A stretch of 64,000 nucleotides of DNA from an uncultured Parcubacteria group bacterium (GTDB lineage Bacteria > Patescibacteriota > Patescibacteriia > UBA9934 > CAMTUG01): positions 79,434-143,433 of the forward strand of contig CAMTUG010000002.1 in NCBI GenBank assembly GCA_947084965.1. Direction: 5' to 3'. Positions within the stretch are counted from its first letter, which is position 1; the number at the start of each line of letters is the position of its first letter. Below, piece after piece: positions 1 through 64,000 of this stretch. The notes beneath the pieces are model-generated. The model worked only from the letters and a program-made list of their open reading frames with translations, did no database searches and was not told where the DNA came from. The position numbers were made by a program, and so were the translations under genes.

Positions 1-631
1 TGGCGTGCCAGCGACAGTCAAGACGATTGAATACGATCCAATCCGTGGCGCACGTATCGCTCTCATTTCTTACAAGGATGGGGAAAAGCGCTACATGCTT
101 GTGCCTGCTGGCGTGTCCGTTGGGGACACGGTCATGTCTGCCAATGTGAAGGATGGAGCTGAAGTTAAAGTCGGAAATCGTCTGCGCTTGGAATTTATGC
201 CAGTGGGTGCGCAGATTTGTAATGTTGAACTCGACCCAGGCAAGGGCGGCCAGATGGCTCGCGGTGCTGGGGCTACCGCCACTCTCGTTTCGATTGAAGG
301 AAATTTTGCGACGGTGAAATTGCCGTCCGGTGAAGTTCGCAAGGTGCGCAAAGAATGTATGGCCACGATCGGACAGGTCAGCAACCCAGATTGGCGCTTG
401 GTGCGCTGGGGGAAGGCAGGTCGTTCCCGCAACCGTGGGATCCGTCCAACCGTTCGTGGTAAGGTCATGAACCCGGTTGACCACCCGCATGGTGGTGGGG
501 AAGGCCGCAACCCGATCGGTATGCCGTATCCGAAGACCCCGACCGGTCGCCATGCCCTTGGTGTGCTTACCCGCAAGAAAAAGGCGTCGGACGCGCTCAT
601 TCTAGAACGCCGTAAACGCCGCAACGGTTAA
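1..631 (+). CDS. rplB: 50S ribosomal protein L2 (5'-partial, runs off window start)
   Basis: Translation ...[32 protein letters not shown]... is the conserved L2 C-terminal core; first gene of the S10-type block. Confidence 0.9.
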
Positions 632-639
632 TTGCCAAT

Positions 640-969
640 ATGTCACGCAGCTCAAAGAAAGGTCCATACGTGGACGAAAAATTGATGAAGAAGGTAGGAA
701 AGTTGAAGGTCGGCGATGCCACGGTTATCAAAACCTGGGCCCGCGCCTCAACGATCACCCCAGAAATGGTTGGGTTTACCTTCGGCGTGCATAACGGAAA
801 CAAGCATATCAGCGTGCGTATTGTCGAAAACATGGTTGGACATAAGTTGGGTGAATTTGCTCCAACGCGTAAGTTTGTCCGTCATGGTGGTACAGATAAG
901 GGCGCCCCAGCCGCTGGTGCCGCCCCAGCTGCCGCCCCAGCCGCTAAAGCTCCGGCCGGCAAAAAATAA
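640..969 (+). CDS. rpsS: 30S ribosomal protein S19 with Ala/Pro-rich C-terminal extension
   Basis: [15 protein letters not shown]...[22 protein letters not shown]; C-terminal tail [21 protein letters not shown]. Confidence 0.9.
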
Positions 970-972
970 TGT

Positions 973-1374
973 ATGGAAGTGAAAGCATCAACAAATTTCT
1001 TGCGCATCGCCCCACGTAAAGTGCGGCTGGTGATTGACGCTGTCCGTGGACAGAAGATCGATCAGGCGATCATTCGTCTTCGATTTATTGAGAAGGCAGC
1101 AGCAGAACCGGTGCTCAAGTTGTTGAAGTCGGCCGTTGATAATGCCCGTCAAAAGGGGCTCGATGTCTCAACGCTCGTTGTGAAGGAGATCCTTGCCAAT
1201 CAAGGCCCGATCATGTATCGTTACCGCCCCCGCGCGATGGGTCGAGCGACCCCGATTCGCAAGCGGACGACGCACGTGAATGTGGTTTTGGAAGGAAAGG
1301 AAGGAACAGAGAAGAAGGAGGAAAGTGGAAAGAAGAAAGTGGAAAAGAAGGTAACCACAAAGACAAAGAAATAA
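973..1374 (+). CDS. rplV: 50S ribosomal protein L22 with Lys-rich C-terminal extension
   Basis: MEVKASTNFLRIAPRKVRLVIDAVRG... L22 fold signature; KKEESGKKKVEKKVTTKTKK tail. Confidence 0.9.
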   Translation: MEVKASTNFLRIAPRKVRLVIDAVRGQKIDQAIIRLRFIEKAAAEPVLKLLKSAVDNARQKGLDVSTLVVKEILANQGPIMYRYRPRAMGRATPIRKRTTHVNVVLEGKEGTEKKEESGKKKVEKKVTTKTKK

Positions 1375-1375
1375 T

Positions 1376-2038
1376 ATGGGTACCAAGGTCAATCCACGCG
1401 CACATCGCCTTGCCACCATTCAGCCGCCGGATGCTAAGTGGTTCGCCCGCGGGGCACGTTTCCGCCAATTCTTGATGGAAGATGTTAAGATTCGTGCTTT
1501 CCTTACCAAGAAATTGCGTGAGGCATCGGTCGATCGCATCACGATCGAACGCACCAACCAGAACGTCAGCATCACCATCCATACCGCAAAACCAGGTGTG
1601 GTTATCGGTCGCGCCGGTGCCGGGGCAGAAGATATCAAGAAGGAATTGAAGAACCTCTTCTACCGCGGTCGTCGTGTCAACATCAACTTGAACGTGCAAG
1701 AAGTCGCCCATCCAACGAGCTCGGCCGCCATCGTTGCGGACCAGATCGCGATGGAGATCGAAAAACGCATGCCGTTCCGCCGTTCCATGAAGACCGCCAT
1801 TGAGCGGGTCATGAAGGGTGGGGCACTCGGGGTGCGCGTCAAGTTAGGTGGTCGTTTGAACGGGGCAGAAATCGCGCGCACCGAAGCGCTCTCTTCTGGA
1901 ACGATCCCGCTGCAGACGATGCGTGCAGATATCGACTTCTCCCGCAAGACCGCCAACACGATGTACGGGGCGATCGGTGTCAAAGTCTGGATCTATCGTG
2001 GTGAGATCTTCGAAGAAAAGAAAAAATCCGCTGAATAG
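1376..2038 (+). CDS. rpsC: 30S ribosomal protein S3
   Basis: [12 protein letters not shown]... KH-domain S3 sequence; start fused as TAATATG. Confidence 0.92.
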
Positions 2039-2043
2039 TTGAT

Positions 2044-2457
2044 ATGTTCATCCCGAAGAAAGTCAAACATCGTAAATGGCACAAAGGACGAGCGAACGGC
2101 AAGCGCATTGCTTCGTCTAAGCTTACCGTTGCCTTCGGCGAGTTTGGCTTGAAAGCCACCACGGAATCCTGGGTGACCAGCCGGCAGATCGAAGCGGCGC
2201 GTCGCGCCATGACCCGCTACGTCAAACGCGGAGGCAAGATCTGGATTCGCATCTTCCCTGACCATCCAATTACCACCAAAGGGGCCGAAATGCCGATGGG
2301 TAAAGGAAAAGGTGCCGTGGATCATTACGTCTGCCCGGTTCGTCCAGGTACGGTGATGTTCGAGATGGGTGGTATTCCAAAGGCCACAGCCGAAGAAGCA
2401 TTCCGTCTGGCTGCCTACAAACTTCCGGTCAAGACCAAGTTTATTGAACGCACCTAG
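2044..2457 (+). CDS. rplP: 50S ribosomal protein L16
   Basis: [16 protein letters not shown]... canonical L16. Confidence 0.92.
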
Positions 2458-2458
2458 T

Positions 2459-2653
2459 ATGAAATTGGCAGATTTGAAAAAGAAGTCGATGACCGATTTG
2501 GACAAGCTCATGGCCGAGCATCGCTCGCGCCTCCAGGAGTTGTCCTTCAAATTGAACGCCAATCAGGTCAAGAACGTGCGCGAAGTTCGCGTCGTTAAAA
2601 AAGAGATTGCACGTATTCTCACCTTGAAGAACGCCGCCAAGGCCGCCAAGTAA
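2459..2653 (+). CDS. rpmC: 50S ribosomal protein L29
   Basis: MKLADLKKKSMTDLDKLMAEHRSRLQELSFKL... ; the ORF-track start at 2369 is an upstream extension overlapping rplP. Confidence 0.85.
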   Translation: MKLADLKKKSMTDLDKLMAEHRSRLQELSFKLNANQVKNVREVRVVKKEIARILTLKNAAKAAK

Positions 2654-2655
2654 TT

Positions 2656-2895
2656 ATGGAAGCAACTATCACCAAGCGCCGCATCGAAGGAATCGTCGTC
2701 AGCAATAAAATGATGAAGACGATCGTGGTTCGTGTTGACCGCACACTCGTCCACCCGAAATACGGCAAGCGTTATGTGGTTTCTAAGCGGTTCAAAGTCC
2801 ATGTCGAAGGCGACAAGCCAGAAGTGGACACCTTGGTGACGATTGAAGAATGCCGACCAATATCAAAGGATAAACGATTCCGACTTGTGAAATAG
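2656..2895 (+). CDS. rpsQ: 30S ribosomal protein S17
   Basis: MEATITKRRIEGIVVSNKMMKTIVVRVDRTLVHPKYGKRY... Confidence 0.9.
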   Translation: MEATITKRRIEGIVVSNKMMKTIVVRVDRTLVHPKYGKRYVVSKRFKVHVEGDKPEVDTLVTIEECRPISKDKRFRLVK

Positions 2896-2986
2896 TATGA
2901 AATTCGAATCTCTAAATACGAAATCAGAAACAAATCAGAAATTTCAATTTCGAATTTCGAAATTCGGATTTCGAATTTAATCAGAT
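2896..2986. repeat. TTCGAAAT-rich imperfect inverted-repeat element, copy A (between rpsQ and rplN)
   Basis: gaaattcgaatctctaaatacgaaatcagaaacaaatcagaaatttcaatttcgaatttcgaaattcggatttcgaattt; same motif family as 8810-8927 and 9723-9840. Confidence 0.6.
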
Positions 2987-3358
2987 ATGGTTCAACATCG
3001 CTCAATGATCGGCGTCGCGGATAACACAGGGGCTAAAAAGCTCCAGGTGATTCGTGTCCACGGTGGTTACCAAAAGCGTTATGCCTTTATGGGCGACGTG
3101 GTGACCGCTGTGGTTAAAATTGCCACCCCACACAACGCGATCAAAAAGAGTGACGTTGTGCACGCCGTGATCGTTCGCGCTAAAAAAGAGATTCGTCGCC
3201 CGGACGGTTCGTACATTCGCTTTGATGAAAACGCCGCCGTCATCATCGATCGCAAATCGAAGGAACCGAAAGGCACGCGTATCTTTGGACCGGTGCCACG
3301 CGAACTGCGCGATCTCGGGTTTACGAAGATTATTTCCTTGGCCCCTGAAGTGCTCTAA
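2987..3358 (+). CDS. rplN: 50S ribosomal protein L14
   Basis: [24 protein letters not shown]... Confidence 0.92.
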
Positions 3359-3359
3359 T

Positions 3360-3686
3360 ATGAAGCTTAAAGTTGGCGACAAGGTCCGTATCATTACGGG
3401 CACAGAAAAAGGCAAAGAGGGGAAGATCACTCAGGTGTTCCCGAAGGATTCGCGTATCATTGTGGAAGCAATCAACGTCAAGACCAAGCATTTGAAGGGC
3501 CGCAAAGGCAGCGCTCAGAAGGGTCAGAAAGTTGAATTCGCCGCCCCAATCCATATTTCTAATGTTGCCCTCGTCGGTTCTTCCATCAAGTTCGGCCGCG
3601 TTGGAATGAAGATGTTGAAAAAAGACGGCAAACTGGTAAAGACCCGCGTCTTGCACAAGGCCGGTAAGGTTGAAGACATCGCCTAA
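3360..3686 (+). CDS. rplX: 50S ribosomal protein L24
   Basis: MKLKVGDKVRIITGTEKGKEGKITQV (KOW motif); ORF-track start 3222 is an in-frame extension into rplN. Confidence 0.88.
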   Translation: MKLKVGDKVRIITGTEKGKEGKITQVFPKDSRIIVEAINVKTKHLKGRKGSAQKGQKVEFAAPIHISNVALVGSSIKFGRVGMKMLKKDGKLVKTRVLHKAGKVEDIA

Positions 3687-3687
3687 T

Positions 3688-4251
3688 ATGATCAAGCTCA
3701 CCTCTGAAATGTATCGCAAAGAGATCGCGCCGGCTTTGAAAGAAAAGTTCGGTTGGTCCAATGTGAACCAGGTGCCGGTGATCAAAAAGGTGACCTTGAA
3801 CGTCGGCTTGGGCAAGGGGCTTAAGGATTCGCGTTTCACCGACGCGGTGGAAGCGACCTTGACCCGCATCGCCGGTCAAAAGCCGGTCAAAACGCTCGCT
3901 AAGAAGTCGATCGCCACGTTCAAAATTCGTCAAGGGATGCCGGTTGGGATGATTGTTACTTTGCGCGGAAAGCGCATGTGGGCCTTCATCGACAAGTTGA
4001 ACAAGGTGGCGTTCCCGCGCGTCCGCGACTTCCGTGGGATCGGGGAGAGCGCGATTGACAAAGCCGGCAATTTCTCATACGGTTTCCGCGAGCAGCTTGC
4101 CTTCCCAGAAGTGGGGGCAGACGAAGCGGAAATTCCGCACGGCGTGCAGGTAACCATTACCACCACCTGTCGTACGCAAAAGGAGGGATTGGCGCTTTTC
4201 ACCGCCCTCGGATTCCCGTTCGCCAAAAAGGACGGCAAGAACAACAAATAA
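3688..4251 (+). CDS. rplE: 50S ribosomal protein L5
   Basis: [30 protein letters not shown]... Confidence 0.9.
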
Positions 4252-4252
4252 T

Positions 4253-4438
4253 ATGGCCACGCAGTCGCAGATCGCAAAATCCAATCGCAAACCGAAGTTC
4301 ATGACCCGTGTCGTGCGCCGATGCTGGCGCTGCGGACGTCGTCATGGATTTATCCGCGATTTTAATCTCTGCCGTATCTGCTTCCGTGAGTTGGCCGTCA
4401 AAGGCGAGATCCCGGGCGTGACTAAAGCCAGCTGGTAA
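4253..4438 (+). CDS. rpsZ: 30S ribosomal protein S14 type Z (zinc-ribbon)
   Basis: 61 aa, [20 protein letters not shown] = CxxC...CxxC S14-Z. Confidence 0.88.
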
Positions 4439-4445
4439 TCACATT

Positions 4446-4838
4446 ATGATCACCGATCCGATTTCAGACATGTTGACCCGAATCCGCAACGCCTCCAAGG
4501 TTAAAAAGGGCGAAGTGGTTTTGCCGTCTTCTATCATCAAATTCTCGATCGCTAAGATTCTTCAGAAGGAAGGATATGTCGCGACGGTGAATGAAACTGT
4601 TGACGGGTTCCGCAAAACGCTGACCATTGGCTTGAAGTACGAAAATGGTATGCCAGTGGTGCATGAAGTGAAGCGCGTCAGCAAACCGGGCCGCCGTGTC
4701 TACGCCAAGTTTGACAAGTTGCCACACGTCCTTTCCGGAATCGGGATGGCGATCATCTCGACCCCGAACGGTTTGATGACGAATAAAGAAGCGCGCGCCC
4801 GTAAGTTGGGTGGCGAGGTGATCTGCGAAATTTTCTAG
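4446..4838 (+). CDS. rpsH: 30S ribosomal protein S8
   Basis: MITDPISDMLTRIRNA... Confidence 0.92.
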   Translation: MITDPISDMLTRIRNASKVKKGEVVLPSSIIKFSIAKILQKEGYVATVNETVDGFRKTLTIGLKYENGMPVVHEVKRVSKPGRRVYAKFDKLPHVLSGIGMAIISTPNGLMTNKEARARKLGGEVICEIF

Positions 4839-4839
4839 T

Positions 4840-5397
4840 ATGTCACGCATTGGTAAACAACCTGTGGTCATCCCGAGCGGCGTCGATGTGACGCTTGCGA
4901 ATGGTTCGATTACGGTCAAGGGTCCGAAGGGGACGCTCTCCCGCGCCATCCACCCACGGATGACTGTGACGCTTGGAGAAGACGAAGGACAAAAGACGGT
5001 CAACGTTTCCATCGGAGAACAGGACGACGTCGAAGTCCGTGCGTTGTGGGGCACGACGCGCTCCAACATTCAGAACATGATCGTCGGTGTTGTTGATGGA
5101 TTCAAAAAGGCGTTGGAAGTTGTCGGTGTCGGGTATCGCGTCAACGCGCAGGGGAATAAAGTTGTCCTTGATGTTGGTTACTCCCATTCTGTAGATTTCA
5201 TTCTGCCAGAAGGAGTGAAGGCAGAAGTAGAAAAGAACACCTTGACGCTTTCTGGTATCAATAAGGAAGTTGTCGGTGAAGCTGCCGCTCAAATCCGTCG
5301 CATCCGCAAGCCAGAACCGTATGGCGGTAAAGGGATTAAGTATGTGGACGAAGTGATTCGTCGTAAGGCTGGTAAGGCCGCCAAGACCGGCGAATAA
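4840..5397 (+). CDS. rplF: 50S ribosomal protein L6
   Basis: MSRIGKQPVVIPSGVDV... two L6 repeats. Confidence 0.92.
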   Translation: MSRIGKQPVVIPSGVDVTLANGSITVKGPKGTLSRAIHPRMTVTLGEDEGQKTVNVSIGEQDDVEVRALWGTTRSNIQNMIVGVVDGFKKALEVVGVGYRVNAQGNKVVLDVGYSHSVDFILPEGVKAEVEKNTLTLSGINKEVVGEAAAQIRRIRKPEPYGGKGIKYVDEVIRRKAGKAAKTGE

Positions 5398-5400
5398 TCT

Positions 5401-5760
5401 ATGAAGGACGTTGTCAAAGAAAAGTTGCGAAAAGCAAAACGCCGCGCCATCCGGGTGCGCGCGAAGATTTCGGGCACCAGCGCTCGCCCTCGTCTGTCGA
5501 TCAAGCGCTCGGCTAAGCATCTGTATGCCCAGTTGATTGATGACGTTGCTGGAAAGACGCTTGCCGCTGCCTCGGACACAAAATTGACCGCCGGCAAACC
5601 GCTTGAACGCGCAGGTGAGGTTGGGAAGGCGTTGGCTGAAGCGGGCAAGAAGGCTGGCATCACCTTGATGGTCGTTGATCGCGGTTCTTACAAATTCCAC
5701 GGTCGTGTCAAAGCGCTCGTCGACGCCGCAGTGGAAGGCGGTATTTCGATCACCAAGTAA
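5401..5760 (+). CDS. rplR: 50S ribosomal protein L18
   Basis: ...[18 protein letters not shown]... Confidence 0.9.
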
Positions 5761-5762
5761 GT

Positions 5763-6362
5763 ATGGAAAAGAAAGATTTTGGTAATAAGAAACAGGGTGG
5801 CCAAGGTGGCCAACGCGACGGACGCGGCGGAGGCCGTGGACGTGGTGGTCGTGACAATCGTCGCGACGAACCAAAGGAATTTGATCAGAAGATTTTGGAT
5901 CTTTCCCGCGTTACTCGTGTGACGGCTGGTGGCAAGCGCATGCGCTTCCGTGTCCTGTTGGTCATCGGTGACCGCAAGGGTCGCGTCGGATTTGGGGTAA
6001 CCAAGGGCGCGGACGTGCAGATCTCGGTTGATAAGGCGTTGCGTCAGGCTAAGAAGCGCTTGATCAAAGTGCCGTTTGTGAATGAAACGATCCCATTCCC
6101 GGTCACGGCCAAGTTTGCTGCGTCGGTCGTCCTCTTGAAGCCAGCTCCGAAAGGGACTGGGCTCAAGGCGGGGGGCGCTGTTCGATCCGTGCTTGAATTC
6201 GCTGGTGTCCCGAACGCGGTTTCAAAAAATTTGGGAGCCTCTAACCCGATTAACACCGTTAAAGCAACGTTTGAAGCGCTTAAGAAGCTTTCAGAAGGAA
6301 CGAGCACGCTTCAACGCAAGAAGTCTCAGACGTCTGCTGCGGTGAAGGAAGAAAAAGAATAG
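5763..6362 (+). CDS. rpsE: 30S ribosomal protein S5 with Gly/Arg-rich N-terminal extension
   Basis: GGQGGQRDGRGGGRGRGGRDNRRDE then LSRVTRVTAGGKRMRFRVLLVIGD S5 core. Confidence 0.9.
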   Translation: MEKKDFGNKKQGGQGGQRDGRGGGRGRGGRDNRRDEPKEFDQKILDLSRVTRVTAGGKRMRFRVLLVIGDRKGRVGFGVTKGADVQISVDKALRQAKKRLIKVPFVNETIPFPVTAKFAASVVLLKPAPKGTGLKAGGAVRSVLEFAGVPNAVSKNLGASNPINTVKATFEALKKLSEGTSTLQRKKSQTSAAVKEEKE

Positions 6363-6363
6363 T

Positions 6364-6798
6364 ATGGCAGTTGGCATGCACAACATGAAACCACCGGCCG
6401 GGGCGAAGCGCAATCGTAAGCGTGTTGGTCGCGGGCTCGGTTCAACCGGTACCTACTCCGGTCGCGGTGGAAAAGGACAAACAGCTCGTTCCGGTGTTTC
6501 TGGTTTGAAGCGCCTTGGGATGAAGCGTTGGGTTTTGGCTCAGCCAAAAGTCCGCGGGTTCAAATCCTTGGCCCGTGAGATGTTTGTGGTCAATGTTGGC
6601 TCGCTTGAAAAGGCCTTTAGCAAAGGCGGGGAGGTCAACCTTGCTGTCCTAAAGGAAATCGGCCTCGTTCCAAAAACTGCCGCCCATGCTAAACTTCTGA
6701 GTAAGGGGGATCTCACGGTCGCTTTGAAGGTGACAGGAATGGCCGTTTCGGCTGCAGCAAAAGAAAAGATCGAAAAGGCTGGAGGTTCGGTTAGTTAA
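6364..6798 (+). CDS. rplO: 50S ribosomal protein L15 (directly follows rpsE; no L30 gene)
   Basis: ...KRNRKRVGRGLGSTGTYSGRGGKGQ... Confidence 0.9.
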   Translation: MAVGMHNMKPPAGAKRNRKRVGRGLGSTGTYSGRGGKGQTARSGVSGLKRLGMKRWVLAQPKVRGFKSLAREMFVVNVGSLEKAFSKGGEVNLAVLKEIGLVPKTAAHAKLLSKGDLTVALKVTGMAVSAAAKEKIEKAGGSVS

Positions 6799-6810
6799 AT
6801 TTCAACGCGT

Positions 6811-8076
6811 ATGAACGTGTTCCTTCGGATCTTCCGCATTAAAGAATTACGGACAAGCATCCTCTTTGTGTTAGGGATGCTTGTTATCTTTCGGTTAGCG
6901 GCCCACGTTCCGGTTCCGGGGGTGGATCCGTCAGCCTTGACCTCTCTTTTCCAGGGGAACCAGGTTCTTGGACTGCTAAACCTTTTTTCCGGCGGGACGC
7001 TTGAAAACTTCTCGATCGTTGCGCTGGGAATTGCCCCGTATATTACCGCTTCGATTATCTTCCAGTTGTTAGCCATGATCATCCCTTCGTTTGAAGAGAT
7101 GCAAAAAGAAGAAGCGGGTCGTCGCAAAATCAACCAGTACACCCGTATCGCCACCGTTCCGCTCGCCTTTTTGCAAGGCTATGGGATCATCAATTTGCTT
7201 GCGTCTCAAGCCCAAGGACTGATCGTTGATACTGGATGGTTAACGATGCTCCTCATCATGACGACGATGACGGCCGGCACGATCTTCCTGATGTGGCTTG
7301 GTGAATTGATCTCAGAACGCAACATCGGAAACGGTATTTCGATCTTGATCTTCGCTGGAATTATCGCTGGATTACCGACAACGTTTCAGCAGGTGCTCGC
7401 GACCTTTGATCGTTCCCAGGTTTTCGACATTCTGTTGATCCTCGCCTTGGTCATTGTGACGATTGTCGCGGTGGTGATCATCAACGAAGCCCAGCGCAAT
7501 ATCCCGATCCAGTACGCCCGGATGCAGCAAGGCGCGCGTTCGCTTGGTGGTGTTTCGTCGAACTTGCCGTTGCGTGTGAACATGGGAGGAATGATCCCGA
7601 TTATCTTTGCGGTGTCGATCATTCTCTTCCCACCGACGATGGCTCAGTTCTTCCTTCGTGCTAAAACAGAATGGATTGTGAACGCGGCTCAGTTTACGAT
7701 CGATATCTTCACCAACCAGCTCTTCTACGGGTTGATCTTCTTCCTCCTCGTCTTCGGATTCACCTTCTTCTATTCCGGGGTTGTTTTCCACCCGGATCGC
7801 ATTTCGGAAAACTTGCAGAAGCAGGGCGGCTTTGTTCCGGGCATTCGCCCAGGTCGCCCGACCGCCGAATACTTGCAGTGGGTCACCAATCGTATCCTCC
7901 TTCTCGGAGCCACCTACTTGGCCGTTATCGCGGTCCTCCCGATTGTGGTGCAGCAGGTAACGGGTACAGCCCAATTGGTCGTCGGTGGCGCTTCGGTTAT
8001 CATCATCGTCGGTGTTGTTATCGACCTTATCAAACAGATTCAGGCACAACTCTCGATGCACGAGTACGAGCATTAA
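6811..8076 (+). CDS. secY: Preprotein translocase subunit SecY
   Basis: 10-TM protein in the canonical rplO-secY position; LIFAGIIAGLP motif. Confidence 0.92.
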   Translation: MNVFLRIFRIKELRTSILFVLGMLVIFRLAAHVPVPGVDPSALTSLFQGNQVLGLLNLFSGGTLENFSIVALGIAPYITASIIFQLLAMIIPSFEEMQKEEAGRRKINQYTRIATVPLAFLQGYGIINLLASQAQGLIVDTGWLTMLLIMTTMTAGTIFLMWLGELISERNIGNGISILIFAGIIAGLPTTFQQVLATFDRSQVFDILLILALVIVTIVAVVIINEAQRNIPIQYARMQQGARSLGGVSSNLPLRVNMGGMIPIIFAVSIILFPPTMAQFFLRAKTEWIVNAAQFTIDIFTNQLFYGLIFFLLVFGFTFFYSGVVFHPDRISENLQKQGGFVPGIRPGRPTAEYLQWVTNRILLLGATYLAVIAVLPIVVQQVTGTAQLVVGGASVIIIVGVVIDLIKQIQAQLSMHEYEH

Positions 8077-8176
8077 AAGTTAGAGGTCAGAGGTTGGGGG
8101 AGAGAGGTTGGAGGGGATCTGCGCATCTCCTCTTTCTTCTTTCCTCTTTCTTTTAACCTCGGTATACTCTCCTCGT

Positions 8177-8809
8177 ATGAAAAAGATCCTCTTATTTGGG
8201 CCCCAAGGTGCAGGCAAAGGCACGCAGGCAGAGCGTTTGGCAAAGCATTTGAATCTCCCTGCGCTGTCCATGGGTGATTTATTGCGTCGTGAGCAGGCGA
8301 AGGGGAGCGAAATCGGCCGACAGATCGTGGAGATTATGACCCACGGCGGGTTGGTATCTGATCAGATTGCGGTGGAGGTGCTCAAAGCTCGATTGAAAGA
8401 ACCGGATGCGGCCGGGGGGTACATTATCGACGGCTATCCGCGCAACATGGAGCAGTACAAGGCCTACGTCGCCTTTGATCACCCGACCGACGTCATCGTC
8501 ATCGACGTGCCAGACGAAGAGTCACTCAAACGTCTCGCTGGTCGTCGCACCTGTGTAGGTTGTGGCAAGGTCTATCACATTGATTTCGCCCGCCCTAAGG
8601 TGGCAGATATCTGCGATGTTTGTGGTGGATCGCTTGTGCAGCGCGAAGACGATAAGCCAGAAGCGATCCTGAAGCGTTTGGGGATTTATCATAACGAAAC
8701 AGAACCGATGGCCAAAGAATTTGAAGCCCTTGGTGTCCTCCGCCGAGTGGATGGAATGGGATCGATCGACGAGGTGGAAGCAAAAATTCAAATGGCCCTT
8801 GGAGTGTGA
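8177..8809 (+). CDS. adk: Adenylate kinase (zinc-lid type)
   Basis: MKKILLFGPQGAGKGTQAERLA (P-loop); CVGCGKVYH...CDVCGG zinc lid; ORF-track start 8108 is an N-terminal overcall. Confidence 0.9.
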   Translation: MKKILLFGPQGAGKGTQAERLAKHLNLPALSMGDLLRREQAKGSEIGRQIVEIMTHGGLVSDQIAVEVLKARLKEPDAAGGYIIDGYPRNMEQYKAYVAFDHPTDVIVIDVPDEESLKRLAGRRTCVGCGKVYHIDFARPKVADICDVCGGSLVQREDDKPEAILKRLGIYHNETEPMAKEFEALGVLRRVDGMGSIDEVEAKIQMALGV

Positions 8810-8927
8810 AAACTCGAAATGTGAAATCCGAAATTCGAAATAAATTTGAATCGGAGATAGAAAATGTTCAAATTCGAATTTTTCGGTTTCCGGTTGTTTC
8901 GAATTTTGGATTTCGGATTTAATACGT
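8810..8927. repeat. TTCGAAAT-rich inverted-repeat element, copy B
   Basis: gaaatccgaaattcgaaataaatttgaa ... ttcaaattcgaatttttcgg ... tttcgaattttggatttcggattt; the arms are reverse complements. Confidence 0.6.
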
Positions 8928-9722
8928 ATGGCGATGACTAAAACAACAGAAGAGATTGATGCGATTCGCGAAGGCGGGGCGTTATTGTCGCGTTCGTTGC
9001 AAACGGCGATCGATGCGGCCAAGCAAGGGGTGACACTGCGTCAGCTCGATAAGATTGCGGAAGAGGCGATTCGTGCCGGTGGAGGAACGCCGTCGTTTTT
9101 GGGATACAAATCGCGCAGTAGCGACGAAGGATTTCCTTCCACCGTTTGCATTTCGGTCAACGACGAAGTCGTTCATGGGTCGGGCGCACGCGATGTTGTT
9201 TTGAAAAATGGAGATCTCCTCGGACTCGATATCGGCTGTTGGTACAAAGGATTGTGCACGGACATGGCGGTGACGATTCCGGTCGGAGGGTTCAAGGCGA
9301 TCCCGGACAAGCACAAAGAGTTGTTAACGGTGACGCGGGCATCGATGATGGCTGGGATTGAGGTCGCACGTGTTGGTGGAGATATCAAAGATATTTCTCG
9401 GGCGATCGAAGAATACGTTCGACCGTTTAAGTTTGGGGTTGTCCGGGCATTAGTCGGACATGGGGTAGGGCACAAAGTTCACGAAGATCCGCACGTGCCG
9501 AATTTTATTTCGAACCAATTTCCTTCTGTGCCGATTCAGAGCGGAATGGTGTTGGCGATTGAGCCGATGCTGACGCTTGGCGGCTGGCAGGTAGAAACAG
9601 GGGATGACGGTTGGACGATCAAGACGGTCGATGGCTCACTCGGCGCGCATTTTGAGTTAACAATTGCGGTGACAAAGGATGGGGTGGAGATTTTGACCCC
9701 TCCGCCAAATGTGGGGTTTTAA
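8928..9722 (+). CDS. map: Methionine aminopeptidase type I
   Basis: pita-bread metalloprotease motifs ...DIGCWYKGLCTDMAVT...VGHGVGHKVHEDP... Confidence 0.9.
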   Translation: MAMTKTTEEIDAIREGGALLSRSLQTAIDAAKQGVTLRQLDKIAEEAIRAGGGTPSFLGYKSRSSDEGFPSTVCISVNDEVVHGSGARDVVLKNGDLLGLDIGCWYKGLCTDMAVTIPVGGFKAIPDKHKELLTVTRASMMAGIEVARVGGDIKDISRAIEEYVRPFKFGVVRALVGHGVGHKVHEDPHVPNFISNQFPSVPIQSGMVLAIEPMLTLGGWQVETGDDGWTIKTVDGSLGAHFELTIAVTKDGVEILTPPPNVGF

Positions 9723-9840
9723 ATTCGAAATACGAAATCCGAAATTCGAAACAAATTCAAAGTGGAAACAGGAAGTTTGCAAACTTTCCTTTTCCTATTT
9801 CTGATTGTTTCGAATCTCGACATTCGAATTTAGAGTTTCT
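9723..9840. repeat. TTCGAAAT-rich inverted-repeat element, copy C; contains perfect palindrome AAGTTTGCAAACTT
   Basis: aaattcgaaatacgaaatccgaaattcgaaacaa ... ggaagtttgcaaactttcc ... ttgtttcgaatctcgacattcgaattt. Confidence 0.6.
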
Positions 9841-10233
9841 ATGCGCTTACTAGGAATTGATTACGGACTAAAAAAGATTGGCCTCGCCATCGGTGACGAC
9901 GAAGCAGGCGTCGCCGCTCCGTTAGAGGTGATTAGAAATGATGGAGAGATGACGACGGAGCTTCTGGCTAAGCGTATTCGTGACGAAGAGATCGATGCAG
10001 TTGTTTGTGGGGCGCCCCTTTCACAGGGTGGACATCACTCGAGCGATCAACTCGATAAAACTCGCGCCTTCATGGAGTCGCTTCGGAAGCAGGTGACCAT
10101 TCCGGTGTACGAGGAGGATGAGAGTTACACCACCAAAGAAAGTATTCGCATCGCGCGCGAGGAAAAATCTGGGATCGACGAAGATGCGCTGGCGGCATCC
10201 CTAATTTTGCAACAGTTTTTGAACCGCACCTAA
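9841..10233 (+). CDS. ruvX: YqgF/RuvX-like putative pre-16S rRNA nuclease / Holliday junction resolvase-like
   Basis: MRLLGIDYGLKKIGLAIGDDEAGVAAPLEVI... RNase H-like YqgF signature. Confidence 0.8.
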   Translation: MRLLGIDYGLKKIGLAIGDDEAGVAAPLEVIRNDGEMTTELLAKRIRDEEIDAVVCGAPLSQGGHHSSDQLDKTRAFMESLRKQVTIPVYEEDESYTTKESIRIAREEKSGIDEDALAASLILQQFLNRT

Positions 10234-10240
10234 AAGCAAC

Positions 10241-10290
10241 GACCACCCCCGAGGAGTAGCGACGAGAGGGTCGCTGCATGGGGGTGGTCT
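10241..10290. terminator. GC-rich hairpin element (CGACCACCCCC ... GGGGGTGGTC) between convergent genes; member of a repeat family
   Basis: cgaccacccccgaggagtagcgacgagagggtcgctgcatgggggtggtc; ~40 nt of it recurs reverse-complemented at 50431-50480 and, related, at 48822-48882. Confidence 0.5.
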
Positions 10291-10304
10291 TGTCGTTCGG
10301 ACTA

Positions 10305-11273
10305 CTACTCGTCGTAGTAGTCGTCGGGGTACTCGTGGTCGGATGGTTCAAGGACCCCGTCTTCATAGCCGGTGCCGTCTTCGTCCTCCTTCGGCGGGAC
10401 GATCGGGAGGGCCTGGTCCTCGAAGACGACGATCCGGTCGTGGGCGTTCCGCTGGCCGGGCTTCTGCTCGCCGCGCCGGAAGGCGAGGGAGTAGGGCCCG
10501 ACCGAGGCGAAGACGAACATGTCCGGGTGGCGGGTCCGCTCGTTGCGGCCGACCGTGAGGTCGATCGCCGAGGCGCCGCTGCCGCTGTAGACCACGAGCG
10601 TCTCGCCGGGGAGCGGCACCACGCGGTGGCCGATGAACTCGCCGACGCGCTGGAAGTAGCTCCTGGGCCCGTGGATGTTTTCGACCCGCTCGCCGAGCCG
10701 CTCCTTGCTCCCGTTGCTGAAGACCCAGTGGTCGCGGGTCCACGGCTTCAGGGTGAGGGCCTGCTCCCACTCGACGGTCTCGCAGCCGAGGTAGTCGAGC
10801 TTGTTGAGCGCCAGCTTCATCTCCACCCCCTTCGCGGGGTCGGCGAAGGTGATGGTGACGATGGGGGTCTTGTTGCGGTCGATCCAGCCCTGCTTCACGG
10901 TCAGCGTCACGCCCTCCTTCGGGGTGAGGGTGATGACCTCGCCGTCGAGCTTGGCGCCGAAGGGCTCGCCATAGCGGACCGCGTCCTGCGCCCGACTGGA
11001 CTCGAATCGGTCGTTGTTGAACCGGTCGAAGTAGCCGCCGGGCCGGGGGAGGTAGACCCCGAGGCAGGACCCGAGCACCCGTTCGAGCTCGCTCCAGTTC
11101 TCGTTGGCTTCGAGCGCCATGCGGATCCCGCAGGCGACCATTCGGTGGTCGGTCCCGATCCCGACCCCGCGACCGTAGGGGTCGTAGATGTAGGTCGTGC
11201 TGACGGGCCGGCGGAAGCCGATGATCTGCTTCATGGACATCGGAAAATCCTCCTCTTCACGTGCGGAGTGCAC
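10305..11273 (-). CDS. Hypothetical protein in a strongly GC-rich, GC3-biased island (possible start at 11240, MSMKQ)
   Basis: 322 aa ORF; visibly higher GC than flanking ruvX/recO; acidic C-terminal tail; own TTGACA-N18-TAATCT promoter upstream. Confidence 0.6.
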   Translation of the reverse strand: MHSAREEEDFPMSMKQIIGFRRPVSTTYIYDPYGRGVGIGTDHRMVACGIRMALEANENWSELERVLGSCLGVYLPRPGGYFDRFNNDRFESSRAQDAVRYGEPFGAKLDGEVITLTPKEGVTLTVKQGWIDRNKTPIVTITFADPAKGVEMKLALNKLDYLGCETVEWEQALTLKPWTRDHWVFSNGSKERLGERVENIHGPRSYFQRVGEFIGHRVVPLPGETLVVYSGSGASAIDLTVGRNERTRHPDMFVFASVGPYSLAFRRGEQKPGQRNAHDRIVVFEDQALPIVPPKEDEDGTGYEDGVLEPSDHEYPDDYYDE

Positions 11274-11323
11274 GGTGGTGCTTCTCGCGCTTCATGCGCG
11301 GAAGTGGCCTAGATTAGCATCAA

Positions 11324-11351
11324 AAGCCGATTCTGTCAAGACAGAATCGGC
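11324..11351. promoter_or_regulatory. Perfect 13-2-13 palindrome overlapping the -35 box of the minus-strand promoter, in the divergent recO intergenic region
   Basis: agccgattctgtc aa gacagaatcggct; TGTCAA (=TTGACA on minus) lies in the right arm. Confidence 0.4.
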
Positions 11352-11372
11352 TGAATATGGGAAAATTGACTC

Positions 11373-12143
11373 ATGTCCGTAACCTTTCGCACTACTGGAA
11401 TCGTTATTGCCATGCGCGATCTGTTTGAACACGATCGTGTCTATTCGGTTTTAACCGCTGAGCACGGGAAGCTCGAGTTGCGTGCCCGCGGGTCGCGGAA
11501 GATCTCTTCGAAACTCTCGGCGCACCTCGAACCGTTCGCTCTTTGTGATCTGATGGTTGTGCGTGGACGATACGGTGACTTGGTTGCGGGCGTAGAGCGC
11601 CTCGAGTCGTATCGATCAATTCGTGCGGACATGGATAAGCTCGAACTCGCTTGGCACACCTTGGCGTTGGTCGAGATGTCGACGCGAGCGCGGCTACACG
11701 ATCCGGTGATGTTCGACGAAGTCCGTCGTTGGTTGACGTTCATTGATGGAGCGCCAGAGTTGACTGCAGATCGCGCGGCCTTTCTTTCTGGAAGTTTCAC
11801 CCTTAAACTCCTCGCCATTCTTGGGTTTCGTCCAGAACTTTTGTGTTGCGTGAACTGCGAACGCGGCATCGCCCCGATGGGCTACTCGTGGCACGGGTTG
11901 AAAGGGGGGGTCGTTTGTCGCGATTGCTGCAGTCGCGAGCCAGAGCAGTGGTTTTCTGCCCGCCGCATTGATGACAATTCGCTTAAGCTGATCCGCTACG
12001 CCATGAGCGAGCACTTCGAGCATCTCCTCGACATTCGTTTGCCAGGCCCGATTCTTTCTGAATATCACGCCGTCATTGAGTCCTTGGTGGTCGCACACTT
12101 TCCCGTTATTCCCACCGTCTCTTTTTCGCGCACTGCTGCCTAA
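11373..12143 (+). CDS. recO: DNA repair protein RecO
   Basis: OB-fold N-terminus and CCVNCERG...CRDCC zinc-finger C-terminus. Confidence 0.85.
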   Translation: MSVTFRTTGIVIAMRDLFEHDRVYSVLTAEHGKLELRARGSRKISSKLSAHLEPFALCDLMVVRGRYGDLVAGVERLESYRSIRADMDKLELAWHTLALVEMSTRARLHDPVMFDEVRRWLTFIDGAPELTADRAAFLSGSFTLKLLAILGFRPELLCCVNCERGIAPMGYSWHGLKGGVVCRDCCSREPEQWFSARRIDDNSLKLIRYAMSEHFEHLLDIRLPGPILSEYHAVIESLVVAHFPVIPTVSFSRTAA

Positions 12144-12403
12144 ATCACAACCCTACGCGCTCCGCCGAATCCCGCCACGACATAGATTTTTGCTCCTGAT
12201 ACCGGCTTCAGAAGCCGGTATCAGGAATGGCGCTTGACGATCAATCGGTGTGAGGGTAGTGTGATTGTAGGTATGCAGAAACGTCGATTCGACATCGCCA
12301 ATAATGATAATAACCAGCGTTCGCTGGCTTTCTTGGCATAATCGGGTGACGACATCGTATGCCAAAGAAGAACGCCAGCAGACCGCTGGTCGTTTTGTTT
12401 TAT

Positions 12404-12479
12404 TGGCCTGTAGTTTAATTGGCAAAACATTCCGCTGTTAACGGAAAGAGCGCAGGTTCGACTCCTGCCGGGCCAGCCA
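12404..12479 (+). tRNA. tRNA-Asn (GTT)
   Basis: Cloverleaf: acceptor TGGCCTG/CGGGCCA, anticodon loop CTGTTAA, T-arm GCAGGTTCGACTCCTGC, encoded CCA. Confidence 0.8.
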
Positions 12480-12516
12480 TCTATTCCTTGCGTCTATGCG
12501 TTTAGTTCGCTAAAAT

Positions 12517-13824
12517 ATGCACACTATGACTGAGACGATGATTGATAAGATCGGTGCGAAGGTTGGCCAAGAAGTTGAGTTAAAGGGTTGGGCGTACAAC
12601 TTCCGCTCGAGCGGGAAGATTTTCTTCTTGCAATTGCGTGACGGATCGGGTCGGGTGCAGGTCGTCTATTCAGCGGCAGAGTTGCCGCCCGAACAATGGG
12701 AGGAGCTGCAGAAGATTCGGATTGAGTCATCTGTCGTTGTTCGTGGAATCGTTAAAGCCGAGCCGCGATCAGCCTCCGGATTTGAGCTTCAGGGCGTGTC
12801 GTTTCAACCGATCCAAGTCGCGCCGGAAGATTATCCGATCGGCAAAAAGGAACACGGACCAGATTTCCTCCTCGATCAACGCCACCTGTGGTTGCGTTCA
12901 GAAAAGCAGTGGGCGATTCAGCGCGTGCGCAACACGATCATCAACGCGACGTACGCCTATTTGAACGAAATCGGATTTATCAAAATTGATTCTCCGATTC
13001 TCACACCAACGGCTTGCGAAGGGACGACGGAGTTGTTTGAACTTGAGTACTTCGACATGGGCAAGGCGTACTTGTCGCAGTCGGGGCAGTTGTATTTAGA
13101 AGCGGCGATCATGAGCGTTGGCCGTTGTTTCGACTTTGGTCCGGTCTTCCGCGCGGAAAAATCCAAAACGCGCCGTCACCTCACTGAGTTTTGGATGATG
13201 GACGCCGAAGCGGCGTTTGTCGAACATGAAGAGAACTTGAAGATTCAGGAAGGGCTCGTCTGTCGTATTGTCAAAGACGTTCTCGAAAAGAACCGCAAGG
13301 AACTCGAAGTGCTTGAACGCGATATTTCAGCGCTTGAAAAAGTCCAAGCGCCATTTGTGCGCATGACGCATACCGAAGCGGTGAAGATTTTGCGCGAACA
13401 CGGCAGTGATATCGGTGACTTGGATGATTTGGGGGCGGACGACGAAACCGTTCTTACTAAAATGTACGATCGCCCGATCTTTGTCGAAAAGTATCCGGCC
13501 GAAGTCAAAGCGTTTTACATGAAGCGTGATCCATCGGACCCGACCCGCGTGTTGAATGCTGACCTCTTGGCCCCAGAAGGGTATGGCGAAATATTCGGTG
13601 GATCGCAACGCGAAGATGATCATGACGCCCTTCTTGAACGCATCCGCGAACACAACCTTCCGGTTGAACCACTGCAGTGGTATCTCGACCTGCGCAAGTA
13701 TGGCTCTGTGCCACACTCAGGATTTGGGTACGGTTTGGAGCGCATCACCGGCTGGGTCTGCGGTACGCAACACATTCGCGAAACGATCCCGTTCCCACGC
13801 CTGATTAATCGCCTCACACCGTAA
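12517..13824 (+). CDS. asnS: Asparaginyl-tRNA synthetase (class IIb; an archaeal-type AspRS cannot be excluded)
   Basis: N-terminal OB anticodon-binding domain, motif 2 GPVFRAEKSKTRRHLTEFWMMDAE, motif 3 GFGYGLERI; adjacent tRNA-Asn. Confidence 0.65.
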   Translation: MHTMTETMIDKIGAKVGQEVELKGWAYNFRSSGKIFFLQLRDGSGRVQVVYSAAELPPEQWEELQKIRIESSVVVRGIVKAEPRSASGFELQGVSFQPIQVAPEDYPIGKKEHGPDFLLDQRHLWLRSEKQWAIQRVRNTIINATYAYLNEIGFIKIDSPILTPTACEGTTELFELEYFDMGKAYLSQSGQLYLEAAIMSVGRCFDFGPVFRAEKSKTRRHLTEFWMMDAEAAFVEHEENLKIQEGLVCRIVKDVLEKNRKELEVLERDISALEKVQAPFVRMTHTEAVKILREHGSDIGDLDDLGADDETVLTKMYDRPIFVEKYPAEVKAFYMKRDPSDPTRVLNADLLAPEGYGEIFGGSQREDDHDALLERIREHNLPVEPLQWYLDLRKYGSVPHSGFGYGLERITGWVCGTQHIRETIPFPRLINRLTP

Positions 13825-13825
13825 T

Positions 13826-14980
13826 ATGGAAAAAAAGATCCTCCCCGCCATTGTGCTTATTTTGATCGCCGGGGCGATTGCCTACTGGAAGTTGTCGAAT
13901 CCGATCATGGATAAGCCGGTCGCTCCGGATACCTATATTGTTTGGAGTGCGACACGTGAAACGACGGATCGATCTGTTGACGATACTCCCGGTGCAGACG
14001 TTCTTTATACCTGCGATGCCTTTGCCTATCGTTACGCGATCGGGGCGGAGGAGATGCTTCAACTGGATCGCATCACTGCGGAGGCGAGTGGCTGTGATTA
14101 TCCCTACAGCTTTGTTCCTGCCACTGAACTTGTCTACACGTATTCCGATTATCGTTTGAATTTGAATGGGAAAAAGTTTGCTTGGGAAGACCCAGGGAAG
14201 CTTGGTGTGGAGGGATATGGTACAGGCGAGCTGCATGTCTATTCCGAGTACATGATGCCAGACAACGACACGATTGTGACGCTCGTCCCGCGTGAAGGGG
14301 AGAGTACTCAGTTTACGATTCAGAATGAGAATTATATCAGCAGGCCGTATTACCTCTCCCCAATCGCAGTAAGCGATGACGGCACGCAGATCTATTTTGG
14401 AGAGTTCACCGAAGCGAGCGGATCCCTTCGTTTCGGAATTCATGTCCATGTCTATAATGTGGCCGTGGGGAGCATGACTCGGATTGCCTACGGCAATGAT
14501 CTGCTCGTGAGTGACTTTGTGTTCGATACGGCAGGGAAGCGCATGCTGGTTATTTCAGGAACGCGCCAGGTGAATGAAGAAGCGCCTGGGTGGGATGAAG
14601 TGATCGGACCGAGCCAGTTACATCTTGTTGATTTAGTGACCGGCAAAGGGAAGATTCTCGGTGTAGAAACAACGGACGAAGCAATTCTTACGTCTCCACG
14701 TTTCTCCCCGGTGAATGCTGATACGTTCTCGGCCGAATCAAACGGGGTGACGCACATGATTACCGTAGATGCGGATGGACTCATCACCGACGGTAATGAT
14801 ATCACTGGTCGCATCGTCGACTGGACGGACGACATTCTTGTTCTGGCCGGTCCTTCGCGCTACATGATTTTTGACCCGACAGGAAAGATATTTCTTGGAG
14901 CGACGAACTGGGCGGACTTCGATCTGACGGATGGCAGCTTTGGCTTCCAGTACCTTGGTTCGGCCACCATCTCAGAATAA
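13826..14980 (+). CDS. Membrane-anchored hypothetical protein (N-terminal TM; possibly beta-propeller-like), paralog 1
   Basis: MEKKILPAIVLILIAGAIAYWKL TM; shares GPSxLHLxDL and W.DD motifs with the next ORF. Confidence 0.6.
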   Translation: MEKKILPAIVLILIAGAIAYWKLSNPIMDKPVAPDTYIVWSATRETTDRSVDDTPGADVLYTCDAFAYRYAIGAEEMLQLDRITAEASGCDYPYSFVPATELVYTYSDYRLNLNGKKFAWEDPGKLGVEGYGTGELHVYSEYMMPDNDTIVTLVPREGESTQFTIQNENYISRPYYLSPIAVSDDGTQIYFGEFTEASGSLRFGIHVHVYNVAVGSMTRIAYGNDLLVSDFVFDTAGKRMLVISGTRQVNEEAPGWDEVIGPSQLHLVDLVTGKGKILGVETTDEAILTSPRFSPVNADTFSAESNGVTHMITVDADGLITDGNDITGRIVDWTDDILVLAGPSRYMIFDPTGKIFLGATNWADFDLTDGSFGFQYLGSATISE

Positions 14981-14982
14981 GT

Positions 14983-16077
14983 ATGAATCGCATTCAACTC
15001 GCCTCTGTTCTCGTGATCGCTGCGATCGCCATCCTGACCGGATGGGTGTATCTGTCTTCAACGAAGGAGCAGATTGAAGTGACGCCTGCTCCTCTGGGAC
15101 AAGAGGAGCTCGTCGAAGAAACTGCTGAACTCCCGGGACTCACACCTGGAATGTACGTCTTGTATACCAAGGAAGTTGTGGCCGATCGTGGGGAGGACGT
15201 AGAACAAAATTCGGATGATGTTCGTGAAGAGACGTACTGGGTTTATCCGGTCGCTGGCGGGACACCGCGTCAGCTGACAGATGAGCAAGCACAGGAGTTG
15301 CTTCCATCAAAGGAACAGGTCTGGACTGGTGGCACTACGACCGTCACCGCTGACTTCGTATTTAAAGAAGGCGAGCGTGGGCCAACGGTGACGATGAACG
15401 TTGTGGCTGCCGGGGATTCTACGTCGATCACGTTTGACGATGCAGAAATGGGGATCGAATTTGGCTATCCCTGGCCGGCGGCCGTCGCGAGTGATGGTTC
15501 GGCGGTCTACCTCCGCCAAGTGTTCGAAGGAGAAGGATGGTTTAGCGGATTCTGGAAGTATGACGTCGTGACTGGGGAGATCACGCGTTGTGCATATTGC
15601 GACACGTTTGCGCTCAAGATGCCGTTCGTCAATCCAGCAACCAAACAGATGATCGCTACATCGTTCCCACAACCAGAATCGCTCAGCGATTGGATCATGG
15701 GGCCATCGGCACTGCATCTCATCGACTTACAGACGATGAATGGCATGGAGATCAGCTCCTCTGCAGATCTTGGTTTCGTGCTCCCGACCCTTTCCCCAGA
15801 AGGGACGTACTACAGCTACAACTGGGGGAATGAACAGCCGCCACAGTTGTGGGTGGTGCCGGTGGTCGGCGGTGAGTTTAAAAACAGCAACCGTGTGATC
15901 CAAGGATCATTGCTCACGTGGGTTGATGATCACACCCTTCTTGTCGACCGCTCTGGCGAACTGGTGCTCTACCAGATGACCACCCGTGCAGTGACGGCGA
16001 TTGATCGTACGATTGGGTTTTATCAAGATTCAGATTATCAGCGCATTGCGTTCGTTGATATCGTAACTGTCGAATAA
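14983..16077 (+). CDS. Membrane-anchored hypothetical protein, paralog 2
   Basis: MNRIQLASVLVIAAIAILTGWVYL TM; same architecture as 13826-14980. Confidence 0.6.
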   Translation: MNRIQLASVLVIAAIAILTGWVYLSSTKEQIEVTPAPLGQEELVEETAELPGLTPGMYVLYTKEVVADRGEDVEQNSDDVREETYWVYPVAGGTPRQLTDEQAQELLPSKEQVWTGGTTTVTADFVFKEGERGPTVTMNVVAAGDSTSITFDDAEMGIEFGYPWPAAVASDGSAVYLRQVFEGEGWFSGFWKYDVVTGEITRCAYCDTFALKMPFVNPATKQMIATSFPQPESLSDWIMGPSALHLIDLQTMNGMEISSSADLGFVLPTLSPEGTYYSYNWGNEQPPQLWVVPVVGGEFKNSNRVIQGSLLTWVDDHTLLVDRSGELVLYQMTTRAVTAIDRTIGFYQDSDYQRIAFVDIVTVE

Positions 16078-16078
16078 T

Positions 16079-17491
16079 ATGCAGCGCACATGGAATTGGG
16101 AGACGAAAGACAAGGTGGGGGAAGTGGTTCGCTTGAACGGCTGGGTGCATAACGTCCGTCGTGTCGGCGATAAGCTCGTCTTTGTTATTTTGCGTGACGG
16201 TTCGGCTACGGTGCAGTGTGTCTGCTACAAGCCGGATTTAGACGAAGCCACAAACGCGCTGATCGATTCGCTCGGTACAGAGTTTGTTGTCGAGATCGAA
16301 GGTGAGGTGAAGGCGCGTGGGGAGAAGCAGATCAATCCGGATATGGTGACCGGTACGGTCGAAGTCGGAATTAAATCGCTCAAAGTGTTGAACACCTGTA
16401 AGACCCCGCCGTTTGAGATCGACAAAGACACGATGGGGGTGAATGAAGAGTTGCGTTTGAAGTATCGCTACCTTGATCTGCGCTCAGAGCGAATGCACAA
16501 GAATATTTGGATGCGTTCCTCGATTGTGCGGGCCATTCGTGATCATCTGTACGCCTCGCATTTTACGGAGATCGAAACGGCGATTCTGACCAAAGGGACG
16601 CCAGAAGGGGCGCGTGAGTTTTTGGTCCCGTCACGCCTGCACGCCGGGAATTTTTACGTCCTGCCACAATCGCCACAGCAGTTCAAGCAGTTGTTGATGG
16701 TCGGTGGAAAAGAGCGTTACTTCCAGGTGGCCAAATGTTTCCGCGATGAAGACCAGCGCGGCGATCGTCAGCCGGAATTCACTCAGATCGACCTTGAGAT
16801 GAGTTTTGTTGAGCGCGAGGATGTGATGAACGTTATCGAAACGATGTTGATCGAACTCGTGACCAAGTTGTATCCAGGGAAGAAGATTCAGCAAACGCCG
16901 TTCCCGCGTTTGTCGTACAAAGAAGCGATGGAAAAGTACGGCACCGATCGTCCAGACTTGCGCGAAGACAAGAACGATCCGAATCTTCTTGCTTTTGGCT
17001 GGGTGATTGATTTTCCGTTCTTTGAGAAAACCGAGGAAGGTGGGTGGACGTTCACTCACAATCCATTTTCGCGCGCCTTGCCGGAATGTCATCAGGACTT
17101 GATGGACAAGAAGAATATTGAAGGGATCGTCACTTCACAGTATGACGTGGTGTTGAACGGGTTTGAGATCGGTGGGGGATCGATTCGCAACCATGAATCG
17201 CTCGCGCTACAACGCGTCTTCGAAATCATGGGGATCGCCATGGAAGAGATTCAAGCCAAGTTTGGTCATATGCTCGAAGCGTTCGAATTCGGCGCACCAC
17301 CGCACGGGGGGATTGCCCTCGGACTCGATCGCTTGGTCGCCATTTTGCAGAACGAACCAAACATCCGCGAAGTGATCGCCTTCCCGAAGGATGGCCACGC
17401 CTACGACCACATGATGCAAGCGCCGTCGCCGATGCCGGAGAAGTCGCTCAAGGAAGTGCATATCGAATTGGATGTAGAAAGCGGAAAGTAG
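16079..17491 (+). CDS. aspS: Aspartyl-tRNA synthetase (short form, no GAD insertion)
   Basis: motif 2 FQVAKCFRDEDQRGDRQPEFTQIDLEMSF; motif 3 GGIALGLDRLV. Confidence 0.85.
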   Translation: MQRTWNWETKDKVGEVVRLNGWVHNVRRVGDKLVFVILRDGSATVQCVCYKPDLDEATNALIDSLGTEFVVEIEGEVKARGEKQINPDMVTGTVEVGIKSLKVLNTCKTPPFEIDKDTMGVNEELRLKYRYLDLRSERMHKNIWMRSSIVRAIRDHLYASHFTEIETAILTKGTPEGAREFLVPSRLHAGNFYVLPQSPQQFKQLLMVGGKERYFQVAKCFRDEDQRGDRQPEFTQIDLEMSFVEREDVMNVIETMLIELVTKLYPGKKIQQTPFPRLSYKEAMEKYGTDRPDLREDKNDPNLLAFGWVIDFPFFEKTEEGGWTFTHNPFSRALPECHQDLMDKKNIEGIVTSQYDVVLNGFEIGGGSIRNHESLALQRVFEIMGIAMEEIQAKFGHMLEAFEFGAPPHGGIALGLDRLVAILQNEPNIREVIAFPKDGHAYDHMMQAPSPMPEKSLKEVHIELDVESGK

Positions 17492-17509
17492 TAAGCAGAA
17501 AGCGGAGAC

Positions 17510-18211
17510 ATGAAATTCGAAATCAAACTTGATGCCTTCAGCGGGCCGCTGCAATTACTCCTCGAGCTTGTCGAGAAGCAAGATTTGCCGATCACCGAAG
17601 TGGCGCTGGCGAAGGTAACAGAAGATTACTTGAAGCATCTCGAAGCAAACGAGGTGCCTTCAAGTGAATTGGCAGATTTTCTCGTTGTTGCTGCACGGTT
17701 GTTGTATCTCAAGTCCGCAGCGATCTTGCCGACCCCTCCGGCCGAGGAAGAAGATGCTGGTGCACTCGCCGCTCAGCTCAAGCTGTACAAAGAATTCGTC
17801 GTCGCTACAGAATATGTCGATGCTCTTTATCGCGCCGGCCGCGTGAGTTACGGTCGACCGGTGAACGCCACCAAACTTCCGGTTGTGACCGCGTTCCGTC
17901 CACCCGAGAATGCCACGCCGTCAGCCTTGCAATCCCTCTTCGCCACTCTCCTGAAGCGCCTTGAGCCGTTTTTCACCTTGCAGCAAACGACGATGCATAA
18001 GATTGTGAGCGTGCAGGAGCGCATCAAACAGATTCGCGAAGTGTTGCTCGAACGTGCCCAGATGTCTTTCAAAGACATCACAAAGGGGGCGGGGTCGAGG
18101 ATCGAAGTTGTGGTTAGCTTCCTCGCTCTGCTAGAATTGATGAAGCAGAAAGCCATCATGGCTGTACAGTCGTCAGCATTCGGGGACATTGAGCTCAAGA
18201 GGGTGGATTAA
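17510..18211 (+). CDS. scpA: Segregation and condensation protein A
   Basis: MKFEIKLDAFSGPLQLLLELVEKQDLPITEVALAKVTEDYL. Confidence 0.85.
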   Translation: MKFEIKLDAFSGPLQLLLELVEKQDLPITEVALAKVTEDYLKHLEANEVPSSELADFLVVAARLLYLKSAAILPTPPAEEEDAGALAAQLKLYKEFVVATEYVDALYRAGRVSYGRPVNATKLPVVTAFRPPENATPSALQSLFATLLKRLEPFFTLQQTTMHKIVSVQERIKQIREVLLERAQMSFKDITKGAGSRIEVVVSFLALLELMKQKAIMAVQSSAFGDIELKRVD

Positions 18212-18246
18212 TTCGTGGTACGTAGAAAGAGGTAAGTGGAGACACT

Positions 18247-18795
18247 ATGGTCAAAGGAAAATTAGAAGCGGTGCTGTTTGTTTCAGGAAAATCGATGGCG
18301 ATTAAGTCTCTTGCAAAGCTCGTCGAAGCAACAGAAGAGGAAGTTCAAGCGGCGATAAAGCAGCTTCAGCTTGAACGTAATGTGGAGAGTTCTGGCATCC
18401 ACCTTCTCGAGCACGATGGCCATGTTCAATTTGTAACCAATCCAGGATTCGCGACTCTAGTCGCAAATTTGGTAAAGGATGAATTCTCGGACGAGCTCAC
18501 GCGACCGCAACTCGAAACGCTTTCCATTATTTTGTATCGTGGGCCGATCACCAAGCCGGAGATCGAGCAGATTCGTGGGGTCAACTGTAGTCTCATTCTA
18601 CGCAATTTGTTGATTCGCGGTTTGATCAGTGAAGAGGAACACGCAGAGAAGCTTCAGATGGTTTACAGCGCCACGACCGATTTTCTTCGTCATCTCGGCG
18701 TCAGTGGCGTCACGGAGATCCCTGAATACGATCGATTTCACACCGACGAACGTATTTCCAAACTGATCGAAGAATCAACTCAAGGAACGCTGTGA
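18247..18795 (+). CDS. scpB: Segregation and condensation protein B
   Basis: two winged-helix repeats; ...LETLSIILYRGPITKPEIEQIRGVN... Confidence 0.85.
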   Translation: MVKGKLEAVLFVSGKSMAIKSLAKLVEATEEEVQAAIKQLQLERNVESSGIHLLEHDGHVQFVTNPGFATLVANLVKDEFSDELTRPQLETLSIILYRGPITKPEIEQIRGVNCSLILRNLLIRGLISEEEHAEKLQMVYSATTDFLRHLGVSGVTEIPEYDRFHTDERISKLIEESTQGTL

Positions 18796-19778
18796 TCTTT
18801 CGGACTATTTTACAAGGCATTCTTGCCGCCAGTTTGATGGAATTCGTTCCGATGGATGGGGCGATGATTGAGCAGGCCGCCAAACTTCCGGTCGCTCCTC
18901 TACGATCGGCTATCCTTGCATCCCTTGATACGAGCGATGCCTTTCTGGGATTGCCCACGTCCGCCGATCGATATCCAAAAAAGATCGATGAGGAGAGCCT
19001 GGGAATCGTCACGACCGCAGAGAGCGTTTTAGTTCTTGATCGGGAAAGTGGACTGCCACTCTATCAAAAGAATGCCGATTCGGTCCGTTCTATCGGGAGC
19101 ATCACCAAACTCATGACCGCTCTCGTCTATCTTGAAAGGTCACCGGATCTGAATGCTCCTGCCAGCATCTTACCGGAAGATTATCGTAATGGCGGGCGTC
19201 TCTATTTACTGATGAATGATCCGGTTACGGCGCGGGACATATTGAAAACAAGTTTAGTTGGTTCTGATAACTCTGCCACCATGACCTTGGTGCGTCTTTC
19301 CGGGGTAACCCTTGCAGAGTTTGTCGACAAGATGAATGCCAAGGCGGTCGAACTCGGCATGACGCAGACGACGTTTGCTGATCCGACCGGTCTGACCGCA
19401 GATAATCGCTCGACCGCCTATGATATTGTGCGCTTATTGACCGCGGCGCTCGCTGTTCCAGAGATCGCTGAGACCGTTGTTCAACCGCAGGTGGAGGTTA
19501 CCCAAGGCAGCGGGATCACCGTTACCGTTCCTTCGACCGACGATCTGCTTGAAAGTTTTATCAACCAGGATCCGTACACCATTCTTGGTGGCAAAACCGG
19601 TTACTTGCCCGAAGCGGGGTATTGCATCGGCCTCGGCGTGAAGCGCGAAGGGGCGGGGGAAATTTTTGTCATCCTTCTCGGTTCGGATTCCAAAATCACT
19701 CGGGTGTCCGAAGTGAAGGGGCTTGTCGACTGGGCCTTCCGCGTGTTTCAATGGCAGGAGGACGCCCTGAACTCCTAA
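18792..19778 (+). CDS. D-alanyl-D-alanine carboxypeptidase (serine peptidase S11-like)
   Basis: SITKLMT (SxxK), SDNSAT (SxN), KTGY (KTG) motifs; GTGA overlap with the scpB stop. Confidence 0.8.
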   Translation: MIFRTILQGILAASLMEFVPMDGAMIEQAAKLPVAPLRSAILASLDTSDAFLGLPTSADRYPKKIDEESLGIVTTAESVLVLDRESGLPLYQKNADSVRSIGSITKLMTALVYLERSPDLNAPASILPEDYRNGGRLYLLMNDPVTARDILKTSLVGSDNSATMTLVRLSGVTLAEFVDKMNAKAVELGMTQTTFADPTGLTADNRSTAYDIVRLLTAALAVPEIAETVVQPQVEVTQGSGITVTVPSTDDLLESFINQDPYTILGGKTGYLPEAGYCIGLGVKREGAGEIFVILLGSDSKITRVSEVKGLVDWAFRVFQWQEDALNS

Positions 19779-19781
19779 TGC

Positions 19782-20237
19782 ATGCAAGACCTTTTGATCA
19801 TCGCTCTTTCGACTTTGCCGGTCGCAGAGCTTCGAGTGGCCCTTCCGCTCGCCATTGAGGTGTATCATTTTTCTATTCCGCGAGCGTTGTTTGATGTCTA
19901 CGTCGGTAATGCCCTGCCGATCGTCCCGCTCATCTACGGCCTCGAGGTACTGACCAATCTGTGCGATCGTCATTTCAAAGTGTGCCATCGGGTGTTGGTC
20001 AAAGTATTCGAGCGGACGCGCACCAAGTTTCAAGGGGATTACCAAAAATACGGAGCGATCGGTCTCTTCTTTTTTGTCGTTTCGCCCTTGCCGTTTACGG
20101 GGGTATGGAGCGGGTGTGTGGCCGCGGTGCTATTTGGTATCCGTCCGCGGTTGGCGATTCCGGCGATTCTTGGCGGAATGATCGTCTCTGGACTGATGAT
20201 GCTCGCAGTGGTGAAAGGGTTTGTAGCCATTTTTTAA
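19782..20237 (+). CDS. Small polytopic membrane protein (function unknown)
   Basis: 151 aa, 4 predicted hydrophobic helices. Confidence 0.5.
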   Translation: MQDLLIIALSTLPVAELRVALPLAIEVYHFSIPRALFDVYVGNALPIVPLIYGLEVLTNLCDRHFKVCHRVLVKVFERTRTKFQGDYQKYGAIGLFFFVVSPLPFTGVWSGCVAAVLFGIRPRLAIPAILGGMIVSGLMMLAVVKGFVAIF

Positions 20238-20238
20238 T

Positions 20239-21387
20239 ATGCGCATTGCGATCGATGGTCGTTCGATCGTGCGTCCGGATGTTGGGCGAGTCAGTGGGAT
20301 CAATCAGTACACCTCTTGCATGATTGATGCCTTGGTTGATGTTGCTGCAGATGATACATTTGTCGTTTTTCTAGACAGCGACGTGCCGTCAGAGCAAGTC
20401 CGGGCGATGATTCGTGGGCGATCAAATATTGAGGCACGGCAGGACGCTTCGCTGCTTCGAGCTGTACCGTATGTTGGGGCTCATTTGATGTTGCCGTCGG
20501 CGATCCACGCGGAACGGATCGATCTGTTCTTTGCGCCTACAGGGTTGATTCCGCTCGGGTTGCGTATCCCCTCTGTCGGATTCATTCATGATCTTTTCAT
20601 TTTAGAACATCCGGAGTGGTTTCCTGATTCAGCGATTCAACAGGTATTTACGTTAAAGTTAGTACTTCCGCGCTCTCTTGATCATGCTCGATTACTTCTG
20701 ACGCCGTCTGCGGCCGTTCGCTCTGATCTCATCCGTGCTTTTCCAAAAACCAAACAAAAGACCGTTGTTGTACATGAGGGGATCACGATCTGTTCTCCGC
20801 AACCGGAGCGCCAGATTCACGGTCGTTATATCGTCTCCGTTGCTACGCTCGAGCCGCGCAAAAATTTCCTCTTTGCCTTACGGGCGTTTGAAGCGCTTCT
20901 ATCTCGCGATCCATCCCTTTCTAAGTCGTTGCAGTACGTGATTGCTGGTACGCCAGGGTGGGGGGCTGAACCGATTTTGGAAGCGATCGACCACATCAAT
21001 GCGCGCTGGCGACAGTATCGACCTGACGGCGTTGTACGTTATCTCGGGTCGGTGACCGATGCCGAGCGCTGTTCACTCTACCAACACGCAGAATTGTATT
21101 TGTGCACCTCCTTTGCCGAAGGATTCGGGTTGCCACCGCTTGAAGCGATGGGGGTCGGCACCGCAGTTGTGACCACTTCGGTCGGTGTGATTCCAGAAGT
21201 TGCCAAAGGGTCAGTAGCGATCATTAGCGAAAGTGATGTCCCATCCACGGCTACCATCCTTTTGAAGTTATTGAACGATCAGGTCGCGCGCCGGCGATTA
21301 GCTGAGGCAGGGAGAGCTGCTGTTGCTCAATTCACCTGGCGCCGCTCGGCCGAGCAGACACTCACTCACTTTCGCTCCGTTTGCTAG
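20239..21387 (+). CDS. Glycosyltransferase family 4 (GT-B fold)
   Basis: ...TSFAEGFGLPPLEAMGVGTAVV... EX7E-type motif. Confidence 0.8.
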   Translation: MRIAIDGRSIVRPDVGRVSGINQYTSCMIDALVDVAADDTFVVFLDSDVPSEQVRAMIRGRSNIEARQDASLLRAVPYVGAHLMLPSAIHAERIDLFFAPTGLIPLGLRIPSVGFIHDLFILEHPEWFPDSAIQQVFTLKLVLPRSLDHARLLLTPSAAVRSDLIRAFPKTKQKTVVVHEGITICSPQPERQIHGRYIVSVATLEPRKNFLFALRAFEALLSRDPSLSKSLQYVIAGTPGWGAEPILEAIDHINARWRQYRPDGVVRYLGSVTDAERCSLYQHAELYLCTSFAEGFGLPPLEAMGVGTAVVTTSVGVIPEVAKGSVAIISESDVPSTATILLKLLNDQVARRRLAEAGRAAVAQFTWRRSAEQTLTHFRSVC

Positions 21388-21463
21388 GGAGGACCTCTTG
21401 CCAGCAGGCGTGATTTGTGCCATACTTTGCTCTTGCAATTGAGAAATATTGCCTAGCAAAGGT

Positions 21464-23137
21464 ATGAAAATCACTCGTAAGCGCCTGATTATTTTGACTC
21501 TGGGAGCTGTTCTTTTTCTTGTGATTGGAGCATTTGCGGCTCAGCCATCGCCAACAGAATCGATGACAAACGATACGGTAAAGCGACAGGATCTCATTCA
21601 GACCGTAGAAGTGACCGGACGTGTGGAAAGTGTGACCGAAGCAGATCTCGCTTTCGGTGCTTCTGGCGTTGTCGGCAAGATGCTCGTTAAGGTAGGGGAT
21701 ACGGTAAAGGCCGGCCAGCTCCTCGCCTCGCTGACAGCTGGTGATCTGCAGGCATCCTACGCGCAGGCCTTGCAATCTGTCGCCCAGGCACAAGCCGACT
21801 TGGATTTGAAGCGTGCGGGGATTTCTTCTTCGGCCACAGCGGTCAGTCAGGCAGACGTAGACGCCGCCCTTGTCGCTTTGGATCAGGCCAACCTCGATCT
21901 TGAGCGCACAAAACAAGAAACGGCAGATGAGCTGGTGCAGGCAAAGGAGAATCTCGTGGAAGATTTGCGCGCGCTCGTTTCAGAAGTGCGTCAGTCTCTT
22001 GCTTCGGCAGACACTGTGCTTGGAGTGGAAAATAGTTTGTACAATAACGATTTCGACGAGATTCTGGGGGCGCAGGATGTGAGTTCTGTGGCACGGGCAG
22101 TCGATGCGTTCGAACAGGCGATGGTCAGTCGCGATCGTGCGGAGGCAGATCTTGCCACGATGCAGGGAGCGGATGCAGATCCGGCGATCCGCTCAGCACG
22201 GGCCGCGTACGAAGATGCCTATGACGTGCTGGCAGCGACGAGTCGTGTGCTTGATGCTACTTCTGCCAATACGGATGCGTTGACGCTCGATGAATTGACG
22301 ACGTTAAAGTCAACGATCGCATCTGCCCAGGCGTCGCTCGTAGCAGATGGTTCGGCACTTCTTTCTGCGGAACAAGCTGTTGACGATGCTGCGCTCGCGA
22401 TCGTTCTTGATGTTGCTGATGCGGAAGCAGTCGTTGCGGCTCGGCACGTTGCGGTCCAACGGGCGGAGGCGTCACTTCTTGATGCAACCGAAGCCCCGCG
22501 TGATGTCGAGTTGGCCGGATACGAAGCGGCGTTGGCACGTGCTCGTGCTGGGGTGACGTCGGCCTTGGCACGCCTAGCCGAGACACGGATCGTCTCGCCA
22601 TTGTCCGGTATCGTCACGGCCGTTGAGGTGCAAGCGGGGGAAGCCGCTTCGGCATTGACCCCGATGATTTCTGTCCTCGCCAGCGGCGATCAATACAAAA
22701 TCACCTTAGATTTGCCAGAAGCGGACATCGCCAAGGTGCAGGTCGGTCAGACCGCGGACGTTACCTTTGACGCCTTTGGGGATGATCTTCACTTCACGGC
22801 CACGGTTACGGCAATCGACCCAGCCGAACAATTGATCCAGGACGTCGTTTTCTATAAAGCGACGGTTCTTCTCGATCCAACCCAGGATCTTTCGGGCCTC
22901 AAGCCAGGCCTGTCCGCCAATGTCACGATCACTACAGCGACGCGCACGGCCGTGCTGACGGTCCCTTCGCGTTCAGTTCTTGAAAACGACGGTGTGAAGT
23001 ATGTCCGTGTTCCAGAGGGCGAGAGCTATCGCCAACAGACCGTTGAAGTCGGATTACGCGCGGACGGTGGCCTGATGGAGATTATCAGCGGGCTGAGCGA
23101 AGGGGAGACAGTGATCGTTTCGATCAAGGCACTTTAG
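21464..23137 (+). CDS. HlyD/MacA-family efflux periplasmic adaptor with very long coiled coil (an in-frame TTG at 21449 is an alternative start)
   Basis: N-terminal TM, biotinyl-lipoyl-like half-motifs, ~300 aa Ala-rich coiled coil, C-terminal beta-barrel. Confidence 0.75.
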   Translation: MKITRKRLIILTLGAVLFLVIGAFAAQPSPTESMTNDTVKRQDLIQTVEVTGRVESVTEADLAFGASGVVGKMLVKVGDTVKAGQLLASLTAGDLQASYAQALQSVAQAQADLDLKRAGISSSATAVSQADVDAALVALDQANLDLERTKQETADELVQAKENLVEDLRALVSEVRQSLASADTVLGVENSLYNNDFDEILGAQDVSSVARAVDAFEQAMVSRDRAEADLATMQGADADPAIRSARAAYEDAYDVLAATSRVLDATSANTDALTLDELTTLKSTIASAQASLVADGSALLSAEQAVDDAALAIVLDVADAEAVVAARHVAVQRAEASLLDATEAPRDVELAGYEAALARARAGVTSALARLAETRIVSPLSGIVTAVEVQAGEAASALTPMISVLASGDQYKITLDLPEADIAKVQVGQTADVTFDAFGDDLHFTATVTAIDPAEQLIQDVVFYKATVLLDPTQDLSGLKPGLSANVTITTATRTAVLTVPSRSVLENDGVKYVRVPEGESYRQQTVEVGLRADGGLMEIISGLSEGETVIVSIKAL

Positions 23138-23138
23138 T

Positions 23139-23813
23139 ATGTCGATCCCGCTCATTCGCGTTCACGGCATCACCAAGACGTATAAAAATGGTGAAGTGGA
23201 AACGCCGGTGCTCCATGGGGTGAGTCTGGATGTGCACACCGGCGAATTCGTTTCGTTGATGGGACCTTCCGGTTCAGGAAAGTCGACGTTGATGCACATT
23301 CTTAGTTTGCTCGATCGTCCGGACGCCGGTTCGTATCAACTCGATGAAGTGGACACGGTCACGCTTGACGAAGTGGCTCGCGCTTCCCTGCGCTTACAAA
23401 AAATCGGTTTTGTTTTTCAGGCTTTTCATCTGTTGCCTCGACTTTCCGTGCTTGAAAACGTCACGTTGCCACTCCTCTACGCCGAGATGCCTGAGGCAGA
23501 ACGCGTGGCACGAGCCAAAGCCGTTTTGGCCGATGTTGGACTGAGCGATCGAGAATCCTACTTACCGTCACAACTTTCTGGCGGGCAAAAACAGCGGGTG
23601 GCGATCGCGCGTGCCCTGGTCAATGATCCAGCCGTTATTTTTGCAGATGAGCCGACCGGTAATTTGGACTCTGTCTCCAGCCGTCAGGTACTAGAGATTC
23701 TTCGTGACCTCACCAAAAAACACGGTCGTACGGTAGTGATGGTCACCCATGAAGAGGAAGCGGCCGCGTATGGCGATCGCGTTATTCGCATCCGCGACGG
23801 CTACATCATCTAA
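23139..23813 (+). CDS. ABC transporter ATP-binding protein (MacB/LolD-like)
   Basis: GPSGSGKST Walker [16 protein letters not shown] signature, [11 protein letters not shown] Walker B. Confidence 0.88.
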
Positions 23814-23814
23814 T

Positions 23815-25047
23815 ATGCGTTCGCTCGACCTTCTACGGACTTCTACAGACTCCTTGCGCCGCAACACCTCGCGGTCATTGTTGACCGTGCTCGGGATCGT
23901 CATCGGCATCGGCGCGGTTATTTTGATGCTTTCGATCGGACAAGGGGCGCAGGGGTACGTGCTCAGCCAAGTTTCTGATCTCGGGTCGGATCTGGTTTTT
24001 GTGGAGGCAGGGAACGGGGGTGGAAGCTCTGGTCCCCCATCTCCTTTTATTGAACAGACGATCACGCTTGATGACGCCAAGGCGCTTGAAGAGGATGGTC
24101 CCTTCTCGTTCGTGTCGTCTGTAGTGATTACCACCACAACGGTCTCCGCAGAACAGGATTCAACGTTCACGGATATCGCTGGAGTCGATCAATATCAGCT
24201 CGACGTCTTTCCAGCAGACGTTGTCTCTGGTCGATTTATTGAAGGCGAAGATGTGGACAGTCATGCGCGAGTGGCTGTGCTTGGCTCGGAGATTGCTGAG
24301 CAGTTGTTTGGTGACCAAGATCCGATTGGAGAACGGATCGAGGTCAAGAATCTTTCTGTACGGGTGATCGGTGTGCTTGGCGAGCAGGGGAGTAAGTTTT
24401 TTTCGAACCTCGATAAGCGCGTTTATTTGCCAGTCACTACCGCCCAACGCGAGTTGCTCGGTGTCACCTACGTCAATTATATTTCTGCCCGTTCGATCGG
24501 TGACATTGAATCGGCCAAAGAGGACGCCCGGGCTATTTTGCGCGATGCGCACAATTTAGATAATCCCGAGCAGGACCTGGCCAAGGATGACTTTATCGTC
24601 TCGTCACAGTCTGATGCGGTGGCGATTATTGGGGGTGTCGGGTTTGCCTTGACCCTGTTGCTCGCTTCGATCGCGGCGATCTCATTGCTCGTTGGAGGGA
24701 TCGGGATTATGAACATCATGCTTGTCTCCGTCACCGAGCGTACCCGCGAGATCGGTTTGCGCAAAGCGATCGGAGCGACCGAATCAGAAGTTTTGCGTCA
24801 GTTTTTGCTTGAAGCGGTGATCCTCACCATGTTTGGTGGGGTGATCGGGATCGTTGGTGGTGTTGGGACTTCGGCTTTAGCCGCGGCTGTGCTTTCGCAA
24901 TTTGTTGAAGGATGGCAGTTCATCATTCCGCCATCCGCTGTCATCGCTTCGGTTGCTGTCGCTACCCTTGTTGGGATCGCCTTCGGTTATTATCCTGCCC
25001 GTCGCGCCGCCCGCCTCGACCCGATCGAAGCACTGCGTTACGAGTAA
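23815..25047 (+). CDS. ABC transporter permease, FtsX/MacB-like
   Basis: TM1, large periplasmic domain, C-terminal 3-TM FtsX bundle; TAATATG junction with the ATPase gene. Confidence 0.85.
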   Translation: MRSLDLLRTSTDSLRRNTSRSLLTVLGIVIGIGAVILMLSIGQGAQGYVLSQVSDLGSDLVFVEAGNGGGSSGPPSPFIEQTITLDDAKALEEDGPFSFVSSVVITTTTVSAEQDSTFTDIAGVDQYQLDVFPADVVSGRFIEGEDVDSHARVAVLGSEIAEQLFGDQDPIGERIEVKNLSVRVIGVLGEQGSKFFSNLDKRVYLPVTTAQRELLGVTYVNYISARSIGDIESAKEDARAILRDAHNLDNPEQDLAKDDFIVSSQSDAVAIIGGVGFALTLLLASIAAISLLVGGIGIMNIMLVSVTERTREIGLRKAIGATESEVLRQFLLEAVILTMFGGVIGIVGGVGTSALAAAVLSQFVEGWQFIIPPSAVIASVAVATLVGIAFGYYPARRAARLDPIEALRYE

Positions 25048-25100
25048 TTGCAATATTTAAAGCGGTTCGGTAAGGTGGGGCGGCCCAACCAGGAGTCCAC

Positions 25101-25997
25101 ATGTCCGACCCTTTCCGCATCATCCAGTTCGGTCCCCGTCACGGACAGTCGAATGGATCGCCCGTCCTGATCGAGGTCGCCCACGGGGCTACGACCATGC
25201 TCCAGTACGCCCGCACCCTCGGGCTCCTCCGGGGTTTGTACCCTACCAGCCTGCTCGACTTCTTCCTGGTCAACACGGACCAGGGGGCGCCTGAGCTGGC
25301 CATGGAGATCGGCAGGCAGATCGTCGACGCCCATCCGGGGCGGTCGGTGACGATCATGATCGCCGAGGTTCCCCGGACGTTCATCGACTTCAACCGGATC
25401 CCTGGCGTGACGGCCGAGGCGGCCAAGGCCGGTGGGGTCACCCCCGGGCTCCAGCCCTGGGTCACGAACCCGGACGACGTCAAGCTCCTGACCGGGTTCC
25501 ACCGCGCCTACCACGCGAAGCTCGGGCCGATCGTTGATCAGGTCTGCGAAGCGGGTGGCACGATGCTCGCGCTTCACACCTACGCCCCGCGGTCGGTCGA
25601 CGTCGAAGCTATCGACGAGCGGATCGGGGAGCGCATGCGCGAGGCTTGGTCCGGCAACGTCGAGCGCTGGCCCCTGCGTCCGGAGATCGATCTCATCGGT
25701 CGCGACAAGTGGGAAGGGGATGACCGGCCGTGGATGGTCGTGCCCGCCGTTCTCACCCGTCTGCGCGCTGAGTTCCTGCCGCTCGAACTCGAGGTTGCAG
25801 ACTCCGTGTCCTACCATCTGGCGGACGTCACCATGGCGCGTCAGTACCGCGACCGCTACCCCGAGCAGGTCATCTGCCTCGAGGTGCGTCGCGATCTGCT
25901 CACGGGGTGGTGGCTACCCTTCGCGCAGATGATCCCTGATTCGTTTCGGATCCGGCGCATCGGCGAGGCTCTTGCCCACGCCCTGTTTCTCTTCTAG
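25101..25997 (+). CDS. Hypothetical protein in a GC-rich island (possible amidohydrolase-like; unverified)
   Basis: 298 aa, visibly GC-rich with strong GC3 bias; followed by a perfect 10-bp hairpin ggccaccc-ttactc-gggtggcc. Confidence 0.55.
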   Translation: MSDPFRIIQFGPRHGQSNGSPVLIEVAHGATTMLQYARTLGLLRGLYPTSLLDFFLVNTDQGAPELAMEIGRQIVDAHPGRSVTIMIAEVPRTFIDFNRIPGVTAEAAKAGGVTPGLQPWVTNPDDVKLLTGFHRAYHAKLGPIVDQVCEAGGTMLALHTYAPRSVDVEAIDERIGERMREAWSGNVERWPLRPEIDLIGRDKWEGDDRPWMVVPAVLTRLRAEFLPLELEVADSVSYHLADVTMARQYRDRYPEQVICLEVRRDLLTGWWLPFAQMIPDSFRIRRIGEALAHALFLF

Positions 25998-26054
25998 ATT
26001 CGGTCGCTCCTTCGCGATCGCCCAAGGCCACCCTTACTCGGGTGGCCTTCGACG

Positions 26055-27338
26055 TTATGGAGCGGGTTCGTCAGGGGTAATATCGATCGGTGGGGTGCGG
26101 TGAACGATCGAATGGAGGATCGGTTTGATGATAAAGAGAAGGCCGATCTGTCCGACCACCAAGAAGAGAAGGCCGAAGCGGATCCCGACCACGGGTGAGC
26201 TCACGGCGAGCGACCACACTAGGAGAAGTCCACCGAGGCGGCCAATGTTCAAAAAGAATTCCCGATCCATCAAATAGACAAATCGATGCTGCGCCCCTTG
26301 AGCACTGAACTGATCGACGAGTTCGTACATCACCGCCGCGAGTGATGGCCAGCGGAACGTATTGGTAAGCGCGCTGATGGCAAAGTAAATAATCGCACCG
26401 ACCGAGGAGAAGAGGACAGCAAAGATCCCTCCACCAACGAGGGTTCCAAGCATCCATACGACCAGGATGAGGAGATGATTGCGATGTTTCACGTGGCGTC
26501 CGATCAGTCCCAAGAGGACAACGCCGACGATGGCGGTTGCTGTCTCAATCGTGCCGACAACTTCCTCAGCACCCAGGAAGGTGAGGGTAATAACGACAGG
26601 GAGGATTGTTTCGACCCCACCGATGAATCCGTGGCAGACCTCAAGGAAACGTTGGCGTTGCCACAGTGCGGCTGGGTTTTGTAGAAAGATCTGTTTCAGC
26701 GGTGTTGAGCACGGTGGGAGATCAGCGCGATAGACGACGAGTCCAGCGGCACCGAGCGTCAGGATGGCGATGACGGAGACAAACCAGTAGGCAGCGCCCG
26801 TTGAGTAGAGCCCGTAGAGGTCACCAAAGCCGATGATCCAACCGATCGAAATCGGGGCGATGATTCCAGCGACGGTGTCCACGATCCCTTCTAAGCTCAA
26901 AAAGTAAAAGCGATGGGATCCGCTTGTGACTTTGGAGAGAAGGTAGTTACGATTCGCCCAGTAGAATCCTCCAGAGACCCCAAGAACGACACCGAGGAGA
27001 AAGGCGAAGTCAGCGGCAGCTTCTCCTAAAGCGACCATCGCAAGCGGCACGACCCCGACCATCACAGAACCAACGACATACAGCACGGGCGTGTCGGTCC
27101 AGCGCAGGAGGATCGCATTCAAGAAAAACCCGATCGACAGAGCGGCAAAAAATCCGGCATTATACAGAATCAGGAGGGTCACGTTCTCCTCGATTCTCCA
27201 CAGAAAGGTGTTCATGTAGGTGAAGGCGATCGGGGAGGCGAGGCCGTACAGAAAGTAGGAAACCAAAAATCGCCGCTCTGTGCCGGAGAGGATATTGAAA
27301 TGGTTGCGTTGACTCTGGAACCAGGATTTGATGGACAT
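26055..27338 (-). CDS. Polytopic membrane transporter, MFS-like (12 predicted TM)
   Basis: Start set at MSIKSWF; the ORF-track 5' extension to 27482 overlaps a tRNA-Leu gene and is rejected. Confidence 0.6.
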   Translation of the reverse strand: MSIKSWFQSQRNHFNILSGTERRFLVSYFLYGLASPIAFTYMNTFLWRIEENVTLLILYNAGFFAALSIGFFLNAILLRWTDTPVLYVVGSVMVGVVPLAMVALGEAAADFAFLLGVVLGVSGGFYWANRNYLLSKVTSGSHRFYFLSLEGIVDTVAGIIAPISIGWIIGFGDLYGLYSTGAAYWFVSVIAILTLGAAGLVVYRADLPPCSTPLKQIFLQNPAALWQRQRFLEVCHGFIGGVETILPVVITLTFLGAEEVVGTIETATAIVGVVLLGLIGRHVKHRNHLLILVVWMLGTLVGGGIFAVLFSSVGAIIYFAISALTNTFRWPSLAAVMYELVDQFSAQGAQHRFVYLMDREFFLNIGRLGGLLLVWSLAVSSPVVGIRFGLLFLVVGQIGLLFIIKPILHSIVHRTPPIDITPDEPAP

Positions 27339-27376
27339 AGATTGATCAAAAAAGCAGCTCCGAGGAGCCGCCCTTT

Positions 27377-27462
27377 TGGTGCCGCGGGAGGGACTCGAAC
27401 CCTCAAGTCCTTGCGAACAACGGTGTTTGAGACCGTCGCGTATACCATTCCGCCACCGCGGC
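27377..27462 (-). tRNA. tRNA-Leu (CAA), class II with long variable arm
   Basis: minus-strand read GCCGCGGTGGCGGAATGGTATACGCGACGGTCTCAAACACCGTTGTTCGCAAGGACTTGAGGGTTCGAGTCCCTCCCGCGGCACCA. Confidence 0.8.
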
Positions 27463-27657
27463 ATGCGGCAGTATCCTAGCAAACCCTTGATGTTTTTTCA
27501 AGGAATTGCTATTATCACGTCACAAAAGTTCTGCGGATGCCTCTAAAAAAGGCATATTCAAGGCGCGGGGAGACGGCGAACGAGGCGTACCAAAATGTAC
27601 GTCGAGGAGCCGTCGGGGCCCCGCAACGCAGAAGATGCCATTTTTAGGGGCATACGA

Positions 27658-27733
27658 GGCGGGATAGCTCAGTTGGTAGAGCACAGGACTCATAAGCCTG
27701 TTGTCGGCGGTTCGATTCCGCCTCCCGCTACCA
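27658..27733 (+). tRNA. tRNA-Met (CAT), elongator-type (G1-U72 paired)
   Basis: GGCGGGATAGCTCAGTTGGTAGAGCACAGGACTCATAAGCCTG...GGCGGTTCGATTCCGCCTCCCGCTACCA. Confidence 0.7.
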
Positions 27734-27799
27734 GAAAGTCCGCGAGGAAACTCGCGGTTTTTCTATTGACAAAAGCTTTGATTCCTCGTACTGTACCGA

Positions 27800-27876
27800 C
27801 GCGGGATAGAGCAGTCTGGCAGCTCGCTTGGCTCATAACCAAGAGGTCGCTGGTTCAAATCCAGCTCCCGCAACCA
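27800..27876 (+). tRNA. Initiator tRNA-fMet (CAT) with C1xA72 mismatch
   Basis: CGCGGGATAGAGCAGTCTGGCAGCTCGCTTGGCTCATAACCAAGAGGTCGCTGGTTCAAATCCAGCTCCCGCAACCA; position 1 C opposite A72. Confidence 0.7.
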
Positions 27877-27939
27877 TAATTCCGTCTGACATCGTCAGGC
27901 GGTATTATGTTTAAGGTCGATCGTGTATGCTAACGGTAT

Positions 27940-28335
27940 ATGATTGATCATGTGACACTTACGGTGCGGGATCTTGGCGTGAGTAAAGTCTTTTACGAAA
28001 CGGTGCTTGGGGCGCTCGGGATGCGGGTAAATCTGGGGAGCACTGAGGATCAGTTTTGGGGATTCGGTTCTGGGGATGTGCCAGAGTTTGAAGTGTCGCT
28101 TGGGCGATTTTTTGTTGCTCAGGCCGATGCCACACATCCGATCGCCCCATCCGTTCACATCGCGTTTCGCGCCAGGAATCAGGATGAGGTCAAGGCATTC
28201 CATCGTGCGGCACTTGCGGCAGGTGGAGTCGACAATGGCGCTCCTGGTCCGCGCCCAGAATATGGGGAGACCTATTACGCCGCCTTTGTTCTTGATCCAG
28301 ATGGGAACAACATCGAGGCGGTGACGTTTGAATAA
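27940..28335 (+). CDS. VOC-family protein (glyoxalase/bleomycin-resistance fold)
   Basis: MIDHVTLTVRDLGVSKVFYETVLG... paired beta-alpha-beta-beta-beta modules. Confidence 0.8.
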   Translation: MIDHVTLTVRDLGVSKVFYETVLGALGMRVNLGSTEDQFWGFGSGDVPEFEVSLGRFFVAQADATHPIAPSVHIAFRARNQDEVKAFHRAALAAGGVDNGAPGPRPEYGETYYAAFVLDPDGNNIEAVTFE

Positions 28336-28360
28336 GAGTGTGCTATAGTTCCGGCACGTT

Positions 28361-28822
28361 ATGACCATTTCGACACATACAGCGATCGGGGCAGTGCTTG
28401 GAGGGTTTGTCGGTGGACCGATCATCGGATTTTTTGCGGGGATGCTCTCTCATTTTTTGGTCGACATGATTCCTCATGGCGATGCTAAATTGGGTAAAGA
28501 GTTCCATACCAAGCGTGCCAGTAAATCCGGCAAAGCGTACGTCACGATCGACGGTGTATCTGCGATCTTCATCCTTCTTATCTTCTTCAATCTCGTCGAT
28601 TTTGACAGTCGTTTTGTTTTTAGCTGTACGATCGCCGGATCTGTTTTGCCCGACATTCTGGCTGGGATTCACGGCATCACCAAAACGAAGTATCTCCGTT
28701 GGTTCGTCAAGCTCCATTTCTTTTTTCATGACTTTTTCACCAGTCGCTACGGCGACGTCCGGTTACGTTGGGCGATCATGGGACAGGCCGTGTTTATCCT
28801 TTTGTTAGTCCGCTGGATGTAG
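28361..28822 (+). CDS. Small membrane protein (His-containing; possible membrane-bound hydrolase-like)
   Basis: 153 aa, 3-4 hydrophobic helices. Confidence 0.45.
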   Translation: MTISTHTAIGAVLGGFVGGPIIGFFAGMLSHFLVDMIPHGDAKLGKEFHTKRASKSGKAYVTIDGVSAIFILLIFFNLVDFDSRFVFSCTIAGSVLPDILAGIHGITKTKYLRWFVKLHFFFHDFFTSRYGDVRLRWAIMGQAVFILLLVRWM

Positions 28823-28841
28823 TGGTATACTGGGTCCGCTT

Positions 28842-29609
28842 ATGGCCCACATTATCTCAGTCGTAAATCAGAAAGGAGGCGTGGGGAAAACGACGACCAC
28901 GGTTAACCTGGCTTCGTATTTGGCACATTTAGGCAAGTACGTTTTGGTTGTTGATCTTGATCCGCAGGCCAACGCCAGTTCGGCGTTTGGCATCAACTAT
29001 AACGATATCCCTGGAGGTACGTATGAAGGGATGATCGGAACACACCGCACCAAGGATCTGATCCGCACGACTGAACATGAAGGACTAAAGATCCTCCCGG
29101 CGTCACCGTCGCTTGCCGGGGCGGCTGTGGAGTTGGTCAATGAACTCGCCCGCGAGCACAAATTGCGCAACACCTTGCTTGAGGTGCGCAACGACTACGA
29201 TTATATTTTGATCGATAATCCACCATCGCTCGGGTTGTTGACGGTCAACGGACTTGTGGCTGCGGACAGTGTGCTCATTCCTGTGCAGGCCGAATATTTT
29301 GCTCTCGAGGGTCTCGGTCAGTTGCTGCAAACCGTTGACCTGATCAAACAGTCGCTCAATCCAAACCTCAAACTGATGGGCGCCGTGATCACCATGTTTG
29401 ATCCGCGCACCAAATTGTCGCAAGAAGTTTTTTCTGAACTGTATCGTTACTTCCCAGACAAGATTTATCGCTCGGTCATTCCACGTTCTGTACGCCTGGC
29501 CGAAGCGCCGAGTTTTGGCAAGTCGATCTTGAGTTATGACCCGTCCTCGAAGGCGGCGCGGGCCTACGAACGGTTGGCGAGAGAATTTTTATACCGAGAG
29601 GAATTATGA
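28842..29609 (+). CDS. parA: Chromosome partitioning ATPase ParA/Soj
   Basis: VVNQKGGVGKTTTTVNLA deviant Walker A. Confidence 0.9.
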   Translation: MAHIISVVNQKGGVGKTTTTVNLASYLAHLGKYVLVVDLDPQANASSAFGINYNDIPGGTYEGMIGTHRTKDLIRTTEHEGLKILPASPSLAGAAVELVNELAREHKLRNTLLEVRNDYDYILIDNPPSLGLLTVNGLVAADSVLIPVQAEYFALEGLGQLLQTVDLIKQSLNPNLKLMGAVITMFDPRTKLSQEVFSELYRYFPDKIYRSVIPRSVRLAEAPSFGKSILSYDPSSKAARAYERLAREFLYREEL

Positions 29610-30451
29610 AAAATTCAGGTCTTGGGAGGGGGCTTGGCTCCTTAATCCCGATGAAGCAGACAGAGGCACCGAGTGTGGTGCCACAAGGGAACATTCGCGA
29701 CGTTCCTGTCGGTTCGATTCGCGAAAACCCGCGTCAGCCACGTACCCATTTTTCTCCGAGCGAACTTGAGGATCTGATCGCTTCCATTAAGGAGCATGGG
29801 ATCATCCAGCCGCTCGTGGTGACGGAACTTGGCGGTAATTCCTACGAGTTAATCGCCGGTGAACGTCGTTTGCGCTCGGCACGGATGCTGGGCCTCGCGA
29901 CCGTACCAGCAGTGGTGCGTACCGCCAACGATCAAGAAAAGCTCGAGCTCGCGCTCATTGAAAATATTCAGCGCCAGGACTTGAACGCTCTGGAAGAAGC
30001 GGTCGCGTTTCAGGCGCTGGTCGAAGAGTTTGGGCTGACCCAAGATGAAGTGGCTAAGCGGGTAGGAAAGAGTCGTAGCGCCGTCGCCAACACTATTCGT
30101 TTAATGGATCTGCCGGAAGAGATGCGTCAGGCGTTGGTGGACGGGAAGATCACCAAGAGCCATGCACGCACCTTACTTGCTGAAACGGATCTCGCTAAAC
30201 GTGAACATCTTTTTCATGCCATGATGAACGGCGGCGGGATGACGGTGCGCGAGGCAGAGGCTCGTACAACCCCAACGACTAAATCTGCACCGATGCCAAA
30301 GGATCCAAATATTCTTGATCACGAACGTAAACTACGCGAGATTCTCGGCACCAAGGTCGACATTCAGGATCGTGGGGGTAAAGGGAAAATCACTGTCAGT
30401 TATTTTTCAAAGGAGGAATTCCGTGACCTGCTTAGTAAGTTGAGCGAATAA
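29606..30451 (+). CDS. parB: Chromosome partitioning protein ParB/Spo0J
   Basis: GIIQPLVV...IAGERRLRSARMLGL ParB box, HTH; 4-nt overlap with parA. Confidence 0.9.
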   Translation: MKNSGLGRGLGSLIPMKQTEAPSVVPQGNIRDVPVGSIRENPRQPRTHFSPSELEDLIASIKEHGIIQPLVVTELGGNSYELIAGERRLRSARMLGLATVPAVVRTANDQEKLELALIENIQRQDLNALEEAVAFQALVEEFGLTQDEVAKRVGKSRSAVANTIRLMDLPEEMRQALVDGKITKSHARTLLAETDLAKREHLFHAMMNGGGMTVREAEARTTPTTKSAPMPKDPNILDHERKLREILGTKVDIQDRGGKGKITVSYFSKEEFRDLLSKLSE

Positions 30452-30476
30452 AAACGGGGGCTTGTCGCCCTCGTTT

Positions 30477-31973
30477 TTACTTTGTTTTTTTGCCGACCAT
30501 TTTGGTAAGCCAGACTTTGACCGTCGATCGTGTTGCTTCGCGAATCCGTTCTCGAGCGTGATGGGACTTCACGAACTTCAGCCAGTCGGGGTTCGGTCCT
30601 TTGCGATTTTTATCAGTGATGATCTGACACATATCCCCGCTTTGCAATTCTGTGTCCAAGTTAACCATGACGTCATTAACGCGCGCCCCAGTGCATTTGT
30701 TCCCAATATCGGTGTGGATGGCGTAGGCCAGATCGACTGGCGTTGATCCTTCGGCCAATTCAATCACGTCGCCCTTGGGAGTAAAGACGAAGATACGATC
30801 TTTAAAGACTTCTAGCTTCGTCTCCTTTAACTGATCAAGGAAATCTCCCTTTGCCTCAATCGACTTTTGTACCTGCGCTAACTCTTCCATCCATTTCATG
30901 TCGCGCGGTTTGTATTTGCCGCCATCTTCTTTATAGCGCCAATGGGCCGCAACCCCATATTCGGCACTTTCATGCATTTCGGTCGTACGGATTTGGAATT
31001 CAACGATCGCTCCGTCTTCAGCAAAGATCGTCGTGTGCAACGATTGATAGCCGTTCGGCTTTGGTTGGGCAATATAATCCTTGATGCGTCCAGCCAGCGG
31101 CTTCCAGCGATTATGGAGGATACCAAGAACGGAATAGCAATCGCTGACGTCGTCAACGATAATGCGCACGGCGATAATGTCGTAGACTTTGTTGATGTCG
31201 TTGTGATGCTTGCCGAGCTTGCGATGGAGCGAGTAGAGGCGCTTGACGCGGCCGTGGATGGAAACGGGGATAATCTCTTGTTCAAGAAGTTCCTGGTAGG
31301 CGATCTCCATTGTTTTGTTGACCAACGTTTCTTTTTCACGCACCGTACGTTCGAGCAAAGTGTTGACCATCTGATACTCCTTTGGTTCGGCGTACATAAA
31401 TGCTAGATCTTCCAAATCGCCGCGCATCATCCCCATCCCCAAACGATTGGCGATTGGGGCGTAGATTTCGAGCGTTTCACGAGCAACACGCAGTTGCTTT
31501 TCCCGCGGTCGGGCATAGAGCGTCCGCAAGTTATGCAGGCGATCGGCAAATTTAATAAAGACGACGCGTACATCTTTTGACATGGCAAGGAACATGCGGC
31601 GCATATTTTCCGCATACAGATCATTCCCTTGGTACTTCACTTTTTTGAGCTTGGTGACTGCATCAACGAGGTCGGCGATATCATCATTAAACGTTTGGCG
31701 AAGCTGATCAACGGTGACGTCCGTGTCCTCGATAACGTCATGTAAAATACCGGCAGCAACGACTTCGATGCCAAGTTTCATCTCAGCGAGCTTGTAGGCG
31801 CAGGAAACGGGATGGGTAATGTACTCATGACCCGTTTGGCGCTTTTTCCCCCCATGGGCCGACAACGCCAACTGATACGCCCGTTCGATCAACTGAAGAT
31901 CGGGCGCTTCGTAATTCTTTTTGACGAGCTCGATAAGGTCGTCGTACGTCATTTCAATTTTCTGATCAGACAT
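30477..31973 (-). CDS. Bifunctional (p)ppGpp synthetase/hydrolase RelA/SpoT, short form (HD + synthetase + TGS, no ACT)
   Basis: HD motif AAGILHDVIEDT; synthetase IHGRVKRLYSL; TGS GDVIELAEGSTPVDLAYAIHTDIG; ORF-track N-extension to 32258 is rejected. Confidence 0.85.
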   Translation of the reverse strand: MSDQKIEMTYDDLIELVKKNYEAPDLQLIERAYQLALSAHGGKKRQTGHEYITHPVSCAYKLAEMKLGIEVVAAGILHDVIEDTDVTVDQLRQTFNDDIADLVDAVTKLKKVKYQGNDLYAENMRRMFLAMSKDVRVVFIKFADRLHNLRTLYARPREKQLRVARETLEIYAPIANRLGMGMMRGDLEDLAFMYAEPKEYQMVNTLLERTVREKETLVNKTMEIAYQELLEQEIIPVSIHGRVKRLYSLHRKLGKHHNDINKVYDIIAVRIIVDDVSDCYSVLGILHNRWKPLAGRIKDYIAQPKPNGYQSLHTTIFAEDGAIVEFQIRTTEMHESAEYGVAAHWRYKEDGGKYKPRDMKWMEELAQVQKSIEAKGDFLDQLKETKLEVFKDRIFVFTPKGDVIELAEGSTPVDLAYAIHTDIGNKCTGARVNDVMVNLDTELQSGDMCQIITDKNRKGPNPDWLKFVKSHHARERIREATRSTVKVWLTKMVGKKTK

Positions 31974-32037
31974 AGCGTATCTATCTAACGTAGTGAAATT
32001 TAAGCTTTTTGTAAAGCAGGACCCCCACGTGACGTAC

Positions 32038-32628
32038 TCACGCGGGGGTTCCGTTCTTGATGATCCCGGCTTCGACCAGGACCTTGTAGAGGTTGGGGGA
32101 GATGGGAAGACCATCTTCGGTCTGACCCGCCTTGATCTCGGTGGTAGTGACGAATCGCGCCATGGGGGACTTGGCTGCCTCCTGTTCGATGCGTCGCATG
32201 ACCTGTCGGGCCAGGGACATGACCACGAGGACGTAGAAGTAGATCGCCAGCTGACCACGGCTGTCCATCTCCTGGTGCGGAAGGGGAGGGGTCTTTCTCT
32301 GGATCTTCATCTTTGTCTTGTGGAGTTCCCGATCAATGAGTCCGTAGGCGACCAGCTCCTGGTTCAAGCGGCGGCGGATGGCACGGTCGCGGGACTCTCG
32401 GCCTACCATCGGTTGGGAGAACCCGGCGATCGTCGCTGCCATCGCCCGAGCGGTCGTGGCCTCGACGTGGACCGGCTCACCGTTGCTGTTCCCGTCGGCA
32501 GAGGTGTAGTGCACCCGCCCTCCTGGAAGGAAGAACCAGGCGCGCGGGGCTCTGTGCATGAGCAGGAGGAAGCGCCCCTGCTCGTCACGGATGATGGCTT
32601 TCACCATCAACTTCATCATGACGGACAT
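32038..32628 (-). CDS. Hypothetical NUDIX-like protein in a GC-rich island
   Basis: AIIRDEQGRFLLLMHRAPRAWFFLPGG resembles a NUDIX N-terminus, but no canonical REx2EE box; visibly higher GC than its neighbours. Confidence 0.45.
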   Translation of the reverse strand: MSVMMKLMVKAIIRDEQGRFLLLMHRAPRAWFFLPGGRVHYTSADGNSNGEPVHVEATTARAMAATIAGFSQPMVGRESRDRAIRRRLNQELVAYGLIDRELHKTKMKIQRKTPPLPHQEMDSRGQLAIYFYVLVVMSLARQVMRRIEQEAAKSPMARFVTTTEIKAGQTEDGLPISPNLYKVLVEAGIIKNGTPA

Positions 32629-32845
32629 GGAGGACTCCTGGGTTGGTCAGTCGCCACAATCATGGCAGATCTGCACAAAAAGTCAACGGTTGCCCCGGGA
32701 GGCAGTTTTCGATATACTGGAGGCATAATCATCAACTATGCCTCCAAGGAATGTTCGTGCGGGGAGAGCCGGTGGCGACCCAGGTGTGGGTGGCAGAGGC
32801 GGCCGCGATCGCAGCGTTGCTGCTCGAAGGAATGCAGAACCTGCC

Positions 32846-34078
32846 ATGCCTCGCATTTCGCCGGAGAAGCAGGCACTTGTTGATGCGGAACATGCCCGAG
32901 AACGAGCGGAGCGTGTTGTCCAACTGCGAGCAGAGGTTCGGGCAACAGAGGCCCGAGAAGAGGAACGGACCAGAAAAGCCGTGGAGCGAGCCAGTCGAAA
33001 TCCAGAGGATTTTTCCGTAGGCTTCTCGACGCATGACGGGGCTGACGGTGCAACTGAGGTCACCCTTTCCCTTCGTGGATCTGACGGTCAGGAAATTGAC
33101 CTCAAGGAATATCTCTCTGAGTTGGAGGATTTCGACGTTCGTCTTTCGCCGGATGGCGCCTTTCATTTTCAAGACAAGCCCGCCGATCGGCCAGACGCCA
33201 AGGCTGTTATTTTAATCCCCGAACGCTTAACGAGTGATGCCGGCAGTCCAGAAGATTCCGCCCGTAGATTGCTCGAGGTCGCTGAAGCGATCATCGGGAG
33301 AGAGAAGGAAAAAAAGGTGGCGGAGGCCCGGGAAAAACTCGAACATGAGCTGGTGCATATTTACGAAGGTCACGCGCACGAGCCGCCAGTGCGTTGGGCG
33401 GATCGGGTCGAACATTGGGCGGCGGAGTTTCCGAGCAAGCACCTTTTTTGGGATGATAAGGCGAAAGACTATAAAAAACTTGAGGATGCCTACGCCAAGG
33501 CAGATCGTGAACGTGAAGCGTACGTTTCCGAAAAGTTGCAGGGATTTGCTGACGCTTTAAAGAACGGTGAAAATGTCGATCTTGAAGCGGTCCTGGGTGG
33601 TATCTCCGCCAGGCCTGCGGATACCAATCTGATTTTCAGTGGTCCGCAGAGCGAAGGTCGAGGATCGTTTGAGCAGAATGATTCGGTGCGAACGCGTGTG
33701 GTCGATGCGGTCTGGGATAAAAGGGATGCAGAAGGAAGTCAGCGGCTTATTCCTCGTGCTGCTCGAGCGACGGGGCGCTTCCTTCATCGTGACGTGGGGG
33801 CGGTAACGAGGACGATGGGTGGCGTGGCTCTCGGTGCGGGGATAGGACTCGTTGTCGCTGGATGGAAGATGGGTGGACGGTTTTTATATAAGCAGCTTTC
33901 TCGTTTCTTCCATAACGTCGTCGGTGCAGAAGATCACCCGCATTCGACGGTGCCGGTTTTCGGAGGGGCCATTGATTGGCTCCAAGGGAAGATGAGAGGA
34001 TTTTCTGAGGAGGTTCTTCCTCTGCTTGATGAGAAGGGTGCGGGCGGGCACGGAGGGGGAGGAGGCGCACATCATTAG
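32846..34078 (+). CDS. Hypothetical charged coiled-coil protein with C-terminal TM and Gly/His tail
   Basis: Start set at MPRISPEKQ; GGVALGAGIGLVVAGW TM near the C-terminus. Confidence 0.5.
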   Translation: MPRISPEKQALVDAEHARERAERVVQLRAEVRATEAREEERTRKAVERASRNPEDFSVGFSTHDGADGATEVTLSLRGSDGQEIDLKEYLSELEDFDVRLSPDGAFHFQDKPADRPDAKAVILIPERLTSDAGSPEDSARRLLEVAEAIIGREKEKKVAEAREKLEHELVHIYEGHAHEPPVRWADRVEHWAAEFPSKHLFWDDKAKDYKKLEDAYAKADREREAYVSEKLQGFADALKNGENVDLEAVLGGISARPADTNLIFSGPQSEGRGSFEQNDSVRTRVVDAVWDKRDAEGSQRLIPRAARATGRFLHRDVGAVTRTMGGVALGAGIGLVVAGWKMGGRFLYKQLSRFFHNVVGAEDHPHSTVPVFGGAIDWLQGKMRGFSEEVLPLLDEKGAGGHGGGGGAHH

Positions 34079-34122
34079 CAAAAATAAAGGATCCGGTGCC
34101 TCATCAGCGCCGGATCTTTTAT

Positions 34123-36231
34123 TTACTCCTGGGTCAATTCGTGTGTTTGTTCTTTTTCAAACTGACATTCCTTGTTCGAGCACTTAATCTTTTCTTTGCC
34201 CGCGAAGACGAGGAGGGATCCGCAGGTCGGACAGAGTTCTCCGGTCGGTTTATTCCAGAGGGCGAACTTGCAATCTGGATAGCGCTTGCAGGAAAAGAAC
34301 ACTTTGCCGCGGCGCGATTTTTTTTCCACGATCTCCCCTTGCTTGCATTCTGGACATTCAACCCCGGTGGATTTCAGGATCGGTTTGGTGTTTTTACAAT
34401 CTGGGAATCCTGTGCAGGCGATGAACTGGCCGAAACGACCGATTTTGATGACCATCGGTTTGCCGCACTTATCACAGATCTCATCCGTTGGAATAACTGG
34501 CTGGACCATCTTTTCGATTGTCGACTCCTTGGCCTTGATCGATTCTGCAAATGGCGTAAAGAAATCGCGGATCATCGGTACCCAGGCCGTTTTGCCTTCG
34601 GCGATATTATCTAGTTCATTTTCCATCCCGGCGGTGAATTCGTAGTCAACGATATTGGGGAAGTGCTCTTTGAGCAGATCCACCACATCTTCCGCCACGG
34701 CTAATGGGGCAAGTTTGCGCGATTCGTCCCGTTCCACATAGCCGCGAGCGACAATCGTCGCGATCGTTGGGGCGTAGGTCGATGGGCGGCCGATCCCATG
34801 TTCTTCCATCACTTTGACGAGCGTCGCATCGCTGTAGCGGGCTGGGGGTTCGGTGAAGTGTTGGGTCGGGGTGATCGAGGTATTGCTGACGGTGTCGCCT
34901 TCGCTAAGCGGCGGGAGGAGCGTTTCTTTTGTTGCTCGGTACACCTTCATGAACCCATCAAAAACGATCGTTGATCCATTGGCGCGGAAGATGTCGCCCG
35001 TTTTACTCGCCACGATATTCATGGCGGTGCGCTCGAGTTCGGCTTCGGGCATCTGGGTAGCCAGGGTACGGCGCCAGATCAAGGTGTACAGCTTCAAGGC
35101 GCGTGGATCAAGTTCACCAGCAAGCGATTCTGGCGTCGTTGTTGGGTCGGTTGGGCGGATCGCTTCGTGCGCTTCCTGCGCCCCTTTGGATTTTGTTTTG
35201 AACGTGCGGTGCTCAGCTAACTGATAGTTCTCCCCAAACGCCGTGCCGATATAATTCTTGGCTTGTTCCAAAAATTGCTCAGAGAGGTTCATCGAGTCCG
35301 TACGCATGTAGGTGATGCGACCTGTTTCGTACAGACCTTGAGCAAGCTGCATCGTCGTCTTGGCAGAGAGGCCAAGTTTGGTGTTGGCTTCGATCTGGAG
35401 GTTCGAGGTGGTGAACGGCGTTGGCGGAGCTTTTTTAACGCGCTTCTTTTGGATGGAATGGATGGTGAAGGTGTCGCCATTTAATCCATCGACGATCGCT
35501 TGAGCGTCCTCTGCAGTCTTGATGTCCATCTTTTCCAGCTTTTTCCCGTTGTGCGAAACGAGTTCGGCGGCGATCTCTGTCCCGTCTTTGGTGAAGACGG
35601 CGTCGATCGTCCAATACTCTTCCTGAACGAACGCACGGCGTTCACGTTCGCGCTCCACGATCAATCGCACAGCGACCGATTGCACCCGTCCGGCCGACAA
35701 CCCGCGACGGATCTTCTTCCATAGAAGCGGGGAGAGGGAATACCCGACTAAGCGATCAAGAATACGTCGTGCCTGCTGGGCATCGACGAGCTGCATGTCG
35801 AGCGCACGAGGATGCTCGAGCGCCTTTTCGATCGCCCCTTTGGTGATTTCGTGAAAGGTGATGCGTTTGGCCTCTGCTGTTGGTACCTCGAGTAATTCTG
35901 CTAAATGCCAAGAGATCGCTTCACCTTCACGGTCCTCATCTGTTGCAAAGTACACTTCGTCCGCTTTTGCCGCTGCTTTTTTGAGAGCGGTGACGTGCTT
36001 GCGGGCTTTGGTCGGGACGATGTAATCCGGACGAAAATCATGTTCCATGTCGACCCCCATCTTGCTTTTGGGAAGATCACGCACGTGCCCAAACGAAGAG
36101 AGGACGGTGTAGTCCTTTCCCACAAATTTCGAAATCGTTTTTGCTTTCGTCGGCGACTCGACGATCAGGAGTTTATGCGTGCCTTTTGTCATATGTTGAA
36201 CGATGATGCCCGCTTTTTGCGCGTCTGTCAA
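34123..36231 (-). CDS. topA: DNA topoisomerase I with C-terminal zinc ribbons
   Basis: TOPRIM LLIVESPTKAKTI; ~3 C4 zinc ribbons; TTG start overlapping the dprA TGA stop (TTGA); ATG at 36192 is an alternative. Confidence 0.88.
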   Translation of the reverse strand: MTDAQKAGIIVQHMTKGTHKLLIVESPTKAKTISKFVGKDYTVLSSFGHVRDLPKSKMGVDMEHDFRPDYIVPTKARKHVTALKKAAAKADEVYFATDEDREGEAISWHLAELLEVPTAEAKRITFHEITKGAIEKALEHPRALDMQLVDAQQARRILDRLVGYSLSPLLWKKIRRGLSAGRVQSVAVRLIVERERERRAFVQEEYWTIDAVFTKDGTEIAAELVSHNGKKLEKMDIKTAEDAQAIVDGLNGDTFTIHSIQKKRVKKAPPTPFTTSNLQIEANTKLGLSAKTTMQLAQGLYETGRITYMRTDSMNLSEQFLEQAKNYIGTAFGENYQLAEHRTFKTKSKGAQEAHEAIRPTDPTTTPESLAGELDPRALKLYTLIWRRTLATQMPEAELERTAMNIVASKTGDIFRANGSTIVFDGFMKVYRATKETLLPPLSEGDTVSNTSITPTQHFTEPPARYSDATLVKVMEEHGIGRPSTYAPTIATIVARGYVERDESRKLAPLAVAEDVVDLLKEHFPNIVDYEFTAGMENELDNIAEGKTAWVPMIRDFFTPFAESIKAKESTIEKMVQPVIPTDEICDKCGKPMVIKIGRFGQFIACTGFPDCKNTKPILKSTGVECPECKQGEIVEKKSRRGKVFFSCKRYPDCKFALWNKPTGELCPTCGSLLVFAGKEKIKCSNKECQFEKEQTHELTQE

Positions 36232-37091
36232 CCGATGATGTAATGTCCGCCCCCCACATGCCGTACCTTTCCTTTGATTTCCATCATGGTGATCGTTGCT
36301 AGTGCTGTTGATGTACTGAGGTTGCTTTTCTCAATGATATTGTCAATATGTGTCGGTGCTTTGCCAAGAAATGAAAGGAGCGTCGCCTCCTGCTCGTTGT
36401 CTGGTTTGTGACCTCCGACGACGGATGTCCCAACAACGAATCCTTTCTTCTTCAGGATATCGAGAATATCGCTGGCTGACGTTGTAACGTAAGCCCCATC
36501 TTTGATAAGGAGGTTTGGCCCCGTGCTCGTTGGAGAATCGATCTGTCCAGGGACGGCGAAAATCTCTCGATTTTGGGCGATTGCGGCTCGGGCGGTAATC
36601 ATCGTTCCAGAGGGCTCGGCCGCTTCAATGACGAGCGTGCCGTAACACATACCGCTGATCACCTGGTTTCTCACCGGAAAGTTTGCACGGTATGGAAATG
36701 TCCCTGGTGGAAATTGGGTGATGATGGCACTTTCGCGATCAAGCATCCGGTTAGCGATAAATGTATTTCCTGCTGGCCCGACGCGATCAATACCTGAAGC
36801 GAGAACTCCGATGGTCCTTCCACCAACATCAAGTGCAGCTTCGTGAGCAATAGCATCAATTCCGTACGCTAGCCCAGAGACGATCACGACTCCGGCTTGA
36901 GCTAGCCCTTCCACGATCATTCGGGCAGTACGTCGACCGTAAGGCGTACAGTTACGACTCCCGACAACAGCAATCATTAAGGTGTCGGGGGGAGGGAGGA
37001 CTCCCTTCACGTATAGTTGATCCGGTGCGTCATGGATTTCGCGCAGGAGGTTAGGGTACTCAAAACTACACTTATCTAAAATTTTGAACAC
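36228..37091 (-). CDS. dprA: DNA processing protein DprA/Smf
   Basis: Rossmann-like DprA core IAVVGSRNCTPYG...GLAYGIDAIAHEAAL. Confidence 0.88.
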   Translation of the reverse strand: MFKILDKCSFEYPNLLREIHDAPDQLYVKGVLPPPDTLMIAVVGSRNCTPYGRRTARMIVEGLAQAGVVIVSGLAYGIDAIAHEAALDVGGRTIGVLASGIDRVGPAGNTFIANRMLDRESAIITQFPPGTFPYRANFPVRNQVISGMCYGTLVIEAAEPSGTMITARAAIAQNREIFAVPGQIDSPTSTGPNLLIKDGAYVTTSASDILDILKKKGFVVGTSVVGGHKPDNEQEATLLSFLGKAPTHIDNIIEKSNLSTSTALATITMMEIKGKVRHVGGGHYIIG

Positions 37092-37109
37092 AAAATGTAG
37101 TCAAAAAGT

Positions 37110-37628
37110 TTAAAAACGGAGTTTTTCGAGCACCCTGGCGATGACTTCAGGCAACTTCGCGGCTTCATCAACACTCCAGCGCCCCAGGACAAACACGTCT
37201 AAAGGAACCCCGTCCTCTGGCGGCCGCCCAATCCCAACTCGTACCTGAACAAAATCCATCGATCCGCCAAACGTTTCCTGAATGGATTTCATCCCATTAT
37301 GCCCAGCACTTCCGCGGCCAGGTTGAATACGTACGTCCCCAAAAGCGAGGTCAGCTTCATCACGCACGACGAAAATATCCTTCGGTTCAATTTTATAGAA
37401 CGAGGCAACGGCTTGCACGGCCTTGCCTGATTCGTTCATGTACGTATCTGGTTTGAGCAGAACAACCTTTTCATCACCGATCATGACTTCGGCAACCTCT
37501 CCATGAAACGCCTTCTTAAAAGACCACCCCACGTCGTTCGCCAACGCGTCAACAACAAGAAACCCGACGTTGTGCCGCGTGCGGGTGTAAGCGTCGCCAG
37601 GATTGCCGAGGCCGACGATTAACTTCAT
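37110..37628 (-). CDS. pth: Peptidyl-tRNA hydrolase
   Basis: MKLIVGLGNPGDAYTRTRHNVGF. Confidence 0.9.
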   Translation of the reverse strand: MKLIVGLGNPGDAYTRTRHNVGFLVVDALANDVGWSFKKAFHGEVAEVMIGDEKVVLLKPDTYMNESGKAVQAVASFYKIEPKDIFVVRDEADLAFGDVRIQPGRGSAGHNGMKSIQETFGGSMDFVQVRVGIGRPPEDGVPLDVFVLGRWSVDEAAKLPEVIARVLEKLRF

Positions 37629-37634
37629 ACGAGA

Positions 37635-39002
37635 TTATGTCTTTCGTAATTCGGTGCGTGAACGCATGCGGATCGGGGTGCCGTCGAATCCAAACTCTTC
37701 GCGCAATTGATTTTCGAGGAAGCGCAGGTAAGACGGATGTAAGACGTCGGCGCGCTTGCCTTTAATCGTCAAGGCAAAGACCGGTGGCGCGACCGCGGTC
37801 TGATGAAATTTGAGAATCACAGGATGGGAAACGCCCTTGTGGCGGGACGGTAAGTGCTTCTTGATCATGCGATGCAAAAATTCGGTTAAGGTATCTTCGT
37901 CAATCTGTTTATAGCGCTCGTTTTGCACATGATCTACCATATCAAGAACTTTTTGGACGTGCTGACCGGTCATGGCCGAGGTGAAGATGATCGGAGCGTA
38001 GGCAAAGAAGGGGATCTTGCCCGCGACGTGGCGCAGATATTCATTTTGCGTGGTCGTTGTTTTGTGCGGTACTAAATCCCATTTGTTGGCGACGATGAGC
38101 GTTGCTGTGTTCGATTCAGACAAGAGCTCGATGATCTTCTTTTCTTGGTTGCCGATTTCACCGAGGACATCGAGGACGAGAATCGCCACGTCGACATGTG
38201 GTAAGAGTTTGAGAGTTTTCATCACACCGGCCAGTTCCATCCCACCACGCTTTTTAACTCCGGCCATCTTGCGGATCCCAGCGGTGTCCACGAAAATATA
38301 GCGCTTGGTGCCGCCCTCTTTCATCGGTACTTCGATTAAGGTGTCGTTTGGTTCGCGAGTGGTGTGGGCCACTGGGCTGGTAATAAAACGCTTTTGCCCA
38401 ACGATTGCGTTCAAGAGCGTGGACTTGCCGACGTTTGGTGTGCCAATGACCATCACGCGCGTGGTGGCCACTTCGGAAACGGGGACCGGCGGACGTTTGG
38501 CTTTTTTCAACTTCTTCCAAACGTCTTCCAGCAAGTCCCCGACCGCCTGCCCTTGGTGAGCGGCGATGGCAAACGGCGCCCCAAGCCCGAGTGCTTTCCA
38601 TTCGCCCGCTTCTGCGGCGCGGCGGAGCGCAGGAGTGTCCGCTTTGTTGCCGACGAGGATGATCGGCTTTTTGCTTTGGCGTAAACGCTTGGCGATCATG
38701 CGATCGTCCGGGTTGATCCCAACTTTGATGTCGACCAAAAATAACACCAAGTCACACTCGTTGATCGCCAGTTCGGCTTGTTCGCGGATGTCGCGATCGA
38801 ACGGATCGATCGCCTTCATGTTGACCCCGCCGGTGTCGATGACGCGAGCGACCGTTCCGTTCCAAAAACAATCTCCTTCCGCACGGTCGCGGGTCGTGCC
38901 AGGGATCGGGGAGGTCAGCGCTTTGTTGGCGCCGAGCAATCGGTTAAACAAGGTCGACTTTCCGACGTTGGCGCGGCCGACGATCGCAATTTTTGGAATC
39001 AT
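37635..39002 (-). CDS. der: Ribosome biogenesis GTPase Der/EngA
   Basis: Two G domains (GRANVGKSTL, GTPNVGKSTL) plus KH-like C-terminus. Confidence 0.9.
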   Translation of the reverse strand: MIPKIAIVGRANVGKSTLFNRLLGANKALTSPIPGTTRDRAEGDCFWNGTVARVIDTGGVNMKAIDPFDRDIREQAELAINECDLVLFLVDIKVGINPDDRMIAKRLRQSKKPIILVGNKADTPALRRAAEAGEWKALGLGAPFAIAAHQGQAVGDLLEDVWKKLKKAKRPPVPVSEVATTRVMVIGTPNVGKSTLLNAIVGQKRFITSPVAHTTREPNDTLIEVPMKEGGTKRYIFVDTAGIRKMAGVKKRGGMELAGVMKTLKLLPHVDVAILVLDVLGEIGNQEKKIIELLSESNTATLIVANKWDLVPHKTTTTQNEYLRHVAGKIPFFAYAPIIFTSAMTGQHVQKVLDMVDHVQNERYKQIDEDTLTEFLHRMIKKHLPSRHKGVSHPVILKFHQTAVAPPVFALTIKGKRADVLHPSYLRFLENQLREEFGFDGTPIRMRSRTELRKT

Positions 39003-39003
39003 A

Positions 39004-40506
39004 TTAACGCATCACGAGGTTAGCGGTGTTGGCACCCAGAATCACTAAGAAGTCGACGGGCTCGGTTGGTTGAGCCGAATGATCTTCATCGCTGACCGTG
39101 AGCTCGCTTGGAATAATTTTGTTGGTGTACACCCAGCCGGCGGCCGACATCGATACTTGACCGGCCAGAATTTCAGACAGTGCCTGGAGCGCTTCCGGCT
39201 CGGTACCGTCGGTTAAATCGTAGATGACCGTTTGGGAGTAGTCGCGATTAACGGCGTTGCCGATTTTGATCACGTCAAACCCTTGCGCGGAGAGGATCTG
39301 CGAAGCGCCAAAAGCCATGCCACTGACGTTGGTCCCATTTTGAATTTCTACCCGAACGAAGTTGGGGACTTCTTCTTCTGGTTCGGACATGGCGATGTTT
39401 GAACCGCTGTCGTTGAGGATGTTGGCAGCGATGCGTTGGATCGGTCCCCAATCGTTGTTATCGGGCAAGAGGAGATAGGCGCCGTTGACGATCGCGCTGT
39501 AGAGCGGGCCGGATTCGTCGAGGACATGGTGGCTGATCGCGTTTTGGTCGATCGAAGGGATGTAGGTGGCGAGCTTGGTGATTTCCCACCCGGTTAAATT
39601 CGTTTCAATGTTGTCGCCAAGGGCGTCAAAGAGTCCGATGATGCGGGCAGGATTCAACAAGGTCGAAGCGGAAAGGAGTTCTTCACGTACGGCGAGGAGA
39701 ACTTTTTGCTGACGCGCAGCACGGGCGAAATCGCTGCCCTCGCCGTTGTTGCCATGGCGTGAGCGGACAAACTTGAGTGCGGTCGCTCCGTCCATATGTG
39801 TCCATCCTTCCTGGAAAGAGAGCGTTTCGTATCGGCAGCCGTAGGTCGGGACTTCGATCTCTTCGCCTGAAGCATCGGTGGTCGTTGTCGTCGTGCCACA
39901 GTCGGCATATTCCTTGCCTGGAGTTGGGTAGGCTGTATCGGTGAAGGCATTCTCCACGTAGATATCGACACCGTCCAACTCATCAATGAAATCAGCGAAC
40001 CCGTTGAAGTTGACTTTGACCCAGTAGTGGATCGGCTGTTCTAAAATTTCCCCGACAACCTTGGCGGTTGTTTCTGGCCCCTCGTAGACGTTGATCGAGT
40101 TAATGCGACCGATTCCACGGTCAGGGATCGGTACCGCCATATCGCGAGGGATCGAAAGCATACCAACTTCGCTGGTCGATGGGCGGAACGAGGTGAAGAT
40201 CATCGTGTCGGTCAGTTCTGATCCTTCATGGCCTTTACCGCCAACGCCGGTGAGCAAAATGTTGATGCGATCTTCGTCCTCGCCGGCGATCGGCTTGTCT
40301 CCTGAAAGGACGAGGCGCGAGAGGGTACCGAAGAATCCGCCTGGGCCTGTTTCCGTTGAGGTTACGCCAAACGAAAGGGCGGCCGCCATCATTGCTCCCG
40401 CAACGAGCACGACGAGAAAGAGACGTGCAAACAAAGAAACACCCCGTTCGCGCGGCGCCTCTAATCCGTATTTGGCTTTCAAAAAATCGACTTTGATCCG
40501 ATCCAT
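39004..40506 (-). CDS. LytR-CpsA-Psr (LCP) family cell-envelope protein with C-terminal extension
   Basis: N-terminal TM; LCP core ILLTGVGGKG...LSIPRD. Confidence 0.8.
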   Translation of the reverse strand: MDRIKVDFLKAKYGLEAPRERGVSLFARLFLVVLVAGAMMAAALSFGVTSTETGPGGFFGTLSRLVLSGDKPIAGEDEDRINILLTGVGGKGHEGSELTDTMIFTSFRPSTSEVGMLSIPRDMAVPIPDRGIGRINSINVYEGPETTAKVVGEILEQPIHYWVKVNFNGFADFIDELDGVDIYVENAFTDTAYPTPGKEYADCGTTTTTTDASGEEIEVPTYGCRYETLSFQEGWTHMDGATALKFVRSRHGNNGEGSDFARAARQQKVLLAVREELLSASTLLNPARIIGLFDALGDNIETNLTGWEITKLATYIPSIDQNAISHHVLDESGPLYSAIVNGAYLLLPDNNDWGPIQRIAANILNDSGSNIAMSEPEEEVPNFVRVEIQNGTNVSGMAFGASQILSAQGFDVIKIGNAVNRDYSQTVIYDLTDGTEPEALQALSEILAGQVSMSAAGWVYTNKIIPSELTVSDEDHSAQPTEPVDFLVILGANTANLVMR

Positions 40507-40587
40507 AACGCGAGACCATTATAAGAGGAAGTGGCTCTCTTGCCAAGCTTTGCGAATTCGGTTATTCTTGCTGCCGTTCGAGTTCAC

Positions 40588-40664
40588 GGGCGTTTAGCTC
40601 AGTTGGTTAGAGCGTTGCATTCACATTGCAAAGGTCGGTGGTTCGAGTCCACCAACGCCCACCA
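40588..40664 (+). tRNA. tRNA-Val (CAC)
   Basis: GGGCGTTTAGCTCAGTTGGTTAGAGCGTTGCATTCACATTGCAAAGGTCGGTGGTTCGAGTCCACCAACGCCCACCA. Confidence 0.8.
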
Positions 40665-40845
40665 AAAATTTCTCAGCCTAAGGCTGGGAAATTTTTGATA
40701 TTGGTGGACTCGAATCAGGGAAAGGGGAACGGGGGAAACGGGAGTTTCCCCAGTGAGGTCGCCAGTGAGGAAGGGGTGACAGCGAGCGGAGGCGAGCGCC
40801 AGAGGGGAAACGACGTTTCCCCATGGGGAGGAGCGTAGCGACGAC

Positions 40846-40869
40846 GTTCGCGTCCACCAACGCCCACCA
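40846..40869 (+). repeat. Direct duplicate of the tRNA-Val 3' end (att-like remnant)
   Basis: gttcgcgtccaccaacgcccacca versus tRNA 3' end gttcgagtccaccaacgcccacca; an inverted T-arm fragment ggtggactcgaa lies at ~40703. Confidence 0.55.
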
Positions 40870-40874
40870 AAAAA

Positions 40875-40908
40875 TCCCGAGGCGTACGCCTCGGGATTTT
40901 TTGTTTTC
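40875..40908 (+). terminator. Rho-independent terminator
   Basis: tcccgaggcgtacgcctcggga + tttttgtttt. Confidence 0.65.
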
Positions 40909-40939
40909 TATCCAGTGTGCGGAGGGCAAGATGCTATGA

Positions 40940-41902
40940 CTAGCGATCTGCTGATCTCCGCGGTTGACTCACCGTCAACAACAAAAATTTTCCTGAATCA
41001 AGCTGGGCGATTCCCGGATCTCCTCCGATCGGTGAAAGTAATGTCGTCGGCTCTGTCCAAGCATTATCGCGATACTCGGCAAACCACAGGGAAGGACCGG
41101 ATCCATAAAAACGCAGGACACCATCAATGACCACCATATTGCCCGTCCAGTTGCGTTGATCACCGGAAGTGAACGTCTCCATCTCGCTGAAGTTCAATCC
41201 ATCGGTCGATGTCTGAAAGAAATATTCCCCTGGCTTCCCTGGAGTTAACAGATACCAGGTGCCATCGAGAAGTCCGACTGCACTGTCGTAGGCATTTTCT
41301 TCTGCATAGGCAGTGCGGGCCCCTTCTTCAAACACATAGTTCACACCGTCCGTAGAAATGGCTGAGTAAATTTCTACTCCTTCTAACATTTTCGTCCCGG
41401 TTGTGTTCGAAGTAAAATACAGTCGGATACGGTCATCGTCTGTCAGCACGAGGGTCGGATCAAACGGGCGTTGGTAATTTGTCGGGAGTCCGCTGATGGA
41501 AATAATCTGCGGCTCTGTCCACGTTTGACCTTCATCTTCAGAAATTTTGACGGCAATTTTATCAAATGCGGCGTCGTCATTTTCTGGAAACCATTGGAAG
41601 GCCGCGATCAATCGACCGGAGGCGTCTTGAATAATGCTCGGTACGCCCGCACGCTCTTCAAATACCGCTGATTCTTCGAAGGTCGTTCCGTCCTCGCTCC
41701 ACCAGATATCGACATCATTCATCCAGGGGCCTTTTGTCGATTGATTGTTCGCGAGCGGCGGAGCTTGATTCACCCGAGCAGCGTTGGGTGATGATACGTT
41801 GTTTGATGGATCGGTGGATGAACAGCCGGCACCGGCAAGAACAAAAAACGTCAGGAGAACCGAACAAGAGAGGCGGAAGATTTTCATAGATAGAAAGAGC
41901 AT
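40940..41902 (-). CDS. Lipoprotein with BNR/Asp-box repeats (sialidase-like beta-propeller glycosidase fold)
   Basis: Signal + lipobox LAGAGC; Asp-box SEDEGQTW and a degenerate STDGLNF. Confidence 0.6.
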   Translation of the reverse strand: MLFLSMKIFRLSCSVLLTFFVLAGAGCSSTDPSNNVSSPNAARVNQAPPLANNQSTKGPWMNDVDIWWSEDGTTFEESAVFEERAGVPSIIQDASGRLIAAFQWFPENDDAAFDKIAVKISEDEGQTWTEPQIISISGLPTNYQRPFDPTLVLTDDDRIRLYFTSNTTGTKMLEGVEIYSAISTDGVNYVFEEGARTAYAEENAYDSAVGLLDGTWYLLTPGKPGEYFFQTSTDGLNFSEMETFTSGDQRNWTGNMVVIDGVLRFYGSGPSLWFAEYRDNAWTEPTTLLSPIGGDPGIAQLDSGKFLLLTVSQPRRSADR

Positions 41903-41959
41903 AACATTTCACATACCAATGGGGAAACCCTAGTGATAATTTAACTTTTGTGATACGGT

Positions 41960-42328
41960 TTGCTTAAGAATATGGCTCGATTTTTTATCGCATGCGCTTC
42001 GGTCAGCCTCGCCCTTTTGGGGCTGTTTGGAATGCAGGGCGCGGGCTCGATGACCTTGATGGATCATGGGCAGATGATGGAGCACACGGGATGTGAAGAC
42101 GGACATTGTGGCGAACCAACCGGCACGGCCTGTGCTACACATTGCTTGGCCCAGGCGATCGAGGAAACAGCGCGGGTCGTTTCTGCTCCGGCCAGTTCGA
42201 CCGCTGTTGTTGCTGGCGTAATCTTCGGGGTCATCGTCCTGTTTCAAAAAGCGCGCCTTTGGCAACCGGTCCTTGCTATTCGTTCACGCGATCCCGCATG
42301 GATACGCTCAACGATTCGTCGAGAATAA
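41960..42328 (+). CDS. Small secreted/membrane Met/His/Cys-rich protein (putative copper-binding)
   Basis: MTLMDHGQMMEHTGCEDGHCGEPTGTACATHC after a signal-like N-terminus; sits in the copA cluster. Confidence 0.45.
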   Translation: MLKNMARFFIACASVSLALLGLFGMQGAGSMTLMDHGQMMEHTGCEDGHCGEPTGTACATHCLAQAIEETARVVSAPASSTAVVAGVIFGVIVLFQKARLWQPVLAIRSRDPAWIRSTIRRE

Positions 42329-42362
42329 CAGTCACGTTCGAGCAGAGCTTGTTTCGTGATTT

Positions 42363-43550
42363 TTGATTTCTATGACTACTGAACAACAACAAACGTGTAC
42401 ACTCGCTCCAAGTAAACCGTCGATCGGTGAACTCATCGTACTTTTCGGTGTCGTCCTGTATCTCGGGTATCTCCTGAAATCGTTCGGCTTCCTCACTCCG
42501 GAGGTTGTACTTGGTGGATCAGTCGGACTTGGTGCCGTCTTCCTGATGGGTCTTATTGCCGCGGCTTCGTCTTGCATCGCCGTGTCTGGAGGGTTGATGC
42601 TTTCTTCTGTTGCGTCCTTTCAGAAACGTTATGGCGGAAACGGCAAGTGGGGAAAGATGCAACCAACGCTTCTCTTTGTCTTGGGTCGTGTCGTCGCCTA
42701 CACCGTGCTTGGGGGGGCGATCGGCTACATCGGCCAAGCGTTCGTTCCATCGCCAGTCGTGCTCGGGGTGATCACCTTCTTCGCCGCTACCTACATGCTG
42801 ATCATGGGACTTAACATGTTGTCGATCGCTCCAGTTTGGGTACGACGGCTGACTCCGACGATGCCGCGGGTGCTGACCAAAAAAATTCTCGGTGGGGAAA
42901 ATCGCGAAGGGTGGTTTATGCCATCGCTTCTTGGTGGTGCAACCTTCTTTCTACCGTGCGGTTTTACCCAGGCGCTACAGATCTTCGCCCTCACGACCGG
43001 AAGTGCTGTGACTAGCGCATTGATCCTTGGGGTTTTCGCTCTTGGTACGGCGCCATCACTCCTTGCTCTTGGTTGGGCTTCCAGCTCGCTTAAAGGACAG
43101 ACGGGCGCTTGGTTCTATCGATTTTCTGGCGCGCTCGTTGTTGTCCTTGGTGTTTGGAATGTCGGCAACGCGGCGACGATCTCCGGGATCGATCTAGAAG
43201 TGCCGAGCTTCGCGTTATCATCGACCTCGACGAACGAAGATCCTTCCACAGGGTCTGATCCGTACGTCAAAATGGTCGACGGTGTGCAAGTGATCAATAT
43301 GCGGATCACGGGTCAAGAACCATTCTACCTTCCTGCTGATACGTATACGGTCAAAGCGGGTACACCGGTACGCATGGAAATTACTGGAATCGGTACTGGA
43401 TGTCGGACGATCTTCCAGATTCCAAAATACAACGTCAGCGTGCCTCTCATTGATCCGGTGAACATCGTTGAATTTACGCCGACCAAAACGGGCAAGGTGG
43501 TCTTCTCCTGTTCGATGGGGATGTATAAGGGGACGTTGAATGTCATTTAG
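42363..43550 (+). CDS. Polytopic Cys-containing membrane protein fused to a C-terminal cupredoxin-like beta-sandwich domain
   Basis: ~8 TM with conserved Cys in TM segments (SSCIAVSGG, FLPCGFTQ); C-terminal ~110 aa beta-rich domain with Cys/Met. Confidence 0.5.
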   Translation: MISMTTEQQQTCTLAPSKPSIGELIVLFGVVLYLGYLLKSFGFLTPEVVLGGSVGLGAVFLMGLIAAASSCIAVSGGLMLSSVASFQKRYGGNGKWGKMQPTLLFVLGRVVAYTVLGGAIGYIGQAFVPSPVVLGVITFFAATYMLIMGLNMLSIAPVWVRRLTPTMPRVLTKKILGGENREGWFMPSLLGGATFFLPCGFTQALQIFALTTGSAVTSALILGVFALGTAPSLLALGWASSSLKGQTGAWFYRFSGALVVVLGVWNVGNAATISGIDLEVPSFALSSTSTNEDPSTGSDPYVKMVDGVQVINMRITGQEPFYLPADTYTVKAGTPVRMEITGIGTGCRTIFQIPKYNVSVPLIDPVNIVEFTPTKTGKVVFSCSMGMYKGTLNVI

Positions 43551-44010
43551 TATGAAAGATAAGACATTCATGATCCTAGGATTCGGAACAGTAGTCCTGG
43601 TGATCGGCGGATTGGCTGTGCTCGCCGCGTCGCAGAGGGTGGACACGTCGACGCTCTCAACACGCGAAGTTGCTTTGAGCTGTACAACCGACATGGCCAC
43701 GGCATTCCATATTCATCCGCGTCTCGCCATCACCGTTGATGGTGTTGATGAGTCGTTGCCTATGAATATCGGCATCAGGAGCGGTTGTATGAATCCTCTG
43801 CACACACACGAGGAACAAGGGGTGATTCACGTTGAATCACCGGTACAGCGCGACTTTACCCTCGGTGATTTTTTTGCCGTGTGGGGTGAGCCGCTGGCGC
43901 GCGAAGGGTATGCACTGACCGTGTTAGCTGACGGGACGATCGCGCCTGATCCGGAATCCGTTGTCTTCAAGGATGATCAGCAGATCGAACTATTGTATTC
44001 ATCAAAATAG
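43540..44010 (+). CDS. Membrane-anchored hypothetical protein with His/Cys motifs (possible metal chaperone)
   Basis: N-terminal TM; HIHPRL...SGCMNPLHTHEEQGVIHVE. Confidence 0.45.
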   Translation: MSFSMKDKTFMILGFGTVVLVIGGLAVLAASQRVDTSTLSTREVALSCTTDMATAFHIHPRLAITVDGVDESLPMNIGIRSGCMNPLHTHEEQGVIHVESPVQRDFTLGDFFAVWGEPLAREGYALTVLADGTIAPDPESVVFKDDQQIELLYSSK

Positions 44011-44016
44011 GACGTT

Positions 44017-46191
44017 ATGAAATCCACTTTTAAGATTGATGGGATGCACTGCGCTTCCTGCGCGGTGACGATTGAAAAGGATCTCTCCAAGACTGCGGGC
44101 GTGAAGGACGCTATTGTTAACTTTGCTACGGCAAAAGCCACGGTGGAGTTTGACGAGGCTACGGTGTCGGAGATGGGATTACATGAGGTGGTTGTCAAAG
44201 CAGGGTATTCCGTTCAGATGGATCACGGTACACACGGCGCCGGAGCACCGCAGAGCGAACACGCACACGGTGGAGTACGAGAAGCAGGGCGTCGAGCGCT
44301 GATCTCGTTAGCGTTGGGTGTTCCTGTGATGGTGCTGGCGATGCTTGGGCGCGAACCGTGGGTGCAGGCGGTGCTGGCCACGATCGTCGTGCTTGGGCCT
44401 GGGATGGAGTTTCATAAGATGACCTGGAAGGTCCTTAAGCGTGGGCGGGCGAACATGGACACGCTGATCACCCTCGGGACGCTCGTGGCGCTTCTCTTCA
44501 GCTGGTGGAATCTGATCGCTTGGTGGAACTGGCAAGAGCTTACGAAGGTTGCTCTTGTGGAAGGCGTTCAACCAACGTTTCATCTCTACTTTGAGATTGC
44601 CGCGATCATCACTGGATTCATTTTGCTTGGTCGTTACTTTGAGGCGAAGAGCAAGGGGCGGGCGAGTGCAGCGATTCAGAAGTTGCTTGAGCTGGGAGTG
44701 AAGTCCGCACATCGAGTGAAGTCCGACGGATCGATCGAAGAAGTTCCACTCGAAACACTGGTGCTCGAAGATCGTGTCTTGGTGAAACCGGGGGAAAAGA
44801 TTCCGCTGGATGGACTCGTCGTTGATGGACGATCATCGATTGATGAATCGATGCTGACCGGTGAAAGTTTGCCTGTTGGGAAACAGGTTGGTGATGCTGT
44901 GTACGGTGCGACGATCAATCAACAAGGTGCGCTGACGATCGAGGTGAAAAAGCTTGTTGGGCAAACGGCGCTTGATCAAATTGTGAAGATGGTTGAAGAG
45001 GCACAGCAGAAGAAGGCGCCGATCCAAAAGTTAGTCGATCACATCAGTGGAATCTTTGTTCCGGTCGTGATTGTGATCGCTGTCATTACCTTCGCGATCT
45101 GGTATTTCGTGACGGGAGATGTGACGGCTTCGTTCGTTCCGGCCGTTGCTGTTTTGGTGATCGCTTGTCCGTGTGCTCTTGGGCTTGCAACACCGACAGC
45201 GATTATGGTCGGCACGGGTCGTGGAGCCGAACGTGGGGTGTTGATCAAAAATGGCGAAGCGCTTGAGCGCGGTCGCAACCTCGACGTTGTGATGTTTGAT
45301 AAAACAGGGACGTTGACCGAAGGCAAACCGTCGGTGACGGATTGGACAGGGGAGAATTTGAAAGGCGTCGCGACCGTTGAATCTTCGTCCGAGCACCCGT
45401 TAGCTAAAGCCGTCCTCACCTACGCTAAATCGCAAGATGTCGCTCTCGGTAAGCTTGAACACTTTCAATCCGTGACAGGGAAAGGGGCAAAAGGGACGGT
45501 TGATGGTGTGGCTGTTTTGGTCGGCAACGCGGCGTTGATGGCGGACGAAGGCGTGGATTTGAAAGAGTACGCCAATGACATCGCGCGATTGCAGTCCGAG
45601 GCGAAGACGGTTGTGATTGTTGCAGAGAACGGCAAAGCGGTCGGTTTACTGGCGATTGCGGACGCGCCAAAGGCAACGGCAAAGGAGACGATCAAAGCGC
45701 TGCGAACGCTCGGGCTCGAAGTGCTCATGATCACTGGCGACCACAAAACAACGGCACAGGCGATCGCCAATGATCTCGGCATCACCCAGATTGAAGCTGA
45801 GGTTTTGCCCGATCAGAAGTTAGAGATCGTCAAACGCTGGCAACAGAACAAAAAGAAGGTCGCCTTTGTCGGCGACGGGATCAACGATGCTCCAGCCCTC
45901 ACCCAGGCTGACTTGGGGATCGCTGTGGGGAGCGGTACGGATGTGGCGATCGAGGCCGGACAGATCGTGCTGGTGGGTGGCGGACCGGAAAAGGTTATCG
46001 AAGGGATTACCCTCTCGCGTCAAACGTACAGCATCATTAAGCAAAACCTCTTCTGGGCCTTCATCTACAACGTCATTGGCATTCCGGTTGCGGCCCTTGG
46101 ACTCTTAAATCCGATCATCGCTTCGGCGGCGATGGCCTTTTCCTCGGTTTCGGTCGTCTTGAACTCCCTCCGCTTGAAATCGGCCAAATAA
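44017..46191 (+). CDS. copA: Copper-translocating P1B-type ATPase
   Basis: HMA domain GMHCASC; CPC in TM6; DKTGTLT; [10 protein letters not shown]. Confidence 0.9.
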
Positions 46192-46210
46192 CCTGCTAAC
46201 CTAGTGTCAC

Positions 46211-46825
46211 ATGCTGTTTCGCAAACAAGATCCGACGATAGAAACGTTCTGGCATCGAACGTTCGGCCCAACGCTTGGCGCCGTGGCGATGTTTTTGCTG
46301 GAAGTCATGCAGATCGTGATCATCTCGGCCGCGATCATCGTCCCGATCCGTTACTTCCTGATCCAACCGTTCTACGTCAAAGGAGCGTCGATGGAACCGG
46401 AATTCTACGATCATGAATACTTGATCATTGACGAAATCTCCTACCGGTTCAGCGATCCGGCACGCGGGGACATCATCGTCTTCCGTTATCCGCGCGACCC
46501 ATCGCAGTATTTCATCAAGCGAGTGATCGGGTTACCAGGGGAAACGGTCGAGGTGACCAACGGAGTTGTCTTTGTCTACAACGATCAACATCCGAACGGC
46601 GTAGAATTGGACGAGCCGTATTTGGATCCTGAGTTCACTGCTGGCCATAAGCGTGTCACGCTCGGTGAGGGGGAATACTTCGTCCTTGGCGATCATCGCG
46701 ACGCGAGTTTGGACTCGCGATCGTTCGGGGCTGTGCCAAGTGATTTGATCGTTGGAAAGGTGTGGTTGCGTGGATTGCCGATCAATAAAATTACGCTCTT
46801 CGAAGCGCCTGAATATAATCTATGA
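46211..46825 (+). CDS. lepB: Signal peptidase I
   Basis: GASMEPEF (box B Ser), KRVIGLPGE (box D Lys), YFVLGDHRDASLDSR (box E). Confidence 0.85.
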   Translation: MLFRKQDPTIETFWHRTFGPTLGAVAMFLLEVMQIVIISAAIIVPIRYFLIQPFYVKGASMEPEFYDHEYLIIDEISYRFSDPARGDIIVFRYPRDPSQYFIKRVIGLPGETVEVTNGVVFVYNDQHPNGVELDEPYLDPEFTAGHKRVTLGEGEYFVLGDHRDASLDSRSFGAVPSDLIVGKVWLRGLPINKITLFEAPEYNL

Positions 46826-48192
46826 AGAAAGCAGAAGTGAAAGAAGAATCAGCAAAGGCTGAGGCGCCAAAAGCTGGAGAAGCACCTGCCGGGAAGCGTG
46901 TGAAAACCCCGCAATTGCTGCGCGGGTTTCGCGATGTGTTACCGGAAGAGCAGTCGTTTTGGGATTTTGCTCGCACCACGGCGGAGAAGTTAGCCCGCGC
47001 GTATTCGTTTGATCGCATCGGTTTGCCACTTCTTGAATCGCAAGATCTGTTTATCCGCTCGGTTGGAAAGGCAACGGACATTGTGGAAAAAGAGATGTTC
47101 GCCTTTGAAGATCCAGGTGGGGACAAGGTAGTCATGCGTCCGGAGGGGACGGCCAGCGCCGCCCGTGCCTACATCGAACACGGCATGCTCGATCGCCCCC
47201 AGCCCGTCAAACTGTTCTATATCGAACCGATGTTCCGCTACGACCGTCCGCAAGCTGGACGCTACCGTCAGCACTATCAGTTCGGTGCGGAAGTGTTTGG
47301 GTCAGAAGAAGCGATCATTGATGCGCAGTTGATCACCGTTGCTCACAGTTTTTATAAGGAGTTGGGGCTCGACGTGGTCATGCGTATGAATTCGATCGGC
47401 ACCAACGAATCGCGCACGGCATATAAGGTCGAATTGGTGGCGCACTATCGTCGTCATCGCAATACGATCTGTGAAGATTGCAAGCGCCGGTTGCAGAAGA
47501 ATCCATTGCGCGTTTTGGACTGTAAAGAAGAATCCTGTCAGCCGGTTAAAGCGAGTGCACCGCAGATTCTGGATTATCTTGATGACGCTTCGAAAGAGCA
47601 CTTCATGAAAGTTCTCGAGTACTTGGACGAGGTGGGTGTGAAGTACGTTCTGTCTCCGCATTTGGTGCGCGGATTGGATTACTACTCGCGCACCGTGTTC
47701 GAAGTGACGCTTGCTGATGCCGACGAAGAAGCGGCGCGCGGAACTGTTTTGGGAGGCGGCGGACGCTACGACGCCTTGATCGAAACGCTCGGTGGCCGAC
47801 CAACTCCAGGATGTGGATTCGGTCTTGGGATTGAACGCACGGTGATGGCGATGAAAGACAAAGGGGTTGTGCCGCCGGTTGTGACTCCGTTTGTCTTCTT
47901 GGCTCCGCTTGGCGACGGCGCACGTCGCAAGGGCCTGCTCTTGTTCGAGCAGTTGCGCCAGGCCGGGATCCCCGTGGCCGAATGTTTCGGCAAAGCGGCT
48001 TTGAAAGCCCAGCTTGAAGCGGCCGACCGTATGAAAGTGCCACACACCTTAATTTTGGGCCAAAAGGAAGTTTTGGACGGCACGATCATCATTCGCGACA
48101 TGGAATCCGGCGCGCAAGAAACGGTTGATATTGGCAAAGTCGTCGGGATTATTCAGAAAAAATTAGCCAACGGAAATGGGAAGAGCGAATAA
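46822..48192 (+). CDS. hisS: Histidyl-tRNA synthetase
   Basis: class IIa motifs; anticodon-binding C-terminus; 4-nt overlap with lepB. Confidence 0.88.
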   Translation: MKKAEVKEESAKAEAPKAGEAPAGKRVKTPQLLRGFRDVLPEEQSFWDFARTTAEKLARAYSFDRIGLPLLESQDLFIRSVGKATDIVEKEMFAFEDPGGDKVVMRPEGTASAARAYIEHGMLDRPQPVKLFYIEPMFRYDRPQAGRYRQHYQFGAEVFGSEEAIIDAQLITVAHSFYKELGLDVVMRMNSIGTNESRTAYKVELVAHYRRHRNTICEDCKRRLQKNPLRVLDCKEESCQPVKASAPQILDYLDDASKEHFMKVLEYLDEVGVKYVLSPHLVRGLDYYSRTVFEVTLADADEEAARGTVLGGGGRYDALIETLGGRPTPGCGFGLGIERTVMAMKDKGVVPPVVTPFVFLAPLGDGARRKGLLLFEQLRQAGIPVAECFGKAALKAQLEAADRMKVPHTLILGQKEVLDGTIIIRDMESGAQETVDIGKVVGIIQKKLANGNGKSE

Positions 48193-48260
48193 GAGTTTAT
48201 AGGGAAAGAACGGCCTAAATGGCCGTTCTTTTGTTTTGTGGCATAAAGAGCCCAACATAA

Positions 48261-48289
48261 TTGACAAAGTTACATTTTTATGCTATTTT
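48261..48289 (+). promoter_or_regulatory. Sigma70-like promoter TTGACA-N17-TATTTT (shared type with 49019-49047)
   Basis: ttgacaaagttacatttttatgctatttt; RBS aaggaggaagg before ATG 48321. Confidence 0.45.
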
Positions 48290-48320
48290 TCTTGACCACC
48301 AAGGCAAGGAGGAAGGAAAG

Positions 48321-48818
48321 ATGCGTCGTTATTTTATCGGCATCGGCGGTCTCATGGCCGCTGGATTTGCAGGGATCGCCGTGGCGATGGTTTCTGTCCA
48401 CAGACAGTGGCAGGCAGACGTCGCGGCGGCTGAGGCGGCCCAAGCTGAGTGGGTCGCTGAGCGGGCGGAGATCGCCGAGCGCGAAGCGGTCGCGCGCAAG
48501 GCCGAGGAGCAGAAGGAGCTCATCGGCGAGGCGATGGCCAACCTGACGGGGGGCTGGAACCCCTGGATCGTCGACTCGATCGACCAGGTCCAGAACCCCG
48601 AGTTCGTCGCGCTCTTCCTGGTCGTCCGCGCCCAGCGGGACGAGCAGAGCAAGGCGCTCGACGAGCTGCTCGAGAAGGAGCCGTGCGCCAGCCGGTTCGA
48701 GAAGCCGGGCTACAAGGAGCGCTGCGACAAGCTCTTCGACGCCCTGTCCCTCGAGACCTTCGCCCCGATCAAGCCCAACCTCGACCGCATCCAGGAGATC
48801 GCCAACACGTACAACTAG
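48321..48818 (+). CDS. GC-rich membrane-anchored coiled-coil hypothetical protein
   Basis: MRRYFIGIGGLMAAGFAGIAVAMV TM then Ala/Glu-rich helix; visibly GC-rich; ORF-track start 48261 is the -35 box. Confidence 0.55.
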   Translation: MRRYFIGIGGLMAAGFAGIAVAMVSVHRQWQADVAAAEAAQAEWVAERAEIAEREAVARKAEEQKELIGEAMANLTGGWNPWIVDSIDQVQNPEFVALFLVVRAQRDEQSKALDELLEKEPCASRFEKPGYKERCDKLFDALSLETFAPIKPNLDRIQEIANTYN

Positions 48819-48821
48819 TAC

Positions 48822-48882
48822 GACCACCCCCAGCGGCCACCCTCGTCGCACTCTCGGGGGTGGTCGCTGCATTTCATGCAGC
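48822..48882 (+). terminator. GC-rich tandem hairpins (GACCACCCCC...GGGGGTGGTC then GCTGCATTTCATGCAGC), repeat family
   Basis: cgaccacccccagcggccaccctcgtcgcactctcgggggtggtcgctgcatttcatgcagc. Confidence 0.5.
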
Positions 48883-48944
48883 CACAGGGGCTTCCGCCCC
48901 TCTGGTCGTCGCTCCGCTCCTGTCACCCTCAGCAGGTAAGGGGA

Positions 48945-48970
48945 GATATCTCCCCTTACCATCCCCTCCG
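48945..48970. repeat. Perfect 26-bp palindrome
   Basis: ggtaaggggagatatctccccttacc. Confidence 0.5.
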
Positions 48971-49018
48971 CCCACGCTTCGCGTGGTCGCTGCATTTTAG
49001 CTACTTTAGCCACGAACG

Positions 49019-49047
49019 TTGACAAAGTCGACTTTTTGTGTTATTTT
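49019..49047 (+). promoter_or_regulatory. Sigma70-like promoter TTGACA-N17-TATTTT, near-identical to 48261-48289
   Basis: ttgacaaagtcgactttttgtgttatttt; preceded by a partial copy gtggtcgctgcatttta of the 3' repeat. Confidence 0.45.
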
Positions 49048-49164
49048 CGGCCCTCTGGCAATCCCGCCAGATGTGTCGACCGGATTGGGAACGGGGTTTT
49101 CCGTTGCCCTTTTCGCTCGGCCCTTACACCGTTTGGATGCAATAGGCCAAACGCTGGAGGTCTC

Positions 49165-50394
49165 GTGTTTCTGCCCACTTGGATCCCCTGGTGGATCGGC
49201 TTTCTGCAGCCGGCTTCGAAGCTGCAGCGCATGATGGAAGCGTGTTCCATCGTCATCATGGCCGTGTTCACGGCCTGGTGCGTCATCAACAACGTGGAGC
49301 CCACGGTCACCGAGCAGGACCAGGCCCGTCGCGACGCGGACGTCATCGCCGTCCAGTACGAGGCCCGCTGCAGCATTTACACCCTCGCCGAGATGGGCTC
49401 TTGGCCGTCCAAGCCGTGGACGAAGGCCAAGAACATGTGGGGCAGCAACCCCGGGTGTGGCGCCCTCGGCCAGAACTTCCTCCACTTCTTCACCAAGGGC
49501 TACCCCGACGGTGGGGGACGTTCGCCGGCCGTCTTCTGGTGGAACAACGATCGCCCGGCGGTCGCGCTCTACCAGGAGTGGTGGAAGGAGCGTGAGCGGC
49601 ACTACGAGCGGGAATGGGACAAGAAGGAAAAGGCCGAGCTCGCCAAGGCGGACGCCGCGTTCGAAGCGGCGCTCGTGAAGGCCGACGAGAGTGAGCGGTT
49701 TCAGCTCGTGCTCATCGAGACCGCCAAGCGCACCGTCGGCTGGTGGGTCGGCGGGCTCGTCGTGATCGCCATGATCGTGGGGTGCATCTACGGGTGGCTT
49801 CGCATGATCAACCACCGCTTCATCACGCACTGCGGTGTCTGGGCTGGCGGCGACTGCCTGGCCGAGGTGGTGATCCCGCGCTACCCGTTCGGGCGGCCGA
49901 AGATCACCGGTCGCTTCGACAAGGCCTGGAGGGCGGTCGTCAACTTCCGCGGCCAGACGGTGCTCGCCGACCGCCTGGGCAACCGGGTCGTCATCGGAGA
50001 GAACGGCACCTCCACGACGATCAACATGATCCTGCACCCGAGCCTCCCCGCCTACCTGAAGGCGGTCGTCAATCAGTCCAGCACCCAGGCGGTGACCATC
50101 CGTCAGCAGGGGGAGCAGATCGCCCAGCTCGAGGCGGCGGCGCAGAAGCAGAAGCAGTGGATCGACTGGTACCGCGATGAGATCCGGGCGCGCAACCGCC
50201 TGCTCGTCCTCGCCATCGAAGGGATGCGGAAGTCGAAGGACTTCCAGCGTCTCGGCGTGGTCCAGACGATGCGCGAGCGCCTGCTCGAGCGGATGCGCGA
50301 AGAGCTCAAGGACGACAAGGAGCTCTGGGCCGCGATCGGGGAGCGCGAGGAGGAAGAGGGGCTGTCCGTCAAGCCCCCGACCGAAGACAACTAG
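49165..50394 (+). CDS. GC-rich hypothetical membrane-anchored protein (GTG start after GGAGG)
   Basis: ctggaggtctcGTG; N-terminal hydrophobic segments, central TM, C-terminal coiled coil; visibly GC-rich; ORF-track start 49036 lies in the 5' UTR. Confidence 0.5.
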   Translation: MFLPTWIPWWIGFLQPASKLQRMMEACSIVIMAVFTAWCVINNVEPTVTEQDQARRDADVIAVQYEARCSIYTLAEMGSWPSKPWTKAKNMWGSNPGCGALGQNFLHFFTKGYPDGGGRSPAVFWWNNDRPAVALYQEWWKERERHYEREWDKKEKAELAKADAAFEAALVKADESERFQLVLIETAKRTVGWWVGGLVVIAMIVGCIYGWLRMINHRFITHCGVWAGGDCLAEVVIPRYPFGRPKITGRFDKAWRAVVNFRGQTVLADRLGNRVVIGENGTSTTINMILHPSLPAYLKAVVNQSSTQAVTIRQQGEQIAQLEAAAQKQKQWIDWYRDEIRARNRLLVLAIEGMRKSKDFQRLGVVQTMRERLLERMREELKDDKELWAAIGEREEEEGLSVKPPTEDN

Positions 50395-50430
50395 GCGACC
50401 GTACGGGTCGCCCCTAGACCGACCATCCCC

Positions 50431-50480
50431 AAGCAGCGATCATCCTCGTCGCTACTCCTCGGGGGTGGTCGTTTGCATTT
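50431..50480 (+). repeat. Conserved 3' element (reverse-complement match to 10241-10290)
   Basis: aagcagcgatcatcctcgtcgctactcctcgggggtggtcgtttgcattt. Confidence 0.5.
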
Positions 50481-50647
50481 TTAGGATCGGCCGCGAAATT
50501 CGTGATCTTTCGGCTTGCGGGCCCCTGCCACCTCTTCGGCGTACGTTTTTGGTACGCCTCAGAGGATGGCATCCCGCGCGCCGAAATCTCATCGAATTTG
50601 GCGACCGATCGGCTAGGAAGTGAAGGTGCTTGAAAATTAAACTGTCG

Positions 50648-50718
50648 CAAAGTGGAAGTACACAGGGTTCATTTTGTACTAACTTTAGTAAAAACTGATG
50701 TCTGTGTACTTCCACTTT
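50648..50718. repeat. 18-bp perfect inverted repeat with ~32-nt AT-rich loop upstream of rpsU
   Basis: caaagtggaagtacacag ... ctgtgtacttccactttg. Confidence 0.4.
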
Positions 50719-50885
50719 GGGGAAGTTGTATTTTTGAGGCGCTCAACCTTTAAAGGCCATGAATTAACCACGCGGCCGGAGCCTGCGACTACTGTGAATT
50801 ATCTCTATTATAAGGGACCCTCCGTCCCTATTGACCTTTTTAAACCTAATTGATACTCTTTTCGCACTCGAAAGAGATGAAATAT

Positions 50886-51134
50886 ATGGCAGTAGATATC
50901 AAACGCAAAAAAGGGGAGAGTTTTGAAGCGATGTTGCGTCGCTTTACCCAGCGCGTGCAATCGAGCGGCACGATCCTGGAAGTAAAGAAGCGCAAGCATC
51001 ACACCAAAAAGCCGACCAAGATCAAGCTCAAGACGAGCGCCTTGGCCCGCCTCGCCGCCAAGGAGAAGCGTGATTACCTCGAAAAAGCCGGTTTGCTGGT
51101 CGAGGACAAGAAAAAGAAATTCGGTCGCCGTTAG
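50886..51134 (+). CDS. rpsU: 30S ribosomal protein S21
   Basis: MAVDIKRKKGESFEAMLRRFTQRVQSSGTILEVKKRKHHTKKPTK. Confidence 0.85.
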   Translation: MAVDIKRKKGESFEAMLRRFTQRVQSSGTILEVKKRKHHTKKPTKIKLKTSALARLAAKEKRDYLEKAGLLVEDKKKKFGRR

Positions 51135-51205
51135 AGAAAAAGCTCGCTGGTTTCCCAGCGAGCTTTTCGTTTGCTATAATTGCCAAGAAATAATCCACAA
51201 CTTGT

Positions 51206-51646
51206 ATGTCACTGCTATCTCGTATTGAGGAAGATGTAAAGACCGCGATGAAGGAGAAAAAGGAGGACGCACTTTCGACGTTGCGCATGATCCGCTCTGC
51301 CCTCAAGAATAAACAGATCGACTTGATGCGTGACCTGGAAGATGAGGATGTCATCACGGTTTTGCAATCGCAGATGAAGCAACTCGGGGAAGCGCTCGAT
51401 TCGGCGCTAAAAGCCGGACGCACAGAACTGGAAGAGCGCGCCAAAGCCGAGATGGAACTTCTCAAGGCGTATCTCCCGGCCGAGATGAGTGATGAAGATC
51501 TGCAAGCCGCGATCCAAGAGGTCTTGGCCGACGCCAAAGATCTCGGCAACGACATGGGCAAGGTGATGGGGCTTGTGATGCAGAAGGTCAAAGGCCGGGC
51601 CGGTGGACAACGCGTTCGTGAAAAAGTCGCGCAGATGTTAAAATAG
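51206..51646 (+). CDS. yqeY: GatB/YqeY-domain protein
   Basis: MSLLSRIEEDVKTAMKEKKEDALSTLRMIRSALKNKQID; conserved rpsU-yqeY pairing. Confidence 0.8.
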   Translation: MSLLSRIEEDVKTAMKEKKEDALSTLRMIRSALKNKQIDLMRDLEDEDVITVLQSQMKQLGEALDSALKAGRTELEERAKAEMELLKAYLPAEMSDEDLQAAIQEVLADAKDLGNDMGKVMGLVMQKVKGRAGGQRVREKVAQMLK

Positions 51647-51652
51647 ACAGGC

Positions 51653-53494
51653 ATGAAGTTTGTCGCATCACTTTTTGTTGCGCTGACGTTAATTGCCACA
51701 CCGATATTTGTCGCGCTCGCCCAGCAGGAAGGGCTCGATACGGTTGGTACAGCGTCAGGACTTGGGAACCAGGATCTGCTGGTGACCATTGGTCGTGTAG
51801 TTCAAGTATTCCTTGGACTTCTTGGTGTTATCTTCCTGTTGCTGACGATCTACGCCGGCTACCTTTGGATGACGTCGCAAGGGGATGAAGAGAAAGTTCA
51901 GAAGGCGATCAACATCATTAAATCGGCGACGATCGGGTTGATCATCTGTCTGGCCGCGTTCGCGATCGCTACGTGGATCGTGAATGCGCTCATCGCAGCG
52001 ACAGGGCTCGGTTCCGACACTACGGACGACAGCGCAACGCCAACCCCGTTCTCGGACGCTCTCGGAAGCGGTGGTATTGAAGATCATTATCCGCCACGCA
52101 ACGGAACGGATATCGCCCGTAATACAAAAATTATCGTCACGTTTAAAGAAGAGGTTTATATCCCTTCACTGATTGTTGATTACGATACAGGGGCGGATGC
52201 GTCAGATGTGAGCGATGACACCGCTCCAGCCGTCGCTTATTTGAACACAGATAATGTGACGATCTCCTGTGTTGATCCGACCACAGCAGAGGAGACGGAT
52301 CTTACTTCAACGGAAGTGACCGTGGCCTTTACGGAAGATTTACAAACATTCGTGTTCGATCCGCCCGTTCTCGGTTCGTCTGTTTATGAAACGACATGCA
52401 CCGTTGCTCTTGGTCCGGGTATCTTAGAAGCGGATGGAGCGAATGTCTTCACCGGTTCAAGCGCGGAAGGTTACCAATGGTCATTCACGGTTTCGACCGA
52501 GATCGATACCACTCCGCCGACGATTCGTAGCATCTACCCAACAGAAGGGGCGACAGACGCACGCAATGTCTTAGTGCAGATCGTCTTTTCCGAGGCTGTG
52601 GATCCAACAACGACATCTGGAACGTATGACCTGACAGAGGGCGGATTCACCAACATCCAGGTTCAGTCTGACGAAGACGAAACAGGCACCTACAGCCCAG
52701 TTGCCGGAACATTCGTCATTTCGAGCGGATACACGGTCGTTGAATTTACCTCCGCCGACGCTTGTGGGACGAATTCTTGTGGAGAGACGATCTATTGTTT
52801 GCCTGGGCCGAGTGCTACAGAAGCAACAGAAGAAATTCAACTTGAAATTCAGGCCGCTGACCTCGGAGATTCTCCTCCAGAGGCGGCCACACCGTATACG
52901 GGCGTCGTTGATGTGGCGGGGAATTCCCTTGATGGAAACGACGACGGCACAGCCGGGGATGATGCACGTTCAGATTTTTCTGTCACGGATGAAATCGTTT
53001 TGGCCGGACCTGAGCTGACCGATATCTCACCAAATCCTGTTGAGGAAGATGTCGACGTGGATGCAGATCTGACCTTTATTTGGGATACGATCATGCGTTC
53101 AAGCACACTGACCAACAGCAACATCAGTTTGTACGCTTACCCCGATCACGAATTGTATTACGTCGCTCGCAACAGTTCGTACGACAGTAGTGGGGTGGAA
53201 GTGACAGCAACGACCCAAACCCCGGATCACACCGTGACGGAGATGAGTCATGGGACGTTTGTCGAATCGATTGAAGATGATCCATCAACAGCGGCGGATG
53301 AATCGACCTCACAACTGTATGCTCCATTACTCCCGGACGCAGTGCAGAGCATCTATCAAAACTGTTTCTACCCAGCGGTGGGGCCAGGGGCGAGCGAGAC
53401 GACTTCGTGTGATGGTACGGCCAACAATCCGTACTGCTGCGATGGAGTAGAAGCTGACGCTCCGTTTAACGCCACGACATTCTCATGTCCTTAA
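51653..53494 (+). CDS. Secreted/membrane-anchored protein: signal peptide + two-helix pilin-like (TrbC/VirB2-like) module + Ig-like domains + Cys-rich C-terminus
   Basis: MKFVASLFVALTLIATPIFVALAQ ... LLGVIFLLLTIYAGYLWMTSQGDEEKVQKAINIIKSATIGLIICLAAFAIATWIV; same module as the next gene. Confidence 0.7.
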   Translation: MKFVASLFVALTLIATPIFVALAQQEGLDTVGTASGLGNQDLLVTIGRVVQVFLGLLGVIFLLLTIYAGYLWMTSQGDEEKVQKAINIIKSATIGLIICLAAFAIATWIVNALIAATGLGSDTTDDSATPTPFSDALGSGGIEDHYPPRNGTDIARNTKIIVTFKEEVYIPSLIVDYDTGADASDVSDDTAPAVAYLNTDNVTISCVDPTTAEETDLTSTEVTVAFTEDLQTFVFDPPVLGSSVYETTCTVALGPGILEADGANVFTGSSAEGYQWSFTVSTEIDTTPPTIRSIYPTEGATDARNVLVQIVFSEAVDPTTTSGTYDLTEGGFTNIQVQSDEDETGTYSPVAGTFVISSGYTVVEFTSADACGTNSCGETIYCLPGPSATEATEEIQLEIQAADLGDSPPEAATPYTGVVDVAGNSLDGNDDGTAGDDARSDFSVTDEIVLAGPELTDISPNPVEEDVDVDADLTFIWDTIMRSSTLTNSNISLYAYPDHELYYVARNSSYDSSGVEVTATTQTPDHTVTEMSHGTFVESIEDDPSTAADESTSQLYAPLLPDAVQSIYQNCFYPAVGPGASETTSCDGTANNPYCCDGVEADAPFNATTFSCP

Positions 53495-56400
53495 AACGTT
53501 TCATCCTGAGTTTCGTGATCGCCCTCGCTGCCGTGGGATTCTTTGCTCTGCCAGCCCTTGCCCAGATCGATACAGGGATTGAAGAGGGGAGTGCATTCCA
53601 ACAAGCGCTCGGGCTTGGCACGGCCGATCCTAAGATTATTGTGGCGAACGTGATCCGTGCCGCCCTCGGACTGCTCGGTGTTGTTGCGGTCTGTCTGTTC
53701 ATCTACGCCGGCTTTTTGTGGATGACGAGCGGCGGAAGCGAAGAAAAAGTTGATCGGGCGCGCAAGATGCTGATCAACGCCACGGTCGGGTTAACGATTA
53801 TTTTGGCTTCATTTGCCATTACGCAGTTTGTCCTTTCGCGTCTGCTTTCAGCCACTGGAGTCGGCGGCTCTGATATTACCGGTGGAGGAGGCACGTCTGG
53901 TGGGGCACCGGCTTCCACCGACGCGGTGTTTGTGATTGAAAGCGCTTCACCGCAAGGCGAGCAGACGATCAAAAACTTAACGGTCCGTCTGACCTTTAAC
54001 AAAGACGTTGACGGGGACACGGTGAGTGCGATCACGATTACACCAGATGGATCTTCGACGCCGGTTGAGGGGACGTATGCGGTCAACGGTGATCGTGTGA
54101 CCTTCACCCCGAGTCTCGCCTGTGAAGAAGCGCCGAGCGAAAACTGTTTTGCGGAAAATACGTTGTACACGATCGAGCTGGGTTCAGGGCTGAAGAGTGA
54201 GTCCGGCCTGACGATCTCTTGTGGTGGACTGTATGACGCCTGTGAGTACGAATTTACTTCTGGGGAGCTTGTTGATACCACAGATCCCGAAGTTGAGATC
54301 ACCTACCCGGAAGACGGCGATTCCGTTTCTGTTGATGCGTACGTTCCGCTTCAAGCGCTCGTCACGGATGATGCCGGAGTTTCTTTGGTTGAATTTTACG
54401 TGGACGGTGTGTTGGTTGATACCGATCAACCGGACGGCGACACCCCGACCGAATTTATCGCTGAAATCGAATGGGACACCGCGGCGATCGAAGAGGGCAG
54501 TGAGCATGAGATTTATGCGATCGCCTACGATGTGAACGCGCATGATGCGGATTCGGATGCGATTGAAGTGACCGTACGTGCCGCGCACTGTTTTAATGGA
54601 GAGACAGATGAAGATGAAACGGGGGAAGATTGCGGCGGCGAAGATTGTGGTTCCTGTGGCGGTGATGCGTGTGTCGAAGATAGTGATTGTCAAAGCGGAG
54701 TCTGTGAAGACGGTTCTTGCGTCGATGCCCCAGAAATTACAGGCGTTTCTCCGGCGGACGGCGCTCCGGGCACCTACGTTACGATTTCTGGAAATAATTT
54801 TGGGAGCAGCACTGGCACGGTGTTGTTTGGAGACGTTGAGGCCGAACTTGCTGACTGTAACGACCCGTGGGATACGGATCAGGTCATTGTTGTCGTTCCG
54901 GAAGGGGTGAGCGAGGGGGAACTTTATACTATTACGCTCACAACCGCAGGTGGTCATAGCGATAGTACGGATGATGACAACGGTACGTTGATTGATGATT
55001 TTGAAGTGACTTCGGTTGTCCGTCCGGGGATCTGTCAGTTGGATCCGGATTTTGGTGAGGTCACAGACCCGACAGATGTATTGGGGGTAAATTTTGGCGA
55101 TGCCCAGGACAGCGGGGCATTTTATTTCGGCACCGTAGAAGCTGGAGCGTACACGGATTGGGCCGACGAACTTCTTTCCGTGATCGTGCCAACGCTCGCA
55201 GCCGATGATTACGATGCTACGGTTTGGATTGATGGAGTGGAATCAAACACCGTCAACTACGAAGTGCAGGAAGCAGACACCGGTGCGGCACCTGTCATCA
55301 CCTCGATCGATCCAGAATCCGGACCGATCGATGAATACGTGACCATTGTCGGTGAAAACTTCGGTTCTTCTACTGGTTTGGTTTATTTCACAAATACGGA
55401 TACAGAAAGTGCTGATTTTGGGGTAGTGACGGCCGCCTCCACGGATTTCCCCGCCGTCTGTGTAGATGATATCTGGGGTGGCGAAGAAATCATCGTCAAA
55501 GTGCCAGAAGGTGTTGAGAGTACAACGTACTCGGTCAATGTCTATCGGTACGACAGCGTCGCTTCGGAAGGGATAGACTTCACGGTGACGGACGGTACGG
55601 CCGGTCCGGGGATCTGTGCGATCGATCCGGATTCTGGACCGTCCGGGTATGAAGGGGTGACGATCTCGGGTGAAGGATTTGGGGACGATGAAGGCACAGT
55701 CACGTTTGCTGACGGTCAGTCAGCGAGCGTCACTACCTGGGAAGACGGAGAAATTGTGGTCGATGTGCCGGAGGCGGCAGTGACGGGCTATGTAACGGTC
55801 ACGGATACCTCAGATGATGAATCCAACGGTACGCTTTTTGGCATCGGCGACTGTAACGAAGTTGATCTTTGTGATGCGAACACCCAGCAGTGTTGTTCTA
55901 CAGGGGTGTGTGTTGCTTCAACGGGCAGCTGTCCGGAAGAAACGGTGATTGATGCGTCGTATGCCTGGCGGTTTTCAACTGGGCCGATTCCGACGGTGCC
56001 GGGGATCGAGGTGGAATGCTCGGACGACATGATCAGTCCGACCCCTTGGGACGGACGCTCTGGTGGTGATGCGGTTTGTGTCAATGCCGCCCTTTCGGCA
56101 ACCTTCGACACGACGATGGATCAGGATAGCTTTACCTCAACGACGATCTTGTTGAATAAATGCACCGGCCCATCCGACGACCCTTGTTCATCTGTGGAAT
56201 CGGTTACTCTCGACACGATCGATACAACAAGCGTCAGCTTTACGGTCGCGCCTGCCTCGGTTCTCGACGTCTCCTCGACCTACCTGATCACATTAACGAG
56301 TGGGATCACTTCGTATAATGGAACGGCGATCGAGGAAACAGCCTGGACATTTGGGACCTCCTCGAGCGCGGAAATTTGCGATATCGAAGGGGTGAACATC

Positions 56401-59400
56401 ACCCCGAGCAGCCAAACGATCGAAGAGGAAGATGGGACGGCGAATTTCAACGCCCAAGCGGTCGCGGCGGACGAGTGTGTCATCCTTGATTCCGGCGCCT
56501 ACGCTTGGAATTGGGAGACAGACGAGACGTATGCCACGCTGACAACCGCAGCCGATGCGGATTGCACCGGCGAGCCGTCTTCTTGTCAGAGTGCGCTGGC
56601 GGTCCAAGAGGGTACGTCTTACATGTTGGTCGAAGAAAACACCCAGGGGGTGGACGATGATGCCGACCTGCTGATTAATTTTACTAATCCGTACATCGTG
56701 AGTTACGAACCTTCTTGCGGTGAAGGGGGAACGGCCTGTATCAACGCCGGGATTTACGTCACCTTTAATACGGAGATGGACGAAAGTTCTATCACGAGCC
56801 CTGGGCGGGTCGTGGTGTATCCGTGTACGGATGAAATTTGCGCTGCCTATACGGATGCCGACGGGATCGAACTTTCCATTGATCTCGATGACGATGATCC
56901 AACACAGCTCTCCATCATCCCAACCAGCTACTTCACGTCGACAACGTATTACGAAGTTATCCTGTCCGGGGACATTGCTTCTGAGAGTGGGGTGTTGATG
57001 TCGGAAACGTACGACGGTGATTTCTCCTGGACGTTTTTGACTAAAGCAGACGACACACTTTGCGCTGTTGATCGTGTTGCCTTGGATCCAGGTTCGGCGA
57101 CCGTTGATTACGTCGGGGCGACAGCGGTTTTTGAATCGCGCGCTTATGGTTTGCCAGACGCCTGTTCTTCGGAAGGTCAACAGCTTGTCGGTACGAGCTA
57201 TGACTGGGCGTGGGTGAGCGACAACACAGCTGTTGCCACACTCTACAGCGATGGTGCAGTCGAAGTGGCTACGGACGAAATTCCTGACGGGTGTACAACG
57301 TCTTGCTTACCAGAAGGGACGCAAAGCTACACCGCCATTTGCGGCGAAGACGCAGACGGTGATGGGAGCTTGCTCGATTCGGGTGAGGATTGTGATGACG
57401 GAAACGCTGAAGACGGTGATGGATGTTCTTCGCAGTGCTTGAACGAGGGGACGACGGCCTGCACTTCTGCGACCGACCCGTCCTGCTGTGGAAATGGTAC
57501 GGTCGATGCGGCTGAGGAGTGCGATGATGGCGGGAGTAGGAGTGGTGACGGTTGTTCCGCAAGCTGTCTCAATGAAGGATCACGGTCCGTTGGTTTGAGC
57601 TGCACGGACAACGTTTTGACACACTACGACACCGTCGGGACAACGACCTGGGCCGGAGGGGAAGAGTGCAATGACGAAGATGATGGCTGTTCAAGTGTAT
57701 GCTTGAACGAGGGGTCGCCGTCGAACTTGGATTTGGTCGGTGTGTGTGGTAACGGTGTCGTGGAAAGTCCGGCAGAAGAGTGCGATGGCGGGGCTCGCTG
57801 TTCCGACACCTGTCTGTTTGAAGGGAATACCACGGCCTGCAGTGCAACCGTTACCACGAATTGTTGTGGCAATAGCACGACTGAATCTTCTGCTTTTGAA
57901 TCTTGTGACGACGGAAATACCACCAGTGGCGACGGCTGCTCAAATCTTTGTCTGCTGGAGGGAAGTTCCGCACTCTATACCACCCCAAGTTTCTGCGCGG
58001 ATGCCACAGTGGGGTTGGGCGAAGCTAGTGCTTGCGAAGTATCAACCAGCGATTTAGACGGGAACGTTGAACCGATTCAGGTGGCGATCATCGCCACGAC
58101 CGCTCCGGCAGAAGTGGTTGACGGAGTGGCGACGTCCACGATTGAGGCAACGACCGAAGGGGAGACCGGCGAGGCAGCGTTTAATCTTTCCTGTTCCTGT
58201 ACGGTGGACAGTGACTGTTCCGACTCGACGACGCTCGGCTGCGGAACGGGTGGATGTTGTTACGTCCGACCAACAGTAACCGACTACACCCCTTCAACAA
58301 CGGATGCCTGTCGCAACACGTTGATCTCTTTTACCTTTGATGCCGAAATGAACATCAACACCTTTGCTGAAAATGTTTCGGTCGAACTTGAGTTGGATGC
58401 TGATGAAACCTGTCCGTATGATGGGTCGACGGCCCGCGCGAACGGGAGCTGGTTCTCGCGTCTGTGGAACACGGTCACCGATTTCTTCACCGGATTTGTT
58501 CTGCCGGCAGATGCGCAATCATCCGTTTGCGAACTTCCTTTCACCTTCAGTGTCTCTGACGATGCGGGCGGACAACGCGTATCCTTGATCTATACGGAAT
58601 TACTGGAAGCGAGTCATGATTACACCGTGACGATCACCGGTGATCCAGATCACGACGGTTCTGGTGTTCGCTCGGCCGACGGGGTCGGTATGCAAGCGGA
58701 TTACACCTTCACCGCTGAAATCGGCGAGGACGTCTGCTCATTTGATGCGGTGAGAGTTGAGGATGAAGACGAAGATTCTCCAGGGCTCTTCACAGAGACG
58801 AATGAAGAGCACAGCTATCATGCTACAGCGATCACCACGACCGGAGGTGTGGAAGAAGAACTCTCTTCAATCCCAGGGGTTTACGAATGGGATTGGACGC
58901 AAACGTGGTGGTCAACCGACACGGAGATTTTGACCGTCCCTTCGACGAGCGAAACCGATGCCGAGGGCGATGATAACGTCGTCACCGCCGTCGGAGAAAA
59001 CGGGGAAGCGGTTATTTATGCCGATGCGCTGATCACCGTCGATACGCTCTTTGGCCTGGCGGGTGAATCTGTTGCTGGATCGGTTGATGCCGTTGCTAAC
59101 TTGTGTGAAAATCCTTGGCCGGCATTGCCGACCGCCGATGAACTCGCGGCGGGCGGTACCTGGGAACCGTTTACCGATGAAGACGGCGCGGATGCGGATC
59201 CAGATGATGACGGCACAGATGAAATTGCTGAACGCGATGGCTACATGCACTTCTCGACCTATTATTGCCGTGATGATGGCGATGAAGGGGGGAGTGATGA
59301 CTTTGATTCGGCAGACGCCGTCGGTGTGACGGCTCCACCGGGTGATGTGCTCAAAGAATATCTTTTCCGTTTCAGCAACGGCGACGGTATTGGTATTCGC

Positions 59401-62400
59401 ATCTCTCCAAATGAAGATCTCCTGGCGATCGGTGACTGGTATGCAGAGCAAGGATTCACCGGTTCGCCTTCCGCCACAACGGTCGATGGCTACGAAGCGC
59501 TCCAAGACGGCCGCACGGTTTACGTTTTGGCCGCCAATCAGAGCGACGATGGCGACATCTATTCGAATATTTACGTCCTCTCCTATTCCGAAGGGGCTGA
59601 TGAATCGACGGTGGAGATCTTCAACCAGATGCTTGAAAACTGGTCGTTCAATACCAACGTCAGTAATGATCAGCTTTGCTATGAAACGGTAACCACAGCA
59701 ACGGAAGTGACCGCCAGGATTCCGATCTGTAATTCAGCGACCTCTGCCGGATATCAGCAGGATTGTGTCATGGACTGTGATGACGCATGGCAGTGTTACT
59801 ACGGTGATACGGACGAGGACGGCTATTGTGACATGGTTGGGACGGCCAACTTGCGTGGTGAAGGTGCTGTCTGTGGCGATGGAGATTACGACTGTAGCAT
59901 TGATTGTTCAGGATCAAGCATCGGTTTCCGTACCGGAACCGTTACTCATGATGTGGATAGCCTTGAGATTTCAGCGGAGACCTGTTCCTCGGATTTCGAT
60001 TGTTCCAGCGGGCCTTGTAGTGCAGAAAAGGACAAGCTGACGCGTGACCTCAAGCGTCTGACCGACCTGCGCTATATCGAAGGAGCTCTTGAGAATTATG
60101 GCGAATCAAACGGGCGCTGCAGCGCATCGACCTCTATCTCTTGTACTTCAAGCGCGGATTGTCCGAGCGCCAGCGAAACATGCGAACCGGTCTATCCAGA
60201 GATTAACTCCGGTTCGTTCCTCCGCTCCATCACCGATAGCGCTTGGTCGTCGTGGACCGAGGTGTTGCAGAGTGACTTGGAAGTAACGATCCCAACCGAT
60301 CCGCTCAATCAATTCGATCTTTGCGGAGAGACGGGTGGCGATTACGCGGACTACAGCGCAGACACCTGCTGGAACGCGACCAACTCGTTATTCGCCTGTC
60401 CGGCCGGCTCCTACACCTATCTCTATCGTAATATTGGTCAAACGGCGTATCAGATCCTCGTTGACCTAGAATATGATTACGTCAGTGCTAGCCCGACGGC
60501 TTCTTGGGCCTTCGCCATTGACCAAGACACGACGGACGATCTCGATATTTTGGTGGGGAACGCCTTCGATAATCTGACTGACGGGTATCAAGAGGATCCA
60601 ACGTGTAACGACGACATCTACGGCGCATCCGAAGTTTGTGGGGACGGCGTGCGTGGGTCTGGGGAGGCGTGTGAAGCGGGTGATACCCAGAGCGTTGCTT
60701 GCACCGCACTGGTCTGTGTTAGTAGAGACGCGGATTATGACGGACAAGCCTGTCTGATCGATTGTACGGACACGACGATCTGTTCCGGCGGGGATGCGGA
60801 TGCGGACGGTGACTGTGATTCCGGCCTGGCCGCCGGCCTTGCCTGTAATTCCGGCGCAGTCGATTGTACGGACACGACGATCTGTACAACAACCGCTTCG
60901 GAGAGCGGGACAACGACCGAATCTTGTATCGACGACCCCAGCGATGCCCTGGCTTGTGATGATTATGAAACGAATCCTCGTGCGGCCTGCGTGCCGGTTC
61001 GCTGCGGAAACGGTGTCGTTGATGCGGGTGAAACGTGCGACGACGGTTCACGCAACGGGACGTACGGCTATTGCGGTACTAATTGCGCTTGGGACAGCTC
61101 AGCGTTCTATTGTGGTGACGGTACCCTTGCTGGCGGAGAATCTTGTGATGAAGGTTCAGACAACGGTGTCTATACACTGAATCCGGCTAATTCTTGCAAC
61201 GCCACCTGTTCAGGGACCGGTCCATCCTGCGGAGATGGAAAGGTAAATGGTGCCGAGATTTGCGATGGTGACAACGAGCAATACGAAGGCGCACTCTGTT
61301 CAGATGGGGAGACGGCGTGTGATGATGATAGCGACTGCTCCGGAACAGATACCTGTCATTTGACGTATGATTCGAGTGTGTCCATTTTGGGCCAGCATCT
61401 CGCCTGTCCGACAGGGAATGTCTGCGTCGGTGGCTCGCTTGATGGAGTCCTTTGTAATGGAACGAGCTGGGCGGATGTTGGGATCACGGGCTTGGATGAA
61501 CTTGGCGTCGATCTAGTTCTACTCGGTTTGTGTCAGGCGGGTGGGGGAACATGCGACACAACAGCGGCTGAATATCAAACCTATCGCACCCGTTCTTGCG
61601 ATGAAGATGCGACAAGTGCCACCGCCTGCCAATGGAACTCTTGGAATTATTGTAACAGTGCCGAGCAAATGTGCGGCGATGGGGAAATACAGGGTGAGGA
61701 AGAATGTGATGACGGTAACAGCAGCAATAATGACGCCTGTACTAACGCCTGTACTTCGAACGTCTGCGGTGATGGCTATTTGTACTCCGGTTACGAAACG
61801 TGCGACCGCGGGGACGAGAACGGCACGATCTGCGAAGCAGATTACGGTTCAACCTGTCGCTACTGCTCAAATGCCTGTGTCTATCTGACCGCTTCGGGTG
61901 ACTATTGCGGTGATGGAGTGCTTGATACATCTTCTGAAGTCTGTGATGGAACACTTACCTCGCACTATTACTATTTTGATTCAGCAACTCGGACGGTTAA
62001 CGGGATCTGTTACACGCTCGGTGACACACTCTCGGACGATGGTGTTGATTACACCTGTCGTGATGTTGGTGTTTGTGACGGTGGTCCTGATGGCGGGGAA
62101 TATTGTACCTACTCCGCTGGGGAGTCGGTTAGTGGAAATGATCAAACGACCTGTGATACCAACTCGACACAGTTCTATACTTGTATGAAGCCGACGTGCA
62201 ATGATGATTGTGCAAGCGCCTGTCCGTTCAATTATGAAGAAGGTACGGTCTCGATTACCAGCGAGTCCGCTGGGGCTGTGGCTGGTACTTCGCTTAGTCT
62301 GTACAGTTTTGAGAATGATGATGGTAATGCGCCGGACAACGCCACACTGACGCTTCCAGCCTGTACTGTTTGGTCGTCGTTAACTGCCGATATTTCTGAA

Positions 62401-63402
62401 TCAGAACGTAATCTCCCGGACACAGATATTATCTTTGTCCTTGATAAGTCGCAGTCGATGTCTAGTACGTTGTCTGGTTCAGATACCCGATTAGATATTT
62501 TACGGTCTGCCGTTAGTGATGCTGTTGACGAACTCTTTGACGCCTATACCGGGGTAAGTGCCGAGTTGAGAGTCGGCGTCGCCTATATCGGCGGCCAGCA
62601 TGGTACAGATGGTGATTCGAGTGGGACCTACAGCCAGAGTGAACTCAACGATTTCTTACTGCTTGATTTGACTGATGAAAAAGCCGATGTCTTGCAAACC
62701 TTAGCAGATGACTTCAGAGGTGTGGACTCCGTGCAAGGGACACCAATATACGAATCGGTAGCGGACGCGATTGATGCACTTAGTGATTCAACTGCTGAGA
62801 GTCGCATCATCATTGTCTTTACCGACGGAGATATTTACAACACTTCAACAGAGTATGGAAAGATCCAGTCGGTTTATGGCCTGAGTGATTCTGACTCAAG
62901 CGGCAGCGTCAATGATGAATATATGGCCGAAGTCAGTCAGTTGACTGATGACGCCAAGGATAGTGGGATAGAAATTTATTCTGCTGTTCTGACCTCTACT
63001 ACTTGTGACATTCGTCAGATGCAGCGCTGGTCGTCAATGGTGTGTACAACAGATACAAGCGCTGATAACTGTTCTGGTGCTCGCGCTGAGGGGAATGATC
63101 TTTCTTGCACGGAACCGGATTCGGGGCTGACCTATGCTTACTCGGCAACCACAGCAGACGAACTCGCGGCGATGTATGAGCAGATTATCGACTCGATTCT
63201 TGGCGTAACAGTTATCATTGTCGACGAGGACGGCAATGAGGGCATGGATCTGGTTGACGTCGGTGATTCGATTACCTTGCCATTGCCCTCGGCGTTCATC
63301 TGTGATGAAACGGCAGAGAAGGATGTGAGTATCAAAGTCAGTTTCCGTGGGAGTGGCCCGGTCAAGTTTGAGGCGTTTGAATTGAACATGTGTGCCCCAT
63401 AA
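53485..63402 (+). CDS. Giant (3305 aa) multidomain surface protein: pilin-like anchor, Ig-like, 3x IPT/TIG, two Cys-rich repeat blocks, C-terminal vWA
   Basis: LLGVVAVCLFIYAGFLWMTSGGSEEKVDRARKMLINATVGLTIILASFAITQFVL; IPT-like PEITGVSPADGAPGTYVTISGNNFGSS x3; CxDDGNxxxGDGCSxxC repeats; vWA DIIFVLDKSQSMS...IIIVFTDGD. Confidence 0.75.
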   Translation: MSLKRFILSFVIALAAVGFFALPALAQIDTGIEEGSAFQQALGLGTADPKIIVANVIRAALGLLGVVAVCLFIYAGFLWMTSGGSEEKVDRARKMLINATVGLTIILASFAITQFVLSRLLSATGVGGSDITGGGGTSGGAPASTDAVFVIESASPQGEQTIKNLTVRLTFNKDVDGDTVSAITITPDGSSTPVEGTYAVNGDRVTFTPSLACEEAPSENCFAENTLYTIELGSGLKSESGLTISCGGLYDACEYEFTSGELVDTTDPEVEITYPEDGDSVSVDAYVPLQALVTDDAGVSLVEFYVDGVLVDTDQPDGDTPTEFIAEIEWDTAAIEEGSEHEIYAIAYDVNAHDADSDAIEVTVRAAHCFNGETDEDETGEDCGGEDCGSCGGDACVEDSDCQSGVCEDGSCVDAPEITGVSPADGAPGTYVTISGNNFGSSTGTVLFGDVEAELADCNDPWDTDQVIVVVPEGVSEGELYTITLTTAGGHSDSTDDDNGTLIDDFEVTSVVRPGICQLDPDFGEVTDPTDVLGVNFGDAQDSGAFYFGTVEAGAYTDWADELLSVIVPTLAADDYDATVWIDGVESNTVNYEVQEADTGAAPVITSIDPESGPIDEYVTIVGENFGSSTGLVYFTNTDTESADFGVVTAASTDFPAVCVDDIWGGEEIIVKVPEGVESTTYSVNVYRYDSVASEGIDFTVTDGTAGPGICAIDPDSGPSGYEGVTISGEGFGDDEGTVTFADGQSASVTTWEDGEIVVDVPEAAVTGYVTVTDTSDDESNGTLFGIGDCNEVDLCDANTQQCCSTGVCVASTGSCPEETVIDASYAWRFSTGPIPTVPGIEVECSDDMISPTPWDGRSGGDAVCVNAALSATFDTTMDQDSFTSTTILLNKCTGPSDDPCSSVESVTLDTIDTTSVSFTVAPASVLDVSSTYLITLTSGITSYNGTAIEETAWTFGTSSSAEICDIEGVNITPSSQTIEEEDGTANFNAQAVAADECVILDSGAYAWNWETDETYATLTTAADADCTGEPSSCQSALAVQEGTSYMLVEENTQGVDDDADLLINFTNPYIVSYEPSCGEGGTACINAGIYVTFNTEMDESSITSPGRVVVYPCTDEICAAYTDADGIELSIDLDDDDPTQLSIIPTSYFTSTTYYEVILSGDIASESGVLMSETYDGDFSWTFLTKADDTLCAVDRVALDPGSATVDYVGATAVFESRAYGLPDACSSEGQQLVGTSYDWAWVSDNTAVATLYSDGAVEVATDEIPDGCTTSCLPEGTQSYTAICGEDADGDGSLLDSGEDCDDGNAEDGDGCSSQCLNEGTTACTSATDPSCCGNGTVDAAEECDDGGSRSGDGCSASCLNEGSRSVGLSCTDNVLTHYDTVGTTTWAGGEECNDEDDGCSSVCLNEGSPSNLDLVGVCGNGVVESPAEECDGGARCSDTCLFEGNTTACSATVTTNCCGNSTTESSAFESCDDGNTTSGDGCSNLCLLEGSSALYTTPSFCADATVGLGEASACEVSTSDLDGNVEPIQVAIIATTAPAEVVDGVATSTIEATTEGETGEAAFNLSCSCTVDSDCSDSTTLGCGTGGCCYVRPTVTDYTPSTTDACRNTLISFTFDAEMNINTFAENVSVELELDADETCPYDGSTARANGSWFSRLWNTVTDFFTGFVLPADAQSSVCELPFTFSVSDDAGGQRVSLIYTELLEASHDYTVTITGDPDHDGSGVRSADGVGMQADYTFTAEIGEDVCSFDAVRVEDEDEDSPGLFTETNEEHSYHATAITTTGGVEEELSSIPGVYEWDWTQTWWSTDTEILTVPSTSETDAEGDDNVVTAVGENGEAVIYADALITVDTLFGLAGESVAGSVDAVANLCENPWPALPTADELAAGGTWEPFTDEDGADADPDDDGTDEIAERDGYMHFSTYYCRDDGDEGGSDDFDSADAVGVTAPPGDVLKEYLFRFSNGDGIGIRISPNEDLLAIGDWYAEQGFTGSPSATTVDGYEALQDGRTVYVLAANQSDDGDIYSNIYVLSYSEGADESTVEIFNQMLENWSFNTNVSNDQLCYETVTTATEVTARIPICNSATSAGYQQDCVMDCDDAWQCYYGDTDEDGYCDMVGTANLRGEGAVCGDGDYDCSIDCSGSSIGFRTGTVTHDVDSLEISAETCSSDFDCSSGPCSAEKDKLTRDLKRLTDLRYIEGALENYGESNGRCSASTSISCTSSADCPSASETCEPVYPEINSGSFLRSITDSAWSSWTEVLQSDLEVTIPTDPLNQFDLCGETGGDYADYSADTCWNATNSLFACPAGSYTYLYRNIGQTAYQILVDLEYDYVSASPTASWAFAIDQDTTDDLDILVGNAFDNLTDGYQEDPTCNDDIYGASEVCGDGVRGSGEACEAGDTQSVACTALVCVSRDADYDGQACLIDCTDTTICSGGDADADGDCDSGLAAGLACNSGAVDCTDTTICTTTASESGTTTESCIDDPSDALACDDYETNPRAACVPVRCGNGVVDAGETCDDGSRNGTYGYCGTNCAWDSSAFYCGDGTLAGGESCDEGSDNGVYTLNPANSCNATCSGTGPSCGDGKVNGAEICDGDNEQYEGALCSDGETACDDDSDCSGTDTCHLTYDSSVSILGQHLACPTGNVCVGGSLDGVLCNGTSWADVGITGLDELGVDLVLLGLCQAGGGTCDTTAAEYQTYRTRSCDEDATSATACQWNSWNYCNSAEQMCGDGEIQGEEECDDGNSSNNDACTNACTSNVCGDGYLYSGYETCDRGDENGTICEADYGSTCRYCSNACVYLTASGDYCGDGVLDTSSEVCDGTLTSHYYYFDSATRTVNGICYTLGDTLSDDGVDYTCRDVGVCDGGPDGGEYCTYSAGESVSGNDQTTCDTNSTQFYTCMKPTCNDDCASACPFNYEEGTVSITSESAGAVAGTSLSLYSFENDDGNAPDNATLTLPACTVWSSLTADISESERNLPDTDIIFVLDKSQSMSSTLSGSDTRLDILRSAVSDAVDELFDAYTGVSAELRVGVAYIGGQHGTDGDSSGTYSQSELNDFLLLDLTDEKADVLQTLADDFRGVDSVQGTPIYESVADAIDALSDSTAESRIIIVFTDGDIYNTSTEYGKIQSVYGLSDSDSSGSVNDEYMAEVSQLTDDAKDSGIEIYSAVLTSTTCDIRQMQRWSSMVCTTDTSADNCSGARAEGNDLSCTEPDSGLTYAYSATTADELAAMYEQIIDSILGVTVIIVDEDGNEGMDLVDVGDSITLPLPSAFICDETAEKDVSIKVSFRGSGPVKFEAFELNMCAP

Positions 63403-63403
63403 T

Positions 63404-64000
63404 ATGGAGGAACAATACCAGCCACAATCGTATGTCTATGAAGGACAATCGGGCGCACCGGAGCCAGTTGTAAAAAATCGCCGCTGGGTTGTTATTGGGG
63501 TGGTGGTCATTCTCGTCATTATTCTGTTCTCGTTCGTCACTATCTTTTTTGTGAATCGGTCACGTGCGAACCGAGCGGCGGAACAAGCAGCAGCGAATAA
63601 ACGCGCGGAGGTAATCGTTGTTATTGAAGAAAAGTGCAATGATGCTGAATTACCTGAAGAATGTCTGTTGGATCTGCGCGGAAGTGCAGCACAGAAGGCG
63701 GCGGATGTTGCTTATTGTGACGGGCTTGCATCTGGAACAGCCTACGATTCTTGTGCCATGTTGGCGGCGATCGCCGCGGCGGATGCTTCATATTGCGATA
63801 AGATATCGGATGCAACCAAAAAAGCCGCTTGCAATGATGCGGCCCTATCCTCTGTTGCATCCGCGGATCGTCAGTATGACGATTGTCGGCTTTATTCGAC
63901 GACCCAGCGCCAAGATCAATGTAGAGATGAATTTGTTATTCGGGCTGTTGTGCAGGGGGTCTGTGATCCTGCGTTCATGGATGATGTATCTTGCGATGCG
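63404..64000 (+). CDS. Membrane-anchored Cys-repeat hypothetical protein (3'-partial, runs off window)
   Basis: MEEQYQ...WVVIGVVVILVIILFSFVTIFFV TM, then repeated A..YCD motifs; TAATATG junction with the giant gene. Confidence 0.5.
   Translation, partial: MEEQYQPQSYVYEGQSGAPEPVVKNRRWVVIGVVVILVIILFSFVTIFFVNRSRANRAAEQAAANKRAEVIVVIEEKCNDAELPEECLLDLRGSAAQKAADVAYCDGLASGTAYDSCAMLAAIAAADASYCDKISDATKKAACNDAALSSVASADRQYDDCRLYSTTQRQDQCRDEFVIRAVVQGVCDPAFMDDVSCDA

Follow-up and report, generated by a model that had tools for sequence, protein, structure and literature searches.

A probable truncated member of a dispersed, heptad-armed palindromic repeat family at the rpsQ-rplN junction of a Patescibacteria ribosomal protein operon

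Short palindromic repeats dispersed between bacterial genes include the REP, BIME and REPIN sequences of Enterobacteria and Pseudomonas, the Rickettsia palindromic elements (RPEs) and the miniature elements known as MITEs, such as Correia of Neisseria, RUP and BOX of pneumococci and Nezha of cyanobacteria. The hairpins of Correia elements are RNase III substrates. Contiguous heptads are also known as operators or centromeres, namely the omega protein sites of pSM19035 and the A-boxes of P1 parS, and models for heptad binding are provided by the omega repressor (contiguous heptads of pSM19035), P1 ParB (heptamer A-boxes), CtsR and the cold-shock proteins (RNA heptamers). The junction of rpsQ and rplN, the genes for ribosomal proteins S17 and L14, is the boundary between the S10 and spc operons in E. 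coli. Tandem heptamers between genes have been described as the STRR of cyanobacteria, as the TAACTGA repeats of Beggiatoaceae, Cyanobacteria and Bacteroidetes (PMC4679880) and as the heptanucleotide elements of Geobacter metallireducens (PMC2700814).

Here we analysed a stretch of 64,000 nucleotides (hereafter the window), which begins inside an S10-spc cluster of ribosomal protein (rp) genes in the order L2, S19, L22, S3, L16, L29, S17, L14, L24, L5, S14, S8, L6, L18, S5, L15, SecY, Adk and Map. The gene rpmD (L30) is missing between rpsE (S5) and rplO (L15), as expected for the candidate phyla radiation. On the + strand, rpsQ occupies positions 2656-2895, with the stop codon TAG at 2893-2895, and rplN occupies positions 2987-3358, with its ATG at 2987; the Pfam domains Ribosomal_S17 and Ribosomal_L14 were found in the same genes of a second assembly, L081, where rpsQ is identical. 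The L14 protein was 80-85% identical to L14 of its best relatives, Candidatus Uhrbacteria and other Patescibacteria. The two genes are separated by an AT-rich spacer of 91 nt (2896-2986, hereafter copy A) that ends at the rplN ATG, exactly as delimited in the first-pass annotation, and its G+C content is 26% (0.26-0.31) versus about 0.5 in the flanks.

The spacer is built of short repeated units. The motif TTCGAAAT matched four times inside 2947-2975 and 11 times in the whole 64-kb window, where 5.2 matches were expected. Using TRF, we detected 5.7 units of AATTTCG with a period of 7 at 2940-2978 and 1.9 units of an 11-mer at 2921-2941, and the period-7 autocorrelation of the spacer was 0.58, compared to 0.16-0.35 in ordinary spacers. 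The imperfect inverted repeats reported earlier are present, with arms of 26-34 nt that are 74-85% complementary. The structure proposed on that basis was also recovered on folding, albeit in a weak form: the predicted free energy was -19.8 kcal/mol, compared to -13.8 +/- 2.6 for shuffled sequences (z -2.27), 8 of 200 shuffles were equally good, and the reverse strand folded equally well (-23.9). The predicted hairpin is therefore a modest gain over chance.

As such repeats break assemblies, an assembly artefact, or a product of local slippage without relatives elsewhere, has to be considered, and L081 (the Logan assembly of run ERR3478686) indeed breaks inside the third repeat copy (copy C, see below). 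Against this, L081 was 100% identical to the window over 7.7 kb (2053-9749), so that the spacer is not the single-assembly quirk that had been feared, with the reservation that L081 may derive from the same reads as the assembly of the window. Moreover, a profile built from unrelated contigs also matches the stretch of the left arm that is not repetitive (..CGAAACAAAT..). We therefore give an artefact almost no credence.

Following the check proposed at first pass, we asked whether orthologous operons of relatives carry the element. The sequence CGAAATNCGAAAT was found in 0 of 80 relatives, and among 35 Patescibacteria loci the gap between the S17 and L14 genes was 10 nt or less in 25 (often stop-T-ATG), 18-32 nt in 8 and more than 100 nt in 2. 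In the closest relative, L013, the junction is TAATATG (gtgaaaTAATATGgtt), while the window reads gtgaaaTAGTATG, followed by 87 nt and ATGgtt. By comparison with L013, the window still has the complete old coupling junction at the 5' border of the insert: TAGTATG (2893-2899, + strand), in which one nucleotide separates stop and start. The old ATG at 2897 and the present rplN ATG are exactly 90 nt apart. From these sequences we infer that the element entered by insertion, because the relatives have a short junction and the old TAGTATG survives at the left edge. An empty, pre-insertion allele would read as a clean TAGTATGGTT junction.

The spacer also lies at the classical boundary of the S10 and spc units, where the E. 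coli spacer measures 164 nt, and it carries TTTAAT 5 nt upstream of the rplN ATG, which raises the alternative that it acts as the terminator of the S10 unit and/or the promoter of the spc unit. Spacers of 50-130 nt were found at this junction in Actinobacteria and Caldilineae loci. The earlier statement that the S17 and L14 genes are adjacent in nearly all bacteria was thus too broad, and what stands is that a long spacer is unusual within Patescibacteria. Several observations speak against the boundary signal. No sigma-70-like or intrinsic-terminator-like site was found in 2896-2986, and neither promoter-like nor terminator-like sites were found in any of the three window copies of the repeat (A, B and C); the stem is AU-rich and lacks a U-tract, so that the G+C-rich stem and T-run of an intrinsic terminator are not present; the same element occurs at the adk-map and map-ruvX junctions; and relatives have 1 nt at S17-L14. 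A boundary signal is hence very improbable.

Two other Patescibacteria had unrelated hairpins of their own at this junction. In L010 (9895-10000), the hairpin measures 106 nt, has CCGAATT units and folded at -45.4 kcal/mol (z -8.8), and in L018 (9869-10000) there was a G+C-rich inverted repeat of 132 nt. The S17-L14 junction has been struck independently several times. Other rp-operon junctions of Patescibacteria also contained repeats; the loci of the relatives had all been chosen around the rp cluster. Six rp-operon spacers of L029 (3963-9577, CAZFTR010000019) were hairpins with tandem ACAGTTA / TAACTGT arms and z values from -4.5 to -6.9. In L025 (Kuenenbacteria, JACQWZ010000095), direct heptad arrays occupied three consecutive junctions (119-185, 560-610 and 1042-1085), with nine TTAATTG units directly upstream of rplN, GAATGCA/GAATTAA units after rplN and six ATTTAAG units after rplX. 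L196, an Uhrbacteria-like metagenome contig whose EF-Tu is 84% identical to that of L004, carried on its minus strand (730-1330 and 3690-4760) a run of seven ATTTCGN units, with 9 nt left between their end and the rplB ATG, as well as four ATATCCA units before rpsS; its spacers of about 100 nt at S17-L14 and about 80 nt at L14-L24 hold other palindromes. The units at further rp-operon junctions were ATTGCGC (L005), ATCCGTA (L031) and of the CGAA type (L177, L196 and L090), and a hairpin was also present in L035.

Within the window, TRF detected period-7 arrays at 8815-8920 and 9721-9751 as well, that is, in the adk-map and map-ruvX spacers, and the elements in these two spacers (copies B and C) had the 18-mer GAAATCCGAAATTCGAAA in common. 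The 18-mer pattern GAAATNCGAAWTNCGAAA was used to scan the JGI metagenomes and IMG/VR, with 114 stretches recovered from IMG/VR. By our estimate, this 18-mer should turn up by chance roughly once in 10^9 bases, and chance matches are not rare in collections of that size; bare pattern matches were therefore discounted, we relied on extended similarity, and only profile matches covering at least 100 positions were counted. With nhmmer, starting from a seed of 13 sequences and keeping copies with at least 100 model positions and E below 1e-8, we obtained at least 55 non-redundant long copies in at least 48 loci, 13 of which are IMG/VR viral contigs. The consensus of this family, hereafter CGAA-N3, is about 150 nt long and extends far beyond the 18-nt pattern: AAATyCGAAnnnCGAAATnCGAAATnCGAAACAAATTCAAATGAcCAAAA - loop - TTTTGaa..ATTTGAATTTGTTTCGGATTTCGnATTTCGTGCTTCGAATTT. 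Its arms are inverted arrays of 7-nt units, each consisting of CGAA and three variable bases, while the other arm reads as the complement with TTCG.

To this family the window was compared using a profile of 35 metagenome and viral copies that contained no window sequence. The profile matched the window at copy C (E 4e-18), copy B (E 3.7e-14) and, in two pieces, copy A, and nothing else was found below E 1. Copies B and C are full-length: copy B (8810-8925, no strand assigned; model positions 1-139) fills the adk-map spacer, and copy C (9721-9838, no strand assigned; model positions 1-146) fills the map-ruvX spacer, with the ATG of ruvX (RuvX by Pfam) at 9841. Copy B folded at -44.7 kcal/mol on the + strand (z -6.2) and -23.6 on the - strand, and copy C at -37.1 (z -5.4). 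In copy A, the left arm at 2900-2947 (AAATTCGAA..CGAAATCAGAAACAAATCAGAAAT) consists of degenerate CGAA-N3 heptads and matches model positions 1-48 (E 1.7e-4), and the right arm at 2948-2978 consists of tandem ATTTCGN heptads up to ..TTCGAATTT, of which 2948-2977 match model positions 116-145 (E 1.9e-5); neither arm was assigned a strand. These are two inverted arrays, each with at least three CGAANNN / NNNTTCG units. The two matches directly abut, model positions 49-115 (about 67) are missing, and the central part of the family (..ACAAATTCAAATGACCAAAA.. loop ..TTTTGAATTTG..) is absent. To judge from the alignment, the S17-L14 element is an internally deleted, decaying and truncated family member, and its weak fold can be attributed to the loss of about 67 central positions.

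A fourth hairpin with a period of 7 (copy D, 8077-8173, + strand, detected by TRF) lies between secY and adk. It falls outside the CGAA family, with a purine arm of AGAGGTN and a pyrimidine arm of CTCTTTC units, and folded at -44.9 kcal/mol on the + strand (z -4.3) and -24.6 on the - strand, with a period-7 autocorrelation of 0.48. The arms of copy D resemble Shine-Dalgarno (SD) and anti-SD sequences. When period-7 autocorrelation was applied to the window's 25 spacers, it flagged only the four hairpin spacers and two short direct arrays near scpA. The latter are AGAAAGC-like period-7 direct repeats without a hairpin, located just upstream of scpA and scpB (17474-17509 and 18212-18246). All four hairpins lie within the first 10 kb of the window, and there were none in the other 54 kb, where a single ORF of 3,305 codons extends over 53485-63402. 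In copies A, B and C, the element starts no more than a few bases from the preceding stop codon, and 5-9 nt separate its end from the following ATG.

The distribution of the family was broad. The host contigs had a G+C content of 0.33-0.67 and the elements one of 0.25-0.54, lower than that of the host contig in all but one locus. The copies lay in co-directional (25), convergent (7) and divergent (3) gene contexts, and a few were inside long ORFs. Pfam analysis of 78 flanking proteins returned 109 families, each matched by one or two proteins; the flanking genes were random housekeeping and phage genes, and no transposase was among the flanking Pfam families shown. An all-versus-all BLAST of 1,858 ORFs lying within 3 kb of elements in 84 loci revealed no ORF family in more than four loci as a partner gene, and those that recurred came from homologous viral contigs. 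Neither a target-site duplication nor a target motif was common to the flanks of 10 full-length copies. The TATG on both sides of copy A is a sample of one and could also be a duplicated start codon needed for viability. Copies on one contig were 54-78% identical to each other, with an inter-contig median of 62%; we rejected recent intragenomic bursts, as identity within contigs was not clearly above that between contigs. A preference for rp operons was likewise rejected: about 7 of 120 listed metagenome loci lay beside translation genes, near the 2-7% of junctions that we roughly estimate as a baseline, and of the 78 flanks of full-length copies a single one was ribosomal.

Some copies had unusual surroundings. 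In L147 (11222-11370) and L101 (5033-5148), a family element sits in frame inside a nonribosomal peptide synthetase (NRPS) adenylation domain, in the interval between A2 (..AGGAYxPIDP..) and A3 (LAYxIYTSGSTGKPKG), is translated as ..SEIRISKFETNTNDQNSNDQNEI..NFEHLDFEFVSDFEFRASN.. and is kept in these two diverged homologues. A full-length copy lies between rplV and rpsC in L177 (4489-4613), where the rplV frame appears to enter the left arm and stop there. In L141 (about 2500-2600) and L142 (about 2800-2900), a separate G+C-rich palindrome carries the heptad array in its loop (..gcagccgaggtaacgaggctc..array..gagcctcctcacgtcggctgc..).

The CGAA-N3 family appears to be undescribed, while its kind, an intergenic palindrome similar to REP sequences and MITEs, is familiar. 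An Rfam search of window positions 1-12000 at E up to 1 returned only chance miRNA-hairpin matches far below threshold, and none of the elements was matched in ten loci that contain full-length copies. No match was obtained either when plasmids and cultured phages were searched with BLAST, a negative that is weakened by the low-complexity filter, and a literature string search retrieved no paper with these repeat strings.

The four period-7 hairpins that fill stop-to-start spacers at the beginning of the window raise the possibility of a selected intercistronic RNA structure in the rp/secY/adk/map mRNA, which would set relative cistron output by RNase III-type processing, as a 3'-exonuclease barrier or through translation coupling. 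In line with this, copies B and D are far more stable in the sense than in the antisense direction, copies A, B and C each close with TAA or TAG 5-7 nt before the next ATG, and comparable hairpins built of other units are seen at rp-operon junctions of L029 (six), L005, L010, L025, L031, L035, L196 and L177. However, the loci of the relatives were all chosen around the rp cluster, the element is absent in most relatives, and across the family the flanking genes are the random set described above. Furthermore, copy A, the element at the junction under study, folds least stably of the three family copies (z -2.3), and its centre is gone. Strand-specific structure, which copy B and its bias had suggested, was rejected on the 25 co-directional family members: the sense strand was the more stable in 12 and the antisense strand in 13 (Wilcoxon p 0.77). 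Both strands of family copies also fold equally well. RNAalifold on 37 copies gave 15 conserved pairs that are nearly all invariant and correspond to CGAA/TTCG, with almost no covariation, so that covariation was uninformative. Overall, we regard a selected RNA structure, the foremost alternative, as unlikely, and the features of the family are those of a REP/REPIN- or MITE-like dispersed palindrome, unlike an RNA motif shaped in one strand. The clustering in the window, together with the analogous hairpins of relatives in loci selected for their rp cluster, nevertheless hints at selection or targeting.

The regularity of the units led us to consider that the CGAA-N3 heptads, direct or inverted, are read unit by unit as sites of an oligomerising DNA- or RNA-binding protein; such a binder could be a mobilising protein, which makes this explanation compatible with mobility. 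Aligned copies of the family show CGAA/TTCG cores that hardly vary and keep an exact spacing of 7 nt, whereas the three intervening bases vary without compensation in the other arm. Single arrays occur, as do direct pairs and inverted pairs of either polarity, and the AT-rich sequence of the arrays is kept inside GC-rich hosts. Binding of cold-shock proteins to heptamers has also been proposed for TAACTGA repeats (PMC4679880). On the other hand, we found neither a candidate protein nor a gene that recurs beside the elements, copies in frame in a coding region and between convergent genes would be odd for operators, and replication slippage alone can keep tandem units uniform. The exact spacing of the cores and the AT-richness in GC-rich hosts fit a sequence constraint, and hence function, as well as they fit turnover. 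We consider a protein-binding array to be distinctly unlikely.

Taken together, the spacer is probably a decaying copy, shortened by an internal deletion, of a palindromic repeat that is dispersed and non-autonomous. This copy would be co-transcribed with its neighbours and be tolerated at a coupling junction, possibly via a relay ORF. Among the options named at first pass, the miniature mobile element is thus the one backed by evidence, as copy A is a truncated member of a dispersed palindromic family and most relatives lack the element at this junction. Solely from its distribution, we infer that the family is mobile. Transcription of the spacer as part of the polycistronic mRNA, which was taken as necessary at first pass, is plausible: copy A is probably transcribed through, because it has no promoter or terminator features and ordinary terminators with a GC stem and T-run exist elsewhere in the genome, for example at 11313-11372 and 48193-48269.

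The gene junctions of the operon suggest how such an insertion might be tolerated. In the rp genes at 640-6800 of the window, junctions take the form TA[AG]-N1-ATG, with exactly 1 nt in 7 of 15, which is also the form of the old S17-L14 junction; SD-like motifs precede 12 of 55 window genes. Because of these junctions and the sparse SD motifs, translation probably depends on termination-reinitiation. An argument from the lack of SD motifs after the hairpins was discarded: the genes that follow the hairpins have none, but neither do 43 of 55 genes. In copy A, the old rplN ATG at 2897 opens a putative relay ORF (2897-2980, + strand) of the ATG and 27 codons (MKFESLNTKSETNQKFQFRISKFGFRI) that ends with TAA at 2978-2980. 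This frame, whose translation is presumed from frame analysis, is in frame with rplN, and its stop lies 6 nt before the rplN ATG, the two being separated by the linker TCAGAT (2981-2986, + strand). Ribosomes that have finished S17 would reinitiate at the old ATG (2897), translate 27 codons, melting the weak AU-rich hairpin on the way, terminate at the TAA and reinitiate once more at the rplN ATG, 6 nt further on, so that coupling would be kept. Effects on mRNA processing or stability would then be incidental, as with REP or Correia elements that lie in operons. Similar frames run from GTG 8821 to TAA 8920 in copy B, 5 nt before the map ATG, and from GTG 9762 to TAG 9831 in copy C, 7 nt before the ruvX ATG. 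Open frames are easily had here, because all six frames of tandem CGAAATT units are free of stop codons, and the relay ORF may be a by-product of such units.

A bolder proposal joins these elements. Heptad-armed hairpins might form a class that has so far escaped description and spreads horizontally, with members in viruses and in bacteria from several phyla and with units read by a putative oligomerising protein. In the tiny, tightly packed genomes of Patescibacteria they might be retained or recruited at rp/secY/adk/map junctions, with lineage-specific units, and tune cistron output there, either as translated spacers of the relay type or as processing sites. We put this forward as a speculation that is quite unlikely to hold as a whole.

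These results indicate that the supposedly conserved S17-L14 junction can absorb an insertion of 90 nt, and a relay ORF from the old start codon offers a concrete possible way for translational coupling to survive it. They add a repeat family new to Rfam and to the searchable literature, which occurs in environmental and viral contigs (at least 48) that differ widely in base composition, can sit in frame in an NRPS gene and is AT-rich even in GC-rich hosts. In practice, such repeats break assemblies of rp operons, which serve as phylogeny and binning markers for genomes of the candidate phyla radiation.

Among known systems, CGAA-N3 shares with the heptamer repeats (STRR, TAACTGA and those of Geobacter) tandem 7-nt units that are mostly intergenic and often end just upstream of start codons, as here, and a patchy phylogenetic distribution suggesting horizontal spread. 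The TAACTGT/ACAGTTA units of relative L029 are essentially the TAACTGA heptamer. The CGAA-N3 unit (CGAAATN), in contrast, is neither TAACTGA nor STRR1-3, and its units form two inverted arrays around a conserved non-repeat core in a hairpin of 45-65 bp, whereas TAACTGA repeats are almost always direct and contain stop codons, which CGAAATT units lack. The omega sites of pSM19035 and the P1 parS A-boxes are likewise contiguous 7-bp units, direct or inverted, but they are few per plasmid and lie beside specific promoters, while CGAA-N3 copies are dispersed. RPEs are similar in being palindromes of 100-150 bp that can sit in frame in protein genes, comparable to the NRPS copies of L147 and L101; they differ in their unrelated sequence and other hosts, and in-frame cases are a minority in the CGAA-N3 family.

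REP-type and MITE-type elements are likewise among the closest kinds. Like CGAA-N3, the REP, BIME and REPIN sequences are short, imperfect intergenic palindromes, often in operons and co-transcribed, which occur mostly in co-directional or convergent contexts and rarely in divergent ones (25:7:3 in CGAA-N3), have no target-site duplication and can form hairpins of about 100 nt from two inverted units. REP sequences have many copies per genome; of CGAA-N3, three copies were seen in the 64 kb covered here. The differences are that the CGAA-N3 termini read AAAT(T/C)CGAA...TTCG(A/G)ATTT in place of the GT[AG]G head, that the arms are tandem 7-nt units, that no RAYT (Y1 transposase) was identified, with no recurrent neighbour in 84 loci and no transposase among the flanking Pfam families shown, and that REP sequences are species-specific, while CGAA-N3 spans contigs of 33-67% G+C as well as viral contigs. 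MITEs resemble it in their size of 90-170 bp, in the terminal inverted repeats, which are present here, in being inserted beside or inside operons and transcribed with them, and in the occurrence of internally deleted variants; they differ in that CGAA-N3 has no TA or other target duplication of fixed length, and in that, in the loci around the elements, we found no parent IS whose ends match. By analogy, the family may thus be likened to REP sequences and DDE-type MITEs and filed in neither class, as it shows neither the REP head nor a target duplication.

Follow-up and report, generated by a model that had tools for sequence, protein, structure and literature searches.

The 64-kb stretch of Patescibacteria DNA analysed here (the window) raises the question of what occupies the two spacers on either side of map, which are each exactly 118 nt in length and carry related sequence (adk|map, 8810-8927; map|ruvX, 9723-9840). 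The gene between them encodes a type I methionyl aminopeptidase (8928..9722, + strand; PF00557 on an identical Logan contig, and named homologs), with adk on its 5' side (8177..8809, + strand; ORF list and sequence, Pfam ADK on an identical Logan contig) and ruvX on its 3' side (9841..10233, + strand; PF03652). The coordinates and sequence of both spacers are as the original prediction described them. Each contains an AT-rich foldback repeat that has no ORF, element B (8810..8920, boundaries good to ~3 nt) and element C (9721..9838), both on the + strand in sense orientation, and a third, short and decayed copy, element A (2900..2978), lies on the - strand of the rpsQ|rplN spacer (2896-2986), in the opposite intrinsic orientation. 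The three are probably gene-less miniatures of a selfish foldback cassette of the IVS type, co-transcribed as long hairpins.

The arms of A, B and C consist of tandem heptamers CGAAATY within elements of 26-33% G+C, and the ends of the family read AAATYCGAA...TTCGRATTT. From the sequence the left arm of B is (A)AAACTCGAAATGTGAAATCCGAAATTCGAAAT and its right arm TTGTTTCGAATTTTGGATTTCGGATTT. In C the left arm reads AAATTCGAAATACGAAATCCGAAATTCGAAACAAAT and departs from the 36-nt consensus of the family at 2 positions, the right arm is decayed, and the foot of the hairpin is formed by 9721-9729 and 9823-9831, with the last two A's of the map stop codon TAA being part of the element. B and C are 71-73% identical, ungapped, over 112-116 nt and have the exact 18-mer GAAATCCGAAATTCGAAA in common, which at up to 3 mismatches has 9 matches in the window, all of them within A, B or C, where 0.10 would be expected. 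Tandem Repeats Finder detects period-7 arrays in both arms of B (8815-8841, 8897-8920), in the left arm of C and in A, the array in A having 5.7 copies. When nhmmer profiles of both arms were built from the elements of other genomes only, with the window sequences excluded, the left-arm profile matched C (E-value 1.4e-12), B (4.4e-9) and A (1.1e-6, minus strand, 2978-2948), and neither arm profile matched anything else in the 64 kb. A, B and C are thus one dispersed foldback family, as had been proposed. The resemblance extends outside the window, with positions 9720-9761, at element C, being 97.6% identical to a locus in a Deltaproteobacteria MAG (L053).

Other details of the original prediction fared less well. 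The palindrome AAGTTTGCAAACTT is indeed present in C (9773-9786), but the T-run said to follow it is only a T-rich stretch with no clean run. That C should serve as a terminator is not borne out, as its stem is AU-rich without a proper U-tract, it is positioned inside an operon, and a scan for intrinsic terminators makes no call within B or C, the nearest call (9700-9716) being inside the coding end of map. Nor do the copies end directly at a start codon, the conserved element stopping 7-9 nt before each ATG; in B it is 7 nt (AATACGT) that separate the right arm from the map ATG at 8928.

It is apparent from close relatives that the elements are inserted DNA. In three of them (L004, L002 and L003, with Map proteins 95%, 81% and 75% identical to that of the window) the adk|map and map|ruvX junctions are only 1-3 nt, made up of the stop codon, spacer and ATG. 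The empty sites in L004 read gtaTAAtATGgcg at adk|map and gggtttTAGtATGcgt at map|ruvX, and in L002 the rpsQ|rplN junction is also empty, reading gtgaaaTAAtATGgttcaa in the 1-nt arrangement TAAtATG. No heptad arrays are found in the loci of these three relatives (~36 kb in total). Therefore the sequences at all three junctions were inserted, the evidence coming from three relatives for B and C and from one for A, and B and C are probably recent arrivals of a small selfish element that folds into a hairpin. An exact-protein look-up of L14 for population polymorphism returned no match.

The further copies that had been anticipated do exist, and in number. A scan of genome contigs with the 18-mer core gave at least 120 matches, with ~17 expected by chance on our own estimate, and the matches listed span more than ten phyla; about half of them are hairpin elements of 105-180 nt, and about half are simple direct (CCGAAAT)n arrays that form no palindrome. 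Metagenomes scanned with a 24-mer added at least 70 further elements among the matches listed. Identical or nearly identical 36-nt arms occur in Desulfobacterota, Binatia, Planctomycetota, Verrucomicrobiota, Patescibacteria, Omnitrophota, Acidobacteriota, Proteobacteria and viral contigs, with loci from different phyla (L037, L023, L094) having 0-2 mismatches to the arm consensus, and the elements stay AT-rich even in genomes of high G+C content (e.g. L126, at 67%). With near-identical arms in more than ten phyla the family is therefore not lineage-specific, which leaves the suggestion of a lineage-specific regulatory RNA motif without support. Other heptad flavours are also present in the same genomes. 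An artefact of assembly or library preparation was rejected because the elements have variable centres and real flanking genes and lie on contigs of several hundred kb to Mb; they come from many studies and are found in one isolate genome. A BLAST search with an element of consensus quality found nothing among PLSDB plasmids or INPHARED phages, to which the low-complexity filter may contribute. Literature searches on the motif strings returned unrelated primer sequences only, and those on foldback or subterminal repeats nothing relevant.

Across the family the elements measure 105-180 nt, with arms of ~55 nt in a strict 7-nt register, the heptads being first direct and then inverted. The order of the heptad variants is conserved across phyla, as are a sub-apical motif containing an ATG and the asymmetry of the arms, left and right differing at 8 of 36 positions. 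The elements sit inside operons, in several phyla often those for ribosomal proteins, at junctions such as nusG|rplK, rpsL|rpsG, rpsH|rplF and that between an upstream ORF and recA. In co-directional gene contexts 32 are in sense and 10 in antisense orientation (p = 0.0009), and median distances are 9 nt from the stop codon to the element and 28 nt from the element to the start codon, statistics that rest on crude longest-ORF gene calls. A check for target-site duplications found none in the flanks of 40 oriented elements, nor a conserved target motif, and in ~1.5 Mb of loci no arm pair 0.5-5 kb apart encloses a transposase.

Folded as a long hairpin, B reaches -44.7 kcal/mol on the + strand (z -6.2) and -23.6 on the - strand, C -34.9 kcal/mol (z -4.5) and A -19.8 kcal/mol (z -2.3). 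A fourth hairpin, X (8077..8176, + strand), which the original prediction did not include, fills the secY|adk spacer and has ~five heptads per arm around a short loop, with a period of 7 detected by TRF at 8131-8152; its fold, rich in G.U pairs, reaches -44.9 kcal/mol on the + strand and -24.6 on the - strand. Its heptads (AGAGGTY left, YCTCTTT right) are of a different sequence flavour, and it is by architecture only that X is tied to the family of A, B and C. As an aside, (GAGGTCR)n arrays are also present in other element-bearing genomes. In B and X it is the sense strand that folds better, by ~20 kcal/mol, through G.U pairs, whereas in C and A the antisense strand folds slightly better, and family-wide the strand that runs from left to right arm is the more stable in 33 elements against 17. 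Stems in 66 elements have 26-80 pairs, mostly 45-60. RNAalifold on 42 elements gave 17 conserved pairs and no compensatory changes, the arms being too conserved and the apical parts not alignable, and a pairwise count between B and C found three changes only, all of them one-sided; of 41 elements, only 18 have an apical part with significant structure. As the arms are conserved without compensatory changes, it is the folding of individual elements that argues for the structure, and what is conserved is the arm sequence itself rather than only its pairing. In Rfam scans of the window, by gathering threshold and by E-value, only tRNAs reach threshold, with generic miRNA-like hairpins below it, and in 16 element-bearing loci, scanned by gathering threshold, no family was returned for the elements, the one match above threshold being a riboswitch in one locus.

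The search for a transposase between distant arm pairs led instead to a gene of another kind. At one locus (L199) a left arm, an ORF of 118 aa and a right arm follow one another, and the ORF matches PF05635, named '23S rRNA intervening sequence protein' (2.9e-10), and TIGR02436 (7.8e-17), a four-helix-bundle family; its ATG sits in the sub-apical motif CAAATGAYCAAAA, which is also kept in elements that have no ORF. All seven homologous genes inspected are enclosed by the same arms, run in sense orientation and stand between operon partners (GT2|degT, groEL|dnaJ and leuC|leuD are examples), in hosts that include Roizmanbacteria, Pseudomonadota, Aminicenantia and Patescibacteria. This ORF of ~120 aa is the only type found between the arms and it has no transposase domain. 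The four-helix-bundle proteins matched no defence system in PADLOC, and the 64-kb window has no gene of this type. Among pattern-matched loci, copies without the ORF vastly outnumber those with it.

Genes of the same family are known from insertions in rRNA. The Coxiella IVS has terminal inverted repeats with tandem heptamers just before the start of S23p, is excised by RNase III and is of unknown origin (PMC4990558), and 23S_rRNA_IVP ORFs are found in the rRNA insertions of CPR bacteria (PMC11270868). PF05635 is in addition related to Avd, the accessory protein of DGRs (PMC10053308). The S23p/PF05635 IVSs of Coxiella, Leptospira, Xanthomonas and Brucella (PMC4990558) have much in common with the present elements: a long stem of terminal inverted repeats, a loop that in full-length copies holds an ORF of ~120 aa for a four-helix-bundle protein, tandem heptamers in the 5' arm immediately before the ORF start, insertion into essential and highly transcribed transcripts, and a sporadic distribution attributed to horizontal transfer with no known mobility enzyme. 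They differ in that the present elements occupy mRNA spacers between protein genes and not helices 9, 25 or 45 of the 23S rRNA, no rRNA being found in the window or in the 16 element-bearing loci, and in that the ORF has been lost from most copies, A, B and C among them. The heptad also differs, CGAAAYN as against GACAGAT, and the present arms of ~55 nt are nearly identical across phyla, and RNase III cleavage is a prediction here, the observation being a long duplex of at least ~40 bp.

Short heptamer repeats have also been described in intergenic DNA, TAACTGA in Beggiatoaceae, Cyanobacteria and Bacteroidetes (PMC4679880) and GGGAATC in Xanthomonas and GGGGAYT in Nostoc (PMC4692102). These too have a 7-nt unit, in 2-6 copies, lie a few nt from start codons and inside ribosomal-protein operons, are occasionally inverted and have a patchy spread across phyla for which 'no mechanism is evident'. 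However, they are mostly direct arrays of one unit in variable copy number, whilst the present elements have ordered heptad variants in two complementary arms, ~140 nt in all, and a link to a protein gene. REP/REPIN sequences with their RAYT genes (PMC3733652, PMC3337134) are likewise extragenic hairpin palindromes with many intergenic copies and no target duplication, yet a REP-like nature can be set aside, as REPs are 20-40 nt long and G+C-rich, carry a GTAG or CGTC tag and flank a RAYT gene, and the present elements, at 105-180 nt, have none of these features. On inspection against their consensus sequences integron attC sites were dropped (no RYYYAAC or GTTRRRY ends, and no integron), as were IS200/IS605 ends (no small subterminal hairpins), sites of the parS/NBS type and CsrA sponges. 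The Correia/NEMIS elements of Neisseria and the ERIC elements of enterobacteria are co-transcribed foldback MITEs of 100-170 nt that are intergenic in operons, each family being restricted to a genus or family; the Correia hairpin is reportedly cut by RNase III, and the Correia family duplicates its TA target. The present elements resemble both families in that insertions differ between close relatives, but they lack target duplications, are biased in orientation, range over phyla and have a parent with a four-helix-bundle gene. Eukaryotic foldback transposons also have long inverted arms of short tandem sub-repeats (10-31 bp) with little or no centre, as well as transposase-bearing partners, and the likeness is of form only.

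Could the elements be kept for the benefit of the cell, as hairpins that act in cis in the processing, stability or translational coupling of operon mRNAs? The sense bias of 32:10, the G.U-dependent strand asymmetry of B and X, the placement exactly between stop and start codons and the frequency in ribosomal-protein operons of several phyla would all fit such a host-selected RNA. It is nevertheless unlikely, since the relative with a Map 95% identical to that of the window, and two others, have no element and the genes directly abut, whilst one and the same sequence recurs at unrelated gene pairs across more than ten phyla and on viral contigs; the conservation of arm sequence and not of pairing alone, the physical link to a four-helix-bundle gene cassette and the lack of an Rfam match also count against it. 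Some elements may have taken on a domesticated role later. Small elements with long terminal inverted repeats, present in many copies and with empty sites, and a great excess of ORF-less over ORF-bearing copies among pattern-matched loci, are what would be seen with a classical MITE, a deletion derivative of an IS whose terminal inverted repeats are recognised by the DDE transposase that moves it. That the elements are MITE-like in this sense is very unlikely, as the 40 oriented elements have no target-site duplication, orientation and position are strongly biased, no transposase was met between arm pairs in ~1.5 Mb of loci, and the sole ORF found between the arms, in the ORF-bearing relatives, encodes the 120-aa four-helix-bundle protein without a transposase domain.

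Common descent itself could be doubted. Bacterial intergenic DNA has an excess of heptamer repeats (PMC4692102; PMC4679880), about half of the 18-mer matches listed are direct (CCGAAAT)n arrays with no palindrome, and the genomes concerned carry further heptad flavours as well, all of which might point to heptamer microsatellites that arose independently by slippage in AT-rich spacers and became palindromic afterwards. Such an origin is highly improbable, given that elements of different phyla keep the same order of heptad variants, the 8-of-36 asymmetry and the sub-apical ATG motif, that window copies reach E 1e-12 against profiles from other genomes, and that the elements are AT-rich even at 67% G+C. 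The heptads might also be sites in double-stranded DNA for a cellular protein with a part in chromosome organisation or regulation. In Inc18 plasmids the ribbon-helix-helix protein omega binds heptad iterons, and the strict 7-nt register, with direct and then inverted heptads, and the conservation of sequence without covariation would suit an array of this kind. We consider this highly unlikely all the same, as no candidate protein was found, elements are absent from close relatives, and a transcription-related orientation bias and G.U asymmetry would not be expected of a symmetric site in double-stranded DNA.

The reading preferred here, that of an IVS-type selfish cassette and its miniatures, runs as follows. 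The full cassette consists of two ~55-nt arms of tandem CGAAAYN heptamers around a PF05635/TIGR02436 four-helix-bundle gene of ~120 codons, an architecture that matches the one published for the Coxiella 23S IVS, used here in short operon spacers instead of rRNA. In this Patescibacteria lineage genes that previously abutted had elements inserted after the stop codon of one and before the start codon of the next, and the elements would be transcribed together with the operon. The RNA of each is predicted to form an AU-rich hairpin of 40-50 bp whose foot joins the upstream stop to the downstream start. Such a duplex would be a natural substrate for RNase III, as in the rRNA IVSs, and insertion into essential operons may therefore be tolerated. 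Presumably it is the copies with an ORF that drive the spread in trans, with neither target duplications nor a transposase; alternatively, the ORF-less copies could have been deleted in place from full-length insertions and not have moved as miniatures. In solved relatives the four-helix-bundle protein is pentameric, which may be compared with the ~five heptads per arm. It is a tentative and rather doubtful extension that the arms are a binding array for this ring-shaped protein and that the protein, either by itself or together with a reverse transcriptase, moves both cassette and miniatures; the reverse transcriptase would be recruited by the four-helix-bundle protein as Avd recruits the DGR enzyme.

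The origin and mobility of IVSs have been open since their discovery around 1990, and the S23p/four-helix-bundle family has been without a known function for equally long (PMC4990558). The present findings suggest that the IVS type of cassette is far commoner outside rRNA, in operon spacers, with abundant gene-less miniatures and with arms that are near-invariant across phyla. The family is also a candidate common source of the intergenic heptamer repeats reported piecemeal in cyanobacteria, Beggiatoaceae and Xanthomonas. If it is true that a protein-bound heptad array moves the cassette, this would be a class of selfish element that is free of a transposase, and would explain the spread of rRNA IVSs, the role of S23p/TIGR02436 and the over-representation of intergenic heptamers. 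The prediction is a clear one, that the pentamer binds the heptad array, and for experiment there are an arm consensus of 36-55 nt, hundreds of natural variants and both filled and empty sites. The long double-stranded RNA hairpins that the elements would form in the essential operons of reduced CPR genomes matter for models of operon expression. The elements also break short-read assemblies and so matter for the quality of MAGs: the Logan contigs of the source organism end inside C, and an exact-protein look-up of RuvX found the same sample only, with its contigs broken inside C.

The CPR segment studied here is a compact piece of Patescibacteria genome with a G+C content of ~53% and nearly all of its genes on the + strand. 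Within the first 10 kb a ribosomal-protein superoperon precedes secY (6811-8076), adk (8177-8809), map (8928-9722) and ruvX (9841-10233); homologs of its Map carry the names Uhrbacteria or 'Patescibacteria group'. The adk-map and map-ruvX spacers are exactly 118 nt each, with a G+C content of 31-33%, and their elements, B and C, align gap-free with 71-73% identity and have the 18-mer GAAATCCGAAATTCGAAA in common. With up to 3 mismatches this 18-mer has 9 matches in the window where 0.1 is expected, all 9 of them inside B, C or element A of the rpsQ-rplN spacer (2896-2986). The arms are tandem heptamers, with period 7 reported by TRF at 2940-2978, 8815-8841, 8897-8920 and 9721-9751. Both B (-44.7 kcal/mol, z = -6.2) and C (-34.9 kcal/mol, z = -4.5) form long hairpins, the fold of A being weaker (-19.8 kcal/mol, z = -2.3). 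The ungapped alignment, the common 18-mer and the folds bear out the original prediction that B and C are repeats resembling each other and A; it had also proposed that C is likely a terminator, and the palindrome exists at 9773-9786, yet the terminator scan calls none there.

Three relatives (L002, L003 and L004) were retrieved via their Map homologs. In L004, with a Map 95% identical and DNA ~83% identical, the adk-map and map-ruvX junctions are gtaTAAtATGgcg and gggtttTAGtATGcgt, in each case a stop codon and a start codon with a single base between them, and in L002 (Map 81%) and L003 (75%) the same gaps are 1-3 nt; the rpsQ-rplN junction of L002 is gtgaaaTAAtATGgttcaa. A search of the loci of all three relatives (~36 kb in total) gave no heptad array; with the junctions empty as well, parsimony therefore places three gains in the lineage of the window. 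Reading C as gggtttT, then the element, then AGagtttctATG, restores the TAG stop of L004; as the elements end in A and T runs, the breakpoints cannot be fixed to a single base.

The scan for the core motif beyond the window, which had been proposed at the outset, was made with the 18-mer on one genome per GTDB species (596 Gb) and gave many further copies, at least 120 matches against ~17 expected by chance on our own estimate. The matches listed come from Desulfobacterota, Binatia, Acidobacteriota, Verrucomicrobiota, Kiritimatiellia, Planctomycetota, Bacteroidota, Omnitrophota, Firestonebacteria, Aminicenantes, several CPR groups and Beta- and Gammaproteobacteria, one of them being from an isolate, Wenzhouxiangella. 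The family, for which a lineage-specific regulatory RNA motif had been one of the readings put forward, is therefore not confined to one lineage. About half of the matches listed are plain direct arrays and the other half hairpin elements, which are 105-180 nt long with 26-80 paired bases, mostly 45-60. At least 70 further elements (median 151 nt) were found by a 24-mer scan of JGI metagenomes, and 7 IMG/VR viral contigs carry the 18-mer, 3 of them with canonical elements. The consensus left arm is AAATTCGAAGCACGAAATCCGAAATTCGAAACAAATTCAAATGAYCAAAAT and the consensus right arm ends in TTTGGATTTGTTTCGGATTTCGATATTCGGATTTCGGATTT; elements of different phyla (e.g. those of loci L037, L023 and L094) match the 36-nt arm consensus at 0-2 mismatches, the left arm of C has 2 mismatches to the consensus, and 9720-9761 is 97.6% identical to a Deltaproteobacteria locus. 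Arm profiles built without the window sequences have just three matches in the 64 kb, at C (1.4e-12), at B (4.4e-9) and, on the minus strand, at A (1.1e-6). It is very probable that the window elements belong to this family and arrived by insertion. What the window shows is one local instance of an IVS-like foldback element that is very widespread and apparently undescribed; literature searches gave no paper with the CGAAAT motif strings, and no Rfam family matched.

The two arms are not exact complements, with 8 of 36 positions differing in a pattern conserved across phyla, therefore the element has an intrinsic polarity. Of the two strands, L-to-R gives the better fold in 33 elements and the poorer one in 17, and the two strands of B differ by ~20 kcal/mol owing to G.U pairs. 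Elements are located in short spacers, and between co-directional genes they point with transcription in 15 of 18 genome contexts and 17 of 24 metagenome contexts (sense to antisense 32:10 for both sets together, p = 0.0009); within the window B and C are sense and A is antisense, and no element of the metagenome set lies between divergent genes. In sense-oriented operon contexts a median of 9 nt separates the upstream stop from the element and a median of 28 nt the element from the next start, the ribosome-binding site of the downstream gene, where present, being 3' of the element. Junctions, named from N-terminal sequences, include nusG-rplK, rpsL-rpsG, rpsH-rplF, an upstream ORF and recA, and an apparent sugar-nucleotidyltransferase gene and an apparent dTDP-glucose dehydratase gene; ribosomal-protein operons recur as sites, counting rpsQ-rplN of the window.

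In the metagenome locus L199 the arms lie 484 nt apart and enclose an ORF of 118 aa, which matches PF05635 '23S rRNA intervening sequence protein' (2.9e-10), TIGR02436 'four helix bundle protein' (7.8e-17) and the five-chain PDB entry 2RLD (7e-9). Its ATG lies inside the motif CAAATGAYCAAAA, a motif that 41 of 109 ORF-less elements retain, on a strict pattern, towards the top of their left arm. Directly behind the ORF stop comes sequence similar to the corresponding stretch of the right arm (cgttttgaatatttgg in locus L263, gttttgagcatttgaa in L264). Relatives of the protein number over 8000, and the best 120 of them are 68-80% identical despite names from different phyla. Every homologous gene with its surroundings read (7 of 7, including L199) sits between the same heptad arms, in sense orientation and with a tight fit between co-directional neighbours; such genes occur in Roizmanbacteria (between GT2 and degT), Pseudomonadota, Aminicenantia and Patescibacteria, between groEL and dnaJ, and between leuC and leuD with a CTAAAT variant of the heptad. 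A more distant homolog, at L143, is flanked by inverted arrays of another heptad, (TTTTGGA)n and (TCCAAAA)n. The 64-kb window holds no four-helix-bundle gene. Because the same arms flank this gene and the ATG motif recurs, the ORF-less hairpins look like internal-deletion miniatures of the cassette, a derivation that we consider probable. Alternatively, the miniatures might have come from decay in place of full-length insertions; against this, B and C are homologous over their whole, equal length (71% ungapped), which suggests one 118-nt progenitor and not two independent deletions.

The 23S IVS of Coxiella burnetii has been described as a 428-nt 'selfish genetic element', with terminal inverted repeats that form a stem, an S23p ORF and 3 or 4 tandem GACAGAT heptamers directly upstream of the ORF start; the stem is cut internally by RNase III, the origin of the element is unexplained and in an old proposal the ORF encodes a mobility component, the S23p of Xanthomonas being a homopentameric ring (PMC4990558). 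PF05635 proteins are also found in CPR rRNA insertions (PMC11270868), and they are relatives of Avd, which serves diversity-generating retroelements as an accessory protein (PMC10053308). The window elements have the architecture of S23p-type IVSs but lie outside rRNA, the defining location, and are without an ORF, therefore they are filed as a new variant and not as members. Intergenic heptamers of unknown origin are also documented. TAACTGA repeats precede start codons by a few bases, ribosomal-protein operons being among their sites, and are distributed across phyla although 'no mechanism is evident' for this (PMC4679880); GGGAATC and GGGGAYT are further examples (PMC4692102).

Given their sense orientation within operons, and with no promoter or terminator called within B or C, the elements would be transcribed as part of the operon. 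The RNA is expected to fold to a duplex of 40-50 bp, the foot of which would bring the upstream stop beside the downstream start. By analogy with rRNA IVSs this duplex may well be cut by RNase III, processing to which we give an even chance, and cutting would mean that an insertion does no harm, even where two essential genes had previously abutted.

Two observations contradict a regulatory hairpin selected purely by the host: near relatives lack the elements, and one sequence recurs between unrelated genes of many phyla. Independent expansion of a microsatellite is contradicted by the profile E-values and the order of heptad variants common to the elements. The MITE-like dispersed repeat of the original prediction stands as a dispersed, inserted family, whereas a classical MITE is contradicted by a missing transposase (none between arm pairs in ~1.5 Mb of loci) and a missing target duplication: the flanks of 40 oriented elements contain no target motif and none of the target-site duplications for which a search had been suggested. 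These absences, together with the orientation bias, argue against a DDE mechanism. It is speculation that the ring protein of the cassette has a role in DNA movement, perhaps together with a reverse transcriptase.

All 7 period-7 arrays reported by TRF in the window are at gene junctions within the first 18 kb. Hairpin X (8077-8176, 100 nt), between secY and adk, has the design of B and C with another heptad, AGAGGTY on the left and its pyrimidine-rich complement on the right; it folds with -44.9 kcal/mol on the + strand and -24.6 on the - strand, the difference of ~20 coming from abundant G.U pairs. The secY-adk interval of relatives holds an extra ORF without Pfam matches, of 811 aa in L002 and 456 aa in L003. 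Four direct AGAAAGC-type heptads (GAAAGCG GAAAGTA GTAAGCA GAAAGCG) at 17476-17503 span the stop of a 470-aa ORF and end 6 nt ahead of the scpA start; relatives have a class-II aminoacyl-tRNA synthetase gene as the counterpart of this ORF, and in L002 and L003 that gene overlaps or abuts scpA. A GGAAAGT array of 3.7 copies (period 7, 1308-1350) lies within the 3' end of ORF 973-1374, shortly before the next ribosomal-protein operon gene.

Elsewhere, long direct arrays follow stop codons at L053:3560-3760, (CAGAGRN)n, and L217:3039-3110, (GAGGTCR)n, in hosts that also bear a CGAAAT element, the former resembling the GACAGAT heptads of the Coxiella IVS. A different composite repeat in Thermoanaerobaculia and Chondromyces (L024, L090, L106, L117) consists of a G-rich block, 4 AAATCCG heptads, GGGCGGGCGGGCGGC and 4 ATTCCKA heptads, thus CGAAAT-type heptads also serve as modules in other repeat families. 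In locus L016, 33 nt identical to the left arm of C occur twice, 2.3 kb apart (2974-3009 and 5310-5345), in what appears to be coding sequence (...IKFEIRNPKFETSLKIYDASGRVV..., similar to a C-terminal sorting domain); either a gene has taken up a piece of an element or the gene was called wrongly.

The short-read Logan contigs L001 and L132 (sample ERR3478686), identical to the window, end or begin inside C, therefore the repeat breaks assemblies of this organism. The ruvX-recO interval (10234-11372, ~1.1 kb, 61% G+C) is missing in L004, where the gap is 1 nt; a plausible gene within it is 10305-11273 on the minus strand (322 aa, without a Pfam match), the + strand ORF of the Logan record looking like a shadow ORF. 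The 3' end of a tRNA-Val with its downstream hairpin (40641-40696) recurs 205 nt on at 40846-40901 with 75% identity; integration sites, or what remains of them, typically show the pattern seen in this interval (40588-40901). On the + strand, 53485-63402 is a single ORF of 3305 aa.

Follow-up and report, generated by a model that had tools for sequence, protein, structure and literature searches.

A single gene, here called X, lies on the minus strand between ruvX and recO in the 64-kb stretch of DNA analyzed here (the window), and it differs strongly in composition from the genes on either side. With its own predicted promoter and terminator it appears to be transcribed as a monocistronic unit that is independent of its neighbors and evidently regulated, as the initial annotation had proposed, and comparison with a related genome (L004) indicates that this autonomous cassette (10232–11339, minus strand) is probably an old resident of the ruvX/recO site, already in place when this lineage and that of L004 diverged. 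The segment from 10220 to 11323 has a GC content of 0.661 against a window mean of 0.538, and the X coding sequence reaches 0.676, with 0.645, 0.428 and 0.955 at the first, second and third codon positions (GC1, GC2 and GC3), that is, in the normal order GC3>GC1>GC2. The neighboring genes have GC contents of 0.52–0.55 and GC3 values of about 0.57–0.66, and X has the atypical composition expected of a recently acquired genomic island (GC 0.676 vs. 0.52–0.55; GC3 0.955 vs. about 0.6). The flanking genes are identified by Pfam as RuvX (PF03652) and RecO (PF11967/PF02565), and the description of the locus as a GC-rich single-gene island between ruvX and recO is thus borne out; the window contains four GC-rich islands.

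Evidence for long residence comes from L004, the one relative examined for the ruvX/recO synteny of X. An X ortholog (47% identical) occupies the same slot there on the opposite strand (ruvX<-X->recO), and it too is GC-rich, with a GC content of 0.628 (GC3 0.82) vs. 0.51–0.53 in its flanks. The proteins of the two genomes are 70% (SecY), 71% (Adk), 76% (Map), 80% (AsnRS), 63% (RuvX), 59% (RecO) and 47% (X) identical, and at the nucleotide level the X leader is 81% and the X terminator 74% identical. The compositional excess extends beyond this pair: in 12 of 12 X-family loci with flanking sequence the gene is richer than its flanks by 0.08–0.23 GC (gene/flank 0.676/0.536, 0.628/0.515, 0.61/0.45, 0.65/0.416, 0.592/0.511, 0.504/0.426, 0.551/0.394, 0.635/0.48, 0.668/0.558, 0.605/0.495, 0.663/0.58 and 0.64/0.537). 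The initial annotation took the region for a horizontally acquired insertion, a view that orthologous loci of similar GC in all relatives would speak against, and such an arrangement, ruvX-X-recO with similarly high GC, is what the sole relative compared displays. A recent insertion is not supported, given this ortholog in the same slot, the lack of direct repeats, and the high GC of all 12 family loci.

We nonetheless considered whether X is foreign and derived from a high-GC donor, either by recent insertion or by repeated allele replacement from a mobile pool that is GC-rich; in the latter case the conserved leader and terminator would be the homology arms. Several features point this way. 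First, the codon usage of X is unlike that of the host (A3+T3 is 5%, and CTC, GTC, CCC and AAG are preferred) and departs in a different direction from that of the ribosomal-protein genes. Second, three of the four GC-rich islands share a promoter type and terminator (see below), and all encode orphan-like proteins. Third, the leader and terminator are more conserved between the window and L004 than is the coding sequence, when their nucleotide identities (81% and 74%) are set against the amino-acid identity of X (47%). Finally, genomic islands are reported to be numerous in metagenome-assembled genomes of Patescibacteria, and most transfers of single genes to take place from one member of this group to another (PMC12455944). 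Against these stand the filled slot in L004, whose 47% ortholog has diverged within the range of vertically inherited neighbors (hyp375 at 42%, RecO at 59%), and the contexts of the X family, every one seen being a lower-GC, Patescibacteria-like genome, with no homolog seen in a GC-rich contig. There are no X relatives in viral contigs, a phage collection or plasmids, no flanking direct repeats that might represent target-site duplications around X, and no integrase, transposase or other mobility gene among the genes adjoining it; the nearest tRNA gene, tRNA-Asn at 12404, lies beyond recO. The X promoter, moreover, is AT-rich and has a sigma-70 consensus usable by the host polymerase. A foreign origin for X therefore seems unlikely to us.

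A further argument for residence comes from the rate at which foreign composition is expected to decay. Under the amelioration model for foreign genes that was reportedly advanced by Lawrence and Ochman in 1997, the GC3 of an acquired gene should drift toward that of its host. At 60–80% identity between the housekeeping proteins of the window and those of L004, saturation of synonymous sites is expected, and a foreign GC3 that nothing maintained should already have ameliorated. The excess GC3 of the X family would accordingly seem to be actively maintained, by selection or by some biased process, and not to be the leftover of a recent transfer. That X stands 8–23 GC points above the genome in 12 of 12 lineages contradicts the equation of GC-deviant with recently transferred, and calls for explanation by selection or a biased process. 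Two candidate causes of the high GC3 were rejected. Translational codon optimization of the host type does not account for it, as the ribosomal-protein genes of the window (GC3 0.61, C/(C+T) 0.60) are without the bias of X (C/(C+T) 0.98), and neither does a conserved antisense gene, the antisense frame being open in only four of 11 homologs.

This antisense frame deserves comment, as it forms a plus-strand ORF of 344 aa (10278–11312) that a public Logan gene call (L001) annotates as the gene. It runs uninterrupted across the island, collinear with its neighbors ruvX and recO, and the antisense frame is wholly open in those four homologs, all of which could be taken to indicate a real gene in a ruvX-ORF-recO operon, or coding on both strands. 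We regard this as very improbable. The codon-position GC of the ORF (0.922, 0.435 and 0.646 for GC1, GC2 and GC3) is the mirror image of that of a GC3-rich gene, and it is the minus strand that holds homology, a Shine-Dalgarno sequence, a promoter, a terminator and a confident AlphaFold (AF2) fold. In the other seven homologs the antisense frame is broken, the longest open stretch in the syntenic L004 ortholog being 189 of 308 codons, and there the gene caller picked the X strand (P0001). From its base composition, the mirror ORF is no gene but a side effect of the saturated GC3. The choice of the wrong strand in the public call for this contig accounts for the absence of the X protein from a database of 5.8 billion sequences, and GC3-saturated genes in mid-GC genomes can be systematically missed in this way.

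The extent of the X coding sequence also differs from that first described. A 322-aa ORF beginning at a GTG at 11273 is present as annotated, but this GTG falls within a conserved hairpin of the leader, and X orthologs begin at an ATG behind a GGAGGA Shine-Dalgarno sequence. Because of these two observations we place the true coding sequence at 10305–11240 on the minus strand, encoding 311 aa (MSMKQIIGFRRP...YPDDYYDE), in keeping with the GC3 pattern, the homologs, the AF2 model and the comparison of start codons; read in this way, translation starts at ATG 11240 and the 322-aa version translates part of the 5′ leader. An AF2 model of a 312-residue query has a pLDDT of 83.5 and a pTM of 0.80, with residues 290–312 below a pLDDT of 50, and a second model (pLDDT 84.3, pTM 0.78) has its secondary-structure elements in the same order. 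The models predict an alpha/beta body, globular and about 285 residues long, followed by a disordered acidic and aromatic tail of about 25. The acidic tail (DEYPDDYYDE) that had been noted earlier is confirmed, the last 27 residues carrying a net charge of −13 and four aromatic residues while the net charge of the body is only +3, and the 18 members of alignment A1 that are full-length all have an acidic, aromatic-rich C-terminal tail, which the other three stop short of. Inspection of the X sequence reveals neither a signal peptide nor a transmembrane segment.

Expression signals are recognizable at both ends of the gene. Upstream there is a predicted near-consensus sigma-70 promoter with an extended −10 (11311–11339, minus strand), composed of a −35 TTGACA (11339–11334), a spacer of 17 nt, a TGC extended −10 element, and a −10 TAATCT (11316–11311). 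These are the boxes named in the initial annotation, which gave the spacer as 18 nt. A generic promoter scan overlooked the promoter because its −10 matches only three of the six consensus bases. Among 12 distinct related loci, 11 nonetheless have the same architecture in front of the homolog, and the pattern TTGACW-N14-TGN-TANNNT occurs three times in the window, where 0.03 would be expected, each time preceding a GC-rich gene. Downstream, the intrinsic terminator of X (10232–10297, minus strand) has an outer stem ACCACCCCC/GGGGGTGGT and an inner stem GCGAC/GTCGC followed by GCUUUU; the arms are perfect over 10 nt (10241–10250 and 10280–10289), and the fold, which precedes UUUU, has a predicted energy of −32.7 kcal/mol (z −3.45). 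Its U-run overlaps the ruvX stop codon (10231–10233), such that the two convergent genes abut there.

The terminator is one of a family. A perfect 29-nt reverse complement of it is present at 50445–50473 and a 22-nt one at 48853–48874, within homologous terminator copies at 48816–48885 and 50395–50492, and another copy lies downstream of the L004 ortholog; the element CCACCCC-N-GGGGTGG is present twice in the window vs. 0.00 expected. The arms, the fold and the copies at two other GC-rich genes of the window together substantiate the shared GC-rich 3′ hairpin described previously. These two genes form sister cassettes on the plus strand with the same promoter type as X: one (48261–48885) encodes a 165-aa membrane protein (coding sequence 48321–48818) and ends in a terminator of the X family, and the other (49019–50492) encodes an orphan membrane protein of 387–409 aa, with a coding sequence ending at 50394 and a terminator that includes the 29-nt copy. 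Neither sister protein has relatives in the viral, phage and plasmid collections, and no co-occurrence with X was found in the other loci.

The organization of X recalls two known classes of genetic unit. Phage morons, said to have been described by Juhala and Hendrix in 2000, are reportedly autonomous units, each with a promoter, an ORF and a terminator, that are inserted between genes and deviate from them in composition. X resembles them in being a single ORF of odd composition, placed between two unrelated genes and equipped with a sigma-70 promoter and a factor-independent terminator of its own, and in the presence of several such units with common expression signals in one genome. It is unlike them in lying outside any prophage, among core genes (ribosomal-protein genes, secY, adk, map, ruvX, recO and asnS), in occupying a slot that is conserved in a relative with 59–80% identical housekeeping proteins, in being without phage relatives, and in a compositional deviation that is maintained across the whole family. 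Integron gene cassettes are promoterless ORFs with attC sites, which have RYYYAAC...GTTRRRY core sites, and are arranged in arrays beside intI. As in these, an imperfect palindrome comes after the X ORF and resembles those of other cassettes in the genome, but X has its own promoter, its hairpin is followed by a U-run as in terminators, and there is neither an intI nor an array, the cassettes being dispersed at 10 kb and 48–50 kb. An attC-like reading of the shared hairpin was rejected, since its ends (tccgAAC and GTTGCTT) do not fit RYYYAAC/GTTRRRY.

Between promoter and start codon lies a leader of about 65 nt that is common to eight loci. Its motif GYGCAYYCYGCAYGWGAAGARG is unique in the window (0.01 expected) and is found upstream of the X homolog in L002, L004, L005, L006–8, L009, L013 and L016. 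A covariance model of the leader matches solely upstream of X homologs, and by this model the leader is missing in the distant members L003, L014, L017, L018 and L019. There are two hairpins. Hairpin 1 (11281–11304, minus strand; CUUCCGCGC-AUGAA-GCGCGAGAAG) begins 7 nt after the −10 box and so should lie at or beside the predicted 5′ end of the mRNA; it is recovered by individual minimum-free-energy (MFE) folds in seven of the eight loci, five of its nine pairs have changed on both sides, and 83% of cells pair overall vs. 27–62% when the partner strand is slid. Hairpin 2 (11260–11274, minus strand; CGUGC-ACUCC-GCACG) is conserved in the eight loci, and in these eight sequences its stem never changes on both sides. 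Its loop sequence CUCC is complementary to GGAG in the Shine-Dalgarno sequence GGAGGA (11248–11253, minus strand), located 7 nt before ATG 11240, and the GGAG part would form the 3′ strand of a pseudoknot.

Three of the four pairs in the loop-Shine-Dalgarno helix change on both sides, giving the variants CUCC/GGAG, UCCC/GGGA and UCCU/AGGA, and 96.9% of cells pair, in an alignment of eight sequences from about five independent lineages that was fitted to the two hairpins of the model, the loop-Shine-Dalgarno pairing being outside it. Folding energies of the leader are only modestly better than those of shuffled sequences (z −1 to −2.3). The loop lengths read from the alignment (1 nt for L1 and 6 nt for L3) are feasible, and with the pairing and its covariation they make up the features of a Shine-Dalgarno-sequestering H-type pseudoknot, albeit in a small sample of eight sequences. 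The covariation suggests that the ribosome-binding site is concealed in a pseudoknot. Translation of X would then be gated by a 5-bp stem, a 1-nt loop, a 4-bp loop-Shine-Dalgarno helix and a 6-nt linker, and opening of the structure would need a trans-acting factor, perhaps protein X itself.

Pseudoknots of this kind are known from the T4 gene 32 leader, the leader of ribosomal protein S15, and the preQ1-I/II, SAM-II and fluoride riboswitches. The X leader is similar in having a small hairpin directly before the start codon, with a loop predicted to pair with the purine-rich ribosome-binding site that follows it, and its geometry (5-bp S1, 1-nt L1, 4-bp S2, 6-nt L3) fits the textbook H-type pseudoknot. 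It departs from these examples in being a sequence-based prediction, in its consensus, CGYGC-AYYCY-GCAYG-WGAAGARG, and in having no Rfam counterpart even at E-values up to 10: for the window and five loci there was no match at the gathering threshold, and permissive filters gave only chance-level matches with E of 3.3 or higher. The motif is also absent from the viral, phage and plasmid collections, and three matches in JGI metagenomes were dismissed as chance occurrences inside GC-rich contigs that have no X homolog. Hairpin 1 invites comparison with the 5′-terminal stabilizer stem-loops of the Escherichia coli ompA and Bacillus subtilis aprE and ermC leaders, since it begins only a few nucleotides from the predicted +1 and its sequence varies while the pairing is kept. 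The 5′ hairpin, GC-rich body and 3′ hairpin might together yield a long-lived, strongly transcribed mRNA. To our knowledge, almost no cis-regulatory RNAs have been described in the Patescibacteria phylum, and the X leader represents a compact and testable candidate for a new translational pseudoknot regulator.

The X protein family is small. An exhaustive HMMER search of 1.84 billion representatives yields 25 homologs (in about 25 clusters) of around 300 aa, with a best E-value of 1e-83, and these share conserved blocks. A word-indexed search gave no match with the single X protein and only P0025 with a profile, and this near-empty result is why the exhaustive search was required to find the family. 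The clusters hold one or two members each, indicating a rare, lineage-restricted family, and both of the source names seen are "Patescibacteria group bacterium, hypothetical protein"; the family appears to be restricted to Patescibacteria. The initial annotation could assign no motif to X, and the searches concur. The X query matches no family in Pfam, NCBIfam, PHROGs or PADLOC, and 21 family members give only isolated chance-level matches to these; a profile search of PDB with the family returned only matches with E of 0.23 or higher. Foldseek comparisons of the AlphaFold models with PDB (twice) and BFVD gave no meaningful match, with neither an OB fold nor any other nucleic-acid-binding fold detected, and the capsid- or encapsulin-like fold that had been suggested finds no HK97-like match. 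The family thus folds confidently yet is without a match by sequence or by Foldseek in PDB and BFVD.

What X does can only be approached through its tail and its neighbors. It is adjacent to recO and ruvX in the window and L004, to dprA in L002 and L013, and to recG in L014/15, and in L017 lexA and dinB are a few genes away from the homolog. RecO, RecG and DprA are known either as recombination mediators or as clients of the SSB tail. Adjacency to a recombination gene is seen in three of nine independent contexts (rough binomial P of about 0.01), with no pair operonic. The single-stranded DNA-binding proteins E. coli SSB (tail DDDIPF), T7 gp2.5 and T4 gp32 have acidic C-terminal tails, and the X tail is similarly disordered and rich in Asp and Glu, with aromatic residues near the C-terminus, and follows a Pro-rich linker (LPIxPP). 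Speculatively, and with low probability, X could be an abundant binding or adaptor protein tied to recombination of single-stranded DNA or to DNA uptake through this SSB-like tail. The parallel is imperfect: first, no OB fold or known DNA-binding fold was detected by Foldseek; second, the tail consensus is ...W/Y-x-D-E-Y and not the IPF motif, and the body carries a net charge of only +3; and third, the association with recombination genes from which it starts is statistically weak.

The features of the family might also be those of a fast-evolving conflict gene, either a phage defense or counter-defense factor or an effector secreted toward a host bacterium, for which the acidic tail would be the signal for export or recognition. 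X evolves faster than most of its neighbors (47% identity), is rare and lineage-restricted with clusters of one or two members, and sits in a stand-alone cassette, and the L014 locus lies among type IV secretion or conjugation genes. We find this improbable, as the only exception to the empty PADLOC and PHROGs searches is an AbiEii match in one of 21 members (E 0.0013), export signals of the kinds sought above are lacking, and X has neither a partner gene nor a defense-island neighborhood, its neighbors being housekeeping genes. The practical impact of the findings is moderate, since they have so far given the protein no function.

A broader proposal would join these observations. Patescibacteria may carry a new class of compositionally insulated cassettes, each with an orphan ORF saturated in GC3 between an extended −10 promoter and a common C-run/G-run terminator, in which GC3 is not inherited from a donor but maintained for an RNase-resistant, long-lived mRNA or for translation that relies only on tRNAs reading G/C-ending codons. 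X would add to this a new riboregulator (the 5′ stabilizer hairpin with the Shine-Dalgarno-sequestering pseudoknot) and a protein of new fold whose SSB-like tail acts with RecO, DprA and RecG in DNA uptake or repair. As a whole this is rather unlikely to be correct.

Upstream of X the intergenic region contains a perfect 13-2-13 palindrome, AGCCGATTCTGTC-AA-GACAGAATCGGCT, at 11325–11352. The symmetry is as originally described and the position differs by one base from the 11324–11351 given then. Only seven perfect palindromes with arms of at least 10 nt are present in the 64 kb, mononucleotide shuffles giving 0–2, and as RNA the sequence has a predicted folding energy of −19.6 to −20.8 kcal/mol (z −6 to −7). 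The −35 box of X overlaps the palindrome, as does that of a putative divergent promoter for recO, AAGACA-N17-GAAAAT-N6-ATG (11338–11375, plus strand), and the core of the palindrome may be accounted for as two back-to-back −35 boxes, one for each gene. The L004 counterpart, CTTTTTGTC-TT-GACAAAAAG, is a 9-2-9 palindrome that keeps the position and symmetry, with six of nine half-site bases identical.

Whether the palindrome is also a classical operator, at which a dimeric repressor of both X and recO would bind TTYTGTC-NN-GACARAA across the two −35 boxes, for example in a DNA-damage or competence regulon, is doubtful, although several features favor it. The symmetry is perfect and far above chance, it is retained in L004 as just described, the −35 boxes of both genes are overlapped, and the arms reach into both spacers, beyond what promoter function alone requires. 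Conversely, there is no second site in the window (eight matches with up to three mismatches vs. 9.6 expected), and a regulon defined by such sites was rejected for the window accordingly; X homologs in other genomic contexts do not have the palindrome in front of them, and it is unlike the GTTC-N7-GTTC repeats upstream of lexA in L003 and L017. No candidate LexA box of this kind precedes X in the window, L003 or L017. Moreover, the X-strand palindrome hairpin is followed by UUUUGAU in both genomes, and could act as an RNA hairpin or insulating terminator. Of the operator-like palindrome proposed initially, the symmetry stands, being conserved in L004, while the absence of a second site in the window, the lack of the palindrome in family members from other contexts and the explanation of its core by two −35 boxes tell against the operator itself. 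On the preferred reading of overlapping back-to-back −35 boxes, RNA polymerase or a dimeric repressor acting there would couple X and recO.

The recO promoter pattern AAGACA-N17-GAAAAT-N6-ATG is present only once in the window, and the same composite precedes the homologous RecO N-terminus in L004. Its predicted transcription start falls at or beside the recO ATG (11373), and the recO mRNA is therefore apparently leaderless.

The locus between ruvX and recO is a real and well-defined autonomous gene cassette, encoding a Patescibacteria-specific protein that we refer to as X. It lies in a GC-rich island (GC 0.661 across 10220–11323, against a window mean of 0.538 in 200-nt windows), and the flanking genes are as initially annotated, both RuvX and RecO being assigned by Pfam. 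The minus-strand X reading frame has GC 0.676, with 0.645, 0.428 and 0.955 at codon positions 1, 2 and 3, whereas the SecY, Adk, Map, RuvX, RecO and AsnRS genes of the window have GC 0.52–0.55 and GC3 0.57–0.66. The 322-aa frame described initially exists, but its GTG start sits in a conserved leader hairpin; because orthologs begin at an ATG 7 nt behind GGAGGA, the X coding sequence is 10305–11240 (minus strand, 311 aa). The new elements are the maintained GC3 excess of X, a promoter and terminator signature common to X and sister orphan cassettes, a candidate leader pseudoknot that would sequester the Shine-Dalgarno (SD) sequence, a conserved, apparently leaderless recO promoter back-to-back with that of X, and the wrong-strand public annotation of the locus.

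The public Logan gene call, made on an identical contig (0 mismatches when overlaid on the window), annotates instead a 344-aa plus-strand ORF (10278–11312, contig L001 547–1581) collinear with ruvX and recO, and the true protein X is consequently missing from a collection of 5.8 billion proteins. Four features point to the minus strand as the coding one. First, the plus-strand ORF has a GC at codon positions 1, 2 and 3 (0.92, 0.44 and 0.65) that mirrors the profile of a GC3-rich gene. Second, a search of 1.84 billion representatives gave 25 homologs of the minus-strand protein (best 1e-83), and this protein has conserved blocks QIxAWRxP, GSxERLGxR, PLxGExLVVY, HPDxxVFASVG and DRIVVFxDxxLPIxPP. 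Third, it has a confident predicted fold (pLDDT 83.5, pTM 0.80). Finally, in only 4 of 11 homologs does the frame antisense to X remain open from end to end. We conclude that the mirror ORF arises as a by-product of GC3 saturation, and that the public annotation is on the wrong strand.

The near-invariant residues of X (R11, L183, R186, P210, E214, Y219, H239, A246, G249 and D276) include no recognised catalytic motif, and fold searches gave no match, in agreement with the initial view that no motif can be assigned; weak recurrent matches to ACT-domain and phosphagen-kinase sheets (TM <0.2) were given no weight. The model of a homolog 32% identical to X (P0002; pLDDT 84.3, pTM 0.78) has the same order of secondary structure. 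The body of X (residues 1–285) has a net charge of +3 and the tail one of −13 with four aromatic residues; an acidic, aromatic-rich C-terminal tail follows the LPIxPP linker in all 18 full-length members of the family alignment (e.g. ...WEDEY, ...YPDEY, ...YFDGF, ...YYDE) and may be called SSB-like. In three of about nine independent contexts the immediate neighbors include recO with ruvX, dprA or recG (P ~0.01 by our own rough binomial, taking ~3% of genes as recombination/repair genes). Tail and neighbors give a weak lead to a link with ssDNA recombination or DNA uptake, which we consider improbable.

The region had been interpreted as a horizontally acquired insertion, but a recent insertion is not supported. 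The closest X homolog (P0001) lies on a 25.8-kb contig of a relative (L004) at the same position as in the window, with ...secY-adk-map-ruvX on one side, recO-asnS-... on the other and X between them on the opposite strand, and in this one relative too X is GC-rich (GC 0.628, GC3 0.82, versus 0.51–0.53 in the flanks). Protein identities between window and L004 are 70% for SecY, 71% for Adk, 76% for Map, 80% for AsnRS, 63% for RuvX, 59% for RecO, 61% and 42% for two hypothetical proteins and 47% for X; gene order and identities point to a syntenic ortholog that is evolving fast. No direct repeats were found flanking the X gene, and no X relatives in viral, phage and plasmid collections. Under the amelioration model for foreign-gene composition, reportedly due to Lawrence and Ochman in 1997, we infer that a GC3 of 0.82–0.96 must be maintained and cannot be an un-ameliorated relic, since at housekeeping identities of 60–80% synonymous sites are saturated; the recent-insertion reading is therefore not supported. 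Repeated replacement of the X allele at this site from a GC-rich pool would agree with leader (81%) and terminator (74%) being better conserved than the coding sequence between window and L004, although this is the sole positive evidence for it. The GC excess, which we take as maintained, recurs across the family, X-family genes exceeding their flanks by 0.08–0.23 in 12 of 12 loci with flanks (host GC 0.39–0.58). Host-type translational optimisation is not its cause, since the window's ribosomal-protein genes have GC3 0.61 and a two-fold-site C/(C+T) of 0.60, versus 0.98 in X (third positions C 0.62, G 0.33, A 0.03, T 0.02).

The sole source name seen in the family is "hypothetical protein [Patescibacteria group bacterium]". 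Other homologs lie between pth and dprA in L002 and L013, after recG in L014/15, after a sigma-70-like gene in L003, near lexA and dinB in L017, among housekeeping genes in L019 and on short contigs in the case of L005–9, L016 and L018. L002 (CAYVLY010000001.1) is titled 'uncultured Gammaproteobacteria' and has the order lytR-der-pth-X-dprA-folC-topA of the Patescibacteria contig L013; its bin is probably mislabelled. Compared with L013 it has an extra gene (~175–198 aa, L002 9182–9778) between pth and the X homolog, with a near-identical copy of the X-homolog terminator (CACCCCCAC...GTGGGGGTTCTGCTTTTTT, L002 9770–9830), which looks like a cassette gain adjoining X. In L003 (a Patescibacteria MAG) the X homolog, without the conserved leader, stands after the sigma-70-family gene, and then comes a HicA-like toxin gene (surroundings at 8767–9756 and 10917–11288). 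GTTC-N7-GTTC direct repeats just upstream of lexA in the Patescibacteria contigs L003 (~14640–14660) and L017 (~3580–3600) resemble the alphaproteobacterial LexA-box type and may be the LexA box of this group; they are not present upstream of X.

X has its own promoter, TTGACA-N17-(TGC)TAATCT (11311–11339, minus strand), both boxes being as initially described, with a spacer of 17 and not 18. Its 3′ hairpin (within 10232–10297), with a folding energy of −32.7 kcal/mol and UUUU directly behind it, is indeed common to other genes: copies of one arm lie at 50445–50473 (29 nt, perfect) and 48853–48874 (22 nt), and CCACCCC-N-GGGGTGG occurs twice in the window (0.00 expected). Further GC-rich islands are at 24993–26103, 32016–32998 and 48288–50547. 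The first holds an FGase-like gene (25101–25997; PF05013, 2.8e-7) that has a related hairpin, GGCCACCC/GGGTGGCC, and the last holds two orphan membrane-protein genes, of 165 aa (CDS 48321–48818) and 387 aa (49231–50394, read from an internal ATG), each with the X promoter type and X terminator family; among the 5.8 billion proteins the latter has no relative besides itself. The 64 kb contain just three instances of the strict pattern TTGACW-N14-TGN-TANNNT (0.03 expected), directly upstream of X and these two genes, and all three carry homologous CCACCCCC...GGGGGTGG terminators (the other two folding at −36.1 and −42.6 kcal/mol). A TTGACA/T −35 box, 17-nt T-rich spacer, TGn and TAnnnT recur at X-family loci, as does a GC-rich hairpin with a T-run. 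This is the architecture of a phage "moron", but unlike a moron the X cassette occupies a core-genome slot, is without phage relatives and maintains its composition. A perfect 13-0-13 palindrome (GGTAAGGGGAGAT/ATCTCCCCTTACC, 48935–48960) lies between the two sister cassettes, which together span 48261–50492.

A leader of ~65 nt is common to eight X-family loci in at least five contexts. Its motif GYGCAYYCYGCAYGWGAAGARG occurs once in the window (0.01 expected) and always lies just upstream of an X homolog, and in 199 kb searched its covariance model matches nowhere else; an Rfam search gave no match. Distant members (L003, L014, L017, L018 and L019) are without the motif. Hairpin 1 starts 5–9 nt past the −10 box, at the predicted mRNA 5′ end, and varies in sequence with pairing kept (two-sided changes in 5 of 9 pairs; 83% of all cells pair, versus 27–62% in slid controls). 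The sequence of hairpin 2, CGYGC-AYYCY-GCAYG, is conserved, and the loop of this hairpin is complementary to, and co-varies with, the SD sequence 12 nt downstream (CUCC/GGAG in the window and L004; UCCC/GGGA in L002, L013, L006 and L016; UCCU/AGGA in L009). In this sample of only eight sequences, aligned by fitting to the two hairpins of the model with the loop-SD pairing outside the model, the loop-SD helix has two-sided changes in 3 of 4 pairs, and 96.9% of cells pair. Folding-energy z-scores are modest (−1 to −2.3). A 5-bp S1, 1-nt L1, 4-bp S2 and 6-nt L3 would make a sterically ordinary H-type pseudoknot, and we propose the leader as a candidate for one that would hide the ribosome-binding site. 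Hairpin 1 could then serve to stabilise the 5′ end, and translation would be gated by the pseudoknot, which X itself or another factor may open.

The 13-2-13 palindrome noted initially is perfect, at 11325–11352, and its L004 counterpart at the same position is a perfect 9-2-9 (CTTTTTGTC-TT-GACAAAAAG) with 6 of 9 half-site bases as in the window. A putative recO promoter, AAGACA-N17-GAAAAT-N6-ATG (window 11338–11375, plus strand, its one occurrence there; L004 11018–11055, reverse strand), precedes homologous RecO N-termini in both genomes (MSVTFRT..., MSSTFRT...). The recO transcript is predicted to start at or next to the ATG, giving an apparently leaderless mRNA, and for L004 the gene call (273 aa) probably places the RecO start six codons too early. 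From the conservation of this pattern, the palindrome core TGTC-NN-GACA would represent two back-to-back −35 boxes, of X and recO. The promoters do not require the symmetric extension into both spacers. This extension could be an operator for a dimeric repressor coupling X and recO, though that is less likely than not. Formation of a hairpin, in RNA or DNA, is another possibility: the X strand continues with UUUUGAU in both window and L004, and a chance-level Rfam match likens the palindrome to a generic terminator. No second site was found in the 64-kb window, and the palindrome is absent upstream of X-family members in other contexts.

A perfect 16-1-16 palindrome (12194–12226), with no T-run on either side, follows recO, which is thus bracketed by two perfect palindromes. 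Elsewhere, TTCGAAAT-like units form intergenic arrays at 2893–2978, 8810–8921, 9721–9838 and 17499–17524; two 112-nt array copies, in the adk-map and map-ruvX spacers, are 73% alike, and a 59-nt inverted repeat (9721–9779 / 9780–9838) lies directly upstream of ruvX.

Follow-up and report, generated by a model that had tools for sequence, protein, structure and literature searches.

Results

Organization of the tRNA-Val(CAC) locus

The DNA under study, a stretch of 64 kb that is called the window throughout, originated from an uncultured groundwater bacterium of Candidatus Uhrbacteria (Candidate Phyla Radiation), an assignment deduced from the fact that close homologues of the flanking LCP protein all stem from Uhrbacteria/Patescibacteria MAGs. 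An intact tRNA-Val(CAC) gene with an encoded CCA end is located on the plus strand (40588-40664) and was found by both ARAGORN and Rfam (73.6 bits). It is preceded by a promoter-like site on the same strand (TTGCCA-17-TATTCT, 40540-40568), which would drive tRNA-Val and which overlaps the divergent minus-strand promoter (TTGGCA-17-TATAAT) of the gene for the LCP (LytR-CpsA-Psr) protein (39004-40506, minus strand). The LCP-Der-Pth gene block as a whole diverges from tRNA-Val in the window. On the other side, a BNR/sialidase-like gene (40940-41902, minus strand) converges on the locus. It lies outside the repeat-bounded segment, a gene-free stretch of ~205 bases behind tRNA-Val that has two copies of the tRNA tail as its brackets. 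The open reading frames overlapping this 205-bp repeat unit all cross the tRNA or a terminator, and none is credible as a gene.

An earlier interpretation of the same DNA, made from the sequence alone and referred to here as the sequence-only reading, had pointed out that the tRNA 3' end is repeated ~180 bp downstream. The repetition is real and longer than had been stated. The proximal, attL-like repeat GTTCGaGTCCACCAACGCCCACCAAAAA (40641-40668, plus strand) starts one base ahead of the T-loop, extends through CCA and AAAA, and thereby comprises the last 24 nt of tRNA-Val and four further bases. The distal, attR-like repeat GTTCGcGTCCACCAACGCCCACCAAAAA (40846-40873, plus strand) is a displaced tRNA 3' fragment. 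The two match at 27 of 28 positions with an exact run of 22 nt, are spaced by 205 nt, and enclose ~177 bp of non-coding DNA. The repeat begins at the T-loop's 5' edge (G53/T54) and ends 4 nt beyond CCA. When the 18-mer from the tRNA 3' end was searched with up to three mismatches, two sites only were found in the 64 kb, 0.09 being expected. The single mismatch is situated at the left edge of the distal repeat, where the conserved A58 of the T-loop is replaced by C, a position that need not function there.

A displaced tRNA 3' end could be what is left of an additional tRNA gene in tandem that lost its 5' two-thirds by decay or overwriting; a decayed tRNA had also been offered as an alternative in the sequence-only reading. 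The 24 terminal nt with CCA are retained, and the terminator next to them is of the type also seen behind tRNA-Val, both of which would be in line with this origin. The distal repeat is, on the other hand, devoid of the T-stem 5' partner and of A58, similarity ends abruptly at the T-loop with nothing residual upstream, and no relative examined has tandem tRNAs at the locus. No tRNA was called at the distal repeat by ARAGORN or with Rfam, and a tRNA-like score was not obtained even at E = 10. With sharp fragment borders and neither a cloverleaf nor diffuse similarity, a decayed tRNA is not borne out, and we consider a second tRNA gene highly improbable.

Directly 3' of tRNA-Val, a terminator-like and bidirectional hairpin (hairpin 1, 40663-40697) is formed by a 14-bp stem followed by TTTTTG. 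It is succeeded by an inverted copy of tRNA sequence, TTGGTGGACTCGAATCA (40701-40717, minus strand), which is the reverse complement of 40639-40655 at 16 of 17 positions (94%) and spans tRNA positions 52-68, i.e. the T-loop, the 3' strand of the T-stem, and the beginning of the acceptor 3' strand. Together with hairpin 1 and the tRNA 3' end, this copy builds one extended palindrome (40639-40717). The inverted copy is its outer arm and a near-mirror image about the hairpin 1 loop, with an offset of 4 nt. The inverted T-arm fragment reported in the sequence-only reading is therefore present, but it is not an independent fragment; that hairpin 1 is the tRNA's own terminator and that the inverted copy lies in near-mirror symmetry to the tRNA had both been missed.

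The near-mirror register speaks for a local rearrangement during replication or repair, without any integrase. Template switching at the terminator hairpin would have made the inverted copy of the tRNA 3' end, and a second switch or a partial tandem duplication would have made the direct copy together with a paralogous terminator, resulting in a miniature direct-inverted-direct structure. The same instability would account for the flipping of the tRNA gene between lineages. Reverse-complement stems of this sort are a known product of template switching (PMC8794818). We treat local rearrangement as the main rival of the integration reading developed below and judge it rather unlikely. A difficulty is that the inverted copy stops after 17-19 nt and gives way to 128 nt of unrelated, extremely G-rich DNA for which the window contains no source.

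This interior (40718-40845, plus strand) is non-coding and is the most G-rich 128-nt stretch of the 64-kb window (45% G, 70% purine), which makes it look foreign. It contains a canonical G4 motif (40718-40742), tandem 12-mers of the form TC(C/G)CCAGTGAGG (40747-40770), and twin hairpins of the pattern GGGGAAAC-N3/4-GTTTCCCC (40732-40751 and 40804-40822). The similarity of the two hairpins, already recognized in the sequence-only reading, was confirmed, and the pattern occurs at just these two sites in the window, with 0.10 expected. On its minus strand, the interior is C-rich and G-poor like a Rho-utilisation site and sits between the terminator of the BNR gene and the antisense side of the tRNA.

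The twin hairpins could be taken to define a miniature transposable element (MITE, PATE, or REP-like) inserted next to tRNA-Val, as could 14-bp terminal inverted repeats at 40701-40714 and 40847-40860. Two near-identical subterminal hairpins in the same orientation, inverted repeats matching at 13 of 14 positions at the ends of a 160-bp unit, and TTGAT immediately to the left of that unit would agree with such an element. Its "terminal repeats", however, are tRNA sequence, and a target-site duplication is absent. Neither the interior nor the twin-hairpin segment has a second copy in the 64-kb window or in 36 related loci, so that the further copies which the sequence-only reading had proposed to look for did not turn up, and no transposase was found among the Pfam-scanned window proteins. 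A transposable element is very improbable, like the decayed second tRNA.

The distal repeat runs into terminator 2 (40868-40903), a perfect 36-nt palindrome (18+18) between an A-tract and a T-tract, in agreement with the strong terminator that had been described behind the distal repeat. It is bidirectional and also serves the convergent BNR gene. In a terminator pattern scan, the minus strand yielded hairpin 1 and the plus strand yielded terminator 2; by sequence, both are bidirectional. The two direct repeats are followed by weak similarity that runs on into both terminators (56 nt at 75%). This continuation counts against integration, as it also fits a local duplication. The identity of 27 of 28 positions in the distal copy as opposed to ~65% in the adjoining terminator argues against local rearrangement.

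The distal repeat is known from the assembly of the window alone. An independent Logan contig from the same sample (L011) begins within the palindromic terminator, and a contig reached via Der stops short of tRNA-Val. The L011 contig (3813-3849) breaks exactly at the 36-nt palindrome, which is an assembly (k-mer) artefact, the palindrome being longer than the k-mer.

Search for a recombinase, a donor element, and further copies

Among 44 window proteins examined with Pfam, i.e. 40 scanned open reading frames distributed across the entire window plus LCP, Der, and Pth, for which Pfam domains are on record as they are for the conserved backbone genes, none had a recombinase or integrase domain. 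The check included the tRNA-Val side of the neighborhood of a 3305-aa open reading frame. The 40 scanned frames comprised housekeeping genes, a copper-resistance cluster, and ParAB. This outcome speaks against integration and is what local rearrangement would predict. A cognate ICE, IME, or prophage of the same att specificity was likewise not present in the 64-kb window.

Searches outside the window gave a similar picture. By blastn, the interior had no match in phage and plasmid collections. In IMG/VR, the tRNA 3' 18-mer gave four chance matches located in coding sequence or iterons and no attP, the pattern of the inverted copy gave 12 matches that are presumably ordinary tRNA T-arms, and nothing was found for the 3' end of the type seen in the relative L003 (see below) or for the anticodon arm. 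The absence of the att sequence and of the interior from the phage, plasmid, and IMG/VR sequences searched counts against integration, as does the single-copy nature of the interior in the window and the 36 loci. With Rfam, at the gathering score as well as at E up to 10, the tRNA alone was detected. T-box, parS, CRISPR mini-array, tmRNA, and a retroviral-type primer-binding site were discarded on sequence inspection.

A few features elsewhere in the window were recorded. Two tRNA-Met genes are present, the first of which has a long inverted repeat or hairpin directly upstream (27537-27655; gcctctaaaaaaggcat ... atgccatttttagggg flanking a G+C-rich stem). The genes for ParA and ParB (28842-30451) are ~10 kb away from the locus. 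Cumulative GC skew rises monotonically, so there is no origin/terminus switch in the window. A gene for a T4SS-pilin/Big_5 protein followed by the open reading frame of 3305 residues occupies 51653-63402; the T4SS-pilin/Big_5 gene has a counterpart at the corresponding side of the HisRS block in L009 and is therefore part of the core genome rather than of an island.

Occupancy of the locus in other Uhrbacteria

The locus was obtained from 13 other Uhrbacteria with the LCP protein as the anchor, which served for every comparison with relatives. They share a conserved backbone, HisRS - signal peptidase - (DsbD_2) - tRNA-Val - LCP - Der - Pth, and tRNA-Val(CAC) lies between the LCP block and the signal-peptidase/HisRS block in L001, L003, L009, L030-L033, L035, and L013. 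The BNR/sialidase-like gene of the window is lineage-specific and missing from the conserved backbone of L009, L032, and L033. Together with a copper P-type ATPase gene (44017-46191), it represents a lineage-specific insertion into the conserved backbone next to the tRNA; both insertions are without accompanying mobility genes.

In seven relatives (L013, L033, L009, L030, L031, L032, and L001), tRNA-Val is followed by a plain terminator without any tRNA fragment. L002 and L005 do not have tRNA-Val at the locus. The contigs of L012 and L035 end inside tRNA-Val, and so does L034, a second contig of the L033 protein. These tRNA-internal ends were attributed to assembly, because L033, from the same species, is simple. 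A metagenome scan with the 3' half of the tRNA yielded only two loci, both of them empty sites. As the segment is missing in seven relatives with a readable flank downstream of tRNA-Val, its occupancy varies and it is not a universal tRNA trailer.

The closest relative, L004, differs from these. Its LCP protein is 91% identical to that of the window, its tRNA-Val is identical (as is that of L031), the promoter-like site upstream shows almost no change, and L004 and the source are the only members of their LCP cluster. In the protein database, the closest non-self matches to the BNR and DsbD_2 proteins were 44 and 63% identical, respectively, and no close homologue from the L004 organism was found. 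Behind hairpin 1, L004 carries the same inverted copy and then the start of the G-rich interior up to the contig end, 86 nt after the tRNA. Beyond hairpin 1, 40 of 52 trailer positions (77%) are identical between the window and L004, with an alignment score that none of 2000 shuffles reached. The first ~35 nt of the interior also align with L004 (25 of 31 positions identical; again 0 of 2000 shuffles). The corresponding value at 4-fold degenerate sites is lower, 50-52% for LCP and Der. Measured over the first 86 nt after the tRNA, which is as far as L004 reaches, the trailer evolves ~3 times more slowly than silent sites. A recent recombination tract was dismissed as the cause of this conservation because none appeared in a sliding identity profile. 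The trailer is not a coding sequence either, since indels relative to L004 break all frames.

Hairpin 1 is under structural selection. All 14 base pairs are kept in L004, three of them by changes on both sides, and none is broken. Its stem CTCAGC/GCTGGG, including the same U-G wobble, is common to the tRNA-Val terminators of L031 and L032. The ancestral version of the inverted copy, as reconstructed from the window and L004, is a perfect 17-mer complement of the tRNA, from which the window has since diverged by one base and L004 by four. Two of the four changes in L004 break pairing with the tRNA sequence. L004, the only sister lineage, already has the inverted copy. Neither the first twin hairpin nor the G4 motif is kept in L004.

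The trailer shared with L004 and the empty sites elsewhere identify the segment as a lineage-specific addition older than the split between the species of the window and L004. A comparison of empty and occupied sites, as suggested in the sequence-only reading, therefore gave a divided answer. Seven relatives are empty, but the closest one has the same trailer. The segment is not recent, L004 sharing its trailer up to the contig end. A conserved trailer had been named as the outcome that would speak against a mobile element. The L004 trailer is indeed conserved above the neutral level, yet the segment is missing in the seven others.

The empty sites also allowed the native flank to be sought. 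Terminator 2 resembles the native tRNA-Val terminators of L033, L009, and L032: its tail TTTTGTTTTC matches those of L033 and L009, and terminator 2 plus tail scored z = 7.1 against L033, 4.6 against L009, and 8.7 against L032. Such likeness would follow from the distal repeat having kept the original flank. Hairpin 1 resembles the terminators of L031 and L032, however, and it is the part that integration would assign to the element, so the stem that it shares with these native terminators weighs against integration. Because both terminators resemble native ones and the similarity continues into them, which is also what local rearrangement would give, the native flank does not cleanly separate integration from local duplication.

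A possible RNA function of the trailer

The slow evolution of the trailer suggested an explanation that is independent of its origin and compatible with any of the others, namely that the trailer has been co-opted as a functional co-transcribed RNA, i.e. a long 3' external transcribed spacer or small RNA extending from read-through of hairpin 1 to terminator 2. In such an RNA, a closing helix of 14 bp would arise between the antisense copy and the sense mimic of the tRNA 3' end, leaving a ...CGCCCACCA tail free, and the RNA could have an effect on tRNA-Val maturation or serve as a decoy or sponge. The identity to L004 above that at LCP and Der 4-fold sites, the lack of a recent recombination tract, and the structural selection on hairpin 1 are in favor of this explanation. 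Predicted folds were also more stable than those of shuffled sequences, with z = -6.3 for the trailer and z = -8.8 for the whole precursor. The z-scores were, however, as strong on the minus strand and reflect palindromes, not necessarily RNA function.

Other observations point the other way. There is no match to an Rfam family and no promoter-like site in the trailer, hairpin 1 resembles a terminator, L004 has not conserved the first twin hairpin or the G4 motif, half of the changes in its inverted copy disrupt tRNA pairing, and all more distant relatives are without the segment. The L004 sequence that would face the distal arm in the long-range helix is GGGATCAAACC. Compensatory changes between the window and L004, which ends before the distal arm of that helix, were seen for hairpin 1 only. 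Taken together, a function of the trailer as RNA appears improbable.

In the minimum-energy fold of the precursor, the 5' acceptor strand pairs with AACGCCC of the distal copy, which can take the place of the true acceptor 3' strand, and the true T-arm is sequestered. On this model, the read-through 3' extension could allow its antisense and sense T-arm/acceptor copies to swap partners with the real tRNA 3' half. The trailer might then be a selected RNA device that gates tRNA-Val maturation, or a CCA-tailed decoy, at a locus that has inverted repeatedly in Uhrbacteria. We regard this more specific proposal as quite doubtful. A pairing of leader and trailer over 11 bp (40577-40587 with 40704-40714) was rejected as not significant, 15 of 100 shuffles reaching it.

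In L013 (~315-391), 15 nt located 19 nt upstream of the tRNA are complementary to the first 15 nt downstream, which none of 100 shuffles reached; this may be a processing stem around the precursor.

tRNA fragments and inversion of tRNA-Val in L003

A second case of tRNA fragments was encountered in L003. L003 and its close sister L001 share 89% nucleotide identity in LCP, and their tRNA-Val genes (L001, 5833-5909; L003, 5754-5830) have opposite orientations. Located 34 nt downstream of the gene in L003 is a perfect 54-nt copy of tRNA-Val that begins with the anticodon arm and ends precisely at CCA; L003 also possesses a perfect 17-nt copy of tRNA positions 1-17 (+1 to the D-loop) upstream of it, besides a shorter 10-nt copy of the tRNA 5' end and a decayed inverted copy of the tRNA 5' half (5574-5614). 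The L001 locus is clean, without tRNA-Val fragments. A 45-nt leader/trailer inverted repeat was also seen to enclose tRNA-Val in L003, where the fragments extend across 5555-5920.

When mapped onto the LCP tree, the direction of tRNA-Val with respect to LCP is reversed at least three times. These flips, and the presence of direct as well as inverted fragments in the recently flipped L003, are in accord with local rearrangement. The borders of the fragments are not. In the window as well as in L003, the outer borders coincide with mature tRNA ends, and the inner borders coincide with published sublocations of integrase crossover: the T-loop, the anticodon arm to CCA, and the D-loop with upstream insertion. 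Such coincidences are predicted by integrase-mediated events, and template switching or other replication errors predict neither. The sublocation borders of the L003 fragments next to a clean sister locus in L001 thus argue for integration.

Discussion

The segment behind tRNA-Val(CAC) is an old, lineage-restricted addition with a well defined anatomy. Our preferred reading, to which we would give about an even chance of being correct, is that it represents an old scar of site-specific integration at the tRNA-Val(CAC) 3' end, i.e. an integrase-less, attL/attR-like remnant of the "microCIME" type. A scar of this kind is common in genomes and not a new system.

The following course of events is envisaged. 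An element with a tyrosine recombinase, bearing a copy of the tRNA from T-loop to CCA, would have recombined within the T-loop and downstream region. tRNA-Val would have been regenerated from the element-borne sequence, and the original 3' end would have been pushed downstream, where it would still precede the ancestral terminator, terminator 2. The integration would predate the split from the relative with 91% LCP identity, and the DNA other than the att-proximal part would have been lost later. The inverted T-arm piece is most readily explained as a later outward extension of the hairpin 1 palindrome, brought about by template switching, or as a piece of an att arm of the element.

Integration is suggested, first of all, by the combination of an intact tRNA with a nearly perfect direct copy 205 nt farther on that is unique in 64 kb. 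Crossover sites of integrases within tRNA genes fall into sublocation classes, namely the anticodon loop, the T-loop, and the 3' end (bioRxiv 10.1101/2020.11.02.365908), and a repeat from the T-loop to CCA corresponds to a canonical one. tRNA fragments of such form are a standard mark of integration (PMC9897764; PMC4383910). The sole mismatch resides at the left edge of the distal copy, at a position not needing function there, and the seven empty sites in relatives are in line with acquisition by integration, as is the foreign look of the G-rich interior. In addition, gene-less, att-flanked remnants of 130-220 bp have been documented as microCIMEs next to streptococcal ICEs/IMEs (PMC7563491). 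The suggestion in the sequence-only reading that the segment is a remnant or a tiny non-autonomous element fits this published class. Its broader claim, the footprint of a tRNA-targeting element, stands with regard to the repeat starting at the T-loop and to the variable occupancy; it is weakened by the lack of an integrase among the 44 window proteins and of a viral or plasmid counterpart in the collections searched. Two further points run counter to integration. The inverted copy is not predicted by it, and a dead remnant should have decayed, whereas the trailer is 77% identical to that of L004, compared with ~51% at 4-fold sites.

Should integration be the correct reading, tRNA-Val(CAC) would be a hotspot of integration or rearrangement in Candidatus Uhrbacteria, tiny-genome bacteria in which mobile elements and attachment sites have barely been charted, and the "microCIME" type would be extended to a tRNA target in the Candidate Phyla Radiation. 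The 22-28-nt repeat (GTCCACCAACGCCCACCA) is usable as a probe for integrative elements of Uhrbacteria next to tRNA-Val(CAC). That a second species conserves the trailer is unexpected and unexplained, and this is the sole feature that might make the locus more than a scar.

Comparison with known systems

Functional tRNA 3' external transcribed spacers exist, for example the 3'ETS of leuZ in Escherichia coli. Like a leuZ-type 3'ETS, the trailer is non-coding, lies 3' of a tRNA in what would be one transcription unit, and is conserved above the neutral level. Unlike it, the trailer is separated from the tRNA by a terminator-like hairpin. Template-switch (quasipalindrome) mutations, which make or lengthen hairpins (PMC8794818), share with the locus a reverse-complement copy across a hairpin, which here is nearly in mirror register (offset 4 nt); template switching accounts for the inverted 17-mer alone and not for the distal direct repeat or the G-rich filler.

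Closer parallels are provided by integrative elements. As in tRNA-targeting islands and prophages (Islander-type, T-loop sublocation), an intact, regenerated tRNA is accompanied by a displaced direct 3' fragment, the repeat extends from the T-loop to CCA, and occupancy differs between related genomes. In contrast to these islands, only ~177 bp lie between the repeats, without an integrase or any gene, the trailer is conserved in a species-level relative, and an extra inverted fragment is present. With microCIMEs and CIMEs, the segment has in common that it is gene-less, att-flanked, within the size range of 130-220 bp, and positioned at the 3' end of the target gene (PMC7563491). The published microCIMEs accompany, in tandem, an ICE or IME that shares their specificity and occupy protein-coding genes of Firmicutes (PMC7563491), whereas the segment described here is solitary, resides at a tRNA gene of a CPR bacterium, and stands without a known cognate element.
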